Assembly (NCBI GenBank): GCA_026982355.1
Contig: JALSHG010000067.1
Span: forward strand, 1-59,765
Origin: Thermodesulfovibrio sp.
GTDB taxonomy: Bacteria; Nitrospirota; Thermodesulfovibrionia; UBA6902
Length of the DNA stretch: 59,765 nt
Direction: 5' to 3'
Shown: positions 1 through 59,765 of the stretch, piece by piece
Numbering within the stretch: the first letter of the stretch is position 1
Layout of the letters: every line of letters starts with the position of its first letter
Program-made: the position numbers and the translations under genes
Notes under the pieces: model-generated
Databases searched by the model: none
Told to the model about the DNA's origin: nothing
What the model saw: only the letters and a program-made list of their open reading frames with translations

Positions 1-909
1 AGCAACCTGATGAAGCGCCTCAGGAGAAAAGGCATTTCGCGTGTTGATTTTCTTGAGGGAGTCTCTCTTAACGAAATCAAACAATTCATTGTTGACATCG
101 CAGAGCCGGGCGGGGCATTGAGGACATATCCGCATATCAGGGCCGGCGCGGTTGATGTCAGACTGGGAGGGATGACCCTCCGTACAGATGTTGAGCTTGA
201 TTTCGATATAAACGGCCTGTCTTATTCCCCCCCCGAGGAGGTAGAGAAACTCAAGGATGTTTTCCATTCGGCATCCCCGTTCAAGAAGCTCAACATAGCA
301 GGGCTTGAGGAGATCGTGATTCACTTTATTGCAACCTTCAGGAAAGAGGCCAGGATACTCAAGTATTTAAGCCCCGTCAAGTCATACAGCGAGTATACCT
401 ACACGCATGCCACCAATGTTACGGTCCTTTCGGTGTTTCAGGCAGAATCCCTTGGTGTCAAGGACGACCTCCTGCACGAGATCGGCGTGGCGGCGCTCCT
501 GCATGATGCCGGCAAGCTGTTTATATCCAGGGAGATACTGGAGAAAAACGGACCACTTGATGAAAAAGAATTCGACGAGATAAAAAAGCATCCCCTGTAC
601 GGCGCAAAATATCTCGCCAAGATGGACAACCTCACCCGGCTTGCACCCATCATAGCATTCGAGCACCACATGCGCTACGACGGCTCCGGTTATCCGCAGC
701 TCCGCATAAACGAAAGAAGACAGCACATATGCAGCCAGATCGTTGCGCTTTCCGATTTCTTCGACGCCCTCCGCAGCCGCCGGCCCTACAGGGCGAGCAT
801 GAATGTGAAACAGATATTCGCATTAATGAAAAAGGGCGCAAACAGGGATTTCAATCCATTCCTGGTGGATAATTTCATAAGACTGCTGCAGGCGACCCTG
901 AAAGACTGA
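1..909 (+). CDS. HD-GYP domain protein (c-di-GMP phosphodiesterase-like); probably 5'-truncated by the window edge
   Basis: ORF 10..909, with the frame open back to base 1. Has the HD motif 'LLHDAGK' and the 'HHMRYDGSGYPQ' (HD-GYP) signature. Confidence 0.8.
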   Translation, partial: SNLMKRLRRKGISRVDFLEGVSLNEIKQFIVDIAEPGGALRTYPHIRAGAVDVRLGGMTLRTDVELDFDINGLSYSPPEEVEKLKDVFHSASPFKKLNIAGLEEIVIHFIATFRKEARILKYLSPVKSYSEYTYTHATNVTVLSVFQAESLGVKDDLLHEIGVAALLHDAGKLFISREILEKNGPLDEKEFDEIKKHPLYGAKYLAKMDNLTRLAPIIAFEHHMRYDGSGYPQLRINERRQHICSQIVALSDFFDALRSRRPYRASMNVKQIFALMKKGANRDFNPFLVDNFIRLLQATLKD

Positions 910-917
910 CAAGGGCC

Positions 918-1715
918 TCATCCTGCGCGGAGATACCCCAGCCACATGAGAAATATATCCTGCCCCCACAAGAGTGTAACAAGTGCGCCTGACGCCAGAT
1001 ACGGACCGAAGGCTATCTTCCCTCCCCACTCCCTGCCTTTAAGGAGGATAAGCGAAATCCCCGTGAACGAGCCGAGGAGGCTTCCCAGAAAGGTAGTAAG
1101 TATCACCCCTTTCCAGCCCAGGAGGCCGCCGACCATGGCCATCATCTTGATATCCCCTCCGCCCATTGCATCCTTTCTGAATATCGCCTTGCCCAGCACT
1201 GACAGCAGATAAAAGGAACCGCCCCCTGCCAGAAGGCCTGTAACGGACGCCCCGAGCCCGAGCAGGCTATCCCGTGCAAGGGGATCGGGAAGGATGGTGG
1301 AGCCCAAAACAACGGCAAGGGGAATACCGGGCAGGGTGATGCCGTTGGGGATTATCTGGAATTCAAGATCAACGAAAAAGATCACCACAAGGCAGGATAC
1401 AAATACCAGGTAAGCCGCCAGGACCAACGGAGAGCCGTAACCGAATTTATGAAGCACAATGACATACAGTACGGCGTTAAGCAGCTCCACCAGGGGATAC
1501 CTGAGCGGTATCCCCGCCCCGCATGATCTGCACCTGCCCCGGAGCATGATATAGCTCAGCACAGGGATATTGTCATGGAATCTTACCGGTGCCCCGCATG
1601 ATGTGCACCGGGAGGCGGGACGCACCACGGATATGCCCCTCGGAAGACGGTATATGCACACATTAAGAAAAGAGCCTGTTGCCAGGCCGAGGATAAAGAT
1701 TGAAATATACTGCAT
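918..1715 (-). CDS. pilD: Prepilin peptidase / type IV leader peptidase (A24 family)
   Basis: N-terminus 'GSFLNVCIYRLP' followed by the paired Cys motifs CTSCG...CRSCG. Multi-TM body with 'GGGDIKMMAMVG', which is typical of PilD. Confidence 0.85.
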   Translation of the reverse strand: MQYISIFILGLATGSFLNVCIYRLPRGISVVRPASRCTSCGAPVRFHDNIPVLSYIMLRGRCRSCGAGIPLRYPLVELLNAVLYVIVLHKFGYGSPLVLAAYLVFVSCLVVIFFVDLEFQIIPNGITLPGIPLAVVLGSTILPDPLARDSLLGLGASVTGLLAGGGSFYLLSVLGKAIFRKDAMGGGDIKMMAMVGGLLGWKGVILTTFLGSLLGSFTGISLILLKGREWGGKIAFGPYLASGALVTLLWGQDIFLMWLGYLRAG

Positions 1716-1730
1716 CGTCTGAAAACTTAT

Positions 1731-2048
1731 TTATACCCCCGCCCTGCTCCTGTAGTTATCGGCCGTCTCTCTCAGCTTCTTCACCTCTTCAAGCGCCTGT
1801 TCTATGATATGGTCCCTGAATACATCTTTGCCCTCTGTTTCGTTTTTCTCCTTCATCTCCATGATTCTCCTGCCGATCCGCCGGTAAAGGTCGTCCATCC
1901 TGTTTTCAAGCTTGCTGATTTCATAGAGGAGCTTTGCAGAGGATGTCCCGGCCTTTGTCCTCTCGGCAACAAAATTCGCCATCCATTTAACGCGTGTTAT
2001 TCCTGTTGTCAGGTTTTTTCTTACCTTGTCCATTGTGCTGTCTTCCAT
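1731..2048 (-). CDS. Hypothetical small coiled-coil protein
   Basis: ORF 1731..2093. The internal ATG at 2048 is preceded by GGAGGA at 6 nt spacing, and this start avoids overlap with recG. No recognisable domain. Confidence 0.45.
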   Translation of the reverse strand: MEDSTMDKVRKNLTTGITRVKWMANFVAERTKAGTSSAKLLYEISKLENRMDDLYRRIGRRIMEMKEKNETEGKDVFRDHIIEQALEEVKKLRETADNYRSRAGV

Positions 2049-2059
2049 TTCCTGTCCTC

Positions 2060-4192
2060 CTAACTCTTGACAAGCTCCAGCCTTCCCTTCCATCTTTTCA
2101 GCATGGTTTCCTTGAGCAGGGGATGGCTGGACAGATCGGGTTCGGTATCTATTAAATCAAATGCCTCTTTTCTTGCTGACTCGAGCAGTTCCACGTCTCT
2201 TATTATATTCGCCATCTTCAGTTCGGGAATGCCGGACTGCCGGGTGCCGAAGAAATCGCCCGGCCCCCTTATGGCAAGGTCTTCTTCCGCTATCCTGAAT
2301 CCGTCGCTCGTGGTTTCCATCGCCCTGAGGCGCCTGCGCGCCTCCTCGCTGAAAGGTGGGTATGCCATCAGCAGGCAGTAAGAATCGCAGCCGCCCCTTC
2401 CGATCCGTCCCCTTAACTGGTGAAGCTGTGCAAGCCCGAATCTCTCGGCATGCACGATAAGCATGAGAGAGGCGTTGGGCACATCTATGCCCACCTCGAT
2501 GACCGTTGTCGCTACAAGTATGTCGATATCCCCTGACTTGAACTGCTCCATTACGGCCTCTCTCTCGTCATGGCGCATCCTGCCGTGGACAAGGCCTGTC
2601 CTCCTGTCACGGAAAATTCTCGTGAACGCCTCGGCTCCCTCCATGGCGGACTTGAGATCAAGCCTCTCGGACTCCTCGACAAGGGGATACACGATATAGA
2701 CCTGCCTCCCCTTGGACAGCTCGGCCTTTATCAGGGAGTATATCATGTCCTTCTGCGACGGGAAAAAGACCTTTGTGACAACAGGCCTTCTGCCAGCAGG
2801 CAGTTCGTCTATTATTGAGACATCGAGATCTCCGTACAGCGTCATCGCCAGTGTTCGCGGGATGGGTGTTGCGGTCATGACGAGGATATCCGGATTGAGG
2901 CCCTTGCTTCTGAGGGTGGCCCTCTGGAGAACACCGAACCTGTGCTGTTCATCGATTATCGCCAGGCCGAGATTTCCGAATCTTACGCGTTCCTGTATAA
3001 GGGCATGCGTACCCACGACAATCTGGACGGTTCCGGAGGATATGTCGCCGGCATGCCTTTCCCTCGTGCCCGAGGTAAGCAGGGCGACCTTCAGGCCGAG
3101 AGCTTCGACCATCCTGTGTATGTTGATGAAATGCTGCTCTGCAAGCAGCTCGGTCGGCGCCATCAGGCAGGCCTGGTAGCCGTTCTCAACGGCTGTGAGC
3201 ATCGACAACAGCGCAACCACGGTCTTTCCGCATCCCACATCACCGTGCACCAGCCTGTTCATGGGCACGGGCTTCTGCATATCCTCTCTTATCTGCGAGA
3301 CAACCCGCTTCTGCGCCCCTGTAAGCTCAAACGGCAGTCCCTGTAAGAATCTGCCTGCAAGAACGCCCCTGTCAGTGAAGCTGATTCCCCTTTCAATCGT
3401 CTCCCGTTTTTTCAGGAGCGCAAGCCCGAGTTCGAGGAGGAAGAATTCATCAAACACAAGGCGCCTGTGTGCAGGGCTTAGTCCTTTATTCAGCGCGCTG
3501 ACATCGCTGCATTCCTCGGGGAAATGCGCCTCCCTGACAGCCCGGGGCAGGGGCATCAGTTTGTTTCTTTCACGTATATCCCCGGGCAGGTAGTCTTCAA
3601 TCAGGAAGGAGTAGGTGCTTGATGCATTGAACATGAGAGCCCTGATCTGCTTTGGTGATATGCCCTCGGCAGCCCTGTATACAGGCACAATTCTTGATGT
3701 ATGAACAAGCCTGTCATCCTCCGAGAGCAGCTCGAAGTCCGGGTTCTCCATTTCCGGCCCGATACCGTTATACGGGTTGCCCTTTACCACACCGCTTAAT
3801 ATAATCTTCTGGCCCTTTTTGAAATATTTCTTCAGATACGGCTGGTTGAACCACCTGGCCTTCAGGAAACCGGTTTCATCGGCGGCCGCAAGTTCAAGAA
3901 TCTTCATCTTCTTCCTGGGGGTGACGATGATATTTACCGATGCCACCTCGCAAAGGGTCGTCTGAAGGCTTCCGTAGGCGAGGCTGTTTATTTTCTTCAG
4001 ATGTCTCCTGTCCTCATAACGCCGGGGGAAATAGAAGAGAATGTCTTCAACCGTATGAATACCGAGGCGTTCAAGCACCCTGGCGCGTGCCGGGCCTACT
4101 CCTTTTACGTACTGGACAGGGGTGTCTCCTGATATCCTCGGGCCGTATGCCGGGGCTTTCGTGCCGGTGAAACTCTTAGTCCTGTCGTTCAT
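2060..4192 (-). CDS. recG: ATP-dependent DNA helicase RecG
   Basis: 710 aa. N-terminal wedge/OB region, Walker A 'GDVGCGKT', 'DEQHRFG' box and 'QLHQLRGRIGRG' motif VI. Confidence 0.9.
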   Translation of the reverse strand: MNDRTKSFTGTKAPAYGPRISGDTPVQYVKGVGPARARVLERLGIHTVEDILFYFPRRYEDRRHLKKINSLAYGSLQTTLCEVASVNIIVTPRKKMKILELAAADETGFLKARWFNQPYLKKYFKKGQKIILSGVVKGNPYNGIGPEMENPDFELLSEDDRLVHTSRIVPVYRAAEGISPKQIRALMFNASSTYSFLIEDYLPGDIRERNKLMPLPRAVREAHFPEECSDVSALNKGLSPAHRRLVFDEFFLLELGLALLKKRETIERGISFTDRGVLAGRFLQGLPFELTGAQKRVVSQIREDMQKPVPMNRLVHGDVGCGKTVVALLSMLTAVENGYQACLMAPTELLAEQHFINIHRMVEALGLKVALLTSGTRERHAGDISSGTVQIVVGTHALIQERVRFGNLGLAIIDEQHRFGVLQRATLRSKGLNPDILVMTATPIPRTLAMTLYGDLDVSIIDELPAGRRPVVTKVFFPSQKDMIYSLIKAELSKGRQVYIVYPLVEESERLDLKSAMEGAEAFTRIFRDRRTGLVHGRMRHDEREAVMEQFKSGDIDILVATTVIEVGIDVPNASLMLIVHAERFGLAQLHQLRGRIGRGGCDSYCLLMAYPPFSEEARRRLRAMETTSDGFRIAEEDLAIRGPGDFFGTRQSGIPELKMANIIRDVELLESARKEAFDLIDTEPDLSSHPLLKETMLKRWKGRLELVKS

Positions 4193-5336
4193 CCTCAGAG
4201 GCCTGACCCTCCCCGGCGGGGTTCTCTTCCGTACCGGCTTCGTTCATCTGACTCTCTTCCTGAAGCTCTTCAAGCTGTGTCTCTATCTCTCCCTTTCTCA
4301 TCTTGTTATACTCCGTCTCGCTTATTATATCAATATCCCAGCCTGTGAGTTTCATGGCCAGCCTCACGTTCTGGCCCTTTTTCCCGATGGCGATTGAGAG
4401 CTGCTGGTCGCTTACGACCACCATTGCGGACTTTTCCTCTTCATTGATTCCTATGCTCTCGACAGTCGCCGGACTCAGGGCCTTTGGTATGAGCACTCTC
4501 GGATCGTCCGTCCAGGGTATTATGTCGATCCGTTCGCCCTTTAATTCCCTCACTATGGACTGGACCCGCGTGCCCTTCATGCCCACGCACGCGCCTACCG
4601 GGTCAACCATGGGGTTGTTGGAGTAAACCGTCAGCTTTGTCCTGTCCCCTGCCTCCCGCACAATGTCTTTTATTATTACAAGGTCTTCGTATATCTCGGG
4701 TATCTCCATCCTGAAAAGCTCTGCAACAAAATTCGGATGCGTCCTTGAAAGCAGGATCACCGGGCCCTTGGGGGTGATCTTCACCTCTTCTATGTATGTC
4801 CTTATGGTCTCGCCCCTTTTCAGTGTCTCGGTGGGCAGCGTGGATTTGACGGGCAGCAGGGCCTCCGCCCTTCCGAGGGCTATGAAGTAGGTCCCCTTTT
4901 CCTTGCGTATCACCACGCCGCTGACTATCTGGCCGGCCTTGTCCTTGTACTCCTCGAAGATCGCCTCTTTCTCGGCCTCCCTTACACGCTGGAAGAGCAC
5001 CTGCTTGGCTGTCTGGGCCGCAATCCTGCCGAAATTTTCAAGGGATATGGGGGATTCAACAGTATCGCCTATTTCTTTTGAGGGGTCCGTCTTCCGTGCG
5101 TCATTCAGTGAAATCTCCTCTCTCGGATTTTCAACCTCCCGGACAACCTTTTTCAGCGCGCTTATAGAGATTTCGCCTGATGCCTCATCGATCTTTATAT
5201 TTATTTCAGGCGTAAGACCGTATTTCTTTCTTACCGCAGACAAGAGGGCCGACTCGAGGGTTCCGAGGATGGACTCCTTGGGTATGCCCCTTTCCTTGCT
5301 CATCTGCTCAATGATATGAATAAGCTCACGGTTCAT
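4176..5336 (-). CDS. nusA: Transcription termination/antitermination factor NusA
   Basis: N-terminus 'LIHIIEQMSKERGIPKE', S1 and KH domains ('GACVGMKGTRVQ', 'AIGKKGQNVRLA') and an acidic tail. Sits immediately downstream of rimP. Confidence 0.92.
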   Translation of the reverse strand: MNRELIHIIEQMSKERGIPKESILGTLESALLSAVRKKYGLTPEINIKIDEASGEISISALKKVVREVENPREEISLNDARKTDPSKEIGDTVESPISLENFGRIAAQTAKQVLFQRVREAEKEAIFEEYKDKAGQIVSGVVIRKEKGTYFIALGRAEALLPVKSTLPTETLKRGETIRTYIEEVKITPKGPVILLSRTHPNFVAELFRMEIPEIYEDLVIIKDIVREAGDRTKLTVYSNNPMVDPVGACVGMKGTRVQSIVRELKGERIDIIPWTDDPRVLIPKALSPATVESIGINEEEKSAMVVVSDQQLSIAIGKKGQNVRLAMKLTGWDIDIISETEYNKMRKGEIETQLEELQEESQMNEAGTEENPAGEGQASEDERQD

Positions 5337-5801
5337 TTATATCTCCACCTCCAGTCTTGCCCTTGAAATGTTTCCATAAGGTATGGTGACCTTCCTCTTC
5401 TCAGGTAACAGAAGTGATATTTTCTCATCACCCGCCTCAACGAGCCTGCCGATAAAGAAGGTCTGTCCGTCCACCGGCTCACGCGTGACAACCCTCACGG
5501 TCCTCCCGGAAAACCGCCTGAAATCCTTCTCGCTTTTCAGCGGCCTGTCAAGCCCGGGGGAGGATACCTCGAGGACATAGGCGCACGGGATGGGGTCCTC
5601 CACGTCAAGCACCGCCTCTATCTCCCGGCTGACGGCCTCGCAGTCATCAATCGTGACCCCGCCCTCCTTTTCAATAAAGACCCTCAGCAGCGCCTTCCCG
5701 CGCATTTTCTTGAACTCTATATCATCAAGCTCAACACCAAGGGCATTTATCACCGGTTCTATTATTTCCCTGATTTTATTCTCCGTTTGCTCTATGTTCA
5801 T
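5337..5801 (-). CDS. rimP: Ribosome maturation factor RimP
   Basis: 'LEVSSPGLDRPL' motif and the conserved rimP-nusA order. The start is moved to the internal ATG at 5801 ('MNIEQTENKIREI') because the upstream 34 codons look non-coding. Confidence 0.85.
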   Translation of the reverse strand: MNIEQTENKIREIIEPVINALGVELDDIEFKKMRGKALLRVFIEKEGGVTIDDCEAVSREIEAVLDVEDPIPCAYVLEVSSPGLDRPLKSEKDFRRFSGRTVRVVTREPVDGQTFFIGRLVEAGDEKISLLLPEKRKVTIPYGNISRARLEVEI

Positions 5802-5918
5802 TATAAAAACAAAAGAGTGGGAAGACCCACTCTTGTCTCGTAACAGCAAAGGATAACGGAAAAAAACTAAAATGAGGATACCATTTCCGGAAGAAAAAAA
5901 CAAGGGGTGAAAGGCGCT

Positions 5919-6380
5919 TCACGGCATGTCGGCGCCCATATCCAGTTCCATGACAATCGCATCCTCGTCCGGTTTTTTGTAATACCCCTTACGCCTGCCT
6001 GTTACATGAAAACCGAACTTCTTATAAAGCCCCGCCGCCGCGGCGTTTGACTCTCTTACCTCAAGCACGAGCTTTGTAGAGGGATTCAACTGTCTCAACA
6101 CCTGCAGGATATTAAACATGAGCATGCTTGCAATGCCGGTCCGCCTGAACTCGGGCATGACCGAGATGTTCAGAAGGTGGGTCTCATCGAGTATGGTGCG
6201 TATGCACACATAGCCGACGATCCGGTCATGCAGCACGGCGACCTTCAGGATGGCCCTCTCGTTGGCGAGTTCATACCTGAATGAATTCGCGGTCCACGGG
6301 GTGGAGTAACAGCGGTTCTCTATGGCAATGACCTCCGGAAGGTCATTGCAGGACATCTCCCTGATTACTATCCCTTCCAA
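5919..6380 (-). CDS. rimI: GNAT acetyltransferase, ribosomal-protein-alanine N-acetyltransferase-like
   Basis: 153 aa GNAT fold with the 'RRTGIASMLM' acetyl-CoA motif. Overlaps tsaB, matching the usual tsaB-rimI pairing. Confidence 0.75.
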   Translation of the reverse strand: MEGIVIREMSCNDLPEVIAIENRCYSTPWTANSFRYELANERAILKVAVLHDRIVGYVCIRTILDETHLLNISVMPEFRRTGIASMLMFNILQVLRQLNPSTKLVLEVRESNAAAAGLYKKFGFHVTGRRKGYYKKPDEDAIVMELDMGADMP

Positions 6381-7054
6381 TTAATCTCCGCCTCGGACTT
6401 TCTCACATAAAGAGGCGATAGACCCGCGACATCCGCGGTAAAGCCCTGCCTTAATCTCTCAAAAGCCGCCTCCGCCACGGTTGCGGCGGACGGCGACATC
6501 CTCGATGCAGGTGCAAAAACCGCCTTGTCCTCAAGGATGTCTCTGATAACCTCGCTGTAGGTTTCCGCCCCGTCTCCCATTACGACAACCGGTTCATCAA
6601 TCCGGTGCAGCAATTCCCGGGGATTTATTGCGGCCTCAGGCATTATCTTTCTGCACACATTGTCTTCCCACCTGTACAGTGCCGCATAGACCTCGTTTTT
6701 TCTTGCATCCAGCATAGGGCATATCATGTATGAGCAGAAGGGTATGGTCATTGCAAAGGCATCAAGGGTGGGCACGGGCACGACCGGCTTGCCCGTTGCA
6801 AACGAAAAGCCCTTGACAGTGCTGAGACCGATCCTCAGGCCGGTGAATGAGCCCGGCCCTATGGAAACCGCAAATGCGTCAATGTCGTGTATGCCGGTGC
6901 CGGATGCCTTCAGAAGCCATTCCACGGACGGCATCAGTCTCTCGGCATGCGCTATCCTGACGTTCACCCTGACTTCGGCGATAAGTCCCCGGCTGTCGTC
7001 CGCAATTGCGATACCGCCGGTCAACGTAGAGGTTTCCAGTGCAAGAATTTTCAT
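6368..7054 (-). CDS. tsaB: tRNA t6A37 biosynthesis protein TsaB (YeaZ)
   Basis: 'MKILALETSTLTGGIAI' N-terminus and 'GPGSFTGLRIG' motif. Start set at the ATG at 7054. Confidence 0.8.
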   Translation of the reverse strand: MKILALETSTLTGGIAIADDSRGLIAEVRVNVRIAHAERLMPSVEWLLKASGTGIHDIDAFAVSIGPGSFTGLRIGLSTVKGFSFATGKPVVPVPTLDAFAMTIPFCSYMICPMLDARKNEVYAALYRWEDNVCRKIMPEAAINPRELLHRIDEPVVVMGDGAETYSEVIRDILEDKAVFAPASRMSPSAATVAEAAFERLRQGFTADVAGLSPLYVRKSEAEINWKG

Positions 7055-7126
7055 GGGCCGGATATTAATACTGTAAAATTTTACCACAGATTTACAGATA
7101 AAAGGCGGAGTTGTTTATAATGTTCT

Positions 7127-8635
7127 ATGTCCGGCCCGGATAAAAGATTCTATCAACTGATCATCAGCAGGCTCGACGGTGACAGGCTTTCTTCGGTCTC
7201 TTACCGGGAGCGCTGTGCGGAACTTGCCTGCAAAGGCATCGGGGGGTTCATCCTCTTCGGCGGCAGCCGGGATGAGACGGGGGACTTTATTGCGGAACTC
7301 CAGTCCATGGCCGCAACACCCCTGTTTATTGCATCCGACATAGAGCGCGGAGTGGGACAGCAGGTGCGGGGATATACCGTTTTCCCCTGCCACATGGCCG
7401 TGGCGGCGGCGCTCAGCAGGCACAGACCGGACGAGGTGAAAATACTTGAAGAAGCGGTTGATGCAGTTGCCGAAGAGGCGGTTGAGGCGGGAATAAATAT
7501 GCCGCTGATACCCGTCATGGATGTAAACAGCAATCCTGACAACCCGATAATCTGCACAAGGGCCTTTTCCGGCAATCCCCGGGATGTTGCATGGTACGGC
7601 TGTGTGTATATAAGGGCGCTTGAAAGGGCAGGCCTTACAAGCTGCGCCAAGCACTTCCCCGGACACGGCGATACATCCGTTGATTCCCACATTGCGCTTC
7701 CCGTTATCTCAAAACCCCTGAAAGAGTTAATGCGTACGGATATTCATCCGTTCAGGGAGGCGGTAAGGGCGGGGGCCGGCAGTATCATGGTGGGGCACCT
7801 TGCCGTTCCCGCCGTTGACCCCCGGCTGCCCGCATCCCTGTCGGAAAAGGTGATAACCGGCCTGTTACGGGAGGAACTCGGCTACAGCGGCCTCATCCTC
7901 ACCGATGCCCTGAACATGCATGCACTGAAAGGGCAGGAACATGTTGCCGTGAAATGCATAAATGCAGGGGCGGACATCCTGCTTCATCCTGATGATGCGG
8001 AGGAGGTTGCCGGAGAATTGAACCGGGCTGTCGAAGCAGGGGAGATCGAAGAAGGAAAAATAGATGCAGCGGTGAAAAGAATCCTGAGTCATAAATCCGG
8101 GATCAGGGGTATTAAACGGCACGGATCAACAGACCGCAGGGTTCATGCCGCGCTTTCCGGACAGATCTCCGCCATGTCGGTAACCCTTGTAAAAGACAGC
8201 GGCCGCGTGCTGCCTCTCAGGGACGCCGGAGATGCCTGTCTTGTATTTTCAGGTGATGAAAACGACCATGACCTGTCTCTTCTGAGAGACTTCATGAGGG
8301 GGGATTCCCGGTGCATCAGTCTGAAGAAACAGTCGTCCACGCATCCCGTCCGGGACACCGTGATCTTCACCATCTTTACGGAGATTGCGGCATGGAAGGG
8401 GGGCGGGGATATCGGGGAAGAAGAGAAGAATGCCGTCAAAAAGCTTATCGGCATGTCGCGGAAATCAATAGTGATATCCTTCGGAAGCCCCTATGTGCTC
8501 AGGCATTTCACGGAAGCCGACGTGCTCATTGCCGCTTATGACACAGACGGCCAGGCCCAGTCGTCGGTCATCAGGTGTTTGACCGGGGAAAGCGACTTCA
8601 GGGGATCACTGCCTGTAGACATCTCCGTGTCCTGA
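7127..8635 (+). CDS. nagZ: Glycoside hydrolase family 3 beta-N-acetylhexosaminidase (NagZ-like, with C-terminal extension)
   Basis: 'KHFPGHGDTSVDSH' GH3 catalytic region and 'GLILTDAL'. Convergent with ampG. Confidence 0.8.
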   Translation: MSGPDKRFYQLIISRLDGDRLSSVSYRERCAELACKGIGGFILFGGSRDETGDFIAELQSMAATPLFIASDIERGVGQQVRGYTVFPCHMAVAAALSRHRPDEVKILEEAVDAVAEEAVEAGINMPLIPVMDVNSNPDNPIICTRAFSGNPRDVAWYGCVYIRALERAGLTSCAKHFPGHGDTSVDSHIALPVISKPLKELMRTDIHPFREAVRAGAGSIMVGHLAVPAVDPRLPASLSEKVITGLLREELGYSGLILTDALNMHALKGQEHVAVKCINAGADILLHPDDAEEVAGELNRAVEAGEIEEGKIDAAVKRILSHKSGIRGIKRHGSTDRRVHAALSGQISAMSVTLVKDSGRVLPLRDAGDACLVFSGDENDHDLSLLRDFMRGDSRCISLKKQSSTHPVRDTVIFTIFTEIAAWKGGGDIGEEEKNAVKKLIGMSRKSIVISFGSPYVLRHFTEADVLIAAYDTDGQAQSSVIRCLTGESDFRGSLPVDISVS

Positions 8636-9856
8636 ATTCCAGGGCGCGAATTTCAGCAGGAGGAGCATCCCCGGGATTGCGGCCAGCACGCAGGCGATAA
8701 AGAAATTTTCCCAGCCGAGTGTTTCGGCAAGGTAGCCCGTGGGGGCCGAGAGCACATCCCTCCCGAATGCCATAAAGCTTGTCAACAATGCATACTGCGT
8801 TGCTGTAAATTTTTTATTAGTGATGCTCGCCATGAACGCCATGAATGCGGCAGTGCCCATGCCGGCGCTGATATTTTCAAAGCCTATGACTGCCGAGAGG
8901 AGCGGGATGCTGTGGCCTGTGCGCGCCAGCAGGGCGAATCCGGCAGTGGATATCGCCTGCAGGAACCCGAATATCCAGAGCGAACGGTTAATGCCCAGGC
9001 GGATCATCATCGCTCCGCCCAGGGACGCCCCGCCGATAACGGCCCAGAACCCGAGCAGTTTTGTAATGGCCCCGATCTCCGTGAGGGAAAATCCCATATC
9101 CATGTAAAACGGCGTTGTTATGTTTCCGGCCATTATATCGCCTATCTTGTAAAGGAGTATGAATGCCAGCATCCAGAACGCCTCCCTGCGCCTGAAATAT
9201 TCAACGAGGGGGGCGATAACGGCCTCTACCATGGTCCCCGGTCTTTCGGCAACACGGGGCTCGGGTGTCAGGAGCGTGGCGACAAGGGCGGGCAGCATGC
9301 AGGCTGCTATTATTATGTAGACCATATTAAACGACATATAATCAGCCATGATGAGGCCGCCGCCTGAAGACATCAGCATTCCTATCCGGTACCCCAGCAC
9401 ATACAGGGCCGAGCCCATACCGAGTTCTTCATCCGCAAGGTCCTCCCTCCTGTAGGCGTCCACAACTATATCCTGTGATGCGCTGAAAAATGTCACCATC
9501 AGGGCGGCTGCAACCAGCATCAGGGGGGCGTCTTTCGGATTGCTGAGTCCCATGCCCAGGATTGAAAGAATCAGGGCCGTCTGTGCAATCAGCAGCCATC
9601 CCCTTCTCCGGCCGAAGAAGGATATGGTGTAACGGTCGAGAAAGGGCGCCCATAGGAACTTTATCGAATAAGGTATGGCAAGCAGGTTGGTCAGACCTAT
9701 GAGGGAGAGGTCTATGCCTTCCCTTTTCATCCATGCCTGCAGCACGCCCTTTGTCAAAAGCAGGGGCAGGCCGCTGGCAAAGCCCATTATCAGGGCCACA
9801 AACATGCGCCTGCTCAGGATCACCCTCAGCGTTGTTTTATGTTTTCGGGGAATCAT
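8606..9856 (-). CDS. ampG: AmpG-family muropeptide MFS permease
   Basis: 416 aa multi-TM protein with 'GFASGLPLLLT...LQAWM' and 'PFLDRY', both typical of AmpG. Adjacent to nagZ. Confidence 0.75.
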   Translation of the reverse strand: MIPRKHKTTLRVILSRRMFVALIMGFASGLPLLLTKGVLQAWMKREGIDLSLIGLTNLLAIPYSIKFLWAPFLDRYTISFFGRRRGWLLIAQTALILSILGMGLSNPKDAPLMLVAAALMVTFFSASQDIVVDAYRREDLADEELGMGSALYVLGYRIGMLMSSGGGLIMADYMSFNMVYIIIAACMLPALVATLLTPEPRVAERPGTMVEAVIAPLVEYFRRREAFWMLAFILLYKIGDIMAGNITTPFYMDMGFSLTEIGAITKLLGFWAVIGGASLGGAMMIRLGINRSLWIFGFLQAISTAGFALLARTGHSIPLLSAVIGFENISAGMGTAAFMAFMASITNKKFTATQYALLTSFMAFGRDVLSAPTGYLAETLGWENFFIACVLAAIPGMLLLLKFAPWNSGHGDVYRQ

Positions 9857-9860
9857 TCAG

Positions 9861-9898
9861 CCGGCGGAGTCTCCTGTCAGTTTATGCAACACTAAGGA
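9861..9898. repeat. Palindromic intergenic repeat, partial (right half)
   Basis: 'CCGGCGGAGTCTCCTGTCAGTTTATGCAACACTAAGGAT' matches the core plus right arm of the family. Lies just upstream of the ampG start. Confidence 0.6.
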
Positions 9899-10071
9899 TA
9901 GCACACCCGGGCGAGCTTCTGAAAGGAAAGATTTCTTTATTTCCCTTCCGCATGTTATTATCTCTCACGGCTGCCGGTCCGGGATCCGGTTTGAATGCCT
10001 GCGAAATTCAGCGCCCCGGGTTTCAGAAAGCGAAAACACACACCGTCAACGGAAAGGAAACGGAATAATCC

Positions 10072-11652
10072 ATGGAATCTTTTGAAAAGTTAGGTCTGTC
10101 CGAAAGGACATTGAAGGTTTTAAGGCAAAAGGGTTTTGAAGAGCCAACGCCGATTCAGGCAAAGACCATACCGGCCATCCTCGCCGGCGGAAAGGACATA
10201 ATCGGTCAAGCGCAGACCGGCACGGGCAAGACCGCGGCCTTCGGCCTGCCGGTCATTGAGCGCCTGCAGGCTAAGGCGGGACAAGTTCAGGCGCTTGTCC
10301 TTACCCCGACGAGGGAACTGGCCATCCAGGTGGCGGAGGAGATTAATTCATTGAAGGGGAAGAAGAAACTGAGCATTGTGCCGATCTACGGGGGACAGTC
10401 GGTAGACCTGCAACTGAGAAGCCTGAAAAAGGGGATAGATATTGTTGTGGGAACGCCCGGCAGGATACTTGACCACCTGAAACGCCGCACACTGACGCTT
10501 GACAGTATCTCCTACCTTGTCCTGGACGAGGCCGATGAAATGCTGAACATGGGTTTTCTTGAGGATGTCGGGGAAATCATGGAACAGACCGGACCCGGGA
10601 AGCGCACCATGCTGTTTTCCGCCACCATGCCGCGTGAAATAATGCGGATCGCCGGAAAGTATATGGGCGAATATGACGTGATGAAGGTGACCAAGGGGCA
10701 GCTTACGGTCAGCCTCACAGACCAGATTTACTTTGAAGTTGCTGCAGCGGATAAGTTCGAGGCCCTGTGCAGGATCATCGATATTGAGGAAAAATTCTAC
10801 GGACTTGTTTTTTGCAGGACCAAGGTAGACGCCGACACAATCGCCGGCCGCCTGGCGGAGCGCGGCTACGATGCAGGCGTCCTGCACGGAGACATGTCGC
10901 AGGGCCGGAGGGAAAATATCCTGGATAAATTCAAAAAGCGCCTGCTCAATATTCTTGTGGCGACGGATGTGGCCGCAAGGGGAATAGACGTCCGGGATCT
11001 GACGCATGTCATCAACTACACCCTTCCGCAGGATCCGGAGTCATATGTCCACAGGATCGGCCGCACCGGCCGGGCAGGCAAGGAGGGGATGGCGATAACC
11101 TTCATCACACCCGGGGAATACAGGAAGCTCCAGTTTATACGCAAAGAGGCAAAGACGGATATCCGCAGGGCGAAACTGCCAGGCGTAGCGGATGTCATTA
11201 AATCAAAAAAACTCAGGATCAAGGCCGAGCTTCGCGATATTGTAAAATCACCCCCGCGGAGGGAATACGTTGAGATGTCAAGGGAACTTCTGGAGAATAA
11301 CGAACCCGCCGGCATACTGGCCGCCCTCCTGCAATACTCCCTGCAGGATGAGCTGAGCGAGCAACGCTATGCCGAAATAGAAGAAGCGGCCGTCGATACC
11401 AAGGGCAAGACGCGGTTATTTGTGAAGCAGGGCAAACGCGACGGGCTTACACGCAGAAGGCTGGTGGATTTCATAAAGGTTAAAGCCGGGATACCAGGCG
11501 GGCGAATAAGGGATATTCGGATTCTCGATAAATTTTCCTTTGTAACTCTGCCGTTTCATGAAGCTGAAACACTGTTGTCCTGCCTGAAAAAACACAAAGG
11601 GGGGACAGGTCCGCCCATTACAAAGGCGAGGAAGGTCCGCGGGCCGGCCTGA
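10072..11652 (+). CDS. DEAD-box ATP-dependent RNA helicase (DeaD/CsdA-like, with DbpA-type C-terminal RNA-binding domain)
   Basis: Q-motif 'FEEPTPIQ', 'AQTGTGKT', 'DEADEM', 'SAT' and 'HRIGRTGRAG'. Confidence 0.88.
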   Translation: MESFEKLGLSERTLKVLRQKGFEEPTPIQAKTIPAILAGGKDIIGQAQTGTGKTAAFGLPVIERLQAKAGQVQALVLTPTRELAIQVAEEINSLKGKKKLSIVPIYGGQSVDLQLRSLKKGIDIVVGTPGRILDHLKRRTLTLDSISYLVLDEADEMLNMGFLEDVGEIMEQTGPGKRTMLFSATMPREIMRIAGKYMGEYDVMKVTKGQLTVSLTDQIYFEVAAADKFEALCRIIDIEEKFYGLVFCRTKVDADTIAGRLAERGYDAGVLHGDMSQGRRENILDKFKKRLLNILVATDVAARGIDVRDLTHVINYTLPQDPESYVHRIGRTGRAGKEGMAITFITPGEYRKLQFIRKEAKTDIRRAKLPGVADVIKSKKLRIKAELRDIVKSPPRREYVEMSRELLENNEPAGILAALLQYSLQDELSEQRYAEIEEAAVDTKGKTRLFVKQGKRDGLTRRRLVDFIKVKAGIPGGRIRDIRILDKFSFVTLPFHEAETLLSCLKKHKGGTGPPITKARKVRGPA

Positions 11653-11663
11653 TGTCGCGCAAA

Positions 11664-11703
11664 CCGGCAGGCTTCTCATGCGCGGCGTGCAACTGTAAGA
11701 TCA
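11664..11703. repeat. Palindromic intergenic repeat, partial/degenerate
   Basis: '...CGGCAGG...CATGCGCGGCGTGCAACTGTAAGATCA' resembles the right arm of the copy at 41211-41293. Confidence 0.4.
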
Positions 11704-11716
11704 ACGGGGCAATCTG

Positions 11717-13030
11717 TTACTCAACCGCCGGGGTTTCGCTGAGTTTCACATCCGAATCAAGGGGTATGGCCCTTCGGTTTCTTAATTCCTCGATCTTTCT
11801 CAGGGGCCTCTCCAGCATGTTGCTCCTTGTGGAAGTCAGCATGTCGTATTCTCTCTTGGCGGCATCCAGCCTTTCTCCCATGACCCTGAATTTATCCCTG
11901 TATGCCTTCCACTGCTTTGAAAATTCGCCGAGCAGCCTGAGTATCTCGGATGCCGTGCGCTCAAGATTGAAATTCTCTGTCGCCTGCCTTATGACGGCAA
12001 GAACCGCATAGAGTGTAAAGGGGGAGCACAGGACCACCTTTTGCTTCAGCGCCTCATCCATAATGCGCGTGTCCGCCTCATTTATAAAACCGTACACCTG
12101 CTCGTTCGGGATGAAGACGAGGACATAGTCCACCGTGTTGTCCGCAGGATTGATATAATCGCGGGTGGTGACCTGCTTTATCATCATCTTTGTGCTCCGG
12201 AGGAGCTCATCCCTGTAGCGTTTCCTGTCATGCTCGGACTGTGCGTTGAGATAGTGCACATAGTTGTCCAGCGGGAACTTCACATCCATGTTTATCTTCA
12301 GGTTGTTCGGCATGAAAAACGTATAATCAGGTCTTCCCGATGAGCCGTCCAGTGTCTTCTGCCTGATGTAATTGACGCCCTCCACCATTCCGGCCAGCTT
12401 TATGATGTCCTCCGCCATACGCTCGCCCCATTCACCCCTCTTCTTCGAGCTGGCAAGCGCCCGGGTCAGGTGCTCGGTTGTATGCTGGAGCCTCGATGTA
12501 ATCTTTTCGTGGTTCTCCACAAGGGCGGAGACCTTCAGCGCCCCCCTGCTTACATCTTCAACCCTCTGCCTGACATCAGCGAGGGTCCTGTCCATCTCCT
12601 TGAGGCTCATGTCGATGAGTTCCTTTTTCCCCTCGAGCTCCTTCAGGCCCTCAACGGTCTGGGACTTGAGCCTCTCTTCGGCCAGCTTCAGGAATTCGTC
12701 GGAGTTTTTTGAGAGCGCCTTCAGGGAAAGGGTATCGAATTTGGCCAGCAGCTCTTTCTCTATTGTCTGGAGGTTTTTCTCGGTCTCATGGTACCTTGCC
12801 TCAACCGCGGCCCGTATCCCCGACTCGTTCTTGAGGTCGTTCTGAACCTCTGCGAGTTCCTGTTTCATGCGCTCGAGCTGCTGCCGGAGCTCGCTGTTTA
12901 CGGCCTCGGCGCTCCGGGCCTTTCCTTCACAGAGGGAGGTTTTCCTTGACAGAACAATGTAGGTGACAAGCGATGACAGGACACCGCCGATTAAAAGCCC
13001 CGAGATAAGAAATCCTATATCTGTCGGCAT
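11717..13030 (-). CDS. rmuC: DNA recombination protein RmuC
   Basis: N-terminal TM, long coiled coil, and a C-terminal RmuC nuclease-like region ('PDYTFFMPN...INMDVKFPL', 'VLVFIPNEQ'). Start set at the ATG at 13030, 2 nt after the sixA stop. Confidence 0.85.
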   Translation of the reverse strand: MPTDIGFLISGLLIGGVLSSLVTYIVLSRKTSLCEGKARSAEAVNSELRQQLERMKQELAEVQNDLKNESGIRAAVEARYHETEKNLQTIEKELLAKFDTLSLKALSKNSDEFLKLAEERLKSQTVEGLKELEGKKELIDMSLKEMDRTLADVRQRVEDVSRGALKVSALVENHEKITSRLQHTTEHLTRALASSKKRGEWGERMAEDIIKLAGMVEGVNYIRQKTLDGSSGRPDYTFFMPNNLKINMDVKFPLDNYVHYLNAQSEHDRKRYRDELLRSTKMMIKQVTTRDYINPADNTVDYVLVFIPNEQVYGFINEADTRIMDEALKQKVVLCSPFTLYAVLAVIRQATENFNLERTASEILRLLGEFSKQWKAYRDKFRVMGERLDAAKREYDMLTSTRSNMLERPLRKIEELRNRRAIPLDSDVKLSETPAVE

Positions 13031-13032
13031 GG

Positions 13033-13497
13033 TTACCTGATCATCCCCGGCTTGATGATCCACTCCACGGCCCAGCCGCCGGCCCCGGAACTCTTCATGC
13101 AGACTATGCAGCCCCTCTCAAAGTTCACCGTGCCTTTTTCCCTGCCGCCGCACAGGAGCAGGGACGACAGGCCGGCCATATGCGGCAGATGCCCCACCAG
13201 CATTATGTCCTCACGGATTGCCGTAATGCGCTCAAACCATATGCCCGGATCGTCCATGGGCAACAGCCCCTCTGATTCGGATATGTCCGTCTCCACGTTT
13301 ATATGATCCGCCAGCACCTGCGCTGTCTGCAGTGCCCGCATCTTGCCGCTGTGAAATATACGGTGCACCCTTATATTCAGTTTTGCCGCAAAGGCGGCAA
13401 CCTTCTTTATATCCTGAATTCCTTTTTCAGAGAGGCTCTGTGTGGGGTCTTCTTCCTTGCTCATTGACTCTGCATGCTGCACAAGATAAAGATTCAT
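13033..13497 (-). CDS. sixA: Histidine phosphatase family protein (SixA-like phosphohistidine phosphatase)
   Basis: 'MNLYLVQHAES' with the RHG-type motif variant, and 'LVGHLPHM'. The ATG at 13497 is preceded by AAGGAGG at 8 nt. Confidence 0.7.
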   Translation of the reverse strand: MNLYLVQHAESMSKEEDPTQSLSEKGIQDIKKVAAFAAKLNIRVHRIFHSGKMRALQTAQVLADHINVETDISESEGLLPMDDPGIWFERITAIREDIMLVGHLPHMAGLSSLLLCGGREKGTVNFERGCIVCMKSSGAGGWAVEWIIKPGMIR

Positions 13498-13520
13498 CTT
13501 TCTTACCTCCTTCATGTAGG

Positions 13521-15503
13521 CTATACATTCCTATTATACCCCTTATCCGCACTGTTCGGCTCATCACCTCCCCGCCTGCCGTCGAAAAACCTCCGCACAT
13601 CTTCAACGCTGTGCACGATCTCCATCTCGGGCAGCGAAGAGATGACGGTCCCGCCGTACGAGCTGGTCACAAGCCGTGTATCAAGTACGGCGACCACACC
13701 GTAGTCGTCCACACCCCTGATGAGCCTGCCGAAGCCCTGCTTCAACTGGAGTATGGCGGACGGCAGCGCAAGGCCGGCGAACCAGCGGTTGCCCAGCCTC
13801 CTGCATCTCTCGTCATACACAGGGTCGCCGGGAGAGCCGAAAGGCATCTTTACAATAATCACCATGCTCAGGTCCTCGCCCTTTATGTCAACCCCCTGCC
13901 AGAAGGTGGCGGTTGCAAGGAGGACCGAGCCCGGCGTTTCCTTGAACCACCGGATCAGCCCTGCCGGGGGCATCTCGCCCTGTGATCTGAACGGGTAGTC
14001 TATGTTAATATGCCGTGATGCAAAATTCAAATGCCTGTACGATGTGAAAAGCACCAGTGCCCTGCCGCGGGAGGCGGCGAGGAGCCTTTCAATGACCCTT
14101 AGCCCCCTGTGCAGGAATGCATCTTCATTGTCTTTGACCGGGGGCGGCAGTTCCTTTTCAAGATAAAGCAGGGCCTGCCTCCTGAAATCAAACGGCGAAC
14201 CGGCCACCATCTCCCTGAAGGGAAGTCCGCGCTCTCCGCTCCCCGGTTCACCTGCCCCCGCCCTCCTCCTCCCGTTATCCGCAATACCGAGCCTCTGTTT
14301 CAGGAAGTCGAAGCTCCCTGCCGCCGTCAGTGTCGCAGACGTCATGACAACGCTGTCGTAGGCCGCGGCGAGATCCGCAAACGCCCTGCGCGCCTCCACG
14401 AGGCTGCTCCTGAGCTCAAGCCGGTTGTCGTTTACGGACAGATAATAAACCTTGTCATTATCGCCCTGTTCCATGAAATCCTCAATAACACCATCAAGAG
14501 ACCTTGCATAGGCAGCGGTGGTTTCAGCCTTGTCCCTGAACCCGCTGTCCGGAGACGGTTCCCGGGAGGCATTCAGCCTGCGGACAATCCTGTCAAGCGC
14601 CAGTTGCCTCCTGAGGTCCGCGAGGCCTTCCCTGATGTCATCCGGTATGGACGGGAAAATCCCCGGCCGCAGGTCCTTCCTTTTGAAAAACATGTCCACG
14701 GGCTCAAACAGATGGTCAACGGCTATCTTCATGCCCCTCAGGCGGTAGAGCAGCCACACCACCCGCGAATGGTTCAGGACGCTGCCGAGGACATGGGAGA
14801 TGACATTTTCGATCTGGTGCGCCTCATCTATTATCAGCTGGCCGTGAAACGGCAGGAGATTGAAATCCGAAAGCAGGTCAAATACAAGCAGGTGATGGTT
14901 GACCACGAGGATATCCTTTTTGCGCAGTTCCCTGTAATGCCTGTAGTAGAAACACCTGCTGTAATAGGGACAACGGGCAACCCCGCAGTCGTCCGGGTCA
15001 CCGCAGACCCTGTCCCAGAAATCAGGGATAAACGGCAGCTCATCCCTGTCGCCTGTCTCCGTGACGGACGCCCATTCGGCAAATCTCCTGTAGGGCTCCC
15101 CCAGCTCGACAAACTCCCTCTCGCGTTTCAGGCAGAGATAATTGTTCTTTCCCTTAAGGATGGCAAAGGAAAACCCGCGGGGGAGCGCCTCCTGCAGGAA
15201 GACCAGGTCCCGCTTCACGAGCTGGTCCTGAAGGGCAATGGACGCCGTCGATACAACGGTCTTTTCATTGGACAACACGGCGGGGATGAGATAGGCAAAG
15301 GATTTTCCGACCCCTGTCCCCGCCTCTGCAAGGAGCCTCTCTTTATTCCTCAGGCAGGCAAGCACCTCTGCGGCCATCGCGATCTGCTGAGGTCTCTTTT
15401 CATAGCCCGGAAATCTGTTTTTCAATATATTGAATATGTCGGTTAATTCGCTCATACATCCGGAACCTTCCAATCCGTTCACACGCTGAGGGTTATTCCG
15501 CAT
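13521..15503 (-). CDS. DinG/XPD-family Fe-S ATP-dependent DNA helicase
   Basis: 'AGTGVGKS' Walker A, 'IIDEAHQIEN' DEAH box, the 4-Cys cluster 'CGDPDDCGVARCPYYSRC', and C-terminal 'QGFGRLIR'. An alternative start lies at 15455. Confidence 0.8.
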   Translation of the reverse strand: MRNNPQRVNGLEGSGCMSELTDIFNILKNRFPGYEKRPQQIAMAAEVLACLRNKERLLAEAGTGVGKSFAYLIPAVLSNEKTVVSTASIALQDQLVKRDLVFLQEALPRGFSFAILKGKNNYLCLKREREFVELGEPYRRFAEWASVTETGDRDELPFIPDFWDRVCGDPDDCGVARCPYYSRCFYYRHYRELRKKDILVVNHHLLVFDLLSDFNLLPFHGQLIIDEAHQIENVISHVLGSVLNHSRVVWLLYRLRGMKIAVDHLFEPVDMFFKRKDLRPGIFPSIPDDIREGLADLRRQLALDRIVRRLNASREPSPDSGFRDKAETTAAYARSLDGVIEDFMEQGDNDKVYYLSVNDNRLELRSSLVEARRAFADLAAAYDSVVMTSATLTAAGSFDFLKQRLGIADNGRRRAGAGEPGSGERGLPFREMVAGSPFDFRRQALLYLEKELPPPVKDNEDAFLHRGLRVIERLLAASRGRALVLFTSYRHLNFASRHINIDYPFRSQGEMPPAGLIRWFKETPGSVLLATATFWQGVDIKGEDLSMVIIVKMPFGSPGDPVYDERCRRLGNRWFAGLALPSAILQLKQGFGRLIRGVDDYGVVAVLDTRLVTSSYGGTVISSLPEMEIVHSVEDVRRFFDGRRGGDEPNSADKGYNRNV

Positions 15504-18024
15504 TTTTCATATGTGCCGCATCTGAGAGCAGTTTGCCGAGGGATGAAAATATGTTCTGCAGAACCTCTGTTTCCGGAAGCGGTATCTTCAGATATGACTT
15601 GCCCGTGTCCGCATCCCTTCCGACCATTGCATTGAGATATTTCTCCGCATCATGCCCGGGCTGCGAAATGGTCCTGCCGAGATTCATCAGGAACCGCGCC
15701 CCGCTGACAAGCAGATTATTCAGCGGATCATCCGTCTTTCCATCGTCCTTCCCGGCGGTTGCGGGTTTCCCGGACCGTTCCGTAACAGCGGCGGCCTCTG
15801 AAGCCTGCTCCGCTTCCTCCTGCTCCCGCCTCCGGATTCCAGGGTCCGGCCTCTGCATGTCTTCGGTCATTGTCTCCACTGTCTTCATGAATCTCTTGAG
15901 CTGGGATTCGCCGAGCATAACCACATCTTCCCCGTCAAGGTCGAGCGCGCCTGCAAACAATGACCGTTTGAATTTCAGCAACCCGAGGATTTTTTCTTCA
16001 ATCGAATCCGAGGTGACAAAGTTGATTATGCGGACCTTCCTGCGCTGGCCGAGCCTGTGCACGCGTCCGATGCGCTGTTCAAGCACGGCAGGGTTCCACG
16101 GGATGTCCATATTGATCACAACCGATCCGCTCTGCAGGTTCAGGCCCACACCGCCTGCATCCGTGGACAGGAAGACCATGCACCCGGGGTCTTCCCTGAA
16201 CCGTGATATCAGACCCCTTCTCTGCCTTGAAGGGACGCTGCCGTTCAAATGGACATATCCGATGCCGTTTCTCTTGAGTATGTGCTCGGCAAGCTCCGCC
16301 ATCCTGAGCCACTGGGTGAAGATGACAACCTTTTCCCCGCTCTCAATCACCAGCTCTTTCAGCACCACCTCCAGTTCCTCGACCTTTGGGCCGTGAATGG
16401 TTTTCTTGTCCACAAGGTAGGTATTGTCGGCGGCCATCCGCATATAATTAAGGGCAATCTGCAGCCGCCGCTGATCCGCCTCGCACAGAAATTTGTAACG
16501 GCGCCACTTGGCGACTATCTTTACCACTATCTCATAATTTTCCTCGTGGATCACACCCTGCTCCGCGGTCATGGGGACAAAGAAGTTTTTATCCACCCGC
16601 TCCGGGAGCTGTTTCAGCACCTCGTCCTTCTTCCTGCGTATCAGGACATTCTTCAGTGAATCCCTCACTGATTGCAGGTTGCGGTAACCCACCACCTTGC
16701 CGCCGTCATCCGTAATCCTGTGGGAATGGACGAACCGGTACAGGGGCCCGAGATGCCGCCTGTCGATAAATTCCATGATGGAGTGCAATTCCTCGATCCT
16801 GTTCTCTATGGGGGTGCCTGTCAGCACGATGGCAAATGTTGATTCGAGTTGTTTGACGGACCGCGCTGTCCGGGTTTTCCAGTTCTTGATCCTCTGCGCC
16901 TCATCGAGTATGATCAGGTCGGGCGCCCACTCCCTTATCATGTCGATATCCCTGAAGACCAGTTCATAGTTGATCAGCTTGTAAAAGGAATCTTCCCGGT
17001 ATATCTCCTTCCTCCGGTGGTTCAGTCCCTCAACGACCTGAACCGTCCTGCCGGTAAATTTCTCTATCTCGGACTTCCACTGGTATTTCAGGGAGGTCGG
17101 CGAGACTATCAGCGCCTTTTCCATGTTGAACAGTTTCGCCATCAGCTCTGCCGCTGCAAGGGCCTGGACCGTCTTTCCCAGTCCCATGTCATCACCGATA
17201 AGGCAGCGCCCTGCATTGACTGCAAACAATGCCCCCTCTTTCTGGTAAGGGTAGAGCTTGGTCTTCAGAATGTTTTTGAAAACAGGGCTGTCGATACCCT
17301 TTTTGATACGGGTCCTGATGATTTTACGCCTGTATTCAGCATCCTGGTGCTCGGCGATATAGTCCATTACATCGTCGTAACACCGCACCTCATGTCCGTT
17401 GTCCCGCGGTATCCTGTTGATAAATTCGTGGAATTTGAGAATATGATCCTCTTTAAGCGTTCCTTCCGAATCAAAAAATTCATTCACAAGGGAAAGAAGC
17501 GTGTCCGGCGCATCCTGTCCAGCCTTGAACCTGACCTGCCTTTTCAGTCCGTAGCTTAAATAGACCTCCGAATACCGCGGGACAAAGCCCTCCCTGAAGG
17601 CCTTTTTCGCCCCCCGTTTCCTCATAAGCCTGGAAAGGGTGAACTCGATATGCTTGCAGGTACCGAGATTGTTGATGCTGTAATCAGGACATGAGCAGTA
17701 ATTGTCTCCGGGGTTGCTGCCGCGGATGGCTGTTTTATAGGTCTTGCCCGACTCCGGATTGGTGAGAAGGAATTCCGAGAAAATGGGATGGTCACCGGTG
17801 TTTTGGAGTTTAAATGCCTGTTGAACCCCGTACTGTCTCCTGAGAATACGCTGCCACTCCTCAAGACCGAGGCCCTCCGGCTTGCACGTTCTCGACACCC
17901 GCAATCTGATCGGCTTCGCTTTTTTGTTTTTTGAACTTTCCGGAACCCTTTTTTTGGCGGCTGGTTTTTTCTTCAGCGCGGTCTTCATTTCATCATCGCT
18001 CCCTTCTTCACCTTGCAGTGGCAT
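15493..18024 (-). CDS. SNF2-family helicase with N-terminal SWIM zinc finger
   Basis: SWIM 'CSCPDYSINNLGTCKHIEF', 'DDMGLGKT', 'LDEAQRIKN' and 'QRIGRVHRLGQ'. The first 12 codons lie inside a palindromic repeat, so the true start may be the ATG at 17988. Confidence 0.85.
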   Translation of the reverse strand: MPLQGEEGSDDEMKTALKKKPAAKKRVPESSKNKKAKPIRLRVSRTCKPEGLGLEEWQRILRRQYGVQQAFKLQNTGDHPIFSEFLLTNPESGKTYKTAIRGSNPGDNYCSCPDYSINNLGTCKHIEFTLSRLMRKRGAKKAFREGFVPRYSEVYLSYGLKRQVRFKAGQDAPDTLLSLVNEFFDSEGTLKEDHILKFHEFINRIPRDNGHEVRCYDDVMDYIAEHQDAEYRRKIIRTRIKKGIDSPVFKNILKTKLYPYQKEGALFAVNAGRCLIGDDMGLGKTVQALAAAELMAKLFNMEKALIVSPTSLKYQWKSEIEKFTGRTVQVVEGLNHRRKEIYREDSFYKLINYELVFRDIDMIREWAPDLIILDEAQRIKNWKTRTARSVKQLESTFAIVLTGTPIENRIEELHSIMEFIDRRHLGPLYRFVHSHRITDDGGKVVGYRNLQSVRDSLKNVLIRRKKDEVLKQLPERVDKNFFVPMTAEQGVIHEENYEIVVKIVAKWRRYKFLCEADQRRLQIALNYMRMAADNTYLVDKKTIHGPKVEELEVVLKELVIESGEKVVIFTQWLRMAELAEHILKRNGIGYVHLNGSVPSRQRRGLISRFREDPGCMVFLSTDAGGVGLNLQSGSVVINMDIPWNPAVLEQRIGRVHRLGQRRKVRIINFVTSDSIEEKILGLLKFKRSLFAGALDLDGEDVVMLGESQLKRFMKTVETMTEDMQRPDPGIRRREQEEAEQASEAAAVTERSGKPATAGKDDGKTDDPLNNLLVSGARFLMNLGRTISQPGHDAEKYLNAMVGRDADTGKSYLKIPLPETEVLQNIFSSLGKLLSDAAHMKNAE

Positions 18025-18098
18025 AAATACTGCCCCGGGGGCAGGGGGGCCGGCGGTTTTACGGCAATTTCACCTGCCCGTTTTGCAATATTAAGGTT
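18009..18098. repeat. Palindromic intergenic repeat, full length (~90 bp)
   Basis: 'CACCTTGCAGTGGCATAAATACTGCCCCGGGGGCAGGGGGGCCGGCGG...TTTTGCAATATTAAGGTT'. The left arm contains the annotated ATG of the SNF2 ORF. Confidence 0.75.
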
Positions 18099-18241
18099 AA
18101 CGGCTTTTTGATCTGACGAGTATGCTGGACACTTATCGTTCAATTGAACCAATTGAACAATAAGGGCCGGATTTTTGTCAAGGGGAAAATCAAGAAAAGC
18201 GGATTTTTGTTAGAATTAATGCAGCAGCAAGGAGACCGAGC

Positions 18242-19339
18242 ATGAAGAAAACTTCAAAGAAGAATGCACGCCTCACAAAAAAAGAAGGCCTGCGCCTGCT
18301 GAAGGATGCCGATCTGCTTGATCTCGGCATGAGGGCCGACAACTTCAGGAAAATGCTGCATCCCGGCGGCACGGTCAGCTTTATCATCGACCGTAATATC
18401 AATTACACGAACGTCTGCATCAATAAATGCAGGTTCTGCGCCTTCTACAGGGATGAAAACGACCCCGACGCATATGTTCTCACGAGGAGAAAACTCTTCA
18501 GCAAGATCAGGAAAACCATTGCACTGGGCGGCACGCAGATCCTCATCCAGGGCGGGCTGAATCCCGGCCTCGGCATTGATTATTACACGGACCTGCTCCG
18601 CTCGATCAAGGAAAGGTTCAGGATCCATGTGCACGGTTTCTCGCCCCCTGAGATCACTTACATAGCCGGCAGGGCCGGGTTTTCGGTCGGGAAGACCCTG
18701 CAGATCCTCATGGAAGCGGGGCTCGACTCGATTCCCGGAGGTGGGGCCGAGATCCTCTCCGACAGGGTCCGGAAAAGGGTCAGCCCTGAAAAGATCGGCG
18801 CTGAACAGTGGCTGAAGGTCATGCAGGAGGCTCACCGGCTCGGCATGAAGACAACGGCGACCATGATGTTCGGGAGCGTGGAGGGACCTGAGGATATCAT
18901 AGGTCACCTTGATGCAATCAGGAGGCTGCAGGACAGGACAGGCGGTTTCACGGCATTTATCCCGTGGACCTTTCAGCCGGGGAATACGGAACTGGGGGGG
19001 CGGAAGAAGTTAAAAGAAGCATCAGGCGGAAAAGCCGGCCCTGACCTGCATCCCGCAACCGGGGTCGAGTACCTCAGGGTGCTCGCCCTTTCAAGGCTAT
19101 ATCTCGACAATGTGCCGAACGTGCAGGCATCATGGGTTACGCAGGGCCTGAAAATGGCCCAGGTGGCGCTCAGGTTCGGGGCCAACGACTTCGGTTCAAC
19201 CATGATTGAAGAGAATGTGGTCGCCGCGGCAGGCGTAAAGCACAGGGTTTCCATTGATGATATAATAGGCGCCATAAGGGGATGCGGCTTTCAACCTGTT
19301 CAGAGGGACATGTACTATAACATTATAAAACGTTATTGA
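18242..19339 (+). CDS. Radical SAM enzyme of the futalosine menaquinone pathway (MqnC/MqnE type)
   Basis: 'DRNINYTNVCINKCRFCAFYR' CxxxCxxC region and overall CofH/MqnC-like layout. MqnC and MqnE cannot be told apart by eye. Confidence 0.8.
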   Translation: MKKTSKKNARLTKKEGLRLLKDADLLDLGMRADNFRKMLHPGGTVSFIIDRNINYTNVCINKCRFCAFYRDENDPDAYVLTRRKLFSKIRKTIALGGTQILIQGGLNPGLGIDYYTDLLRSIKERFRIHVHGFSPPEITYIAGRAGFSVGKTLQILMEAGLDSIPGGGAEILSDRVRKRVSPEKIGAEQWLKVMQEAHRLGMKTTATMMFGSVEGPEDIIGHLDAIRRLQDRTGGFTAFIPWTFQPGNTELGGRKKLKEASGGKAGPDLHPATGVEYLRVLALSRLYLDNVPNVQASWVTQGLKMAQVALRFGANDFGSTMIEENVVAAAGVKHRVSIDDIIGAIRGCGFQPVQRDMYYNIIKRY

Positions 19340-20238
19340 TCCCGGCTCTCCACTGCATCAAGATAACCTCTTTCACCCAGCGGCGGGGCCTTGGGGAAGA
19401 GCACCCTTCTGCTCTTGAGCGCCCCCGGCGCCCCCGGCATTGCTCCCCTTGTCTTATAAACGGGATTTTCCCCCGGTAAAGGCCCGGTGTCTTTTACGAT
19501 TAATGCGGCATCCGGAGGTATCTCATTTGCACTCGAGGCATGCGGTTCCGGGACAGGTGATTTCCCGCCTTTCAGGACCAGGACCGTGCTGCCGGATGAC
19601 ATTGAGGCCGTTGCTTTATTCCGTGCAGGGCGCCTGCCTGGAACATATTCCCTCTCAAACGCCTCTATAATCCTGTCAAGGCAGAATCTTGCGGCGTCGT
19701 CAGCGGTCTTGATGTACAGGGCGGTGATGTCACGCCCCCCTCTGTAGTGAAAAACCGCTTTCCATAATCGCCTGTTGCTTATATCCCTGAGGGTTACGGT
19801 CATCGTGCTGTCCTGCCATGAAAAAATGCCGCCGGGAGCAATACCGCTTTCAGCATATGCGCTGTTTCCGCCTGTCCATGCCGACTCATCACCTGTAAAC
19901 CAGTTATCCCCGTAAGCCATGTCGGCTGTAAACCCTGCTGAAGCGCCTCCGAATACCGTCCCGGATGCGCTTGTAAAGACAATATCAATAAAGCCGGTGT
20001 ACGGTCCGTTCCCTGAAACGGGCAGGTGCCTCCCGAATTCTGCATATGCAGTGTCATGGATGAGCTTATCCAGCGCAAGATTGCCGCTTCGCACCCTGAT
20101 CCCGAAAGACTGTTCCGCCCTGATGGCGGAAAGGTCTTCGGCCTGGCTGTGGATCCTGACGGTGGAGCAGCCTGTGCCTGAAGCCGCAAGGGCAATGAAC
20201 CATATACTAATAAACAATCTCAGGTGGCTCATGGTCAT
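19333..20238 (-). CDS. Hypothetical lipoprotein
   Basis: ORF 19333..20313. The internal start gives 'MTMSHLRLFISIWFIALAASGTGCS', a signal peptide plus lipobox. No recognisable domain. Confidence 0.5.
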   Translation of the reverse strand: MTMSHLRLFISIWFIALAASGTGCSTVRIHSQAEDLSAIRAEQSFGIRVRSGNLALDKLIHDTAYAEFGRHLPVSGNGPYTGFIDIVFTSASGTVFGGASAGFTADMAYGDNWFTGDESAWTGGNSAYAESGIAPGGIFSWQDSTMTVTLRDISNRRLWKAVFHYRGGRDITALYIKTADDAARFCLDRIIEAFEREYVPGRRPARNKATASMSSGSTVLVLKGGKSPVPEPHASSANEIPPDAALIVKDTGPLPGENPVYKTRGAMPGAPGALKSRRVLFPKAPPLGERGYLDAVESRDQ

Positions 20239-20378
20239 GTATGCCGTCGTGCCCCATTTTGAAAATCGTCTTTCCGGCCTGCCGGGAATCCGGGAAACAG
20301 ACAATCCGCACAATACGATAAGTATTATAACGGCATTGTATGCTGAAACCTGAACGTCGCTTTGTTTTTCTTGACATT

Positions 20379-20429
20379 AACCTTAATGTTGCACAAGCGG
20401 GCGGTGTTTTTATGCCACCGCAAGGTTGA
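20379..20429. repeat. Palindromic intergenic repeat, short form (arms only), inverted orientation
   Basis: 'AACCTTAATGTTGCACAAGCGGGCGGTGTTTTTATGCCACCGCAAGGTTGA'. Confidence 0.75.
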
Positions 20430-20559
20430 CATTTCTACGGGTGATGCTAAACTATATACAGGCCCCGGGCTTTCAGCGGAATTCCGATATTACCGGGCAG
20501 TGAAAAGAGATGCCGGATTTGCAAAGGTGTTTTTTAAGCCTTAATATTGAAGATATCAG

Positions 20560-20883
20560 ATGGAAGCGAGGCGATATAAAAGGATAATCGTTACCCTGCA
20601 GGCCGAACTGATTGCCGGTGATTCACGGTATGCGTGTTTTATAGAGAATCTTTCGGAAGAAGGCGCGTATATTACAATCGCCAAGACCAACCCGCAGGCG
20701 GATTTTGATCCCGACACCCCGTTTGAGTTGAAGTTCCGGTTCCCCTCGGGGGAAAAGCTGAACCTGTCCTGCAGGGTGAAATGGTCATACCGTACCCCGC
20801 CCCATGGTTACACAAACAGCGTGGGGCTGGAGATCATGGACCCCCCTCCGTTGTATACAGAGGTTCTTAAAGCCCTTCAGTAA
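20560..20883 (+). CDS. PilZ domain protein
   Basis: 107 aa with 'RRYKR' (RxxxR) followed by 'ENLSEEG' (D/NxSxxG). Confidence 0.7.
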   Translation: MEARRYKRIIVTLQAELIAGDSRYACFIENLSEEGAYITIAKTNPQADFDPDTPFELKFRFPSGEKLNLSCRVKWSYRTPPHGYTNSVGLEIMDPPPLYTEVLKALQ

Positions 20884-21022
20884 TTGCCCGCCGGACGCCT
20901 TTTCCCCGGTTTCATCCCCCCCTGCAGAAGATTTCCACAGAGAACCTCCGATATATGATAAAATAAAAGGATACCGGTGAAGGCGAAGAATCCCGTTTTT
21001 TAATTATCCCCGGAAAAAGGAG

Positions 21023-21334
21023 GTGTCTGCTTTGGCTTTGGAGCAACATTACGATGAGAAAAGACTTTTCTGCCGTCTGACGGTTGATGCTGAACTGACG
21101 TATACGATAGCTGGTGAAAACGGAACATACAAGGGCCGGTGCAGGAATCTGAGCCATACCGGCATACAGTTCGTCACTGACCGGGCCCTGCCCGAGGGAA
21201 AGGCTATCGAAGTCGTCATTGACACGAAAAGCGTGAAATTCGATCCCATGAAGGCCGTGGTGGAGATTGTCCGCGTGGAGCCATCGGGAGACAGCCGGTA
21301 CAGGACCGCCGGAATAATAAAAAAATACAGATAG
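21023..21334 (+). CDS. PilZ domain protein
   Basis: 103 aa with 'EKRLFCR' and 'RNLSHTGIQF', a PilZ-like pattern. Confidence 0.6.
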   Translation: MSALALEQHYDEKRLFCRLTVDAELTYTIAGENGTYKGRCRNLSHTGIQFVTDRALPEGKAIEVVIDTKSVKFDPMKAVVEIVRVEPSGDSRYRTAGIIKKYR

Positions 21335-21373
21335 ATGTTCACGCGGGACGCTTACCGCGGCATGCCCGGACAT

Positions 21374-22087
21374 ATGAGAAGATTTTCAATCGGAGCAATC
21401 ACCGGTTTCCTTCTTCTGTTTCTTCTTTATACCGGAACCGCCGCCGCATGGCACACCCGGACCCATCTTGCCGTTGCAAAGGCCGCGGGATACAGGCAAT
21501 GGTACAATGCCGCAGCAGCGGATATCGCAAAAATCAAGGCAGGCTCCATCGAGTCCTATAACCATTTCTTCAACAATCCGGGCAATGTCACGGTCACACC
21601 GGAGATGGTCTTAAGCCAGGCCGGGAGATACAACATGCCGGCGGACACCGAGGGGCATCTCTACGGAGCAATTATCGCTTCTTTGAGGGAATACTCCGCC
21701 GCCCGTGAAAAGGGACGTTATGCGGAGTATCATCTCGCCTTCACGGCCCATTACATTACAGACCTGTCGCAGCCGCTTCATAATATCCCCTATGATGAAT
21801 TCAACAGGAAGAATCACCCGGCCAACGACGGAGTGGTCGACGGAGAGGTTTTAGAGAATATCGGCAGGATCAAGAGACACATGTACCCGGTGAAGCTCGG
21901 CCCAGCGCATTTTGAAAAAGACCTCGCGGCAGAGATTGCAAGGGTCGCCGACATATCACGGCGCCTCGGGCTTAAGCTTAAAAAGGAAGGCGGAATCATG
22001 ACGGAACAGGAGGCTTACATACAGTTGGGGCACAGCGCCTCGCTCCTGAGAGCGGTTCTGCAATATCATCCACGGAGGGTAAAATGA
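21374..22087 (+). CDS. Secreted zinc-dependent phospholipase C / S1-P1 nuclease superfamily-like protein
   Basis: Signal peptide 'MRRFSIGAITGFLLLFLLYTGTAAA', then 'WHTRTHLAVAKAA' (compare 'WGxxGH' at the mature N-terminus of P1 nuclease/PLC) and 'HYITDLSQPLH' (compare 'GDxHQPLH'). Confidence 0.5.
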   Translation: MRRFSIGAITGFLLLFLLYTGTAAAWHTRTHLAVAKAAGYRQWYNAAAADIAKIKAGSIESYNHFFNNPGNVTVTPEMVLSQAGRYNMPADTEGHLYGAIIASLREYSAAREKGRYAEYHLAFTAHYITDLSQPLHNIPYDEFNRKNHPANDGVVDGEVLENIGRIKRHMYPVKLGPAHFEKDLAAEIARVADISRRLGLKLKKEGGIMTEQEAYIQLGHSASLLRAVLQYHPRRVK

Positions 22088-22359
22088 GTGAAATCAGGAT
22101 TCAACGCAACCCGGATGAAGAAAGTCTGAAAAAGCAGGGCGTATTCGGCTGGCCTGTGTGGACAAAAGAGGTATCTGAATTCCCCTGGACATATGATGCC
22201 GAGGAGACCTGCTATTTCCTCGAGGGGGATGTGGTCGTCACGCCTGAAGGCGGCGAACCGGTCGAGATCGGCAAGGGGGACCTCGTGACATTTCCGGCGG
22301 GCATGTCCTGCACGTGGAAAATCCGCAGGGGCGTGAAAAAACACTACAGGTTCGGCTGA
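22084..22359 (+). CDS. Small cupin domain protein (DUF861-like)
   Basis: 91 aa with 'FPWTYDAEETCYFLEGDVVV...GDLVTFPAGMSCTW'. Overlaps the previous stop by 4 nt. Confidence 0.65.
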   Translation: MSEIRIQRNPDEESLKKQGVFGWPVWTKEVSEFPWTYDAEETCYFLEGDVVVTPEGGEPVEIGKGDLVTFPAGMSCTWKIRRGVKKHYRFG

Positions 22360-22881
22360 ATGCAGCGTGTGATCAGGATCGGCATAAGCTCCTGCCTTCT
22401 CGGACACCCGGTCCGCTATGACGGGGAGGACAGGCGGGAGGACGTCATCCTTGATGCGCTGGGAAAATACTTTCAGTTTGTGCCCGTCTGTCCGGAGGTG
22501 GAATACGGCCTCCCCGTGCCGAGGGAGCCGATGCGTCTCACGGGCGGCCCTGCCGCACCCCGCCTTGTTGCCATCAGTACCGGAGTTGATCACACGGATG
22601 GAATGCTGCAGTGGACGAGGGGGAAAATCAAATGCCTGTCGGGGGAGAATCTCTGCGGATTCATCTTCAAAAGCAGGTCACCGAGCTGTTCCGCCGCCGG
22701 CGTGGAGGTATATTCCCCTTCAGGCGGTCGTAACAAAAGGGCCGCGGGTATATTCAGCAGGGCGTTCATGCGGCACTTCCCGTCTGTCCCGATTGAGGAG
22801 GAGACAGGGCTTTACAGCGCCCGTGCAAGGGAAGGGTTCATCCGAAGGGTGATTGATTTCAGCGGGAAAAAACGCGGTTAA
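22360..22881 (+). CDS. DUF523 family protein (YbbK/TudS-like)
   Basis: 'IGISSCLLGHPVRYDG' N-terminal motif and 'CPEVEYGLPVPREP'. Abuts the cupin gene. Confidence 0.7.
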   Translation: MQRVIRIGISSCLLGHPVRYDGEDRREDVILDALGKYFQFVPVCPEVEYGLPVPREPMRLTGGPAAPRLVAISTGVDHTDGMLQWTRGKIKCLSGENLCGFIFKSRSPSCSAAGVEVYSPSGGRNKRAAGIFSRAFMRHFPSVPIEEETGLYSARAREGFIRRVIDFSGKKRG

Positions 22882-22885
22882 TACC

Positions 22886-22966
22886 GGTGTAAAAACACCG
22901 CCCGCGGGCAGGGGGGTCCGGAGGTTTTCCGGCGGACTTCCCTGCCTGTTCATGTAACACCAGGGT
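22886..22966. repeat. Palindromic intergenic repeat, near full length
   Basis: 'GGTGTAAAAACACCGCCCGCGGGCAGGGGGGTCCGGAGGTTTTCCGGCGGACTTCCCTGCCTGTTCATGTAACACCAGGGT'. Lies between DUF523 and the proB stop. Confidence 0.75.
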
Positions 22967-24060
22967 CAAATCACCACCAGATTGTCCCTGTGGATTACCT
23001 CGTCCGAATATTTATATCCTAATATCCTTTCTATCTCCGAGGTCTTTTTGCCCTTGATGAGATCAAGGTCGGCAGAGGAGTAGTTTGTCAGGCCCTTTGC
23101 TATTTTTCCGCCGTCTGTGCTCATGCACCTTATGTAATCACCGACTTCAAAGTTCCCCTCGACCCTCACGATGCCGGACGGCAGAAGGCTTTTGCCCATG
23201 GTTGTCAGCGCCTTTACCGCTCCGTCGTCAATATAAACAGCGCCCCTCGACCTCACGCCGTAGGCTATCCAGCCTTTTTTGGAGGACAGCCTATGCTGCC
23301 GGGGCCTGAAATACGTCCCTATCTCTTTCCCCTCCAGCAGCTTTGCAATGAGGCCGCTCTTCCTGCCGCTCATGATGACTACGGGAATCCCGTGATCAAC
23401 GGCCTGCCTTGCAGCAAGTATTTTGGAGTACATGCCGCCGGTGCCGACCGCGCTGCCCCTGCCCCCGGCGAGTCTCTCTATATCAGGGGTGATATTGTCC
23501 ACGGTTTTGATAATCCTGGCGCCTTTCTGCCGGGGGTCCTTTGTATAAAGCCCCTCGACATCCGACAGTATAATCAGCATGTCCGCCTCTACAAGCCCTG
23601 CGGCAAGCGCTGCCAGCATGTCATTGTCCCCGAATTTTATCTCATCGACGGCAACAGGGTCATTCTCGTTTATCAGTGGTATCACGCCGCAGCCCAGGAG
23701 GGTGAACAGGGTGTTCTTGGCATTGATATACCTGCGGCGGTTCGAGATATCGTCCCTTGTGAGGAGTATCTGCGCGACCTTCTTGTGAAAGCCGGCGAAG
23801 TGCTCCTCGTATGCCCACATCAGGCTTGACTGCCCGATTGCCGCGGCGGCCTGTTTGAGCCTTATATCCCTGGGCTTTTCCCTGAGGTCAAGTTTTTTGA
23901 GCCCTGCGGCGATTGCACCGGATGAGACGATCACAGCCTCGTATCCCCTGTCCAGGACCCCCGCAATGTCCCGCGTGACAGCCTTGAGTCTCCTTGTGTT
24001 AAGCCCCTGCTCAGCCGAGGCGATAATATTGCTCCCTATTTTTATTACCAGGCGTCTCAT
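22966..24060 (-). CDS. proB: Glutamate 5-kinase (with PUA domain)
   Basis: 'RLVIKIGSNII', 'VSSGAIAAG' and 'IGDNDMLAALAA'. Conserved obg-proB order. Confidence 0.92.
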   Translation of the reverse strand: MRRLVIKIGSNIIASAEQGLNTRRLKAVTRDIAGVLDRGYEAVIVSSGAIAAGLKKLDLREKPRDIRLKQAAAAIGQSSLMWAYEEHFAGFHKKVAQILLTRDDISNRRRYINAKNTLFTLLGCGVIPLINENDPVAVDEIKFGDNDMLAALAAGLVEADMLIILSDVEGLYTKDPRQKGARIIKTVDNITPDIERLAGGRGSAVGTGGMYSKILAARQAVDHGIPVVIMSGRKSGLIAKLLEGKEIGTYFRPRQHRLSSKKGWIAYGVRSRGAVYIDDGAVKALTTMGKSLLPSGIVRVEGNFEVGDYIRCMSTDGGKIAKGLTNYSSADLDLIKGKKTSEIERILGYKYSDEVIHRDNLVVI

Positions 24061-25079
24061 GCCGTCTGCTGCCTGCTCTTGTACTCCTCCACCTTTTCAC
24101 CAAGATATATTACCAGTTCTTTCAAACCCTCTCCGGTAACAGCGCATACCGGGAAAAAATCATAGTGTTTATCTTTACAATATCGTGCAAGACTGTCAAG
24201 TCTCCTGCCGTCGCCTTTTATGTCGAGCTTTGTAGCGGCCACTGCCCGGGGCTTTTTTATCAGCTCCGGGCTGTACAGCTCAAGCTCCCTGTTGACCTTT
24301 TCAAAGTTGCCGACCGGCTCTCCTTCAGCCATCTCCGATATGTCGACGAGATGCAGAAGGATGGAAGTCCTCTCAACATGGCGCAGGAACCGGAACCCCA
24401 GGCCCGTGCCCCTGTGCGCGCCTTCCGTCAGTCCGGGAATGTCGGCGATCACAAAGCTTTTGAAGTCGCCGTATTTGACGACTCCGAGGGCTGGCACAAG
24501 GGTGGTGAACGGGTAATCCGCAATCCTGGGTCTGGCGGAAGACAGTACGGAGATGAGCGTGGATTTCCCGGCATTCGGAAGGCCGATCAATCCCACATCA
24601 GCCAGAAGCTTAAGCTCCAGTATCAGTTTTTTTTCTTCCCCGGGCTCCCCGGGCTGGGCAAACCGCGGCGCCTGCCTCGTGGCGCTCTTGAAATGCGCAT
24701 TGCCCACGCCTCCCCTGCCTCCCCTTGCGGCAATGTACTCCTGGCCGTCTGTAGTAAGGTCGCACAGTACCTCGCCGGAGTCCGAATCCCTGATAAGTGT
24801 GCCCACCGGCACCGGGATAACGAGGTCTCCGCCGTTTCTGCCGTGCATATCCCTTCCCATGCCGGGCCGTCCCTTTTCAGCCCTGTACTGCCGCCGGTAT
24901 TTGATATCCAGAAGGGTGTTGATGTTTCCGCTTGCCCTGAAGATAATGTGTCCGCCCCTTCCGCCGTCGCCGCCGTCAGGGCCGCCCCTGGGGATGAACT
25001 TCTCCCTCCGGAAGCTGACACACCCCTTCCCGCCGTCACCGGCCTTTACATGTACCTCTGCGTGATCAATAAATTGCAT
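24057..25079 (-). CDS. obg: GTPase ObgE/CgtA
   Basis: 'MQFIDHAEVHVKAGDGGKGCVSFRREKF', glycine-rich Obg fold, and 'GLPNAGKST'. The 30-codon extension in the ORF track (up to 25169) is a translation of a palindromic repeat. Confidence 0.92.
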   Translation of the reverse strand: MQFIDHAEVHVKAGDGGKGCVSFRREKFIPRGGPDGGDGGRGGHIIFRASGNINTLLDIKYRRQYRAEKGRPGMGRDMHGRNGGDLVIPVPVGTLIRDSDSGEVLCDLTTDGQEYIAARGGRGGVGNAHFKSATRQAPRFAQPGEPGEEKKLILELKLLADVGLIGLPNAGKSTLISVLSSARPRIADYPFTTLVPALGVVKYGDFKSFVIADIPGLTEGAHRGTGLGFRFLRHVERTSILLHLVDISEMAEGEPVGNFEKVNRELELYSPELIKKPRAVAATKLDIKGDGRRLDSLARYCKDKHYDFFPVCAVTGEGLKELVIYLGEKVEEYKSRQQTA

Positions 25080-25081
25080 TG

Positions 25082-25176
25082 TTCTTACAATTGCATAAAA
25101 ACACCGCCCGCGGGCAGGGGAGTCAGGCGGAAAACCTCCCCCGGACTCCCCTGCCGGCTTGTGCAACATTAAGGTT
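25082..25176. repeat. Palindromic intergenic repeat, full length (best copy)
   Basis: 'TTCTTACAATTGCATAAAAACACCGCCCGCGGGCAGGGGAGTCAGGCGGAAAACCTCCCCCGGACTCCCCTGCCGGCTTGTGCAACATTAAGGTT'. Starts 3 nt upstream of the obg ATG. Confidence 0.85.
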
Positions 25177-25200
25177 AATGTTGCTTCGCGGCGGCTTTCA

Positions 25201-25226
25201 ACAAAAAAGGCGGGCTGAACCCGCCT
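25201..25226 (-). terminator. Rho-independent terminator downstream of rpmA
   Basis: On the minus strand, GGCGGG-TTCAG-CCCGCC is followed by TTTTTTGT (plus-strand 25203-25225). Confidence 0.6.
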
Positions 25227-25265
25227 CCTGACCTGCTGTACTCTCCAAAGGGATTTGTTTGTTTC

Positions 25266-25526
25266 TTATATTTCCGCAGGATAAACGCTTACCTGCTGCT
25301 TTGATTTGCCCTTGCGTTCGAATTTCACAATGCCGCTTATCCTGGCAAAGAGCGTGTCGTCACTGCCCCTGCCGACATTGAACCCCGGGTGGATCCTCGT
25401 GCCCCTCTGCCGGACGAGTATGTTGCCCGCCCTGACAACCTGGCTTCCGTACTTCTTCACCCCCAGGCGTTTCGACTCACTGTCGCGGCCGTTTCTTGTG
25501 CTGCCGACACCTTTTTTATGAGCCAT
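25266..25526 (-). CDS. rpmA: 50S ribosomal protein L27
   Basis: '[24 protein letters not shown]'. Confidence 0.95.
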
Positions 25527-25546
25527 TTTTCATCCTCCAGCAGAAA

Positions 25547-25855
25547 TTATCCGGTTTTTATACCGGTTATCTTAACGGTTGTATACTGCTGCCTGTGCCC
25601 TCTCAGCTTCCGGTGGCCTTTCCTTGTCTTCTGCTTGAATACAAGCACCTTCCCGGCCTTGCCGGTTCCCAGGACATCGGCCGTTACCTCCGCCGACTCA
25701 AGAAAGGGACTGCCGTATGAAATATTGTCCCCGTCGGAGACCATCAGGACATTGCCGAAAGTCACGGACTTGCTTTCGTCAATCTTTTCTATCTTCAGGG
25801 TGTCTCCTTCGGAAACCCTGTATTGCTTGCCGCCTGTTTCTATTATCGCGTACAT
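25547..25855 (-). CDS. rplU: 50S ribosomal protein L21
   Basis: 'MYAIIETGGKQYRVSEGD'. Start set at the ATG at 25855. Confidence 0.93.
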   Translation of the reverse strand: MYAIIETGGKQYRVSEGDTLKIEKIDESKSVTFGNVLMVSDGDNISYGSPFLESAEVTADVLGTGKAGKVLVFKQKTRKGHRKLRGHRQQYTTVKITGIKTG

Positions 25856-25952
25856 GAAAAAGCCTCCAATCGCCAAGGTAGACTAATTTTTTAACATAAA
25901 TCCGCCGGTAAAGTCAATTTCGCTGAAAAATTTGTTCTGATATAATAGTGTC

Positions 25953-26630
25953 ATGAACAAGCTGATTCTTTTCGACATAGACGGCACCCTGATAAGCACG
26001 GGCGGGGCCGGCTCACGGGCCCTGGACAGGGCGTTTCACAAGCTCTTCGGCATAAGGGATGCGTTCAGGAACATCTCGATGGCCGGCAAGACGGACCCCG
26101 AGATTATGAGGGAAGGCCTCAGGGCGCACGGATTTTCCCGCGTGGACGGCAATCTTGAAAAGATGAAAGACATGTATCTCCATTTCCTCAGACAGGAGAT
26201 CGAAAATCCGCTCCGCCGGGTGAAGCCCGGCATCAGGGAAGCCCTTGCCCTCTTTGACCGGGAGGGGATGACCCTCGGCCTGCTCACGGGCAATCTCAGG
26301 GAGGGTGCCCGGATAAAACTTTCGCCCTTCGGTCTGGACAGTTTCTTTCTCGACGGCGCCTTCGGCAGTGACGATGAGGACAGGGACAGGCTCCTGCCCA
26401 TAGCTATCGACAAGTTTGCCGAAAGGGGCCTTGAGTTTTCCCCCCGGGACTGCATTATAGTCGGCGACACCCCGAGAGATGTGAGATGCGCCAAGGTTCA
26501 CGGTGCAAACTGCATTGCAGTGGCCACGGGTCCATATTCAAAAGAACATCTTCTGAACACGGACGCGGACATTGTGCTGGAGTCCTTCGAGGAGAGGGGG
26601 AAATACATGGACTTTATAATGCGGCGGTAA
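25953..26630 (+). CDS. HAD-superfamily hydrolase (phosphoglycolate phosphatase-like)
   Basis: 'LILFDIDGTL' motif I, 'LLTGN', and 'IVGDTPRDVRCA' motif IV. Confidence 0.75.
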   Translation: MNKLILFDIDGTLISTGGAGSRALDRAFHKLFGIRDAFRNISMAGKTDPEIMREGLRAHGFSRVDGNLEKMKDMYLHFLRQEIENPLRRVKPGIREALALFDREGMTLGLLTGNLREGARIKLSPFGLDSFFLDGAFGSDDEDRDRLLPIAIDKFAERGLEFSPRDCIIVGDTPRDVRCAKVHGANCIAVATGPYSKEHLLNTDADIVLESFEERGKYMDFIMRR

Positions 26631-26650
26631 AGGGGGCGGTTACAGCTCTT

Positions 26651-26706
26651 CACCTTGCAGAGGCATAAAAAACACCGCCTGCCGGTTTATGCAACATTAA
26701 AAGGTT
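26651..26706. repeat. Palindromic intergenic repeat, short form
   Basis: 'CACCTTGCAGAGGCATAAAAAACACCGCCTGCCGGTTTATGCAACATTAAAAGGTT'. Lies between the convergent HAD and kinase genes. Confidence 0.8.
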
Positions 26707-26707
26707 T

Positions 26708-28450
26708 CTACGCGTAATATATCTTCACGACCGTTCCCCTGCCGGCTTCGCTGTCTATTCTCATCTCCCAGCCGTGGGCCTTTACGAGGTGCTTGACGAT
26801 CGCAAGCCCCAGGCCGGTGCCGCCGAGTTCACGTGAGCGCGATGGGTCAACCCTGAAGAAACGCTCCCCGAGCCGCGGGATATACCTGCCCGGGATGCCG
26901 ATACCGGTGTCTTTCACAAAAATACAGCGCTTTCCCCCGTCCTCTTCTGCAGCGCCTATCTCGATCTCCCCCTTTTCGGTGAATTTCACGGCATTGTCCA
27001 CAAGGTTGATCAGCATCCGCTCAAGCATGTCCCTGTCCGCAAGGATTTCCTCATCGCCTGGTTCCAGGTGCTTTTTCAGTGCGATATCCTTCCGTGCAGC
27101 CTGCACCAGGAATGTAGCCATGACATTGTCGATAACACCGGAGAGATTTACCACGGTCTTTTCCATCTTGACCGCTCCGAGCTCTATGCTTGAGAGCGTC
27201 AATAAATCGTCCACCAGTCTGTCTAATCTTTCGCTGTGGGACTTGATCGTCCTGAGAAACTTTTCTGCATTCGCCCTGTCATACATGGCGCCGTCCAGCA
27301 GTGTCTCGGCAAAGCCCCTGATAGCCGTCACCGGTGTCTTCATCTCGTGGGAGACATTCGCCACAAAATCCTTGCGCATCTGTTCGAGTTTCTTCAGGTG
27401 GGTTGCGTCATGGAAAACCGCCACAACCCCGGCCGGTTCCCCGACATTGTAAAACAGGGGGGAGACGCGGACGAACAGGTGTCTCTCCTCGGGGGAATCA
27501 ATAACCACCCATGCCGAGACGGGCATGCGCTCCTGCCTGACCCTGTCCACGAGAGAGAGGAACTCCGGGTTGCGCACAATCTCAATCACGGGTCTCCCGT
27601 CAATGCCGGAGACACCGAATATCTCCCTTGCGACATTGTTTGAGAGTTCAACCGTGCCGTGCATATTGACCAGCAAGAGGGCGTCGGGAATGTTTTTGAG
27701 GATAGTGTTCAGACGGGCTGTTTCCTCATCCCTCTTTTCAAGGCTCTTCTGAAGCTCCGAGGCCATATTGTTGAGATCATGGGCAAGCTCGGTGAATTCC
27801 CCCGCACCCTCCAGGTAGAGTCTCTTTCTGAACAGGCCGTGAGACAGCGCCCCGGCGTAATCCGTTATGCGGCTGACGAGTTTCCGGATCCTCTCCGTCT
27901 GCCAGATCAGGAGGCTCCCGGAAGTCAGCAATATCAGTATTACGGCGAGATTGATCTTCAGCCTCAGAAGGTTGATCGATTTATTTATATCATTCAGTGG
28001 TACGGCCAGCCTGACAAACCCCGCAAGCCTTCCGTCCCGGATGACTTTTTCCGCCACGTAAAGGAGCTGGGACTGCAGCGTCCTGCTCCGGCGTATGGAC
28101 CACCCCGTCTGCGACATCAGCGCCTGCTGTATCTCCGGCCTGCCGGCATGATTGTCCATACGTGATGAATCATTATCCGAATCGCCGAGCACCTTTCCGC
28201 CGGCGTCGATCACCGTGACCCTTGCACCGGTTTCAGCCTTGATTTTCCTGCACAGGCCGTCAAGCTCACGCGTAGAGGTGAAGGGAATGCTTCTCGATAT
28301 GAGGGTTGCCTGTACGGAGAGATTTTTCCTTAAAGTTTCAAGGTGATTCGCACGGACAACGCCCGTGATATAAAACTCTGCAGAGAGGACGGAGATCAGG
28401 AGGATCACGGAATACACTACAAAAGTCCTTCTGAAAATCCGCCTCTTCAT
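26708..28450 (-). CDS. Sensor histidine kinase (periplasmic domain-HAMP-PAS-HisKA-HATPase; PhoR-like)
   Basis: Two TM segments, 'FVANVSHEMKTPVTAIRG' H-box, and 'DTGIGIP' plus 'GGTGLGLAIVK' G-boxes. Overlaps its response regulator by 4 nt. Confidence 0.85.
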   Translation of the reverse strand: MKRRIFRRTFVVYSVILLISVLSAEFYITGVVRANHLETLRKNLSVQATLISRSIPFTSTRELDGLCRKIKAETGARVTVIDAGGKVLGDSDNDSSRMDNHAGRPEIQQALMSQTGWSIRRSRTLQSQLLYVAEKVIRDGRLAGFVRLAVPLNDINKSINLLRLKINLAVILILLTSGSLLIWQTERIRKLVSRITDYAGALSHGLFRKRLYLEGAGEFTELAHDLNNMASELQKSLEKRDEETARLNTILKNIPDALLLVNMHGTVELSNNVAREIFGVSGIDGRPVIEIVRNPEFLSLVDRVRQERMPVSAWVVIDSPEERHLFVRVSPLFYNVGEPAGVVAVFHDATHLKKLEQMRKDFVANVSHEMKTPVTAIRGFAETLLDGAMYDRANAEKFLRTIKSHSERLDRLVDDLLTLSSIELGAVKMEKTVVNLSGVIDNVMATFLVQAARKDIALKKHLEPGDEEILADRDMLERMLINLVDNAVKFTEKGEIEIGAAEEDGGKRCIFVKDTGIGIPGRYIPRLGERFFRVDPSRSRELGGTGLGLAIVKHLVKAHGWEMRIDSEAGRGTVVKIYYA

Positions 28451-29142
28451 AAATCCCCGTCAACATAGTAGCCGATGCCCCGCCTTGTCCTGATATAAAA
28501 CGGACGGGATGAATCGTCCTCTATCTGCGCGCGCAGCCTCCTGATATGCACATCCACTGTCCGGGGCTCAACATACGCCTCGTCCTTCCACACGGCATCA
28601 AGCAGCATGTCCCTGCTGAAGACCCGGCCCTTGTTTCTGACGAGATACAGCAGGAGGTTGAACTCCGTCGCGCTCAGTTTTACCGGGGCGCCCCTTTTCC
28701 TGACCTGATATGTATCCGCATTGATCTCAAGGTCTGCGATCTTCACGATCCTCTCCCCCGCCGGTCTTTCCCGTGTCCTCCTGAGCACGGCCTTTACGCG
28801 GGCGACCAGTTCCCGGGTGCTGAAAGGCTTGGTGATGTAGTCATCAGCGCCCATTTCAAGGCCGAGCACCTTGTCGACTTCCTCGTTTTTTGCGGTCAGC
28901 ATGATGATCGGAACCGAAGAAGTCCCCCCGGAGGATTTGAGGATTCTGCATAACTCCATTCCCTGAATCCCCGGCAGCATCAGGTCGAGAACAACAAGGT
29001 CGAATACATCCCTCCTGAGAAGCTGCAGGGCGTCCTCCCCGTTTGAAGAACACTCGGTGACAAACCCCTCTTTCTTCAAATTGTAGGAAAGGAGTTCCAG
29101 GATGTCTTTCTCGTCGTCAATGATCAGGATTCTGGCCTTCAT
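28447..29142 (-). CDS. OmpR/PhoB-family response regulator
   Basis: Receiver 'ILIIDDE...DLVVLDLMLPG' and winged-helix 'LSATEFNLLLYL...RTVDVHIRRLR'. Confidence 0.9.
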   Translation of the reverse strand: MKARILIIDDEKDILELLSYNLKKEGFVTECSSNGEDALQLLRRDVFDLVVLDLMLPGIQGMELCRILKSSGGTSSVPIIMLTAKNEEVDKVLGLEMGADDYITKPFSTRELVARVKAVLRRTRERPAGERIVKIADLEINADTYQVRKRGAPVKLSATEFNLLLYLVRNKGRVFSRDMLLDAVWKDEAYVEPRTVDVHIRRLRAQIEDDSSRPFYIRTRRGIGYYVDGDL

Positions 29143-29203
29143 GGTTTCCGGTCACTTTTATTATACAGTATTGCTCCCCGGTACAATATGGCTGCCGGAG
29201 TAA

Positions 29204-30736
29204 TCATGGGATGACCCCGCCGGCGGTCTCCCGGGGCCACAGCCTGTCCTCCACGGCCTTCAGAAGCCCGTGAAATGTTTCAGGGTTCCGGGCTGAAACA
29301 GAGACGGCGTTGAAGCGGGTGCAGAGGGTCCTGACCTGGTCTTTATCCACAAGGTCTTCCTTGTTGAAGACAAGCAGCACGGGCTTTCCGGAGAGTCCCA
29401 GGTCGGACAGGATCTTTTCCACGGATCTGATATGCTGCTCAAACCTGGGATTGGATATATCCACCACGTGCAGGAGCAGGTCCGCATCCGCCAGTTCCTC
29501 AAGCGTGGCCCTGAAGGCCGCGAAAAGGTCCTTCGGGAGGTCGCGGATAAACCCGACCGTATCCGTGATTATAACATCCCTTTCCCGCGGGAACCTCAGT
29601 CTCCTGCTTGCCGTGTCAAGTGTTGCAAACATCTTGTCCTCCACTGAGGTGCTGCTCCGGGTGAGGTTGTTGAGCAGTGTTGATTTCCCTGCGTTCGTAT
29701 AGCCCACGATCGATATGATGGGTATGCCCTTTGCGGTCCTGAGCGCCTTCCTCTGCCGGCGGGCGCGGCTGAGGGCCTGAAGCTGTTTTTCAAGGAGCGT
29801 TATCCTGTCCCTCACACGTCTCCTGTCCACTTCCAGCTTCATTTCACCGGGCCCCCTTCCACCGATGCCGCCCATGAGCCTGGACATGGCGGTGCCTTTC
29901 CCCGTAAGCCGCGGGAGCCTGTAACGCAACTGGGCGAGCTCGACCTGCACCTTTCCGTCCCTGCTGTGGGCCCGGCGGGCGAATATGTCAAGGATGAGCT
30001 GGGACCGGTCTATGACCTTCAGCTCCGTTATGTCGCTGATGGCCTTTGACTGGGAGGGGTTGAGGTCCTGATCGAATATCAGCATGGTGGCCCCTTTGTC
30101 CATGGCCTTGATGACAAGGTCCTTTATCTTGCCTTCGCCCATGAGATATTTGGGGTTGATATGCCCGGGTCTCTGAATGACCGTATCGAGCACTATCACA
30201 TCAGCGGCGGCGGCGAGCTCCCCGAGCTCTTCCATCGAGTCCTCCTGTTCGTGCCTCGGCCTGCGCGCAACGCTCACGAGAACCGCCCTCTCCCTCTTGT
30301 CTTTCACGTCAACGCCCGTCCTGTGTGATTGCAGGCCATTCTCTATGGATGAGACAAGGCCGCCGAAGTCCTCAAATGCCCTGTCCATCCCGTGGAAAGG
30401 CACCGGGCCTTTTATCTCATGTGTTGTGTCTCCGCCGGATGGATACAGGTATGCAAGGGTGACACTGTCCGGCCGGCCGTCTTTCAGTCCTATGACAATG
30501 AGCGCATCAAGCCTGAGCAGTGAGAGATCCGTGATATCATCCCGGTTTATGCCTTCGCTTTTCAGGTGGGTATGGATCAGCCTCAGTCCGCGGAGGACCT
30601 TTCTGCCGAGCGGGTGGCCGGAAAGGTCGGGGATGAAAATGCCCTTTGCATCCCCCACGATGACATGGGTTATATTACCGCTCCTGTCCGCAAGCACGCC
30701 GACCTGCCGGCCTGTGGAGGCGGAGCAGTCCGCCAT
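29204..30736 (-). CDS. hflX: GTPase HflX (the true start is probably upstream, at a non-ATG codon at 30856)
   Basis: 'GYTNAGKSTLLN', 'DTVGFI', 'NKEDL' and 'LAQLRYRLPRL'. The in-frame upstream sequence encodes 'GNTAGLKKSEIKSLERLYRRR', which looks like part of the long-form HflX N-terminus. Confidence 0.88.
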   Translation of the reverse strand: MADCSASTGRQVGVLADRSGNITHVIVGDAKGIFIPDLSGHPLGRKVLRGLRLIHTHLKSEGINRDDITDLSLLRLDALIVIGLKDGRPDSVTLAYLYPSGGDTTHEIKGPVPFHGMDRAFEDFGGLVSSIENGLQSHRTGVDVKDKRERAVLVSVARRPRHEQEDSMEELGELAAAADVIVLDTVIQRPGHINPKYLMGEGKIKDLVIKAMDKGATMLIFDQDLNPSQSKAISDITELKVIDRSQLILDIFARRAHSRDGKVQVELAQLRYRLPRLTGKGTAMSRLMGGIGGRGPGEMKLEVDRRRVRDRITLLEKQLQALSRARRQRKALRTAKGIPIISIVGYTNAGKSTLLNNLTRSSTSVEDKMFATLDTASRRLRFPRERDVIITDTVGFIRDLPKDLFAAFRATLEELADADLLLHVVDISNPRFEQHIRSVEKILSDLGLSGKPVLLVFNKEDLVDKDQVRTLCTRFNAVSVSARNPETFHGLLKAVEDRLWPRETAGGVIP

Positions 30737-30885
30737 GTATTTTGCAAGCTCCGCTGTAAGCGGCCTGTTTTTCGGGATGCGTCTTCTGTAGAGCCGTTCA
30801 AGGGACTTGATCTCGCTCTTCTTCAGACCCGCCGTGTTTCCGAATACCGATGGAATAAAAACCTCCTGCCATGAAAATTATTTTT

Positions 30886-33546
30886 TTAATGCGCCTCGGC
30901 CCAGTTCGCGCCGATGCCGATGTCCGCCTTCAGCGGGACCGACAGCCTCACCGCATTCTCCATCTCTTCCCTGACCAGTGCGCTGACCGTATCCCTTTCA
31001 TGCTCCGGCAGTTCAAACAGCAGCTCGTCATGCACCTGAAGAACCATCCGCGTCCTTAAATTTTCCCTTTTCAGCCTTCTCCATATGTTCAGCATCGACA
31101 CCTTGATTATATCCGCTGCCGAGCCCTGGACAGGGGAATTGATCGCGAGCCTTTCACCGAGCTGCCGGATATTCCTGTTTGCACTCCTCAGTTCGGGGAT
31201 CGCCCTTTTCCTGCCGAGGATAGTGGTCACATAGCCGGTCTCCGCAGCCTCTCTTATAAGCCTGTCTATGTAATCACGCACACCGCTGTGCCTGGCGAAA
31301 TATGTGTCTATGTAATACCTGGCCTCCTCCGGCGATATTCCCAACTGCCGGCTCAGGCCGTAGGGGCTGATGCCGTAAATGACCCCGAAGTTTACGCTCT
31401 TTGCGCTGCGTCTCATCTCGGCCGTCACATCTTCAGGGGCCACGCCGAACAATTCGCAGGCGGTTTTCGTATGGATGTCCCCGTGGTTTTTAAACGCCTC
31501 GATGAGTTTCACGTCATTGCTCAGGTGGGCGAGGATGCGGAGCTCTATCTGGGAATAATCCGATGAAAGCAGGAGGTTGCCTTCTTCAGCTATGAAGGCC
31601 TCCCGTATCTTCCTGCCCCATTCGCCCCTGACGGGGATGTTCTGCAGGTTGGGCTCCGAGCTGCTGAGCCTTCCTGTTGCGGTTATCGTCTGGTTGAACG
31701 ATGTGTGCAGCCTCCCTGTCCCGGGATTGACGAGCTTCGGCAGGGCGTCCACGTATGTGTTCTGCAGCTTTGACAGCCCCCTGTATTCCATTATCTCTCT
31801 CGGAAGCTCGTGTCCGGCCGCCAGTTGCTCAAGGACATCCATGTTGGTTGAATATCCCGTCTTTGTCTTTTTTGCGGGTTTGAGACCTATCTTCTCAAAG
31901 AGTATCTCCTGGAGCTGCCTGGGCGAATTGATGTTGAATTCCCCGCCCGCGAGGAAGTATATCCTCCTTTCAATGCCTGCAAGCTCTGCGGAGAGCCTCT
32001 CGGAAAAGGATTTCATCAACCCGGTATCGATTTTTATGCCGGCCATCTCCATGTCCGCAAGGACTTCTATGAGCGGTATCTCCAGGTTGTGGAAGAGGGC
32101 TGAAAGGTTTTCCTTTCTGATGGCGGGCTCAAAGTACCTCTTCAGCCTCAGTGTCACGGCAGCGTCTTCCCCCGAGTACCCGGCCGCCTCGCCCACGGGC
32201 ACCTCGCTGAAATTCCTCCTGCCCTTGCCGATTACCTCCCTGAAAGATTTCTTTTTTATGCCGAGACGCTCCATGGCCGTATCGGCGAGGTTGTGGTTCG
32301 TTTTGTTGGGATTAAGCAGGTAGGAGGCGAGCATGGTGTCGAAATCAATGCCCTTCATGTTGATGCCTTCGTTTCTCAGCACGATAAGGTCATATTTTAT
32401 GTTATGCCCTGTCTTGCCCACATGCGGGTTCTCGAGTATTCCCCTCATCCGCCGCAGCACATACTCCCTGGGCAACTGCTCCGGAGCGCCCGGATAGGAA
32501 TGCGCAAGGGGGATGTAATACGCCTTTTCGGGCTCCGTGGAAAGCGATATGCCGACAAGCCCGGCCGTCATCGGCGATGCGGAGGTCGTCTCTGTGTCAA
32601 CGCTCAGCTCGTCCCTTATGCCGGAGAGCGCCTCTTCAAGGGCATCCCTGTGCAGAACGGTTATGTATTCCGTTTTCGCCGCCGTCCCCCCGGCCGCGGA
32701 TTCGGGAATCAGGCTGATGAGGCGGCTGAACTCCAGCCTGCGGAACTGCTCAAGCACCCTCGGCCAGTCGGGTTCTCCGGGCCTGAGGTCCTCCACCGAG
32801 ATATCAATGGGCACATCATAATGGATGGTTGCAAGCTCCCTGCTCAGCTTGATGTTTTCCATGTGGGCGCACACGGCCTTCCTGATCCTCGCGTTTTTGA
32901 TCTTCTCGGGGTTGCTTATCAGATTGTCGAGGCTTCCGAACTCTTTCAGGAGTTTAACGGCGGTCTTTTCGCCGATGCCGGGCACACCCGGTATGTTATC
33001 CGAGACATCGCCCGTAAGGGCTATTATCTCCGGGAAACGGGAAGGTTCAACCCCGAACCGCTGAACCACGTCCTCTTCGGCGGTGATCCTCTCCTTCATG
33101 GTGTCGTACAGCCTGATCCGGCGGCTTACCGCCTGGCACATGTCCTTGTCGCCCGTAACGATGTAGACATCAAGGCCCCTCGATTCGGCATCCCTGGCAA
33201 TAGCGCCCAGTATGTCGTCGGCCTCATAGCCGTCTTTTTCAATCATCCGGATGCTGAAGGAGTCTGTTATTTCCTTGATCAGGGGAATCTGCGGCCTGAG
33301 GTCATCAGGCATGGCGGGCCGGTGGGCCTTGTACTTTTCATATGCCTCGTGTCTCTTTGTGGGCCCCGGCGCGTCAAAGACCACCGCAAAATACTCCGGC
33401 TTCTTCTCCCGCAGTATCTTCAGAAGCATGGTGGTAAACCCGTAGACCGCATTCGTCGGCACACCGGTTGAGGTCGAAAGCCCCCTGATCGCATAAAATG
33501 CGCGGTATATGTAGGAGTTTCCGTCTATAAGGTAAAGCGCCGGCAT
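30886..33546 (-). CDS. polA: DNA polymerase I
   Basis: 886 aa. 5'-nuclease 'LIDGNSYIYRAFYA', 3'-5' exo region, and pol motifs 'DYSQIELR', 'RRSAKSVNFGVIYG' and 'QVHDEL'. Confidence 0.95.
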   Translation of the reverse strand: MPALYLIDGNSYIYRAFYAIRGLSTSTGVPTNAVYGFTTMLLKILREKKPEYFAVVFDAPGPTKRHEAYEKYKAHRPAMPDDLRPQIPLIKEITDSFSIRMIEKDGYEADDILGAIARDAESRGLDVYIVTGDKDMCQAVSRRIRLYDTMKERITAEEDVVQRFGVEPSRFPEIIALTGDVSDNIPGVPGIGEKTAVKLLKEFGSLDNLISNPEKIKNARIRKAVCAHMENIKLSRELATIHYDVPIDISVEDLRPGEPDWPRVLEQFRRLEFSRLISLIPESAAGGTAAKTEYITVLHRDALEEALSGIRDELSVDTETTSASPMTAGLVGISLSTEPEKAYYIPLAHSYPGAPEQLPREYVLRRMRGILENPHVGKTGHNIKYDLIVLRNEGINMKGIDFDTMLASYLLNPNKTNHNLADTAMERLGIKKKSFREVIGKGRRNFSEVPVGEAAGYSGEDAAVTLRLKRYFEPAIRKENLSALFHNLEIPLIEVLADMEMAGIKIDTGLMKSFSERLSAELAGIERRIYFLAGGEFNINSPRQLQEILFEKIGLKPAKKTKTGYSTNMDVLEQLAAGHELPREIMEYRGLSKLQNTYVDALPKLVNPGTGRLHTSFNQTITATGRLSSSEPNLQNIPVRGEWGRKIREAFIAEEGNLLLSSDYSQIELRILAHLSNDVKLIEAFKNHGDIHTKTACELFGVAPEDVTAEMRRSAKSVNFGVIYGISPYGLSRQLGISPEEARYYIDTYFARHSGVRDYIDRLIREAAETGYVTTILGRKRAIPELRSANRNIRQLGERLAINSPVQGSAADIIKVSMLNIWRRLKRENLRTRMVLQVHDELLFELPEHERDTVSALVREEMENAVRLSVPLKADIGIGANWAEAH

Positions 33547-33609
33547 AGCATTTATTCCCTTCCGAAGTTTCTCTTCCGTGGAAACGGTGACTGCATGACT
33601 TCTAATTAT

Positions 33610-33668
33610 ACCTTACAGTCGCATAAAAACATCACCTGCGGGCCCGGGGAGTCCGCCGGGGGGAGGTT
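33610..33668. repeat. Palindromic intergenic repeat, partial (left half)
   Basis: 'ACCTTACAGTCGCATAAAAACATCACCTGCGGGCCCGGGGAGTCCGCCGGGGGGAGGTT'. Lies between polA and moaC. Confidence 0.65.
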
Positions 33669-33724
33669 GTAAAGAAACAGGCAATAAATTTATAGTAGTA
33701 AAACAGCAAAACGGACTGAGTGAA

Positions 33725-34228
33725 ATGAAGGATCCAAAAGACGCGGCGGGCGGCAGGCTCACACATATTGATGATCGGGGCGGGGCAAGCATGGTTGATG
33801 TAAGCGGCAAGGCGGCAACCCTGCGGGAAGCGGTCGCCCGGGGTTCGGTCTGTATGCAGCAGGAGACCATCAACCTGATCGAAGAAAACAGGGTCGCAAA
33901 GGGCAATGTCCTTGAGACCGCGAGGCTTGCCGGCATCATGGCTGCCAAAAAGACGAGCGCGCTTATTCCGCTGTGCCACCAGCTCAACCTGTCATCAGTG
34001 TCAGTGGATTTCAGTACCGACAGGGTGAAGAACAAGATCGACATACAGGCAAGGGCCGTATGCACGGGGCGGACAGGCGTTGAGATGGAGGTCCTGACCG
34101 CAGTGTCTGTTGCAGCCCTTACGATTTACGATATGTGCAAGGCCGTGGACAGGGCAATGACCATCTCGGACATCCGGCTCATGGAGAAACGCGGAGGCAA
34201 AAGCGGCCCGTGGAAGAGACCATCCTAA
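33725..34228 (+). CDS. moaC: Cyclic pyranopterin monophosphate synthase MoaC
   Basis: 'LTHIDDRGGASMVDVSGK', 'IPLCHQL' and 'TGVEMEVLTAVSVAALTIYDMCKA'. Confidence 0.9.
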   Translation: MKDPKDAAGGRLTHIDDRGGASMVDVSGKAATLREAVARGSVCMQQETINLIEENRVAKGNVLETARLAGIMAAKKTSALIPLCHQLNLSSVSVDFSTDRVKNKIDIQARAVCTGRTGVEMEVLTAVSVAALTIYDMCKAVDRAMTISDIRLMEKRGGKSGPWKRPS

Positions 34229-34434
34229 GGGCCGGGGATTTTCAGACCGGGATTTTTCTTCAGCAGGATTATCTCCTGCTGTTTATCTGCAAGCTCCTGC
34301 CTGAGCTTAAACGCATACACACCGAGGGCAAAGACGGCGATTACGAGGAGGATTATCAGCGCCCTGACGCCCGGCGGTGTCCTGAACCTTTCGCAATGCT
34401 CTATGTCCAGCTCGAGACGTGTCTTATCCGGCAT
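34225..34434 (-). CDS. Hypothetical small membrane-anchored coiled-coil protein
   Basis: 69 aa with one TM ('ALIILLVIAVFALGVYAF') followed by a short leucine-zipper-like helix. Its ATG overlaps the upstream gene's TAA (TAATG), which suggests translational coupling. Confidence 0.4.
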   Translation of the reverse strand: MPDKTRLELDIEHCERFRTPPGVRALIILLVIAVFALGVYAFKLRQELADKQQEIILLKKNPGLKIPGP

Positions 34435-34949
34435 TATTTATACCTTTTGACCTCGAAGCGGTAAAGCTCGATATCCTCCCCCAGAAAAATCCCTGCCTTC
34501 ATTGACGCAATGCTGATCTGTTCATCCACTGTGTCGACACCTTCGAGGTCGGGGAGAAGAAGGCCTTTACGCGCACCGCTTTTGACAATCACGCCGTATT
34601 TCTTCGGGTCAAGGTCCTGCTTGCCGGCCACTTTCTCAGGGGCCGTCAGCACATCAACGGAATACTGCAGTTCATTCAGCTCCCCGGGGCTCACAGGCGG
34701 GAACCTCGGGTCCCGGGTGGCGGCGCTTATGGCATTCTGTATAATCTCGTCTGCGACATTCCCGGTGGCGGGCTGAAATGTGCCGATACACCCCCTCAGC
34801 CGGCCGTGCTTTTTTATCGAAACAAAGACTCCGGCCTTTTCGGTCATCTCGGGGACGGGGTCCTCCGGCGGTTTGATCACCCTGCCGTTGAGTACATACT
34901 GCTCAACGGCCTCTTTTGCCAGTTTTACCAGGGGGAGCATGGTTTCCAA
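34434..34949 (-). CDS. AMMECR1 domain protein (AmmeMemoRadiSam system protein A-like)
   Basis: 'LRGCIGTF' and 'DPRFPPV' motifs. Confidence 0.8.
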
Positions 34950-34952
34950 GTT

Positions 34953-35030
34953 CCGGGCTCCGGGAGACGTGTTTGCGGAATCCCCTTGCCCTGCACGGGG
35001 TTTTAGCCCGGTTTATGCAACATTAAGGTT
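34953..35030. repeat. Palindromic intergenic repeat, degenerate left and intact right arm
   Basis: '...CCCGGTTTATGCAACATTAAGGTT' ending at 35030. Confidence 0.6.
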
Positions 35031-35034
35031 CATT

Positions 35035-36009
35035 CTACTTCTTTCTTGTCAATACGTAATCCGAAATTGCAAGCAGGGCGTTTTTTTCCATTGAGTCTTC
35101 AAATATCTCTAGCCCCTTTCTCGCTTCATCGATAATCGCCCTGGCCCTTTGATAGCTCTTCTCAATGGATTTATGCTTGCGGAACAATTCCTGGATGTAG
35201 AGAAGGTTTTCCTCGGTCATCTTTTCGGCCCTGATGATCTCCCTGATGCCGGCCGCTTCACCGTCATCCGCATCCTTCAGCAGATAAATGAGCGGAAGCG
35301 TGATCTTGCCCTCCTCGAGGTCCTTGCCGAGATTCTTCCCGAAGGCCTTTTCCGTGGCCATATAGTCAAGTATATCATCCGCTATCTGAAAAGCAAACCC
35401 GAACTTAAGCCCGAAAGATGCAAGCGCCTCTTCCTCTGCGGGCGAGGCATTGCCGAGCACTGCGCCGCCCATGCAGGCCGCCGACATGAGAATGGCCGTC
35501 TTGCCCTGTATTATCTTCATATAGTCTTCTTCCGACATGTCGGGATTGCCCTTTTTGCTCAGTTGTATGAGCTCCCCTTCACTCATCTTCGCCGTGGCGG
35601 TGCAGAGCGCGTCCATGACCTTCTGCCTCTTCAGGAGGTTGGCAAGCCTCAATGCATTTGCATAGAGGAAATCCCCCACGAGTATTACAACCTGGTTTCC
35701 CCACAGCGAGTGCGCGGAGGGCTGGCCCCTCCTGAGGTCGGCGCCGTCCACCACGTCGTCATGAATGAGGGAGGCGGCGTGGATGAACTCCACACTGCTG
35801 GCAAGGGTGCTGACACTGTCTCCCCGCGCGCCGAAAATCCTTGAACAGAGGATGGCAAGCAGCGGCCGGATGCGCTTCCCACCGGCTGAAAACGTATGGT
35901 TGCCCACCGCGGATATCGCCGGAGCCACTGTCCGGAGCGTCTCGTGGATCTTCTCCTCGGCTGATTCCAGGTCTTCCCTGTAATATTCCCAGATTTCCTC
36001 TATGGTCAT
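35035..36009 (-). CDS. Polyprenyl diphosphate synthase (hepta/octaprenyl type)
   Basis: First 'LIHDDVVD' and second 'IADDILD' aspartate-rich motifs, plus 'GKRIRP'. Confidence 0.88.
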   Translation of the reverse strand: MTIEEIWEYYREDLESAEEKIHETLRTVAPAISAVGNHTFSAGGKRIRPLLAILCSRIFGARGDSVSTLASSVEFIHAASLIHDDVVDGADLRRGQPSAHSLWGNQVVILVGDFLYANALRLANLLKRQKVMDALCTATAKMSEGELIQLSKKGNPDMSEEDYMKIIQGKTAILMSAACMGGAVLGNASPAEEEALASFGLKFGFAFQIADDILDYMATEKAFGKNLGKDLEEGKITLPLIYLLKDADDGEAAGIREIIRAEKMTEENLLYIQELFRKHKSIEKSYQRARAIIDEARKGLEIFEDSMEKNALLAISDYVLTRKK

Positions 36010-36157
36010 TTGTTTAAATTATAAACCACTATTTCCCGCAACAAATACATATTCCGATATCCAATCGCTTTATATAAGGTTTTCCGGCAGACCCCTCCGC
36101 ACGTTAAGATAGAGCTGTTACGGCTGCCTGCCCTGCCGGTTCATGCAGCATCAGCCC

Positions 36158-37225
36158 TTATTCCTCCGGCTTCAGCATCACGGCTTCGAGGTCCGCGTCC
36201 TTTTCATTCAGCAGGTGCAGGTCACCGGGCCTGAACACACCCTTTTCAGTAATTATACCGGTTACATACCTTGCCGGTGTCACGTCGAAGGCGATGTTCC
36301 TCACCCTCACGCCCTCCGGCGCTATCCGGCATCCGAATACATGGGTAACCTCTTCCGGGCCCCTTTCCTCGATAGGAATCAGGTCGCCGGAGGGTATCGA
36401 GAAGTCAATGCTGCTCAGTGGTGCTGCAACATAGAACGGAACCCCGTTTTCCCTGCACAAGACGGCAAGCGAATAAGTCCCTATCTTGTTTGCGACATCG
36501 CCGTTGGCAACAGTTCTGTCGGTTCCCACTATGGCAAGATTGATCTCGCCTTTACGCAGCAGCGCGCCCGCCGTGTTGTCGGTGATCAGCGTTACCGGGA
36601 TGTTGTCCTGCATGAGTTCCCAGGCGGTCAGGCGGCAACCCTGTAGCACCGGCCTTGTCTCATCAGCGTAAACCCGTATCTTCTTGCCCTGCTCGACCGC
36701 GACCCTGATCGGTCCCGTGGCCGTCCCGTACCCGCCGGTGGCAAGCGAGCCTGCATTGCAGTGGGTGATGACAGTGTCCCCGTCCCTGATAAACTGCGCT
36801 CCCCACCTGCCTATCGCCCTGTTGATCTGTATATCCTCCTCAAGCACCCTCTTTGCATCCTCCGCCAGCAGTTCCTTTAACCTGTCCACCGGCTCATGCC
36901 TTTTCCCGGACAGCAGCTTTTTTGCCCTCTCAACCGCCCACTGTATGTTAACGGCGGTCGGCCTTGTGGCGAGCAGGGTATGAAACACAGGCTCCAGGCC
37001 GTTCATGAATTCATCAAAATCAGCCGCCCTGACGTCCCGTGCACCGAGGGCTATTCCCATGGCGGCGGCTATTCCTATGGCGGGCGCCCCGCGTATCCGG
37101 AGCTTCTTTATCCCTTCGGCGACCATCCGGTAGTCCGTGCAGTCGACATAGACGACCTCAAGCGGCAGCCTGGTCTGATCCAGCATCCGCACCTTCCCGT
37201 CCACAAACTCGATTGTTTTAACCAT
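36158..37225 (-). CDS. mtnA: S-methyl-5-thioribose-1-phosphate isomerase (eIF-2B alpha/beta/delta family)
   Basis: 'LDQTRLP...V', 'IRGAPAIG', 'TRPTAVN', 'THCNAG' and '[19 protein letters not shown]'. Confidence 0.85.
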
Positions 37226-37231
37226 GTTCTC

Positions 37232-37306
37232 TCCTTAATGTTACCCTTACAGTTGCATAAAATACCGGCGGCGGACTCCCCTGCATGTTCATGCAATATT
37301 AAGGTT
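37232..37306. repeat. Palindromic intergenic repeat, near full length
   Basis: 'TCCTTAATGTTACCCTTACAGTTGCATAAAATACCGGCGGCGGACTCCCCTGCATGTTCATGCAATATTAAGGTT'. The right arm contains the NRAMP stop codon. Confidence 0.8.
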
Positions 37307-38558
37307 TACTGAACTCAGGCAATATTATCATAAACAGCATGGCAGTTGCCAGGAGCGTCAGTGTAATCACCGTCGCCCATGAAATGTAATTATGAATCCT
37401 TGAATTTACGAATCCTCCCATGATCCTTTTATTATTAATAAGCGACAGGGCAAAAACAAGCACAAAAGGCAACAATATGCCGTTCAGGACCGATGAAAGC
37501 ACCATCAGGAGGACCAGCGGGGCCCCGGGCGCCAGGACGAGCAGGGCCGAGATCACAATCAACGCCGTGTATATCCACATAAACTGCGGGGCCTGCCTGA
37601 AGGTCTTGCTTATCCCGGCCTCCCATCCCATTGCCTCGCATATGTAATAGGCTGTCGCCAGGGGCACTATTATGGCCCCCAGTATAGATGCGTTTGCAAG
37701 GCTTATGCCGAAAAAGACCGTTGCATACTGCCCTGCAAAAGGCTTCAGCGCAAGGGCTGCCTCACTGGCGTTGTTAATCCGGATACCGTTGGGAAACAGG
37801 GTCGCCGCTGATGTGACGATTATAAAAAAGGCGATTATGTTGGTTATAAAGCATCCGGCGGTGACATCGAGTTTTGAGTACCTGTAATCCCTTTTCTTTA
37901 TCCCTTTTTCGGCGATGGACGACTGGAGGTAAAACTGCATCCAGGGTGTTATAGTCGTCCCTATGATCGCTATGCTCAGCATGATGAACTCCGGTTCCGC
38001 TTTAATGGTGGGCACAAACGTGCTGTAGAGCACCTCGCCCCAGGCTGGCTTTGCCATGAAGCCTGAAAAGACATAGCCGGCATAAAGCAGGCACGCCCCG
38101 AGCAGCACCCTTTCCACGACCCTGTAACTGCCCTTGATCACGAGTATCCAGATGAAAAACGCGCCGAGGGGCACCATGATATACTTGCTCAGGCCGAACA
38201 GTTCCATGCTCGCGGCCCAGCCCGCAAACTCCGCCACTGTGGTGCCGAAATTTGCGACAAGCAGGATTATCATCATGAAAAAAGCCGCTTTCACCCCGTA
38301 ATTCTCCCTGATGAGGTCCGCAAGACCCTTGCCTGTCACCACTCCCATCCTTGCAGCCATTTCCTGGATGACGACAAGCGCCACCGTAGTGGGAATGAGC
38401 GTCCACAGCAGCATGTTCCCGTAGCGGGCGCCGGCTACGGAATACGTGGTGATGCCGGATGCGTCGTTGTCAATGGACGCGGTGATTATGCCCGGGCCTA
38501 TTATCGCGATAAACAGGACCAGCTTTTTCCACGTGGCCGAAATCCTGCGGAGGCTCAT
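37299..38558 (-). CDS. NRAMP-family transporter with a non-canonical metal site (NRMT-like; possible Mg2+ transporter)
   Basis: Eleven to twelve TM segments with NRAMP layout. The TM1 motif reads 'IDNDASGITTYSVAGA' where 'DPGN' is expected, and TM6 reads 'TTITPWMQFYLQS' where 'AIxMPHNLYLHS' is expected. Confidence 0.8.
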   Translation of the reverse strand: MSLRRISATWKKLVLFIAIIGPGIITASIDNDASGITTYSVAGARYGNMLLWTLIPTTVALVVIQEMAARMGVVTGKGLADLIRENYGVKAAFFMMIILLVANFGTTVAEFAGWAASMELFGLSKYIMVPLGAFFIWILVIKGSYRVVERVLLGACLLYAGYVFSGFMAKPAWGEVLYSTFVPTIKAEPEFIMLSIAIIGTTITPWMQFYLQSSIAEKGIKKRDYRYSKLDVTAGCFITNIIAFFIIVTSAATLFPNGIRINNASEAALALKPFAGQYATVFFGISLANASILGAIIVPLATAYYICEAMGWEAGISKTFRQAPQFMWIYTALIVISALLVLAPGAPLVLLMVLSSVLNGILLPFVLVFALSLINNKRIMGGFVNSRIHNYISWATVITLTLLATAMLFMIILPEFSKP

Positions 38559-39814
38559 ACGCTCCTCCTCTTTTTCCTTGATGCCGTGGGGAGGAGTATG
38601 TCCATGATATCATCAATGGTTACAATGCCGAGAAGGTCACCCTCGTCATCCACCACTGGCAGGGCCAGCAGGTTGTATTTGGATATGATCTCTGCAACCA
38701 CCTGCTGGTCGGCATCGGGTGAGACCGTCTTGAGCTTGCTCTCCATAATCCCGGATAAGGTCATCTGGGGAGAGTGAAGCAGCATATCCTTTAACGTTGT
38801 AACACCTGTGAGCCTCTCCCCCTCGGTTATGTATATGTAGTAGACTGTCTCAACCTCGTGGGCATCGAGTTTGAACCTCTCAAGGGCCTCCTGTATTGTC
38901 AGCCCCGGCGGATAGGATATGAACTGGTTTGTCATGAGCCCGCCGGCGGTGTCTTCCTCGTGTGCAAGCAGTTCCTGAATATCCTCGGCCTCTTCCTTTT
39001 CAATGGACTCGAGGATTTCCCTGGCCTTGTCCGACTCGAGGTCTGCAAGCAGGTCCGCCGCCTCGTCGGGGGGCATCCTTTCGACTATCCGGGGCGCATA
39101 GTCCTTGTCAAGGCTGTCTATTATGGACTTCTGTATATCGGGTTCAAGCTCGTGAAGCGTCTCCGCGGCCACGTTGGGGTCGAGTTTGTTGAAAAGGGCC
39201 GCTCCCTGATCAAGGGGGGCCTCGCTTATAATATCCGCTATGTCGGAAGGGTGCAGCGCGGAGATCATCTGGCGCGGAACCGTAAGCGATATGGTTGAAA
39301 GCCTCGGCTCCAGGGGCTGGATGTAGTTCCAGCTTATTATATTGTGAGGGAGGGTCTTTCCGAATAACCTGTACAGGTTTTCGCTTCTGCGCTCTATTCC
39401 CAGGCGCCGCAGCAGGCCTCTTATACCAATGTCGACCCCGCTTACACAGGCATAATCGTCCTTGCCTTCCAGCTTCACATCATTGACCCTCACGATCTTG
39501 GCGCCGTTTGCGTCCACGATCTGCTTGTCAAAGATATCGCGCCTGATGAGCAGGTCTTCCCCGGAGTCGTCATAACGACTTAACCTGCCGGCATAGATCT
39601 TGGAGGAGATAATGCGCTTGTTGAAGATGCCGACGTTCTCCCATTCAAGCAGGTACCGCTCCTTTTTCTCCTCTATGATGATGGCCGAGACCCGGGGCAG
39701 GGGCTCCCCCTTGACTACAATGAAATCCTTCACCATGCCGAGTTCATCCCCCCTGGGGTCGAGAACGGGCTTTTTCAACAGCTCACTGACAAAGAGTTCG
39801 CCAAACAGGGGCAT
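38555..39814 (-). CDS. Soluble PRC-barrel / MgtE N-terminal / tandem CBS domain protein (no membrane domain)
   Basis: MgtE_N-like acidic helical region ('MPPDEAADLLADLESDKAREILE'), then two CBS motifs. Ends with an ATGA overlap onto the NRAMP start. Start set at the ATG at 39814. Confidence 0.75.
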   Translation of the reverse strand: MPLFGELFVSELLKKPVLDPRGDELGMVKDFIVVKGEPLPRVSAIIIEEKKERYLLEWENVGIFNKRIISSKIYAGRLSRYDDSGEDLLIRRDIFDKQIVDANGAKIVRVNDVKLEGKDDYACVSGVDIGIRGLLRRLGIERRSENLYRLFGKTLPHNIISWNYIQPLEPRLSTISLTVPRQMISALHPSDIADIISEAPLDQGAALFNKLDPNVAAETLHELEPDIQKSIIDSLDKDYAPRIVERMPPDEAADLLADLESDKAREILESIEKEEAEDIQELLAHEEDTAGGLMTNQFISYPPGLTIQEALERFKLDAHEVETVYYIYITEGERLTGVTTLKDMLLHSPQMTLSGIMESKLKTVSPDADQQVVAEIISKYNLLALPVVDDEGDLLGIVTIDDIMDILLPTASRKKRRSV

Positions 39815-40239
39815 GAACACCTCCGGCCTGAATATTATGAACAAGATTCTACATTCTAACCTTGAAGTATACCCAAGGGAAGAAAGTTTCAGCAACCTCC
39901 AGCAATTCACGGTGAATGCAAAGAAATGAGCTGTAAGCACATCGAGTGCTTATCATTTCAGTAATATTCCCGGTTTCAGGAAATGCTCGTTTCTTATTCT
40001 TTAAGATGAAGACCATCTGAATGAAATGCCCCCCGTCTGCGTGTAATGCACAGGCAGACGTCAAGGGGGAGGCTGTTACCTGTAATCTTGACGTAGCCCT
40101 GCCGCCCCACGGAGGAAAAGGGCAAGCGCGGAGGGGTTGCTAATTTATCTAATAAAGCTATAAATCTGTTGAATTAGAGCATAACTTATTGCTATTATTT
40201 ATAAACCTTAAAATCAGGCCGGTTTGTTACCAGGGAAAA

Positions 40240-41199
40240 ATGGATATTCAGAGAAATATTTCACCTTTATTTTTATGTCTGGTGGCGTTCGCCGTCCTGT
40301 ATCCCTCTTTTTTAATACCACGGGATGCCCGTGCCCAGACCATATCCACGCCGGCGATCTTCGAAGGTGTTATTGATAAAGACGAAGAGGGAGGGGCCAT
40401 GTCCCTTCCCTCTTTCGTGCTGGCAGAGCCGGTGAGGAAAGAGATTTATGTCATAGACAGCAAGGCCAGAATCATCATATACACATCGGATTTCTTTCCC
40501 CTTTATACCCTCGGACAGGAGAGCGGCATTGAAAAACCGCAGGGCCTGGCAGTCGACGGCGACGGCACCCTGTACGTGGCCCAGCCCGCATCTGAAGGCA
40601 ATCCGCACAACAGGATTTCGGTCTTCAGCCCGTGCCTTAAATGGAAGCGTGATATTATTCTCAAGGGATTCGAGGGGGATGACACCTTCTACCCTTACCG
40701 TGTGGCAAGGGATAAAAACGGAAATATGTATGTCGCGGGCCTGTCTTTTCCGGGGGTGCTCGTGCTGGACGCCGATGAGCGTTTCACGGACATGATAATC
40801 CCGGAGGAAGACGGGAAAAAGGTGAAATTAAACGACGTGGTCCTCGATAAGAAAGGAAGGATATATCTCGTAAGCGAGGATACGGGGCATGTCTATGTTT
40901 ATGACGGCAACAGGAAATTCCTCTTTAAATTCGGTGAAAAGGGGGGGAGCTCCGGCAAGCTGAGCCGTCCGAGGGCCATAGGCATTGATGGGCGCAACGG
41001 CAGAATGTATGTGGTGGACTATATGCGCCATACGATCCTCGTGTATGACAGCGAAGGCAGGTATGTGTTTGAATTCGGCGGAATGGGCTGGGGGGAAGGA
41101 TGGTTCCAGTATCCCACGGACCTCGCGGTCGATTCGGAAGGCAGGATACTGATTGCGGATTTCTTTAATAACAGGATACAGGTGTTCTATCTCCGGTAG
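40240..41199 (+). CDS. Secreted NHL-repeat beta-propeller protein
   Basis: Signal peptide 'MDIQRNISPLFLCLVAFAVLYP...ARAQ'. Repeated 'G.(L/I/M)YV(A/V)D..N..I.V(F/Y)' units such as 'RMYVVDYMRHTILVYDSEGRYVFEFG' and 'ILIADFFNNRIQVF'. Confidence 0.8.
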   Translation: MDIQRNISPLFLCLVAFAVLYPSFLIPRDARAQTISTPAIFEGVIDKDEEGGAMSLPSFVLAEPVRKEIYVIDSKARIIIYTSDFFPLYTLGQESGIEKPQGLAVDGDGTLYVAQPASEGNPHNRISVFSPCLKWKRDIILKGFEGDDTFYPYRVARDKNGNMYVAGLSFPGVLVLDADERFTDMIIPEEDGKKVKLNDVVLDKKGRIYLVSEDTGHVYVYDGNRKFLFKFGEKGGSSGKLSRPRAIGIDGRNGRMYVVDYMRHTILVYDSEGRYVFEFGGMGWGEGWFQYPTDLAVDSEGRILIADFFNNRIQVFYLR

Positions 41200-41210
41200 T
41201 TGAATCCCGG

Positions 41211-41293
41211 GCATTGCATAAACGGGCAGGAGAGCCCGCCGGAAGACCGGCGGGCTCTCCTGCCCCTTGGCGATACTGTAATGCAACTGTAAG
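41211..41293. repeat. Palindromic intergenic repeat with a perfect 19-bp core hairpin, inside the cytochrome locus
   Basis: 'GCATTGCATAAAC-GGGCAGGAGAGCCCGCCGG-AAGA-CCGGCGGGCTCTCCTGCCC-CTTGGCGATACTGTAATGCAACTGTAAG'. The hairpin spans 41224-41265, between the NHL and YVTN genes. Confidence 0.8.
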
Positions 41294-42901
41294 ATGATCA
41301 TGAATAAAAGGAAGCAGAAAACTTTATCTTTTCTTTTTCGCCGCTCTCCCTATTCAGGTTTCTGTTTTATTCTGTTGTTAGCCTTTCTGGCGGGATGCAC
41401 TGCATTCGTGGAACGGGAGAGCCCCGCCGAACAGGCCTACAGGGGACAGATCGACATCTTTCTGAAAGGCCCCGACAAGCCCGCACTCGACATAACATTC
41501 GATCTCTCGGCGGTAAACATCGTCTCGGAGGACGGAACCCCGTACGAAGTCATGCATTCGCCGGTTAGCATTAACTCCATCGCGGCCGCCGGCCGGCAGA
41601 TTCTCCTGGCAGAGCAGACCCTGCCGGAGGGTGGATACAGGAGCCTCCGCCTGATTGTCAGTGGGGCATATCTCGTTAAAGACGGCAGACGCACAGACCT
41701 GTCACTGCCTCCGGAAGGGATAGAGGCGGACATAGACATAAGGATACGGAGAAACCGCAACACTTCCCTTTTCCTGGCCTGGAATGCTGACGCCTCTGTT
41801 GCCGGGGACCGCGTTTTCAGGCCGGTGTTTTCCGTTAAGGGCCGCGTGCCGGAGTTGAGTTCCCTGCTTATATATGTAACCAATGAGGGCTCTGATAATG
41901 TCTCGGTGATCAACAGGGAATCGGCGGAGGTGGTAGCCACCGTAATGGTGGGGAGGCGGCCCAGGGGTATCGCGGCGGGCCTTATAAAAGAGCGGATGAG
42001 GATCTATGTGGCCAACTCGGGCTCAAACAGCATTTCCGTGATTGATGCCGCCACAAACAAGGTGGAGGACGAGATACCGGTGAGGCTGGGCTGGGAGCCG
42101 GTTGACATAGCGGTCTCGAGGGTGGCTCCGGGGAAAGAGCTGCTGTTCGTGACCAATTACAGGTCCAACTCACTGTCCGTTATTGATTCCTCATCCGTTC
42201 ATGAGACGGACAACGTAAATACAGGAGACGGTCCCGTGGCCGTGGCCGTGGACCCGCCCGTGGAAAGCCTGTTCGGCGCCGGTTTCCTGAGTGCCGCGGA
42301 CATTGATCTTTTACGCTCCTACCGCAAGAGATTCCTCAATGTGTATGTGGCAAACGAAAAGTCCAATGACGTTTCAGTCTTCAGAATGGACGTCCAGAAT
42401 AACAGCATCGAAGAGCTTGCAAGGCTCCGGGTGGGATGGGGCCCTGATGCAATAGCAGTGGATTATCCAAGGGGCAGGGTCTATGTTGCAAATTATGATT
42501 CCGACAGCCTCTCCGTCATAGATATACTGCAGGTCATCAGGGACGGCGGTTCTGATGCAGTAAGTGTCATCAACAATGTCGGGACCTCGGTAACAGGGGT
42601 TATTGCAGACCCCGACTTTGAGAGGATATATCTTTTAAGGAAGGTGCCGGGTGAAATAACCATCATCCGGCCGTTCAAGAGAGGATTTAACACCCCCGAT
42701 GCAACGATGGTGCCGGTGACGGGTATCATCCCGGTGGGGGATTCCCCGGTATCTTTTGTCCTCGGTCCCGAGTCACGGAAGCTTTACGTGGTAAACAGGG
42801 GATCGAATAACATCTCGGTGGTCGACAAGACCGCCAGAAAGGAAGAACAGGTTATACCCGTGGGCAGGAAACCCTATGACATAGCGGTATTTCAGAGGTG
42901 A
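41294..42901 (+). CDS. Lipoprotein with an N-terminal DUF4382-like domain and a YVTN-family beta-propeller
   Basis: Lipobox 'LLAFLAGC' and 'LPEGGYRSLRLIV...LSLPPEGIE' (DUF4382-like). Six units of the kind 'YVTNEGSDNVSVI', 'YVANSGSNSISVID', 'FVTNYRSNSLSVID', 'YVANEKSNDVSVF', 'YVANYDSDSLSVID' and 'YVVNRGSNNISVVD'. Confidence 0.8.
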   Translation: MIMNKRKQKTLSFLFRRSPYSGFCFILLLAFLAGCTAFVERESPAEQAYRGQIDIFLKGPDKPALDITFDLSAVNIVSEDGTPYEVMHSPVSINSIAAAGRQILLAEQTLPEGGYRSLRLIVSGAYLVKDGRRTDLSLPPEGIEADIDIRIRRNRNTSLFLAWNADASVAGDRVFRPVFSVKGRVPELSSLLIYVTNEGSDNVSVINRESAEVVATVMVGRRPRGIAAGLIKERMRIYVANSGSNSISVIDAATNKVEDEIPVRLGWEPVDIAVSRVAPGKELLFVTNYRSNSLSVIDSSSVHETDNVNTGDGPVAVAVDPPVESLFGAGFLSAADIDLLRSYRKRFLNVYVANEKSNDVSVFRMDVQNNSIEELARLRVGWGPDAIAVDYPRGRVYVANYDSDSLSVIDILQVIRDGGSDAVSVINNVGTSVTGVIADPDFERIYLLRKVPGEITIIRPFKRGFNTPDATMVPVTGIIPVGDSPVSFVLGPESRKLYVVNRGSNNISVVDKTARKEEQVIPVGRKPYDIAVFQR

Positions 42902-42984
42902 TGCAGCAACCCGTATCAGCCTTGATGTTTCACGCAACACCACAGGCGGCCCTGCCGCAAAACCTTTTCAATGCGAACTGACAG

Positions 42985-45204
42985 ATGATGGCGAAAACTT
43001 CATGGAAGACTGTTCTTTTGCTCATGGTGATTCTGTTAACCAACCCGTTGGTCTTTGCCGGTGACACAGGGGGGTCGGCGGATTTAAACTATACCGCCAC
43101 AAGACAACTGGAGGAAGGCACGAAGACATCGGAAAAGGACAGCTTCAGCCAGGATTACAACCTGGGCATGGACAGCCGGATCAATCCGCTGATCTCGTAC
43201 AGGTTATCATTGCGGGCAAGATTCTCGGATAGCACCACCGAGTCCGACGGCAGCACCGCAAAGTCGTTCTACAGGATTGTGGACCCCGGGATGGATGTGT
43301 TTTTTGAGAATCCCCTGTTTGATTTCGAGGGGGGCTACCGCAGGCGGGAACAGTGGACGCATTCCGCGGGTGAGGGCAGAAGGACCACGGAAGACTACTA
43401 CTCACGCCTCGGGATAGTCACTTATTACTTTCCCACTTTGTCGCTTCAGTTCAACAGGCGGAAAAATGAAACAGACACGGGCTACACCACCGCCACAGGG
43501 TATTCGGTGAGTTCGGCATACATCCTGCCATCTGAAGATGTAAGGTTGTCGCTGCACGGTTCCTATACACGCAATATAAACGAGGCGCCGCATGCAAATA
43601 TCCATAAATCAATAAACGACACCTTCAGCAGCGGTTATAACATTGGTTATGCCGGTTCCCTGTGGAACGGCAGGGCGAGCTACTCCGTGAGTTACAAGGG
43701 CAGCTTTAACTGGAACAAAACCAGGCAGTACGTGACCGAGGAGGGCACTGTACTCACGAGGCGGACGGCCCTTGCGGGACTGTATGCACAGGGGAGCCCG
43801 GGAAATGAGGATGTGGGAGAGTTGTCGCTGAAGTCGTCACTGGTGAATGAAGAGCTGGTTTCGGCTACCAGCATCGACCTGAGCACCGCTGAGTTTCATA
43901 ATATCGGCATCCATGTCTCACCGGCAGGTCCAGTGGACAGGATATTCATCTACGTGAATGCCGATGTAAGCGCTGACAGCAATCTTAATACAACAACCAG
44001 TTGGAGGCTCCTCAGAAGCGACTTCAACCAGACGGGCACGTGGACTGAGAAACCCATTAAGTCCGTGACGGTGACTTCCTATGACACCCCGAATAACATA
44101 TACCGCTACGAGATAGAGTTTTCGGCCCCGCAGAGTGCGTCTTACTTCAAAGTCATCAACCTGAAGACCTCCGGCGTGTCGGGTGTATCCGTAACAGAGA
44201 TCGAGGCCTACGGCACGGACAGCACGGACAGCCTTACAACAGAGTCTGAATACTTCTCACAGGGTTTGAATTTCAGTGCAAGCGCACGACCCCTGGACAA
44301 ACTCCTTTTCTCCGTGACCTATTCCATAACGAGGACGGATCAGAACCCCGATTCAGCGCCCGCCTCTGTCGGCGGCATGTTTTCGAACATATTCGACAAG
44401 TCCGTCTCGGGGGAAAAGGAGGACTTCAGCTGCAATATACAGAGAAGCTACAGCGCCGGCGCAACCTGGATGGCCCACAGGCTGCTTACCACTTCACTGG
44501 GGGTTCAGCGCACCGAGACTTTTAACGATACCGGGACCACGGACATGGATTACAACACCTACTCGCTGTCTTTCAGTTCATCGCCGGCGCCCACAGTTGA
44601 TGCAAACCTCTCCCTGATCAGGAGCGACAGGTTTGACTCCGGAGAGAGGTCATCGACGGACAATACAGTCCTGTTAAGCGTCGGTTCCAGACTGTACAGG
44701 TACGTCACCATGATTACCGACGCAGGATATACCCTGACGGATTCTTTTGCAAGCGACACGCAGTCGTCCAGCCGGTTTATCAACGGCTCCCTTGACGTGG
44801 ACTTTACGCGCAGGATGACAGGCACCTTCAGGTACGGTTTTTTCTCATCAAGGGCCGACGGTTCATCCAGCGACTCCAAAAAGGGGGCGGCGGTCATTAC
44901 TTACCGGCCTGCCCGCCTGGTCAACCTCTCCGGGAGGTTCGAGGTATCGGACTCCGACGGGGATACGGTTACAACAGAGGGAGTGACAGTGAACCTGTAT
45001 CCCCTTCCGGTGATACAGGTGAACATGGATTACCGTCATGACAATTTTTCCGGCTCGGGAACGAGAGACAGGCTGGGCGGTTCTTTAACCTGGGTTGTAA
45101 CAAAATTCATCAGGGCCAGGATAAACTACAACTATGCGCGGGATATGCGCGAGGAAAAGGCCGAAAACCACACCATGAACGCAAATCTGAACATGAGATT
45201 CTGA
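42985..45204 (+). CDS. Large outer-membrane beta-barrel protein with a central discoidin (F5/8 type C)-like insert
   Basis: Signal peptide '...LTNPLVFA/GD'. Ser/Thr/Tyr/Gly/Asn-rich alternating strands and a C-terminal '...NANLNMRF' ending in Phe, which is an OMP signature. Residues ~290-412 end in 'YFKVINLKTSGVSGVSVTEIEAYG', resembling the end of a discoidin domain. Confidence 0.65.
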   Translation: MMAKTSWKTVLLLMVILLTNPLVFAGDTGGSADLNYTATRQLEEGTKTSEKDSFSQDYNLGMDSRINPLISYRLSLRARFSDSTTESDGSTAKSFYRIVDPGMDVFFENPLFDFEGGYRRREQWTHSAGEGRRTTEDYYSRLGIVTYYFPTLSLQFNRRKNETDTGYTTATGYSVSSAYILPSEDVRLSLHGSYTRNINEAPHANIHKSINDTFSSGYNIGYAGSLWNGRASYSVSYKGSFNWNKTRQYVTEEGTVLTRRTALAGLYAQGSPGNEDVGELSLKSSLVNEELVSATSIDLSTAEFHNIGIHVSPAGPVDRIFIYVNADVSADSNLNTTTSWRLLRSDFNQTGTWTEKPIKSVTVTSYDTPNNIYRYEIEFSAPQSASYFKVINLKTSGVSGVSVTEIEAYGTDSTDSLTTESEYFSQGLNFSASARPLDKLLFSVTYSITRTDQNPDSAPASVGGMFSNIFDKSVSGEKEDFSCNIQRSYSAGATWMAHRLLTTSLGVQRTETFNDTGTTDMDYNTYSLSFSSSPAPTVDANLSLIRSDRFDSGERSSTDNTVLLSVGSRLYRYVTMITDAGYTLTDSFASDTQSSSRFINGSLDVDFTRRMTGTFRYGFFSSRADGSSSDSKKGAAVITYRPARLVNLSGRFEVSDSDGDTVTTEGVTVNLYPLPVIQVNMDYRHDNFSGSGTRDRLGGSLTWVVTKFIRARINYNYARDMREEKAENHTMNANLNMRF

Positions 45205-45251
45205 GCCTGCTTGAAAATTGCGGCGCAAACAGGTATCTTGTATAGGGTTGG

Positions 45252-45297
45252 ATTTAATGATGCATAACCCCGCGATAATTTTTTATGCCGCTGTTGA
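45252..45297. repeat. Palindromic intergenic repeat, short form, degenerate, inverted orientation
   Basis: 'ATTTAATGATGCATAACCCCGCGATAATTTTTTATGCCGCTGTTGAG' resembles the 20379-20429 copy. Lies between the OMP and the first lipoprotein gene. Confidence 0.5.
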
Positions 45298-45339
45298 GTG
45301 AAGGTTGAAAACCGCAGCGTGTTAACTTTGAATGTCGAT

Positions 45340-45927
45340 ATGTCGGGAAAAAATCGCAGGACATTCGTTTCCGTATTGGTGGCCGCCGTATCCATGCTTG
45401 TTTTCATCTATGGATGCAGCGCCGCGAAGAACTACACGAGTTACATCAGGCCGCAGTTTGATATTGCCGGTGTTAAGGAAATAGCAGTGTTGCCCTTTGA
45501 AAACTACACGTCCGGGTCTTATGCCGCTGAAAGAGTCAGAAGGGCCGTTATGATAGAACTCATGTCAAAGGGCATTGAAGTTACGGAGCCGGGCGAGATC
45601 ACGGCTGTTTTAAGAAAACAGAGGATAAGGTCCGTCCGAAATATAACGGTTGAAAACATACGGAACATCGGAGAGGCCCTTGGTGTGGATGCGGTCATGA
45701 AGGGGTCGGTAGGGGCATTCGGGATCAGCAAGGGCATATCCGTAACATATCCCGACGTCTCCGTTAATCTGACGCTTATCGAGCCGGAGTCCGGCAATAT
45801 TGTCTGGGCGGCCTCGAACACCTCGGGCGGCCCCGGTTTCTGGACCAGGCATTTCGGAGCAGAGGGCCCCACACTGGATGAGGCCGCTGCAAGGGTGGTA
45901 AGAGAGGCGCTGGATACATTGTTTTAA
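45340..45927 (+). CDS. Lipoprotein, TolB-N/LpoB/CsgG-like alpha/beta domain (paralogue 1)
   Basis: Lipobox 'LVFIYGC' and 'IAVLPFENYT' motif. Clearly paralogous to the next gene (PGEITAVL/PGEVTAAL; GSVGAFG/GSVQQYG; GNIVWAAS/GTILWSVT; 'RHFGA'). Confidence 0.6.
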   Translation: MSGKNRRTFVSVLVAAVSMLVFIYGCSAAKNYTSYIRPQFDIAGVKEIAVLPFENYTSGSYAAERVRRAVMIELMSKGIEVTEPGEITAVLRKQRIRSVRNITVENIRNIGEALGVDAVMKGSVGAFGISKGISVTYPDVSVNLTLIEPESGNIVWAASNTSGGPGFWTRHFGAEGPTLDEAAARVVREALDTLF

Positions 45928-46066
45928 CAGGCTGCGGGTGCGGTGTCCGGGCAGGCCGATAAAAAATTATAATAACCCGATAAATGCTGTCTGATAACCT
46001 CGTCTTTATGATAAAATAGAACGCTTGCTGAATTTGCAATCTTAAACAGACCGGAAAAAAAACAAA

Positions 46067-46651
46067 ATGCGTTTAATCAAGAGCCTCATACTTATACCGG
46101 CAGTTATTATTATGTTGCTTTCTGTGGCAGGGTGCCACAGGAACAGCGTGCCTGTTTACTATATGCGCGAGGATGTGGACTTCAGTTTCATCAAAAAGGT
46201 GGCGGTGATGCCCCTGCAGAACCTGACCGATGAAAGATATGCGGATGAGATTGTAAGGCAGACGGTCATCAGCGAGTTGCTCGCATCGGGTCTTGTTGAT
46301 GTAACGATTCCCGGAGAGGTGACGGCCGCCCTGGAGAAATTGAATATCAAGTCAGATGCAGCCCTGAATCCTGACCAGATAAAACAGATAGGGGAAATGC
46401 TTGATGTCCAGGCACTTGTTCTGGGGTCGGTCCAGCAGTACGGTGAGGTGAAATCCGGCAGTGTCGCCGCGCCGGAAGTGACGATTACCCTGATGATGGC
46501 GGATGTAAACACAGGCACCATCCTGTGGTCGGTTACGGAAACGCTTGGAGGAAGCAGTTTCATGTCAAGGCATTTCGGGGCGAAATCCAAGACCATGAGC
46601 GAAACCGTCCTGGCAGTGGTAAGAAAGGCGCTGCTGACGTTTACCGAATAA
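46067..46651 (+). CDS. Lipoprotein, TolB-N/LpoB/CsgG-like alpha/beta domain (paralogue 2)
   Basis: Lipobox 'LLSVAGC' and 'VAVMPLQNLT'. Collinear with paralogue 1 along its whole length. Confidence 0.65.
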   Translation: MRLIKSLILIPAVIIMLLSVAGCHRNSVPVYYMREDVDFSFIKKVAVMPLQNLTDERYADEIVRQTVISELLASGLVDVTIPGEVTAALEKLNIKSDAALNPDQIKQIGEMLDVQALVLGSVQQYGEVKSGSVAAPEVTITLMMADVNTGTILWSVTETLGGSSFMSRHFGAKSKTMSETVLAVVRKALLTFTE

Positions 46652-46707
46652 AAGAATCACTTCCACCAGATTATGTCTTTCCCTGCACGTGTTTGTTTAT
46701 TTTGCCG

Positions 46708-47775
46708 ATGAAGAAACAATGTCTTATCTGGTTTATATCGTTTTTCATCCTCTTGTCCTGTTCCGGCCATAAGGGAATCAAGCAGGATGCCGCGCCGGTG
46801 GAAGTCCAGCCGGAAAATGAAACGCCGTCAACGGCCGGTAAAAAAATCCTCGTGTTCCCCTTCGCCAATCTTACGGACAGCGCTGCCGCACTGAAAGATT
46901 CCATGCCCGTGCTGCTGGGCCGTCTCGAGAAAAAGGGATACAAAGTGCTGGGGGAGGATGCACTTTATGACTTCCTCTGCGGGAAGAGGATCAGGTATAC
47001 CGGCTATGTGCCGGCCGGCCTTGCCCGCGAGATAAAACACGGATTCGGCGCTTCATTCATCCTGACGGGGGCGGTTGTCTCGTTTTCCGCCGGCGAAAAC
47101 CCGCAGGTCGGCCTTGTCTCAAGGCTGATAGACCCATCCGACGGGGCCGTTATCTGGGCCGACTATGCCTCGGTCACAGGGGATGACTTTGCCGGGATAC
47201 TGGAAACAGGCAGGATAAGGACCGTGCAGGAGCTCATTCCCGAGGCCGTGGACAGGCTGCTTGCCTCTTTCAGCACATTGCGCTCGAGTAAAGACGCTGC
47301 CTTCAGGGTGGCGGTGCTGCCGTTTCTGAACCGCAGCAAGTTCAGAAACGCAGGAATCATCAGCATGTACCTGTTGATGGTGGACATGCTGAAGAACAGC
47401 AGTTTTGTGCCGGTGGAATACGGTGATGTCAGGGAGGTGATAGTGGCCCGGAGCATCACGAGCAGGGGAGAGCTGGGCTTTGAAGATATAAGGGCACTGT
47501 CCGGGGCCCTGAATGTGGAAGGTGTCCTGGTGGGCGCCGTGGAGCGTTACTCTGCATCCGTCCCCCCGGCCGTGGCCGTTACAGTCAGGCTGCTGGATGC
47601 CCGTGACAACAGGATATTGTGGTATAATAGTCACCAGTTGACCGGGGAGGATGACATAGTCGTGTTTGACTGGGGGAGGATCGGAACCGTTGATAAAGTG
47701 GCCTACAGGGCGGTGTCGGAACTGGTTGAGAGAATGCAGGAAGAAGTCAAACGGAACAATGGCGCTGAACAATGA
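46708..47775 (+). CDS. Lipoprotein with two tandem copies of the same domain (paralogue 3)
   Basis: Start at the ATG at 46708 gives 'MKKQCLIWFISFFILLSCSG' (lipobox). Domain A has 'ILVFPFANLT...GAVIWADY' and domain B has 'VAVLPFLNRS...NRILWYNS'. Confidence 0.6.
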   Translation: MKKQCLIWFISFFILLSCSGHKGIKQDAAPVEVQPENETPSTAGKKILVFPFANLTDSAAALKDSMPVLLGRLEKKGYKVLGEDALYDFLCGKRIRYTGYVPAGLAREIKHGFGASFILTGAVVSFSAGENPQVGLVSRLIDPSDGAVIWADYASVTGDDFAGILETGRIRTVQELIPEAVDRLLASFSTLRSSKDAAFRVAVLPFLNRSKFRNAGIISMYLLMVDMLKNSSFVPVEYGDVREVIVARSITSRGELGFEDIRALSGALNVEGVLVGAVERYSASVPPAVAVTVRLLDARDNRILWYNSHQLTGEDDIVVFDWGRIGTVDKVAYRAVSELVERMQEEVKRNNGAEQ

Positions 47776-47778
47776 TTG

Positions 47779-49437
47779 ATGACCATATTGAAAACACATA
47801 GCCCGCTGAAGCCGGCGAAGACGGACAGCGTGTTACGCCGCATACTGTGCACCGTTATATGCGCCCTGATCTTATCGGGCTGCGCATCCATATCGCAGAA
47901 AAGAGATATTCTCGCCGTGGTGGACGGGGAGCCGATAACCGAATCCGATCTGGAATATTCATTAGATGTGGCCCATCGCAGGGAGAATCTTTCATCCGCC
48001 GGAGACCTGAATATATCACAATATCTCCAGAAGCTGATAGATGAAAGGCTGATTATCCAGGAAGCAAGGCGCATGGGCATGGATGCGTATCCGGAGGTAC
48101 GGAAGAAAGTAGACGCGTATATCCTGCGGGAATCGGTGATGAGGCTGTACGAGGATGAGATCGCCTCGAAAGTCACGGTCAGTGAAGAAGATATAGAAAG
48201 CTTCTACAAAGAGAATTATGAACGTCTCTCCCTCGGTATAATCGAGGTCGACAGCGAAGAAGATGCGGGTAACATACTTGAACAACTGAAGAACGGCGAG
48301 GATTTCATGGAACTTGCCCGGAAATACTCCGCTTACTCCCACAAAAACAACAACGGCACGGTTACACTCAGGCGGAACGCCCTGAGCCCCGCCCTGGCGG
48401 CGGCTGTCTCGGGCCTGAAACCCGGAGAGACCACCGGTGTCACGAGGTCCGGCCGGAAATACTACATACTGAAACTCATGGACAGGCAGGAGGCTCCGGA
48501 TGACGAACTCCCCCGGCTCAGGAAGAACATAGAACGGGCCATACGGCGGCAGAGGGAAGCGGCCCGCGGCGATGCGTACCTGAAACATCTCCGTGACAAG
48601 GCGAACCTGAAGATCAACCGTGAAATCCTTGCATCCATTGATCCCTCCGTCAAAGGTGCAGAGCGTGAAAAGCTGCTGAAGGACAAAAGGCCGCTGGCCG
48701 AGCTGGATGGCTTTGTACTGACGGCGGGGGAGTTCCTGGCCATGATACCGCAGAAGTACACGCAGCCGGTGGAGAAAATTCTTGACAACTGGATCAACAA
48801 TAAACTGGTGGATATGGAAGCACTGAGCCGTCATTATGAAAAGATGCCCCCGCTGAAGGGAATGGTGGTGCGTTACAGGAACCAGGTGCTCATGAACACA
48901 TTTATCAGGGAAGTCCTCTCGCCCAACATAAAAATCTCCGACAAGGATCTGAAGGATTATTATCTGAGTCACAGGGAGGATTTTCTCAGGCCCGTCCGTT
49001 ACAACATACAGCAGATAACCCTGAAAACCAGGGAAGAGGCGGAAGATACATTAAGGAGCCTGCAAGACGGTGCGGACTTTTCCTGGCTGGCGAAAAACAG
49101 GTCAATAGATGAAGCAGCCTCCGGGGGCGGCAATATCGGCTGGGTGGCTGCACACCAGTTGCCCGGGCCTGCAAGGGAGATAGTGGAAAAGCTCAAACCG
49201 GGGGACATAAGCCCTGTCCTGGAGATCAAACCTTTTTACAGGATTATCAGGCTCCAGAAGAAAACCGGCAAAGAAGCCTACGAATTTGACAGGGTGAAGG
49301 AGGCTGTCCGCAGGAAGGTCTTTGCGGAAAAATACAGGGAACTTTATGCCGGATATGTTGACAAACTGAAAGAAGGCGCCCGGATAAAAATCTACAATGA
49401 TGCAGTCGAATCATTTGAGAAAATTTTCAGGAAGTGA
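47779..49437 (+). CDS. SurA-like lipoprotein peptidyl-prolyl isomerase (SurA_N plus two parvulin/PpiC domains)
   Basis: Lipobox 'ALILSGC'. Two parvulin-like segments ('EEDAGNILEQLKNGEDFMELARKYS...GRKYYILKL' and 'REEAEDTLRSLQDGADFSWLAKNRS...FYRIIRL'). Starts 4 nt after the previous stop. Confidence 0.8.
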   Translation: MTILKTHSPLKPAKTDSVLRRILCTVICALILSGCASISQKRDILAVVDGEPITESDLEYSLDVAHRRENLSSAGDLNISQYLQKLIDERLIIQEARRMGMDAYPEVRKKVDAYILRESVMRLYEDEIASKVTVSEEDIESFYKENYERLSLGIIEVDSEEDAGNILEQLKNGEDFMELARKYSAYSHKNNNGTVTLRRNALSPALAAAVSGLKPGETTGVTRSGRKYYILKLMDRQEAPDDELPRLRKNIERAIRRQREAARGDAYLKHLRDKANLKINREILASIDPSVKGAEREKLLKDKRPLAELDGFVLTAGEFLAMIPQKYTQPVEKILDNWINNKLVDMEALSRHYEKMPPLKGMVVRYRNQVLMNTFIREVLSPNIKISDKDLKDYYLSHREDFLRPVRYNIQQITLKTREEAEDTLRSLQDGADFSWLAKNRSIDEAASGGGNIGWVAAHQLPGPAREIVEKLKPGDISPVLEIKPFYRIIRLQKKTGKEAYEFDRVKEAVRRKVFAEKYRELYAGYVDKLKEGARIKIYNDAVESFEKIFRK

Positions 49438-49452
49438 CCGGCGGATAAAAAC

Positions 49453-51414
49453 ATGATCAGTTACAGGAAACATTTTCTGCGACTCTTTGTCTTGTTCTTT
49501 GTTTTCGCTGTTGTTGCTGCGTGTGTCCCGGAGAAAAAGGTAAGGAAGGCGAGAGGCTTTGCGCCCAAACCGTGCCTGGAATGTCACAAGGAGAATCTGA
49601 AGGACCTCACGAAGAAGTTCGTCCATGCGCCGATGGGCAAGCGGGACTGCGAGGCATGCCACCTCCGGCACGGGAGGCTTGCCGTCAAATCCTTTGTGAA
49701 AAGGAATGAGAAAGACCTCTGTTTCACCTGCCATCCGGATATGGCAAAGGATGTTGAAAACATGGCGAACATCCATACGGTTCTGAAGCAGGGCAGGTGC
49801 GTTGCGTGCCATAACCCCCATGCATCGGACAACAGGTTCCTGCAGGAAAAGGTGGGCGGCGAACAGTGCCTTGCGTGTCACGACCGGGGCGCCTTTGAGC
49901 GGGAAAAACGCCACAAGGCCCTTGACAAGGGTTGCCTTGTATGCCACGCGCCGCACGGCTCCCAGTACAAGTACAATCTCGTAAATGATGAAGCCGCGCT
50001 CTGCGCCTCATGCCATGATTACGCCGATGGCGCTTTCACCGCCGCTCACAGGGATTATCCGGTTGAAGAGGCCGGGTGCTCGGGCTGCCACGCGCCGCAC
50101 AGCTCCACAAACGACAAACTGCTCAGGGAATCCGTCCATGAGCCCGTGGGGCTCGCCAAGTGCAGTTCCTGCCACAAACCGGCTGCAGGCGCTGATCCGC
50201 TGGGCACAACGGCGCAGGGTGACGCGTTGTGTTACAAGTGCCATAAGAAAGAGCAGGAGGAATATATGACAGCCTACAGGCATCCACTGACCGATGAGGG
50301 CAAATGCCTGACCTGCCACAGCCCCCATGCCTCGGATTACCCGAAGGTTACACTCAGGGGCAAAGTGGAAATCTGTACAAACTGCCACTCTGAGAAGCCG
50401 AAGACGGACGTAACCCGCCTGCACGAGCCGATTAAAACACAGGGATGCACGGCCTGCCATAATCCGCACGCTTCGGAGAATCCGTTTTATCTGAAGGAAT
50501 CCGGGAAGAAAATATGTATTACATGCCATTCCGACACGGCGAAAGAGATGAAAGATGCATATACACATAAACCGTTTTCAAGTCTCCAATGCACGAAATG
50601 CCATGATTCGCACGGGACGGACAACCCTGAGATGCTTAAAACCCCTTTGAGGGAGATGTGTTATACCTGTCATGAAGACGCGGAGGCGGAATTTTTCAGG
50701 ACTTATATCCACACGCCCGTGGAAAAGAGGCAATGCGCATCCTGTCATACGTCCCATGCCTCGCCCTTCAGAGACCTTCTGAGAAATCCGCCGGAGCGGC
50801 TTTGCGTGACCTGCCATGACAGCATGTTTCTTGAAGTAGGGGAAGACGGCGTCCATCCCCTGTTCCGGCAGAAAAAATGTGAAACCTGTCATGACCCGCA
50901 TGCAAGCAATTACCCCGGCTCCACGGTCAAGCCCCTGAAAGAGCTGTGCTACGACTGCCACAAGACGCTGGAGGCCGAGGTGAAGCTCAGCGACAATGTA
51001 CACCTTCCGGTTGAAGAAGGGAAATGCACTGAATGCCACAACCCGCATGGAACAAAGCTCAGATACCAGTTGCTGAACCGCCCGAACGAACTCTGCCTCT
51101 CCTGTCACCGGAGGATTGTCACCACCACGGCGAGAAAAGGTCACCTGTCAATGAAAGAGGGCGACTGCCTGAGCTGCCATACATCGCACTCCTCCGGCCG
51201 GAGCAAACTGCTCAACAGGAGGGACCCGGAGATATGTGTCCGGTGCCATTTAATCGATACGGAAAGGCTTTTAAGCGGCCACAGACAGCCGGTGGCTGAA
51301 ATCCGCCGCTGCCTGAGCTGCCACGAGCCGCATGTAACGGAAAAACCCGGTATGCTCAAGAGCATAACTCATGAACCGTTCAGACAGGGGGATTGCGAGG
51401 CGTGCCATGATTAA
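49453..51414 (+). CDS. Multihaem c-type cytochrome, 26 CxxCH motifs (paired-CXXCH / c3-c7 polymer type)
   Basis: I counted 26 CxxCH motifs in 653 aa, arranged as about 13 repeats of the form 'C..CH.....H.P....G.C..CH.PH.S'. The N-terminal signal or anchor has a lipobox-like 'AVVAAC'. Confidence 0.9.
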   Translation: MISYRKHFLRLFVLFFVFAVVAACVPEKKVRKARGFAPKPCLECHKENLKDLTKKFVHAPMGKRDCEACHLRHGRLAVKSFVKRNEKDLCFTCHPDMAKDVENMANIHTVLKQGRCVACHNPHASDNRFLQEKVGGEQCLACHDRGAFEREKRHKALDKGCLVCHAPHGSQYKYNLVNDEAALCASCHDYADGAFTAAHRDYPVEEAGCSGCHAPHSSTNDKLLRESVHEPVGLAKCSSCHKPAAGADPLGTTAQGDALCYKCHKKEQEEYMTAYRHPLTDEGKCLTCHSPHASDYPKVTLRGKVEICTNCHSEKPKTDVTRLHEPIKTQGCTACHNPHASENPFYLKESGKKICITCHSDTAKEMKDAYTHKPFSSLQCTKCHDSHGTDNPEMLKTPLREMCYTCHEDAEAEFFRTYIHTPVEKRQCASCHTSHASPFRDLLRNPPERLCVTCHDSMFLEVGEDGVHPLFRQKKCETCHDPHASNYPGSTVKPLKELCYDCHKTLEAEVKLSDNVHLPVEEGKCTECHNPHGTKLRYQLLNRPNELCLSCHRRIVTTTARKGHLSMKEGDCLSCHTSHSSGRSKLLNRRDPEICVRCHLIDTERLLSGHRQPVAEIRRCLSCHEPHVTEKPGMLKSITHEPFRQGDCEACHD

Positions 51415-52714
51415 GTCAAAAGAGCGCAAGAGGGAAAACACTCACGGGAAGGCGGCGCTGTGGCGCATGCTCATCCTCCTTTCAGTGCTTGCGATCTCCT
51501 TCATCACCGGCGGCGGCAACGCTTTCGCAGGGGTCAAGCTCAAAGGCAAGGTGCCCGACCTCTGCTACAAGTGCCACAAGGAACTGAAAAAGGAACTCTC
51601 TGATAAATACGTTCACGCGCTTTTTAAAAAGGGCGAGTGCCTGAAATGCCACAATTCCCACGTGAGCAATGTCAAGGGCCTGATGAACGACGGGGTTGAC
51701 TCCATATGCATGAACTGCCACAGGGATATCAGGGACCTTCTCCGGAAGGGCGCGATGCACAGCGCGCTCAGGGAAAGCATATGTACCGACTGCCATTACG
51801 CTCACAGCGGGGAAAACAAGAGTCTCCTGGTCACGAAAGAAAAAAACCTCTGTCTGAACTGTCACGAGGATATCAGGGACCAGATGAAGAAATCCTATGC
51901 ATGCCGGCCGTTTAAGGAAGGCAAGTGCTCGGCGTGCCATGACTCCCACGGCTCTGTTGAAGACAACCTCTTGCGTTCATCCCCCAACAGCCTGTGCCGG
52001 ACATGCCACACCGCGCCGGCGTGCAGTGCGGGCGGGGTGTCCATTGCCTCTGAGATAAAAGACATGGATTGCACGACGTGCCATTCAGGCCACAGTTCAA
52101 AAGACAGGGGGATTCTCGGCCCGTACGGTCATACCGCCTTCCTGATCAAAAAATGCACGGAATGCCACAATCCGATCAAACCCGGCAGAAAGATCACCAC
52201 CAGGGCGGAGGGGGATGCCTTGTGTTACAAGTGTCATAAAAAGGATGACCCGAAGACCCTGTACATGGAAAACGACGTGCATGTGAAGAACGTAAAAAAC
52301 TCGTGCAACACCTGTCACGATTATCACGCCTCGGGCAAGAGGAATCTCACGAAAAACGAACAGAGGATATGCATCAGTTGCCATGAGAAAACCGAAAAAC
52401 GGACGGCCTCCATGGAAAAAGCCCTGAAAACCGTAAAGTGCGCCCCGGTCAAAAACAGGAGATGTTTTGAATGCCACATACCGGTGCACTCGGAGCGGAA
52501 GCTTTATTATATTTCGGATGAGATCACCATGTGCGCAAAGTGCCATGAGGCCCAGCACAAGATAACGCACCCGATAGGCGAGGATGTAAAGGACCCCCGC
52601 AACGGACAGCCGTTGACATGTCTTTCGTGCCACAGCATGCATTCAGCAAGGGAAAAATACATGCTCACTTTCGACAGGGCGCGGGCGCTGTGCATCCAGT
52701 GCCACAAGTTATGA
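51407..52714 (+). CDS. Multihaem c-type cytochrome, 16 CxxCH motifs
   Basis: 16 CxxCH motifs. Signal peptide 'LWRMLILLSVLAISFITGGGNAFA'. The ATG at 51407 overlaps the stop of the 26-haem gene (ATGATTAA) and GAGG lies 6 nt upstream. Confidence 0.9.
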   Translation: MIKSKERKRENTHGKAALWRMLILLSVLAISFITGGGNAFAGVKLKGKVPDLCYKCHKELKKELSDKYVHALFKKGECLKCHNSHVSNVKGLMNDGVDSICMNCHRDIRDLLRKGAMHSALRESICTDCHYAHSGENKSLLVTKEKNLCLNCHEDIRDQMKKSYACRPFKEGKCSACHDSHGSVEDNLLRSSPNSLCRTCHTAPACSAGGVSIASEIKDMDCTTCHSGHSSKDRGILGPYGHTAFLIKKCTECHNPIKPGRKITTRAEGDALCYKCHKKDDPKTLYMENDVHVKNVKNSCNTCHDYHASGKRNLTKNEQRICISCHEKTEKRTASMEKALKTVKCAPVKNRRCFECHIPVHSERKLYYISDEITMCAKCHEAQHKITHPIGEDVKDPRNGQPLTCLSCHSMHSAREKYMLTFDRARALCIQCHKL

Positions 52715-52859
52715 ATGCTATCGCTGAATCTCAAAGGTTGCTAAAGGCAGCGGCAGAGACTGCCGAAGAACCTTATAGAAGCTTTTCCGGCGGGCCCAGC
52801 CGCCGCCGCAATTGCAGGTTTGAGATGTAATATCAATAGAAACTATTCGAGGAAACAAG

Positions 52860-53885
52860 GTGAAACCGAAAAAATACCTTTCAGGCTTTTTTATTCTGTT
52901 ACTTCTGCTTACAGCAGCCGGCGCATCAACGGCGGCCGTTAAAAGCGGTTATCACTGCAGTGACTGCCACACCATGCACAACAGCCAGGACGGACGGCCT
53001 GTGGCCACAGAGCTGAACACATCCACGTACACGTTTGAGACCGATGCAACACCGAATCAGTTTTTACTCGTAAGCGACTGCACGGGCTGCCATACATCAT
53101 CCAGCGGCAGCAGTACCATAGTCAAGGACACGCCCATTGTATTCAATACGATTACACCGGTTGATCCACTGGCCGGCGGGAATTACTATTACGTGAGATC
53201 GGATGACTCCAGGGGGCACAATCCCGCAGGCATAACATCCCGGGATTCCGTCCTGGGGCTCACACCTCCGGGAGGTAATACCATGGCAGCGCAGTTGAGA
53301 TGCGCGGGACAATACGGCTGTCACGGCGACAGGAGCACAGGCAGTGATTACACTGCGTTAAAGGGCGCCCATCATGCGGATGACTCCGGGGGCGTGGACG
53401 GAAGCTCCGTGGGGCTGAGCTACCGTTTTCTGAACGGCGTGGTGGGAAAGGAAGACCCTGACTGGGAGCAGGACAATATAAACACGAGCCATAACGAGTA
53501 CAAGGGCTCCACAGGCCCGTCCGCCGACACCATCAGCTATCTCTGCTCGAGGTGCCACGGCGACTTTCACACATGGACCGGAGGCGTTTCCGCCGTCGGG
53601 ACCGCATCGCCGTGGCTGAGGCATCCGACTGACATTACGCTGAAGGCCTCGGGAGAATATGCAAACTATACGACATACAGCATGACAGCGCCCGTGGCCA
53701 GACCGGACCCGGGCAATGTGCCGGACACCACGAGGGTGAGGCCTGGCACTGATATAGTCATGTGCCTGTCCTGCCATCGCGCGCATGCTTCACCATATTA
53801 CAAAATCCTGAGGTGGGATTATAAGAGCCCTACACTTTCAACGGCTTTATCGGGGTGCAATGTATGCCATACATCGAAGAATTAA
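52860..53885 (+). CDS. Secreted hexahaem c-type cytochrome, OmcS-family-like (5 CxxCH plus 1 CX5CH)
   Basis: GTG start with GAGG 8 nt upstream, and a signal peptide. Motifs are 'CSDCHTMHNS', 'CTGCH', 'CAGQYGCH', 'CSRCH', 'CLSCHRAHAS' and 'CNVCHTSKN*'. Gly/Ser/Thr-rich. These motifs match my recollection of Geobacter OmcS. Confidence 0.8.
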   Translation: MKPKKYLSGFFILLLLLTAAGASTAAVKSGYHCSDCHTMHNSQDGRPVATELNTSTYTFETDATPNQFLLVSDCTGCHTSSSGSSTIVKDTPIVFNTITPVDPLAGGNYYYVRSDDSRGHNPAGITSRDSVLGLTPPGGNTMAAQLRCAGQYGCHGDRSTGSDYTALKGAHHADDSGGVDGSSVGLSYRFLNGVVGKEDPDWEQDNINTSHNEYKGSTGPSADTISYLCSRCHGDFHTWTGGVSAVGTASPWLRHPTDITLKASGEYANYTTYSMTAPVARPDPGNVPDTTRVRPGTDIVMCLSCHRAHASPYYKILRWDYKSPTLSTALSGCNVCHTSKN

Positions 53886-53948
53886 ACAGGGACAACGGGT
53901 CATCGCCTGCCGACGGATGACCGACTATCACTGATTTGGAGAGGGAAA

Positions 53949-55646
53949 TTGAGAGACGGACGCATTAAACCACTGAAAACCATCTTGATAACCATGGCCG
54001 TGTGCTTACTGGTGGTTGCCGGCAATGCAGACGCAGGGACATATACCTCCACGAAGCACGGGACGGACGCCGACCGCTCGGTTGTGGTCCCGGGCTTCCC
54101 CTATACCACAAAGGGTCTCTGCGCCCAGTGCCACGAGCAGCACGCCGGTATTGACGGGAATGAGCCCACTCCGCCCGCTTCTGAAGGTCCGACATCCTAT
54201 GCACTGTTCAGGTCCAATTTCGGGCTTGACAAAAACGAGCTCTGCTATGCCTGCCACGAGACCTTCACCATAGGCTCAATGCCCCTGGGATACGGAAGAT
54301 ACGGTATTTACCAGGGAAAGACAAAGTACAACAACTCCATCCACTATTCAAGCGGCAACATGCTGTGGAGTCCCGATCCGGTGCCCCCGGGGCCGCCCCT
54401 TGATGATGCCGGGAATTGCCATAACTGCCACAATCCGCACGGTTATGATGACGGCGGGGGACTGATCCCGAACATGCTGTTTGCGCGCGATTCAAAGACA
54501 GGGGACAGCCCTGCCTATGAGATGGGCTGCGAGGCCTGTCATGACGGCACACAGGGCGGAGCATTCAAGAACGTAAAGGCGCAGTTGAACAAGACCTACA
54601 GCCATCCCACGCACAGATTCAATAACCGGCATGTGCTGCCCGAGACCGGCAGGTCCGAGGGCGGCAGCAGTTTCGGCCCGGCCAACAGGCATGCCGAATG
54701 CGTCGACTGCCACAATCCCCATGCCCTCGGCTCCACAGGCTCGACCCATACCCCTCCGGGGAATGCGGTCTCGGGAGCTCTGAAGAACGTGTGGGGTGTG
54801 GCACCGTCATGGCCGTCCATCTGGACACAGCCGAAGATATTCACCGTAAGGAGGCCCCCGGCCTATCCTGACGGGAGCAGCAAGGAATACCAGATATGCT
54901 TCAAATGCCATTCATACTACGGCCTCGGCAGCCTGACAAACGCTGTCTCATCAATCATCGGGCCGTCCGGCGTAAATATCACCGATCAGGCCTGGGAGTT
55001 CAACAGGAACAATAAATCGGCCCATTCCGTGGTGGTGACATTAAACAACCAGACAGGTTCATACTCTCCGAAGGCCCTTGCGTCGTCACAGATGTCCCCG
55101 CCGTGGACAAATGTGGGGAATCAGACCATGTACTGTTCGGATTGCCACGGAGCGGACAACGAGGGCTCCGGCGCAAAAGGGCCCCACGGCTCCAATGTAA
55201 AGTTCATGTTAAAGGGAGCCTACAAATACTGGCCTGCAAGAAATGACGGGCAGCTCTGGAGATTAAGCGACAAGAACAACTTCACCTCATACGGCGGCCT
55301 GTTCTGCAAGAACTGCCATCCTGTTTATGACGGCACGTGGAAAAACAATGTTCATTCACAAACCGGCGGGGGCGGCCGCGGCGGCAGCGGAGGCCATCAG
55401 GACCAGCCCTGCGTTGCGTGCCATGTAGCCGTGCCGCACGGTTCAAAGAGGTCGCGGCTTATCGGGTACAGTTCCGACCCGGCGCCTTACAACTACAACG
55501 GCAACACTCTCAAGGTGACCGGCTTCAGAAAGGCCGGCGGCCCCTTCAGTTATTCCGGGATGCCGAAAAACAGCACCGGCAACAACTGCGCCACTGCAGG
55601 CGTGTCAGGATGTCATGGGAGCTCCATATCGGGCGCCGATCCATGA
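53949..55646 (+). CDS. Secreted multihaem c-type cytochrome (9 CxxCH plus a C-terminal CX7CH-like motif)
   Basis: TTG start with GGAGAGGG upstream. Signal peptide '...LLVVAGNADA/G'. CAQCH, CYACH, CHNCH, CEACH, CVDCH, CFKCH, CSDCH, CKNCH and CVACH, plus 'CATAGVSGCH' nine residues from the C-terminus. Confidence 0.8.
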   Translation: MRDGRIKPLKTILITMAVCLLVVAGNADAGTYTSTKHGTDADRSVVVPGFPYTTKGLCAQCHEQHAGIDGNEPTPPASEGPTSYALFRSNFGLDKNELCYACHETFTIGSMPLGYGRYGIYQGKTKYNNSIHYSSGNMLWSPDPVPPGPPLDDAGNCHNCHNPHGYDDGGGLIPNMLFARDSKTGDSPAYEMGCEACHDGTQGGAFKNVKAQLNKTYSHPTHRFNNRHVLPETGRSEGGSSFGPANRHAECVDCHNPHALGSTGSTHTPPGNAVSGALKNVWGVAPSWPSIWTQPKIFTVRRPPAYPDGSSKEYQICFKCHSYYGLGSLTNAVSSIIGPSGVNITDQAWEFNRNNKSAHSVVVTLNNQTGSYSPKALASSQMSPPWTNVGNQTMYCSDCHGADNEGSGAKGPHGSNVKFMLKGAYKYWPARNDGQLWRLSDKNNFTSYGGLFCKNCHPVYDGTWKNNVHSQTGGGGRGGSGGHQDQPCVACHVAVPHGSKRSRLIGYSSDPAPYNYNGNTLKVTGFRKAGGPFSYSGMPKNSTGNNCATAGVSGCHGSSISGADP

Positions 55647-55690
55647 AAATTGAAAAAGCACACCAAGCAAAGCAAACCTTACAGCGGAGG

Positions 55691-55811
55691 CTCTTGCAAA
55701 AGTCCTCTGTCCGTCATCTCGAATGAAGAGAGAGGCCTTATACATCATTGATACCGGAAGATTTCTCCCTCCGGTAGAAATGACATGCGCAGGCATTTTT
55801 ACACTGTTGAA
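55691..55811 (-). repeat. 121-bp inverted-repeat element, left copy (IR-L)
   Basis: The reverse complement aligns without gaps to 57115-57235. I counted 95/121 identical positions by hand, and the outer 20 nt 'ACAGAGGACTTTTGCAAGAG' are identical. Confidence 0.8.
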
Positions 55812-55822
55812 AGAAAGGGGCT

Positions 55823-55936
55823 CAGCGGCATAAAAACGCCGGCCGCGGGCAGGGGAGCCCGGAGGTTTTACGGCAGATACTGTAAAGCTTCCGCCAGCCA
55901 CCGCCCTGCGTGACCGGGAGTTGCCCGGGTTCATGG
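55823..55936. repeat. Palindromic intergenic repeat with an interrupted right half
   Basis: 'CAGCGGCATAAAAACGCCGGCCGCGGGCAGGGGAGCCCGGAGGTTTTACGGCAG...CCCTGCGTGACCGGGAGTTGCCCGGGTTCATGG'. Abuts the heptahaem gene stop. Confidence 0.55.
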
Positions 55937-56860
55937 TTATTGCTGCTGCTGGAACTTGTCTTTATGACAGGCAATGCATATCTGCACATTTTCCTTTGCC
56001 AGGCGAAGCCGGTATTTTTCACTCGCTCCTTTTGCCCCCGGTTTGTTTGGCGGGATCACGCCCCTTTCATGCGGGTTATGGCAGGTGGGGCATGTGATTT
56101 TCCCTTCATAATCAAGTGGCAGTATGATACCGTACTTCTTTTCAGACTCCTTCATCATTGCCAGTATCTTGTCGGGTGGTTTAAGGAGGTGGTTGGCATT
56201 GATGGGATGCCGGCGGCTCTGCTTGAAATGGCACCTGTAACAGAGAACTTCGAGATTGCCGATGAGCTTGACCTCTTTAAATGTCGCGCGTTTTTCATCG
56301 GGCTTTTCCACGTGACAGTACAGGCACTTCTGTATGATGATCTCCCCTTTCCGCGTCAACTGGTTATGCGGGTCCAGCATCCTGTACTTTTTCTCGTCAT
56401 GACACCTGAAGCACAATGTCGTGCGGCTAAGGTAGGGAGCGCCTCTGAGAAATCTCTTGTTAAGCGACTTTGCCTGGGGATTAACCCCGCACTGCAGGTA
56501 TATGTTATGACATGTGATGCACGAAACCCTGCCATTGAGCAAGGGTAAATCTTTCGGTATCTTTTTCTTCTTCTCCTTCGATGGCGCCACGCCCACCGGA
56601 TGTATGTATGCGCCGGGCGTGTAACCGTGGCACCAGCATAACTTCGAGAAGTCACCGTTATATTTCAGGAATTTCTTTCCGCCCTTCACCGGTTTTTTCT
56701 CATGGCACTCACTGCAGTACTTGCCCGTGTAATGAATATCCGTATCCTTTGTGACACTCGTTGTTGCCTTCCCGGCAGCGGAGGCCCATCCGCCTGACTG
56801 TGCGAACAGCATAATACCCGCAACAAGCGCGAAAAACACTATAAGGGGGGGTTTTTTCAT
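55937..56860 (-). CDS. Periplasmic/secreted heptahaem c-type cytochrome
   Basis: Signal peptide 'MKKPPLIVFFALVAGIMLFAQS'. Seven CxxCH (CSECH, CITCH, CFRCH, CLYCH, CYRCH, CPTCH, CIACH). Lys-rich. This is the only cytochrome gene of the locus on the minus strand. Confidence 0.85.
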   Translation of the reverse strand: MKKPPLIVFFALVAGIMLFAQSGGWASAAGKATTSVTKDTDIHYTGKYCSECHEKKPVKGGKKFLKYNGDFSKLCWCHGYTPGAYIHPVGVAPSKEKKKKIPKDLPLLNGRVSCITCHNIYLQCGVNPQAKSLNKRFLRGAPYLSRTTLCFRCHDEKKYRMLDPHNQLTRKGEIIIQKCLYCHVEKPDEKRATFKEVKLIGNLEVLCYRCHFKQSRRHPINANHLLKPPDKILAMMKESEKKYGIILPLDYEGKITCPTCHNPHERGVIPPNKPGAKGASEKYRLRLAKENVQICIACHKDKFQQQQ

Positions 56861-57114
56861 GACATTAATTATAGTATATTTTCCTTGTTTCTTTTCAAAC
56901 TTTTTTTGATATTTAAAAATTTTATCCCGTATGTTTTCCCCCGGTTTCTGTGTGAAATCCCGCAGGGCACCGGTGAAATCCAGCAGTATTCGGCATGAAA
57001 GGGCAGTTTTATGCCGGAATCAGGCGCATATTACAGGCATTGTTTTTGCATATAATCGTACAAACGAGACATGAGAGGCTGTCGGCGGTGTTTTAACTTT
57101 ACCTTATGAGCATC

Positions 57115-57235
57115 TTGCAAAAGCTGAAAATGCCTGTATATGTCATTTCGACCAAAGGAGGAAATCTTTCGGTATCGATGAGTTATAAGACATCTCTCTC
57201 CGCTCGATGTGACGGACAGAGGACTTTTGCAAGAG
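57115..57235 (+). repeat. 121-bp inverted-repeat element, right copy (IR-R)
   Basis: See IR-L. This copy also has its own 11-bp terminal inverted repeat, TCTTGCAAAAG...CTTTTGCAAGA. Confidence 0.8.
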
Positions 57236-57532
57236 ACTCTTATAAATGTCGCACGAACCGGCAAGGCAGCTCTGCCGGAAAACCTTTATAAAGCGACGGG
57301 ATATCGGGAATATGTCCCTGTTGCGGGAAATAACAAAAAAGGCCGTCCTTCGTGCCGGTCAACCGTGTCCGTCTACGGTCTCTGTCTTTTACGGACACGA
57401 ATCACGGGATTTTGACATAGCGTGCAGAATATTTCCCTGAAGGTATCCGGATAAAGCTTCCCCTGTCACGCCTGGCAATGTTTTTTTGCCGCTGTAAGGG
57501 GAACAAGATGCCGATGGGAGAGCGGGGAGGAC

Positions 57533-57949
57533 ATGGTGAATGCCGACAAAAGGGTCAAGATACTGATAGTGGATGATGAAGAGCTGATATGCTGGTCATT
57601 GAAGCAGAGCTTCGAGAAAGCGGGCGGGTATGCCGTCAACTGCGCCTATACCGGGGATGACGCCCTGCGGAAACTCCACAGGGACCGCTACGATATCATT
57701 ATCACGGACCTGAACCTGCCTGATATCAAGAATCACGAGATTGTACGCAGGATCAGGGATGTGGCTGTAAGCACTCCTGTAATCGTCATTTCAGCGGATT
57801 TGTCCGAATCCGTCCTGGACGACATATCAGGGCAGGGCGTGGTCAAGTGCATAGGCAAGCCTTTCGAGATCGGCGAAATTCTTGATGATGTGAAAGAGGC
57901 GACGGGATTTGCGAAACCGGCCCGCGAAAACGGAGCGCTTACGAAATAA
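57533..57949 (+). CDS. Single-domain (CheY-like) response regulator receiver
   Basis: 'ILIVDDEE...YDIIITDLNLPD...VISADL...KPF'. Confidence 0.85.
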   Translation: MVNADKRVKILIVDDEELICWSLKQSFEKAGGYAVNCAYTGDDALRKLHRDRYDIIITDLNLPDIKNHEIVRRIRDVAVSTPVIVISADLSESVLDDISGQGVVKCIGKPFEIGEILDDVKEATGFAKPARENGALTK

Positions 57950-58610
57950 TATCTCTGTTAACCTTTATATCCAACTGCCGTTTAATGGCCTCTATGTAGG
58001 CGCTTATCATCTGGTTGCCCTTGGCGGCGCGGAATACTTCGGAGAGCTGTTCCTTGTTGTCGCCCTTGATGGAGTCGATGATCTTCAATTCATCCGGTGA
58101 AAGCTCCACGGTTTCCGTTATGAGGCGGGTCATCTTTGTGATGAGCATGTCGTTTCTTAAACTGCTTTCATATGCCTGGGGGGTCAGGCGGTTGAACTTC
58201 AGCTTCCTTTTGTAGATATCGGGGTCAAACACACCGTCTCTCTGGAAAAACGGCTGGTTTTTTATGGCCTCCTGCAGCTCCTTTTCCGAGACGGTAATAC
58301 CCGCCCGCCGGGCTGCGATAATGAGAACCCTCGTGTTGATCATCCTGGCAAGAACACTGTCCTGGAGCTCGCGCTTGTTGATATCCTCGGGATCGGGGTA
58401 TTGTTTCTTCAGATCATCATACGCATTGTCATACGCCCGCCAGAACTGGTCAAGGGTGATTCTTTCGCCGTTGATCTGCGCCACAAACGTTACAGACGGG
58501 TTGTCCTTGGGGCCGATGCCCCAGAAGATAAAGGCGATGGAAATCATGATGGTGATCGCGGACAGCAGGAACACGGTGAAGAACTTATGGCTGCGCATTA
58601 TTTTGAGCAT
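57939..58610 (-). CDS. SurA N-terminal domain protein (PpiD-like chaperone lacking an obvious parvulin domain)
   Basis: 'MLKIMRSHKFFTVFLLSAITIMISIAFIFWG', a typical PpiD membrane-anchor start, followed by a SurA_N-like helical region. Start set at the ATG at 58610. Confidence 0.7.
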   Translation of the reverse strand: MLKIMRSHKFFTVFLLSAITIMISIAFIFWGIGPKDNPSVTFVAQINGERITLDQFWRAYDNAYDDLKKQYPDPEDINKRELQDSVLARMINTRVLIIAARRAGITVSEKELQEAIKNQPFFQRDGVFDPDIYKRKLKFNRLTPQAYESSLRNDMLITKMTRLITETVELSPDELKIIDSIKGDNKEQLSEVFRAAKGNQMISAYIEAIKRQLDIKVNRDIIS

Positions 58611-58733
58611 AGGATAATATATCCCAAAGGAGGACGAAAGGGCAAGGGATGCCGGCTTTTCCACGGGGAGGGCGTTGACTTTATCCGGTCAATTCTGTTA
58701 CCTTGATAGTCCTATTCCCTGAGAGAATTTCCT

Positions 58734-58810
58734 GGCGGTGTAGCTCAGTCGGTCAGAGCATACGGCTCATATCCGTAGTGTCGCTGGTTCGAGTCCAGCC
58801 ACCGCCACCA
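58734..58810 (+). tRNA. tRNA with CAT anticodon (elongator Met, or Ile2 if lysidine-modified), CCA encoded
   Basis: Hand-folded cloverleaf. Acceptor GGCGGTG/CACCGCC, D-arm GCTC-AGTCGGTC-AGAGC, anticodon stem TACGG/CCGTA with loop CTCATAT, T-arm GCTGG-TTCGAGT-CCAGC, then ACCA. The paired G1:C72 argues against an initiator tRNA. Confidence 0.9.
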
Positions 58811-59239
58811 GATTGAATCAGCCTCCTCGCTGGGTGTTGCAATAACAGAGCGTTAGTTGTTGTTTTGCAGATTAAACCGGCCCCGAAAGCGGCAAATCAT
58901 TCAAAATAACCCGACCCGAATAAACTATATTGTAAGATATGTAAGCCGTATGGCTGGAAGGTTCAGTTCAACAAGTTTTATCTGTAATGCCTTCGGCACT
59001 ACAGATAAAACTCTATACGTTATGCTTTAATGATATTAACTGCCCATAGCAGGCATGAATAAAGGAGTGAGTTGGATATGCAATTAGGAAGAAATAAAAG
59101 AATTATTCAATAAACTAAGCAAACAAGAACTCAGAAAAATATTAATAAACCTTCGCCGGATTACCTTTGACTTCAAAATAAACAAATCGTTCTTGAGTTA
59201 TTCATCGCATCCTCTCACTATTCCTAAAGAATTTTATGA

Positions 59240-59518
59240 TTTTCTAGACATACTCAGAATTTATCAGCAGAGGGCGACTACTGGTCGGGTACGAAGTGGG
59301 CCGCCCATCCAAACCCGATCTATGACAATATCGCCTGGATCTTCAACTTCGGCTGGAGCCGCCAGGACGGCGGCAGTAAGGACACCGGCTACCTCGCCAT
59401 TGTCGTCCGTCCCGGAGATGTCACAGTCGTTCCTGAACCAATAAGCTCTATCCTTTTTATTACAGGCGGAACACTTTTAGCAGGACGGCGTTATATAAAA
59501 AGAAATAAAAAAGCATAA
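59240..59518 (+). pseudogene. Remnant of a DUF1566 (Lcl C-terminal-like) / PEP-CTERM protein, lacking a start codon in frame
   Basis: The frame is open from the TGA at 59237. It encodes '...GDYWSGTKW...[61 protein letters not shown]', which is a PEP-CTERM sorting signal. No ATG/GTG/TTG lies near the 5' end, and a possible upstream part sits in another frame (ORF 59193..). Confidence 0.55.
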
Positions 59519-59765
59519 CCAGCACATGCACATTGAACGAGTACCAGTGGACTTGATTTTGCTCTTGATCAGTTTTAGAAGTAGCAAACTGGTTCATTTG
59601 CCAGTTTGTACCCTGCAGGTACTCGTCAGTGATGTAGTCGTTATTGGCGACACGAGGTCGCTTTAGTTATTGTTTAGCTTCAAGAAATTCTTGAAGACTA
59701 AACCCGGTGTTTCACCACCGGTATCAGGGAAAGGCATGCTACCATTGCGCTGATGATGGGGTGTG

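Follow-up and report, generated by a model that had tools for sequence, protein, structure and literature searches.

A predicted OmcS-like hexahaem cytochrome with a CX5CH site in an extracellular electron transfer gene cluster of Thermodesulfovibrio

Does the gene at positions 52860..53885 (+ strand) of a Thermodesulfovibrio contig encode the subunit of an OmcS-type cytochrome filament, and how is its third haem site, in which five residues separate the two cysteines, to be understood? These questions were addressed within a window that comprises the whole stretch of DNA analysed (59,765 nucleotides of contig JALSHG010000067.1, assembly GCA_026982355.1), starting from a sequence-only reading that had described the product as a secreted, Gly/Ser/Thr-rich, OmcS-like protein of 341 aa.

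The open reading frame starts with a GTG, ends with the stop codon counted in the coordinates, and is preceded by the Shine-Dalgarno sequence GAGGA 8-12 nt 5' of the start; homology also supports this gene. Its translation agrees with the 341 aa described. A Sec-type signal peptide covering residues 1-25 (52860..52934, +) was recognised by rule and by alignment with homologues. Cleavage is predicted to occur after STA on the basis of AXA-type sites located 4-7 residues before the first cysteine and of the homologue alignment, and the signal peptide has no lipobox cysteine. The resulting mature protein is indeed rich in Gly, Ser and Thr (G+S+T = 32%) and has about 316 aa against 407 aa for OmcS, in agreement with the proposed deficit of about 90 residues.

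Homology of the protein to OmcS

The six haem motifs that had been listed, beginning at C33, C74, C148 (extending to H155), C229, C302 and C333, are all at these positions in the translation, and so is every string on which the OmcS likeness had been based (CSDCHTMHNS, RGHNPAG, WLRHPTD, CLSCHRAHAS and the terminal CNVCHTSKN). The six Cys...Cys-His sites follow the same order as OmcS haems 1-6, with a non-canonical spacing at site 3. From the N-terminus, the haem 1 motif CSDCH is extended by T-M-H40 (52956..52979, +), where alignments identify H40 as the equivalent of OmcS His16, as had been claimed. The haem 2 motif CTGCH (C74-H78; 53079..53093, +), seen in the translation and the homologue alignment, is followed by G-H120-N (53214..53222, +), whose conserved non-motif histidine is the counterpart of the GHN His110 of OmcS and a candidate distal ligand. 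The third site, CAGQYGCH (C148-H155; 53301..53324, +; nt TGCGCGGGACAATACGGCTGTCAC), is apparent in the translation, the alignments and the model. Downstream of it, the haem 4 motif CSRCH with H237 (CHGDFH; 53544..53570, +) aligns with OmcS CANCHTDIH, and WLRHPTD (53613..53633, +), which served as a scan pattern, contains H255, the counterpart of the LRHP His257 of OmcS. The haem 5 motif CLSCHRAH (C302-H309; 53763..53786, +) is the same as in OmcS (His332/His335) and the haem 6 motif CNVCH (C333-H337; 53856..53870, +) lies near the C-terminus, comparable to OmcS CNKCHAKD.

To determine how these motifs relate to OmcS (GSU2504; PDB 6EF8/6NEF) we compared the two proteins by sequence, profile and structure. 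BLASTP against an OmcS representative gave 26% identity (E=1e-9). A single-sequence phmmer search of the PDB with the window protein returned zero matches, which indicates that the relationship to OmcS is distant. When a profile was used to search the PDB, 6EF8 was the sole significant match (E=1.5e-10), with residues 33-325 of the protein aligned collinearly to OmcS residues 7-349; 3ubr was also listed, at E=4. The hhalign comparison with the OmcS-clade profile reached 99.9% (E=2.5e-34) over 314 collinear columns, and these include the non-haem motifs GGNF/GGDF, GHN, PGG, YRxL, LRHP and RW/RF. An AlphaFold2 monomer model had a pLDDT of 94.4 and a pTM of 0.91; the input alignment was made of 149 diverse sequences (pLDDT 94), and 26 close homologues gave a pLDDT of 38. 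A Foldseek search of 350,542 PDB chains with this model returned 6ef8_A as the lone match at E<=0.001 (E=1.1e-7, prob 1.00, TMq 0.55, TMt 0.44). The predicted structure and OmcS are thus of the same fold class, not closely superposable.

An alternative is that the resemblance is generic to multihaem proteins, produced by CXXCH motifs and low complexity with no specific homology. The phmmer result would fit with this, as would the Pfam matches, which are the generic Paired_CXXCH_1 and Cytochrome_C7 and nothing else. However, the 314 hhalign columns extend over motifs that have nothing to do with haem attachment, OmcS is the only Foldseek match at the threshold among all the chains searched, and accessory genes next to the window gene recur at the Geobacter omcS locus. 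Generic similarity as the source of the OmcS likeness is refuted by the hhalign and Foldseek results, and we give it next to no credence. The OmcS strings that the sequence-only reading had cited (FHSGGVAECEGCHTMHNS, GHN, LRHP, CLSCHRAHAS, CSSCH and CNKCHAKD) are all in the authentic sequence (6EF8 alignment; PMC12545173), and the alignment check it had proposed came out in its favour, since the motifs are collinear with OmcS by profile, BLASTP and hhalign, and AlphaFold2 with Foldseek agrees. The window protein is homologous to OmcS, collinear with it and shares its fold; it is a true yet distant relative.

The order of the six haem sites is common to both proteins, as is the position of the last site near the C-terminus, and they share the N-terminal CxxCHTMHNS, GHN, PGG...QLxC, YRxL, LRHP and the identical CLSCHRAHAS. 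They differ in that identity is limited to 26%, the window protein has about 91 residues fewer, site 3 is CSSCH-DPH in OmcS and C-x5-CH here, and OmcS has no equivalent of three histidines, His171, His172 and His211, that are invariant in the clade described below. We consider it very likely that the gene product is a six-haem extracellular electron-transfer cytochrome of the OmcS family.

The CX5CH site and its clade

The sequence-only reading had drawn attention to the five-residue spacing at nt 53301-53324, where OmcS has CSSCH, as something unusual. The motif is present as described and the alignment does pair it with CSSCH; its being peculiar to this gene does not hold, because the spacing is the norm of a whole clade. 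We scored the spacing of site 3 by profile anchoring and MAFFT/neighbour-joining, which replaced a crude regular-expression survey. The clade signature, C-[AGS]-G-x-x-G-C-H-G, occurs in 120/120 closest homologues. CX5CH was found in 64 of the 72 proteins taken from genome loci and in 311/372 profile-aligned segments, the remainder of which are mostly fragments or second domains without residues at the site. In contrast, the OmcS clade shows CxxCHDPHG in 119 of 120 proteins and CX5CH in 0/120.

Several results place the window protein in relation to this clade. It matches DA_402 of Desulfurivibrio alkaliphilus at 36% identity (E=1.4e-52), versus 26% (E=2e-9) for OmcS. In a neighbour-joining tree (a rough BLOSUM62 tree, rooted at midpoint and without support values) it falls outside the OmcS clade and clusters with DA_402 and with a homologue from a Desulfofervidaceae MAG, which has the site CAGTYGCH and is 44% identical to it. 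OmcS proper, that is GSU2504/OmcT orthologues with a precursor of about 430-450 aa and at least 55% identity, does not accommodate a protein of 341 aa and 26% identity with CAGQYGCHG at site 3 and a position outside the OmcS clade in that tree. The features of the CX5CH clade are, on the other hand, all there: CAGQYGCHG, AHH, SHNEY, SYRFL and WLRHPTD. On these motifs and this placement, the protein belongs with the 'OmcS-like' sister clade of the DA_402/DA_756/DA_765 type, to which we also assign the OmcS-like cytochromes of syntrophic sulfate reducers, the partners of ANME archaea. Within an OmcS homologue superfamily of ~1,360 clusters at 50% identity, this clade is represented in at least 546 species-representative genomes and spans Thermodesulfobacteriota, Nitrospirota and bacterial partners of methane-oxidising archaea. 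Judged from the aligned sequences, CX5CH is the hallmark of a large and already published clade.

DA_402 (WP_013162640.1) was described in Nature in 2025 as 'OmcS-like', a protein with 'CX2-5CH' motifs for which a filament was predicted; it is upregulated >100-fold on ferrihydrite (PMC12545173). In its published sequence site 3 reads LTCAGAKGCHG, a motif aligned there to OmcS haem 3, and the modelled pocket superposes on that haem (PMC12545173). DA_402 shares with the window protein CAGxxGCHG, AHH, SYRFL, SHNEY, LRHP, APVARP, MCLSCH and GCxxCHT. It differs by insertions and a seventh motif, CNRCH, giving a mature protein of 408 aa, and by its host, which belongs to the Desulfobulbia and not to the Nitrospirota; the expression and physiology data are those of DA_402. 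DA_756 and DA_765, with about 347-359 aa and a count of '5x' or 6 haems, have the architecture of the window protein, and DA_756 adjoins a 16-haem MtrA-like gene. No solved structure of a CX5CH-clade member was found among the PDB searches by sequence, profile and Foldseek, in which OmcS alone matched.

Is a haem bound at this site? C148, G150, G153, C154, H155 and G156 are invariant in the 26 homologues, and C148, C154 and H155 remain so in the 149 diverse ones, a degree of conservation well above what chance would give. In the AlphaFold2 model the C148-H155 segment forms a two-stranded beta-hairpin with strands 147-149 and 153-156 (DSSP, E122-124 and E128-131 in mature numbering), in a block with a pLDDT of 98. 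The hairpin, flanked by glycines, takes the place of the two residues that normally separate the cysteines. Three independent aligners gave the same gap-free pairing, OmcS C140-S-S-C143-H144-D-P-H147-G against C148-A-G-Q-Y-G-C154-H155-G. A third clade has the same second cysteine and histidine with the first cysteine three residues later (A-G-C-x-G-C-H), which makes a canonical CxGCH. Expanded haem c attachment motifs are known from MccA (CX15CH), which needs a dedicated haem lyase, and from cytochrome c3 (CX4CH). In OmcZ, itself a nanowire cytochrome, an expanded haem 1 motif with a 14-residue loop binds haem (PMC9473688). These bacterial multihaem cytochromes likewise have non-CXXCH spacers between the thioether cysteines; the five-residue spacer with its fixed G-x-x-G hairpin differs from the spacers of all three.

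The protein could alternatively be a pentahaem cytochrome in which the five CXXCH motifs are loaded and CX5CH, free of haem, is a hairpin with a structural role, a disulfide or a metal site. Our literature search on CX5CH and its variants returned no documented haem attachment to such a motif, a published table counts D. alkaliphilus proteins of the same architecture as 'OmcS-like 5x', and the model gives a beta-hairpin and not the usual helical turn. Against this, the two cysteines and the histidine are invariant at a fixed spacing in >300 sequences, the site falls at the place of OmcS haem 3 in collinear alignments, the third clade builds a canonical CxGCH with the same second cysteine and histidine, the modelled pocket of DA_402 coincides with that of OmcS haem 3, and expanded motifs bind haem elsewhere, as at OmcZ haem 1. 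Moreover, the OmcS haems form one linear chain in motif order, and without a haem at site 3 the wire would be interrupted between haems 2 and 4. We regard a five-haem protein as very unlikely, and binding of a haem at CX5CH as quite probable.

The gap-free pairing also raises the possibility that CX5CH is a register-shifted haem site and not just CXXCH with three residues inserted, with the proximal histidine of haem 3 in the place of OmcS His147, an invariant non-motif histidine of the OmcS clade. Axial ligation of haems 1-3 might then be rewired by H171-H172 ('AHH'; 53370..53375, +), which the CX5CH and 7-motif clades keep without exception and the OmcS clade lacks, and by H211 ('SHNEY'; 53490..53492, +), which is invariant in the same two clades and replaced by Tyr in the OmcS clade. 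We consider this reading unlikely. If it were true, haem c would be attached at CX5CH through a new motif of hairpin type, for which a separate haem lyase could be required, and haem 3 could have a distinct potential, in a nanowire family far more widespread than OmcS proper. Among the open reading frames of the window that were scanned, none was found to encode a haem lyase or a cytochrome c maturation protein dedicated to such a site.

The surrounding gene cluster

Besides the marker genes for PolA, RecG, NusA and Obg, the window has a cluster around 52860-53885 whose upstream genes, described here, are on the + strand. Two beta-propeller proteins (40189..42901), an NHL repeat protein of 336 aa and a YNCE/lactonase/DUF4382 protein of 535 aa, are followed by a secreted protein of 739 aa without Pfam match, a putative OetI-like outer-membrane barrel (42985..45204). 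Three lipoprotein-like genes come next (45298..47775), a GNA1162/LpoB-like one of 209 aa, an LpoB-like one of 194 aa and a FlgO-like one whose true start probably lies inside the listed reading frame. They precede a SurA/PpiC-type peptidyl-prolyl isomerase of 553 aa with a lipobox (47776..49437), a 26-haem cytochrome of 653 aa with a lipobox-like N-terminus, VVAAC (49453..51414), and a 16-haem cytochrome of 447 aa of the DmsE/MtrA type that is probably periplasmic (51371..52714). Directly 3' of the OmcS-like gene is a 9-haem cytochrome of 565 aa (53949..55646, +), and a 7-haem cytochrome of 307 aa (55937..56860, -) is convergent with the cluster.

The 535-aa YNCE propeller has a homologue in the propeller of the Geobacter omcS locus (E=6e-19), and the 739-aa protein in a 718-aa protein of that locus (E=5e-15 over about 685 aa). 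Both loci thus have a YNCE propeller, a barrel of ~720 aa and LpoB-like lipoproteins. They differ in gene order, as the window gene is downstream of the conduit genes and the Geobacter gene upstream of them, and the Geobacter locus has a third OmcS paralogue to which the 9-haem neighbour is not specifically similar. Genes for the 26- and 16-haem cytochromes were found <=10 kb away in 52/81 loci, and synteny of the cluster extends to many loci. This comparison of sequences shows a conserved cluster composed of a putative barrel of ~740 aa, LpoB-like lipoproteins, a PpiC chaperone and the 26- and 16-haem cytochromes. The cluster is of the oet/omcS type, having an adjacent putative barrel, assigned by homology, and periplasmic or lipoprotein multihaem cytochromes.

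'OmcS-like' extracellular cytochromes have been described in the oetABI cassette of the syntrophic SRB HotSeep-1 and Seep-SRB1a/1g/2 (PLoS Biol 2023, PMC10553843), a cassette found mainly in Desulfuromonadales, Geobacterales, Desulfobulbia and Thermodesulfobacteria (PMC10553843). Compared as a concept, the two systems are alike in that an OmcS homologue lies beside a porin-cytochrome conduit and other extracellular multihaem cytochromes, and filaments are proposed. In contrast, the loci most closely syntenic to the window are from Nitrospirota/Thermodesulfovibrionia MAGs.

Filament or monomer

The haem 5 ligation of OmcS bears directly on the question of polymerisation. We take OmcS His16 to be the inter-subunit ligand of haem 5, a haem whose motif histidine, in CLSCH, is H332 (6EF8 alignment). 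In OmcS all 12 axial ligands are histidines, one of those at haem 5 is supplied by an adjacent subunit, and the haems follow one another in the order of the motifs (PMC6584659); the subunit interface is about 1900 A^2 (PMC9473688). Both partners of this inter-subunit bond are present in the window protein, namely H40 within CxxCH-x-x-H and the haem-5 motif in an identical CLSCHRAHAS. The pattern CxxCH-[TS]-[MIV]-H is kept in both the CX5CH clade and the OmcS clade, and His occupies the H40 position in every sequence compared from three superfamily clades (44/44, 19/19 and 13/13; 76 sequences). Five non-motif histidines shared with OmcS (H40, H120, H237, H255 and H309) are kept across the clades. 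With H171, H172 and H211, which are invariant in 44/44 CX5CH-clade members, this clade has eight conserved non-motif histidines for six haems.

We propose that all six sites would carry bis-His haem, with haem 3 needed for a continuous chain because the stacking order in OmcS follows motif order. The protein would be exported and polymerise head-to-tail, the H40 of each subunit serving as a ligand to haem 5 of the following one. The polymer would be a conductive filament exchanging electrons with the porin-cytochrome conduit encoded upstream, and minerals or partner cells would be the targets of this extracellular electron transfer.

The same histidine count leaves room for a different view, since with eight conserved non-motif histidines for six haems H40 need not act in trans. 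The protein could be a monomeric, soluble hexahaem shuttle, periplasmic or at the surface, that carries electrons between the 16- and 26-haem conduit proteins and acceptors, with H40 ligating a haem of its own subunit or none. Such a ligand set in cis is permitted by the count, AlphaFold2 folds the lone monomer confidently, and PSORTb labels DA_756 and DA_765, which have the same architecture, as 'periplasmic' in the published analysis. The missing ~90 residues and the TMq of 0.55 point the same way, and imply that the subunit interface may differ from that of OmcS. However, CxxCH-T-M-H-N-S and the haem-5 CLSCHRAH are the most conserved segments in all three clades, the accessory cluster is common to the Geobacter omcS locus, and the published AlphaFold2 oligomer of DA_402 is filament-like (PMC12545173). 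A monomeric shuttle is possible, though we find it doubtful. We lean slightly towards filament formation by the window protein, and the best explanation as a whole is probably that of a secreted hexahaem c-type subunit of the OmcS family, from the 'OmcS-like' sister clade.

The value of the window is mostly annotational, in that it documents a Thermodesulfovibrionia genome with a complete cluster for extracellular electron transfer of the OmcS type; the gene at 52860-53885 is an additional member of a published clade and no new kind of protein. To our knowledge, OmcS-type filaments are the best-understood biological 'wires', and all structural knowledge of them comes from Geobacter. Any structure from the CX5CH clade would show whether haem 3 sits on a hairpin, in what way the axial ligation has been rearranged, and whether polymerisation through the His16-to-haem-5 'latch' is a general mechanism.

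Homology of the probable hexahaem cytochrome to OmcS

Nucleotides 52860-53885 (+) translate into a 341-aa ORF that begins with GTG; it is preceded by a 145-nt spacer and has a Shine-Dalgarno sequence (GAGGA) 8-12 nt 5' of the start codon. Six haem motifs, CSDCH (C33), CTGCH (C74), CAGQYGCH (C148-H155, nt 53301-53324), CSRCH (C229), CLSCH (C302) and CNVCH (C333), lie on the + strand exactly where the sequence-only reading had placed them. A Sec-type signal peptide without a lipobox forms the N-terminus. Cleavage is predicted after residue 25 from the homologue alignment and leaves seven residues ahead of the first Cys, compared with eight in OmcS. The mature protein contains 32% G+S+T and has a length of ~316 aa, against 407 aa for OmcS.

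The protein had been interpreted as a relative of the Geobacter sulfurreducens nanowire cytochrome OmcS on the basis of sequence strings ascribed to OmcS. All of these strings are present in the 6EF8 chain and in the OmcS sequence of a published supplement (PMC12545173), and the interpretation holds in profile, BLASTP, profile-profile and structure comparisons. The relationship to OmcS is real but distant. Searched by itself against the PDB, the window protein returned no match, and in Pfam and NCBIfam it matched generic doubled-CXXCH families only. A profile built from 26 homologues matched OmcS (6EF8) in the PDB with E=1.5e-10, and profile positions 33-325 were collinear with OmcS residues 7-349; the only other match, 3ubr, was insignificant (E=4). 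BLASTP of the window protein against a Geobacter OmcS representative gave 26% identity (E=1e-9). When a profile of 149 diverse homologues was compared with one of 30 OmcS-clade proteins, the probability was 99.9% (E=2.5e-34) over 314 columns, and this match, in which the shared motifs are again collinear, includes the non-haem motifs GGNF/GGDF, GHN, PGG, YRxL, LRHP and RW/RF. AlphaFold2 required deep input: pLDDT was 38 with a shallow alignment and 94.4 (pTM 0.91) with the 149-sequence alignment. When the latter model was compared by Foldseek with 350,542 PDB chains, OmcS (6ef8_A) was the sole match at E<=0.001 (E=1.1e-7, prob 1.00, TMq 0.55). Homology to OmcS, the fold and six collinear haem sites are all established for the window protein. 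Generic multihaem similarity is ruled out by the profile-profile E value and by the restriction of the Foldseek match to OmcS.

The CX5CH site in the OmcS-like family

The family is large, with at least 3,000 matches in a 90%-clustered database and a relative encoded by at least 546 species-representative genomes. A 50%-clustered library contains 1,364 matching clusters at E<=1e-3, of which 508 reach E<=1e-30. The third haem site follows the pattern C-[AGS]-G-x-x-G-C-H-G in 120/120 closest homologues, in 64 of the 72 proteins taken from genome loci and in 311 of 372 profile-aligned segments. Other segments have CX2 (14, OmcS among them), CX4, CX6 or CX7; the 41 without a scored motif are mostly fragments or second domains, although two in fact have longer spacers (CX10, CX12) beyond the reach of the scoring. 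C148, C154 and H155 are kept in 149/149 diverse homologues. In the OmcS clade, CxxCHDPHG is found in 119/120 proteins and CX5CH in none of the 120. In a rough neighbour-joining tree the sequences form three groups, namely OmcS proper, a middle clade with seven motifs and a CX5CH clade, the last of which holds the window protein, a homologue from a Desulfofervidaceae MAG and DA_402 of Desulfurivibrio alkaliphilus. Judged from these alignments, CX5CH is a clade character rather than an oddity of the window gene: the unusual spacing is present as first described, but it is the clade-wide rule.

DA_402, which is 36% identical to the window protein (E=1.4e-52), is described as an extracellular 'OmcS-like' cytochrome induced >100-fold on ferrihydrite (Nature 2025, PMC12545173). 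Its authors aligned its 'CX2-5CH' motifs to OmcS, reported a TM-score of 0.56 against OmcS and a filament-like AF2 oligomer, and termed its clade 'a sister clade of OmcS' (PMC12545173). The same genome encodes DA_756 and DA_765 (~347-359 aa), listed as 'OmcS-like 5x' in one sheet and with six haems in another (PMC12545173). Both have the same architecture as the window protein, and the DA_756 gene adjoins a 16-haem MtrA-like gene. 'OmcS-like' cytochromes had been named earlier for the oetABI cassette of ANME-partner sulfate reducers (PLoS Biol 2023, PMC10553843). The term CX5CH was absent from the papers in the literature searched, so the motif has been published but never singled out.

Alignment of site 3 by hmmsearch, hhalign and MAFFT was gapless (53301-53327, C148-G156 against OmcS 140-148), with C140-S-S-C143-H144-D-P-H147-G of OmcS opposite C148-A-G-Q-Y-G-C154-H155-G. 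H155 is therefore equivalent to OmcS His147, the invariant 'DPHG' histidine, and C154 to Pro146. The middle clade has a canonical CXXCH here (A/G-G-C-x-G-C-H), in which the second Cys and the His are those of CX5CH and the first Cys comes three residues after C148. These alignments suggest a three-residue register shift and not an insertion. The published T-Coffee alignment instead has a three-residue gap, with DA_402 'LTCAGAKGCHGTR' facing OmcS 'LHCS---SCHDPHGKY' (PMC12545173). All 44 sequences of the CX5CH clade and all 19 of the seven-motif clade keep H171, H172 (53370-53375) and H211 (53490-53492), whereas the OmcS clade has Tyr or other residues at these positions. Eight non-motif histidines are thus conserved against six haems, which leaves two over.

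Elsewhere in the family, ORFs of ~520-720 aa (loci L027, L039, L040) and ~680-720 aa (L028, L059, L060, L071, L078) join an OmcS-like CX5CH domain to 3-8 extra C-terminal CxxCH motifs, and one group of these lacks the haem-1 motif. OmcS-like CX5CH genes also occur on contigs binned as Ca. Methanoperedens (L042), Methanosarcinales (L028), Heimdallarchaeota (L012) and Promethearchaeota (L058); these could reflect horizontal transfer into methane-oxidising archaea or mis-binned contigs of bacterial partners.

Gene cluster and surrounding window

The OmcS-like gene is the eighth entry of a co-directional cluster (counting three lipoprotein genes as one entry) that runs NHL propeller, YNCE/DUF4382 propeller, 739-aa secreted protein, three LpoB/GNA1162/FlgO-like lipoproteins, SurA/PpiC isomerase, 26-haem lipobox cytochrome, 16-haem DmsE/MtrA-like cytochrome, OmcS-like gene and 9-haem cytochrome, and the list ends with a convergent 7-haem cytochrome gene. 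The closest relative keeps this order with proteins 73-88% identical (tblastn). The order is also found in eight Nitrospirota/Thermodesulfovibrionia MAG loci (L002, L003, L004, L011, L013, L026, L045, L049), and the 26- and 16-haem genes lie within 10 kb in 52/81 loci. The Geobacter omcS locus reads omcS, omcT, a third paralogue, YNCE propeller, 718-aa protein and LpoB-like lipoprotein. Its 718-aa protein matches the window 739-aa protein (E=5e-15, ~685 residues, 22% identity) and the YNCE propellers also match (E=6e-19); in both lineages, therefore, OmcS-family genes are accompanied by this accessory machinery. The 739-aa protein (42985-45204), for which Pfam and NCBIfam searches returned no match and which belongs to an uncurated family, is presumably the OetI-like outer-membrane barrel of the conduit.

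The three consecutive lipoprotein genes (45298-47775) accompany the cluster at many loci, and such genes are found at the Geobacter omcS locus too. The third ORF (416 aa as listed) probably starts internally, because its homologue in locus L001 has 343 aa. As listed, the 26-haem (49453-51414) and 16-haem (51371-52714) ORFs share 44 nt; the latter probably begins at a later Met, since ~30 residues precede the hydrophobic signal segment in the listed N-terminus. Directly 3' of the OmcS-like gene, the 565-aa 9-haem cytochrome (53949-55646) carries a glycine run, GGGGRGGSGG. Its counterpart in the closest relative is 88% identical, but only 8/81 loci have such a gene near the OmcS-like gene; it may be an OmcX-type partner.

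The remaining window is ordinary chromosome (RecG, NusA, DinG/YoaA, Snf2, MqnC, Obg, ProB-like kinase, PhoR-type kinase, HflX, PolA, Nramp and one tRNA), and no cytochrome c maturation gene was found among the ORFs scanned in the window. The 843-aa Snf2-family helicase (15493-18024, -), beside the DinG/YoaA-like helicase (13521-15503, -), has as its best NCBIfam match a pilus-expression-regulating Snf2 helicase, far under the curated cutoff; neither helicase has a bearing on the cytochrome.

Proposed haem chain and polymerisation

The trans ligand of OmcS haem 5 is reportedly His16, from the 2019 work of Wang et al. Both partners of the inter-subunit bond are kept in the window protein, as H40 (equivalent to His16) and CLSCHRAH (haem 5, His332/335), and no sequence of the three clades has anything but His or Cys at these positions. 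All 12 axial ligands of OmcS are His, one haem-5 ligand is supplied by the neighbouring subunit, and haem stacking follows motif order (PMC6584659). The window protein is predicted to be exported, to polymerise through H40 and to exchange electrons with the barrel/26-haem/16-haem conduit. A monomeric shuttle is a less likely alternative, compatible with the surplus of conserved non-motif histidines, the shorter chain, a TMq of just 0.55 to OmcS and the PSORTb label 'periplasmic' for DA_756/765.

Haem 3 is probably present at CX5CH, because an empty site would interrupt the linear chain between haems 2 and 4. The alternative of five haems and an unoccupied CX5CH is unlikely, since the site is invariant and the haem chain has to be continuous. 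DSSP assigns strands 147-149 and 153-156 in the AlphaFold2 model (block pLDDT 98), and the five-residue Gly-flanked spacer probably forms a hairpin with C148 facing C154. An expanded motif is already known from a nanowire subunit, at haem 1 of OmcZ (PMC9473688). The choice between a gapless and a gapped site 3 bears on a possible rewiring of axial ligation around haems 1-3. In all, the window gene adds a new member, probably of Nitrospirota origin, to a large OmcS-like clade that had already been published and whose members normally carry CX5CH.
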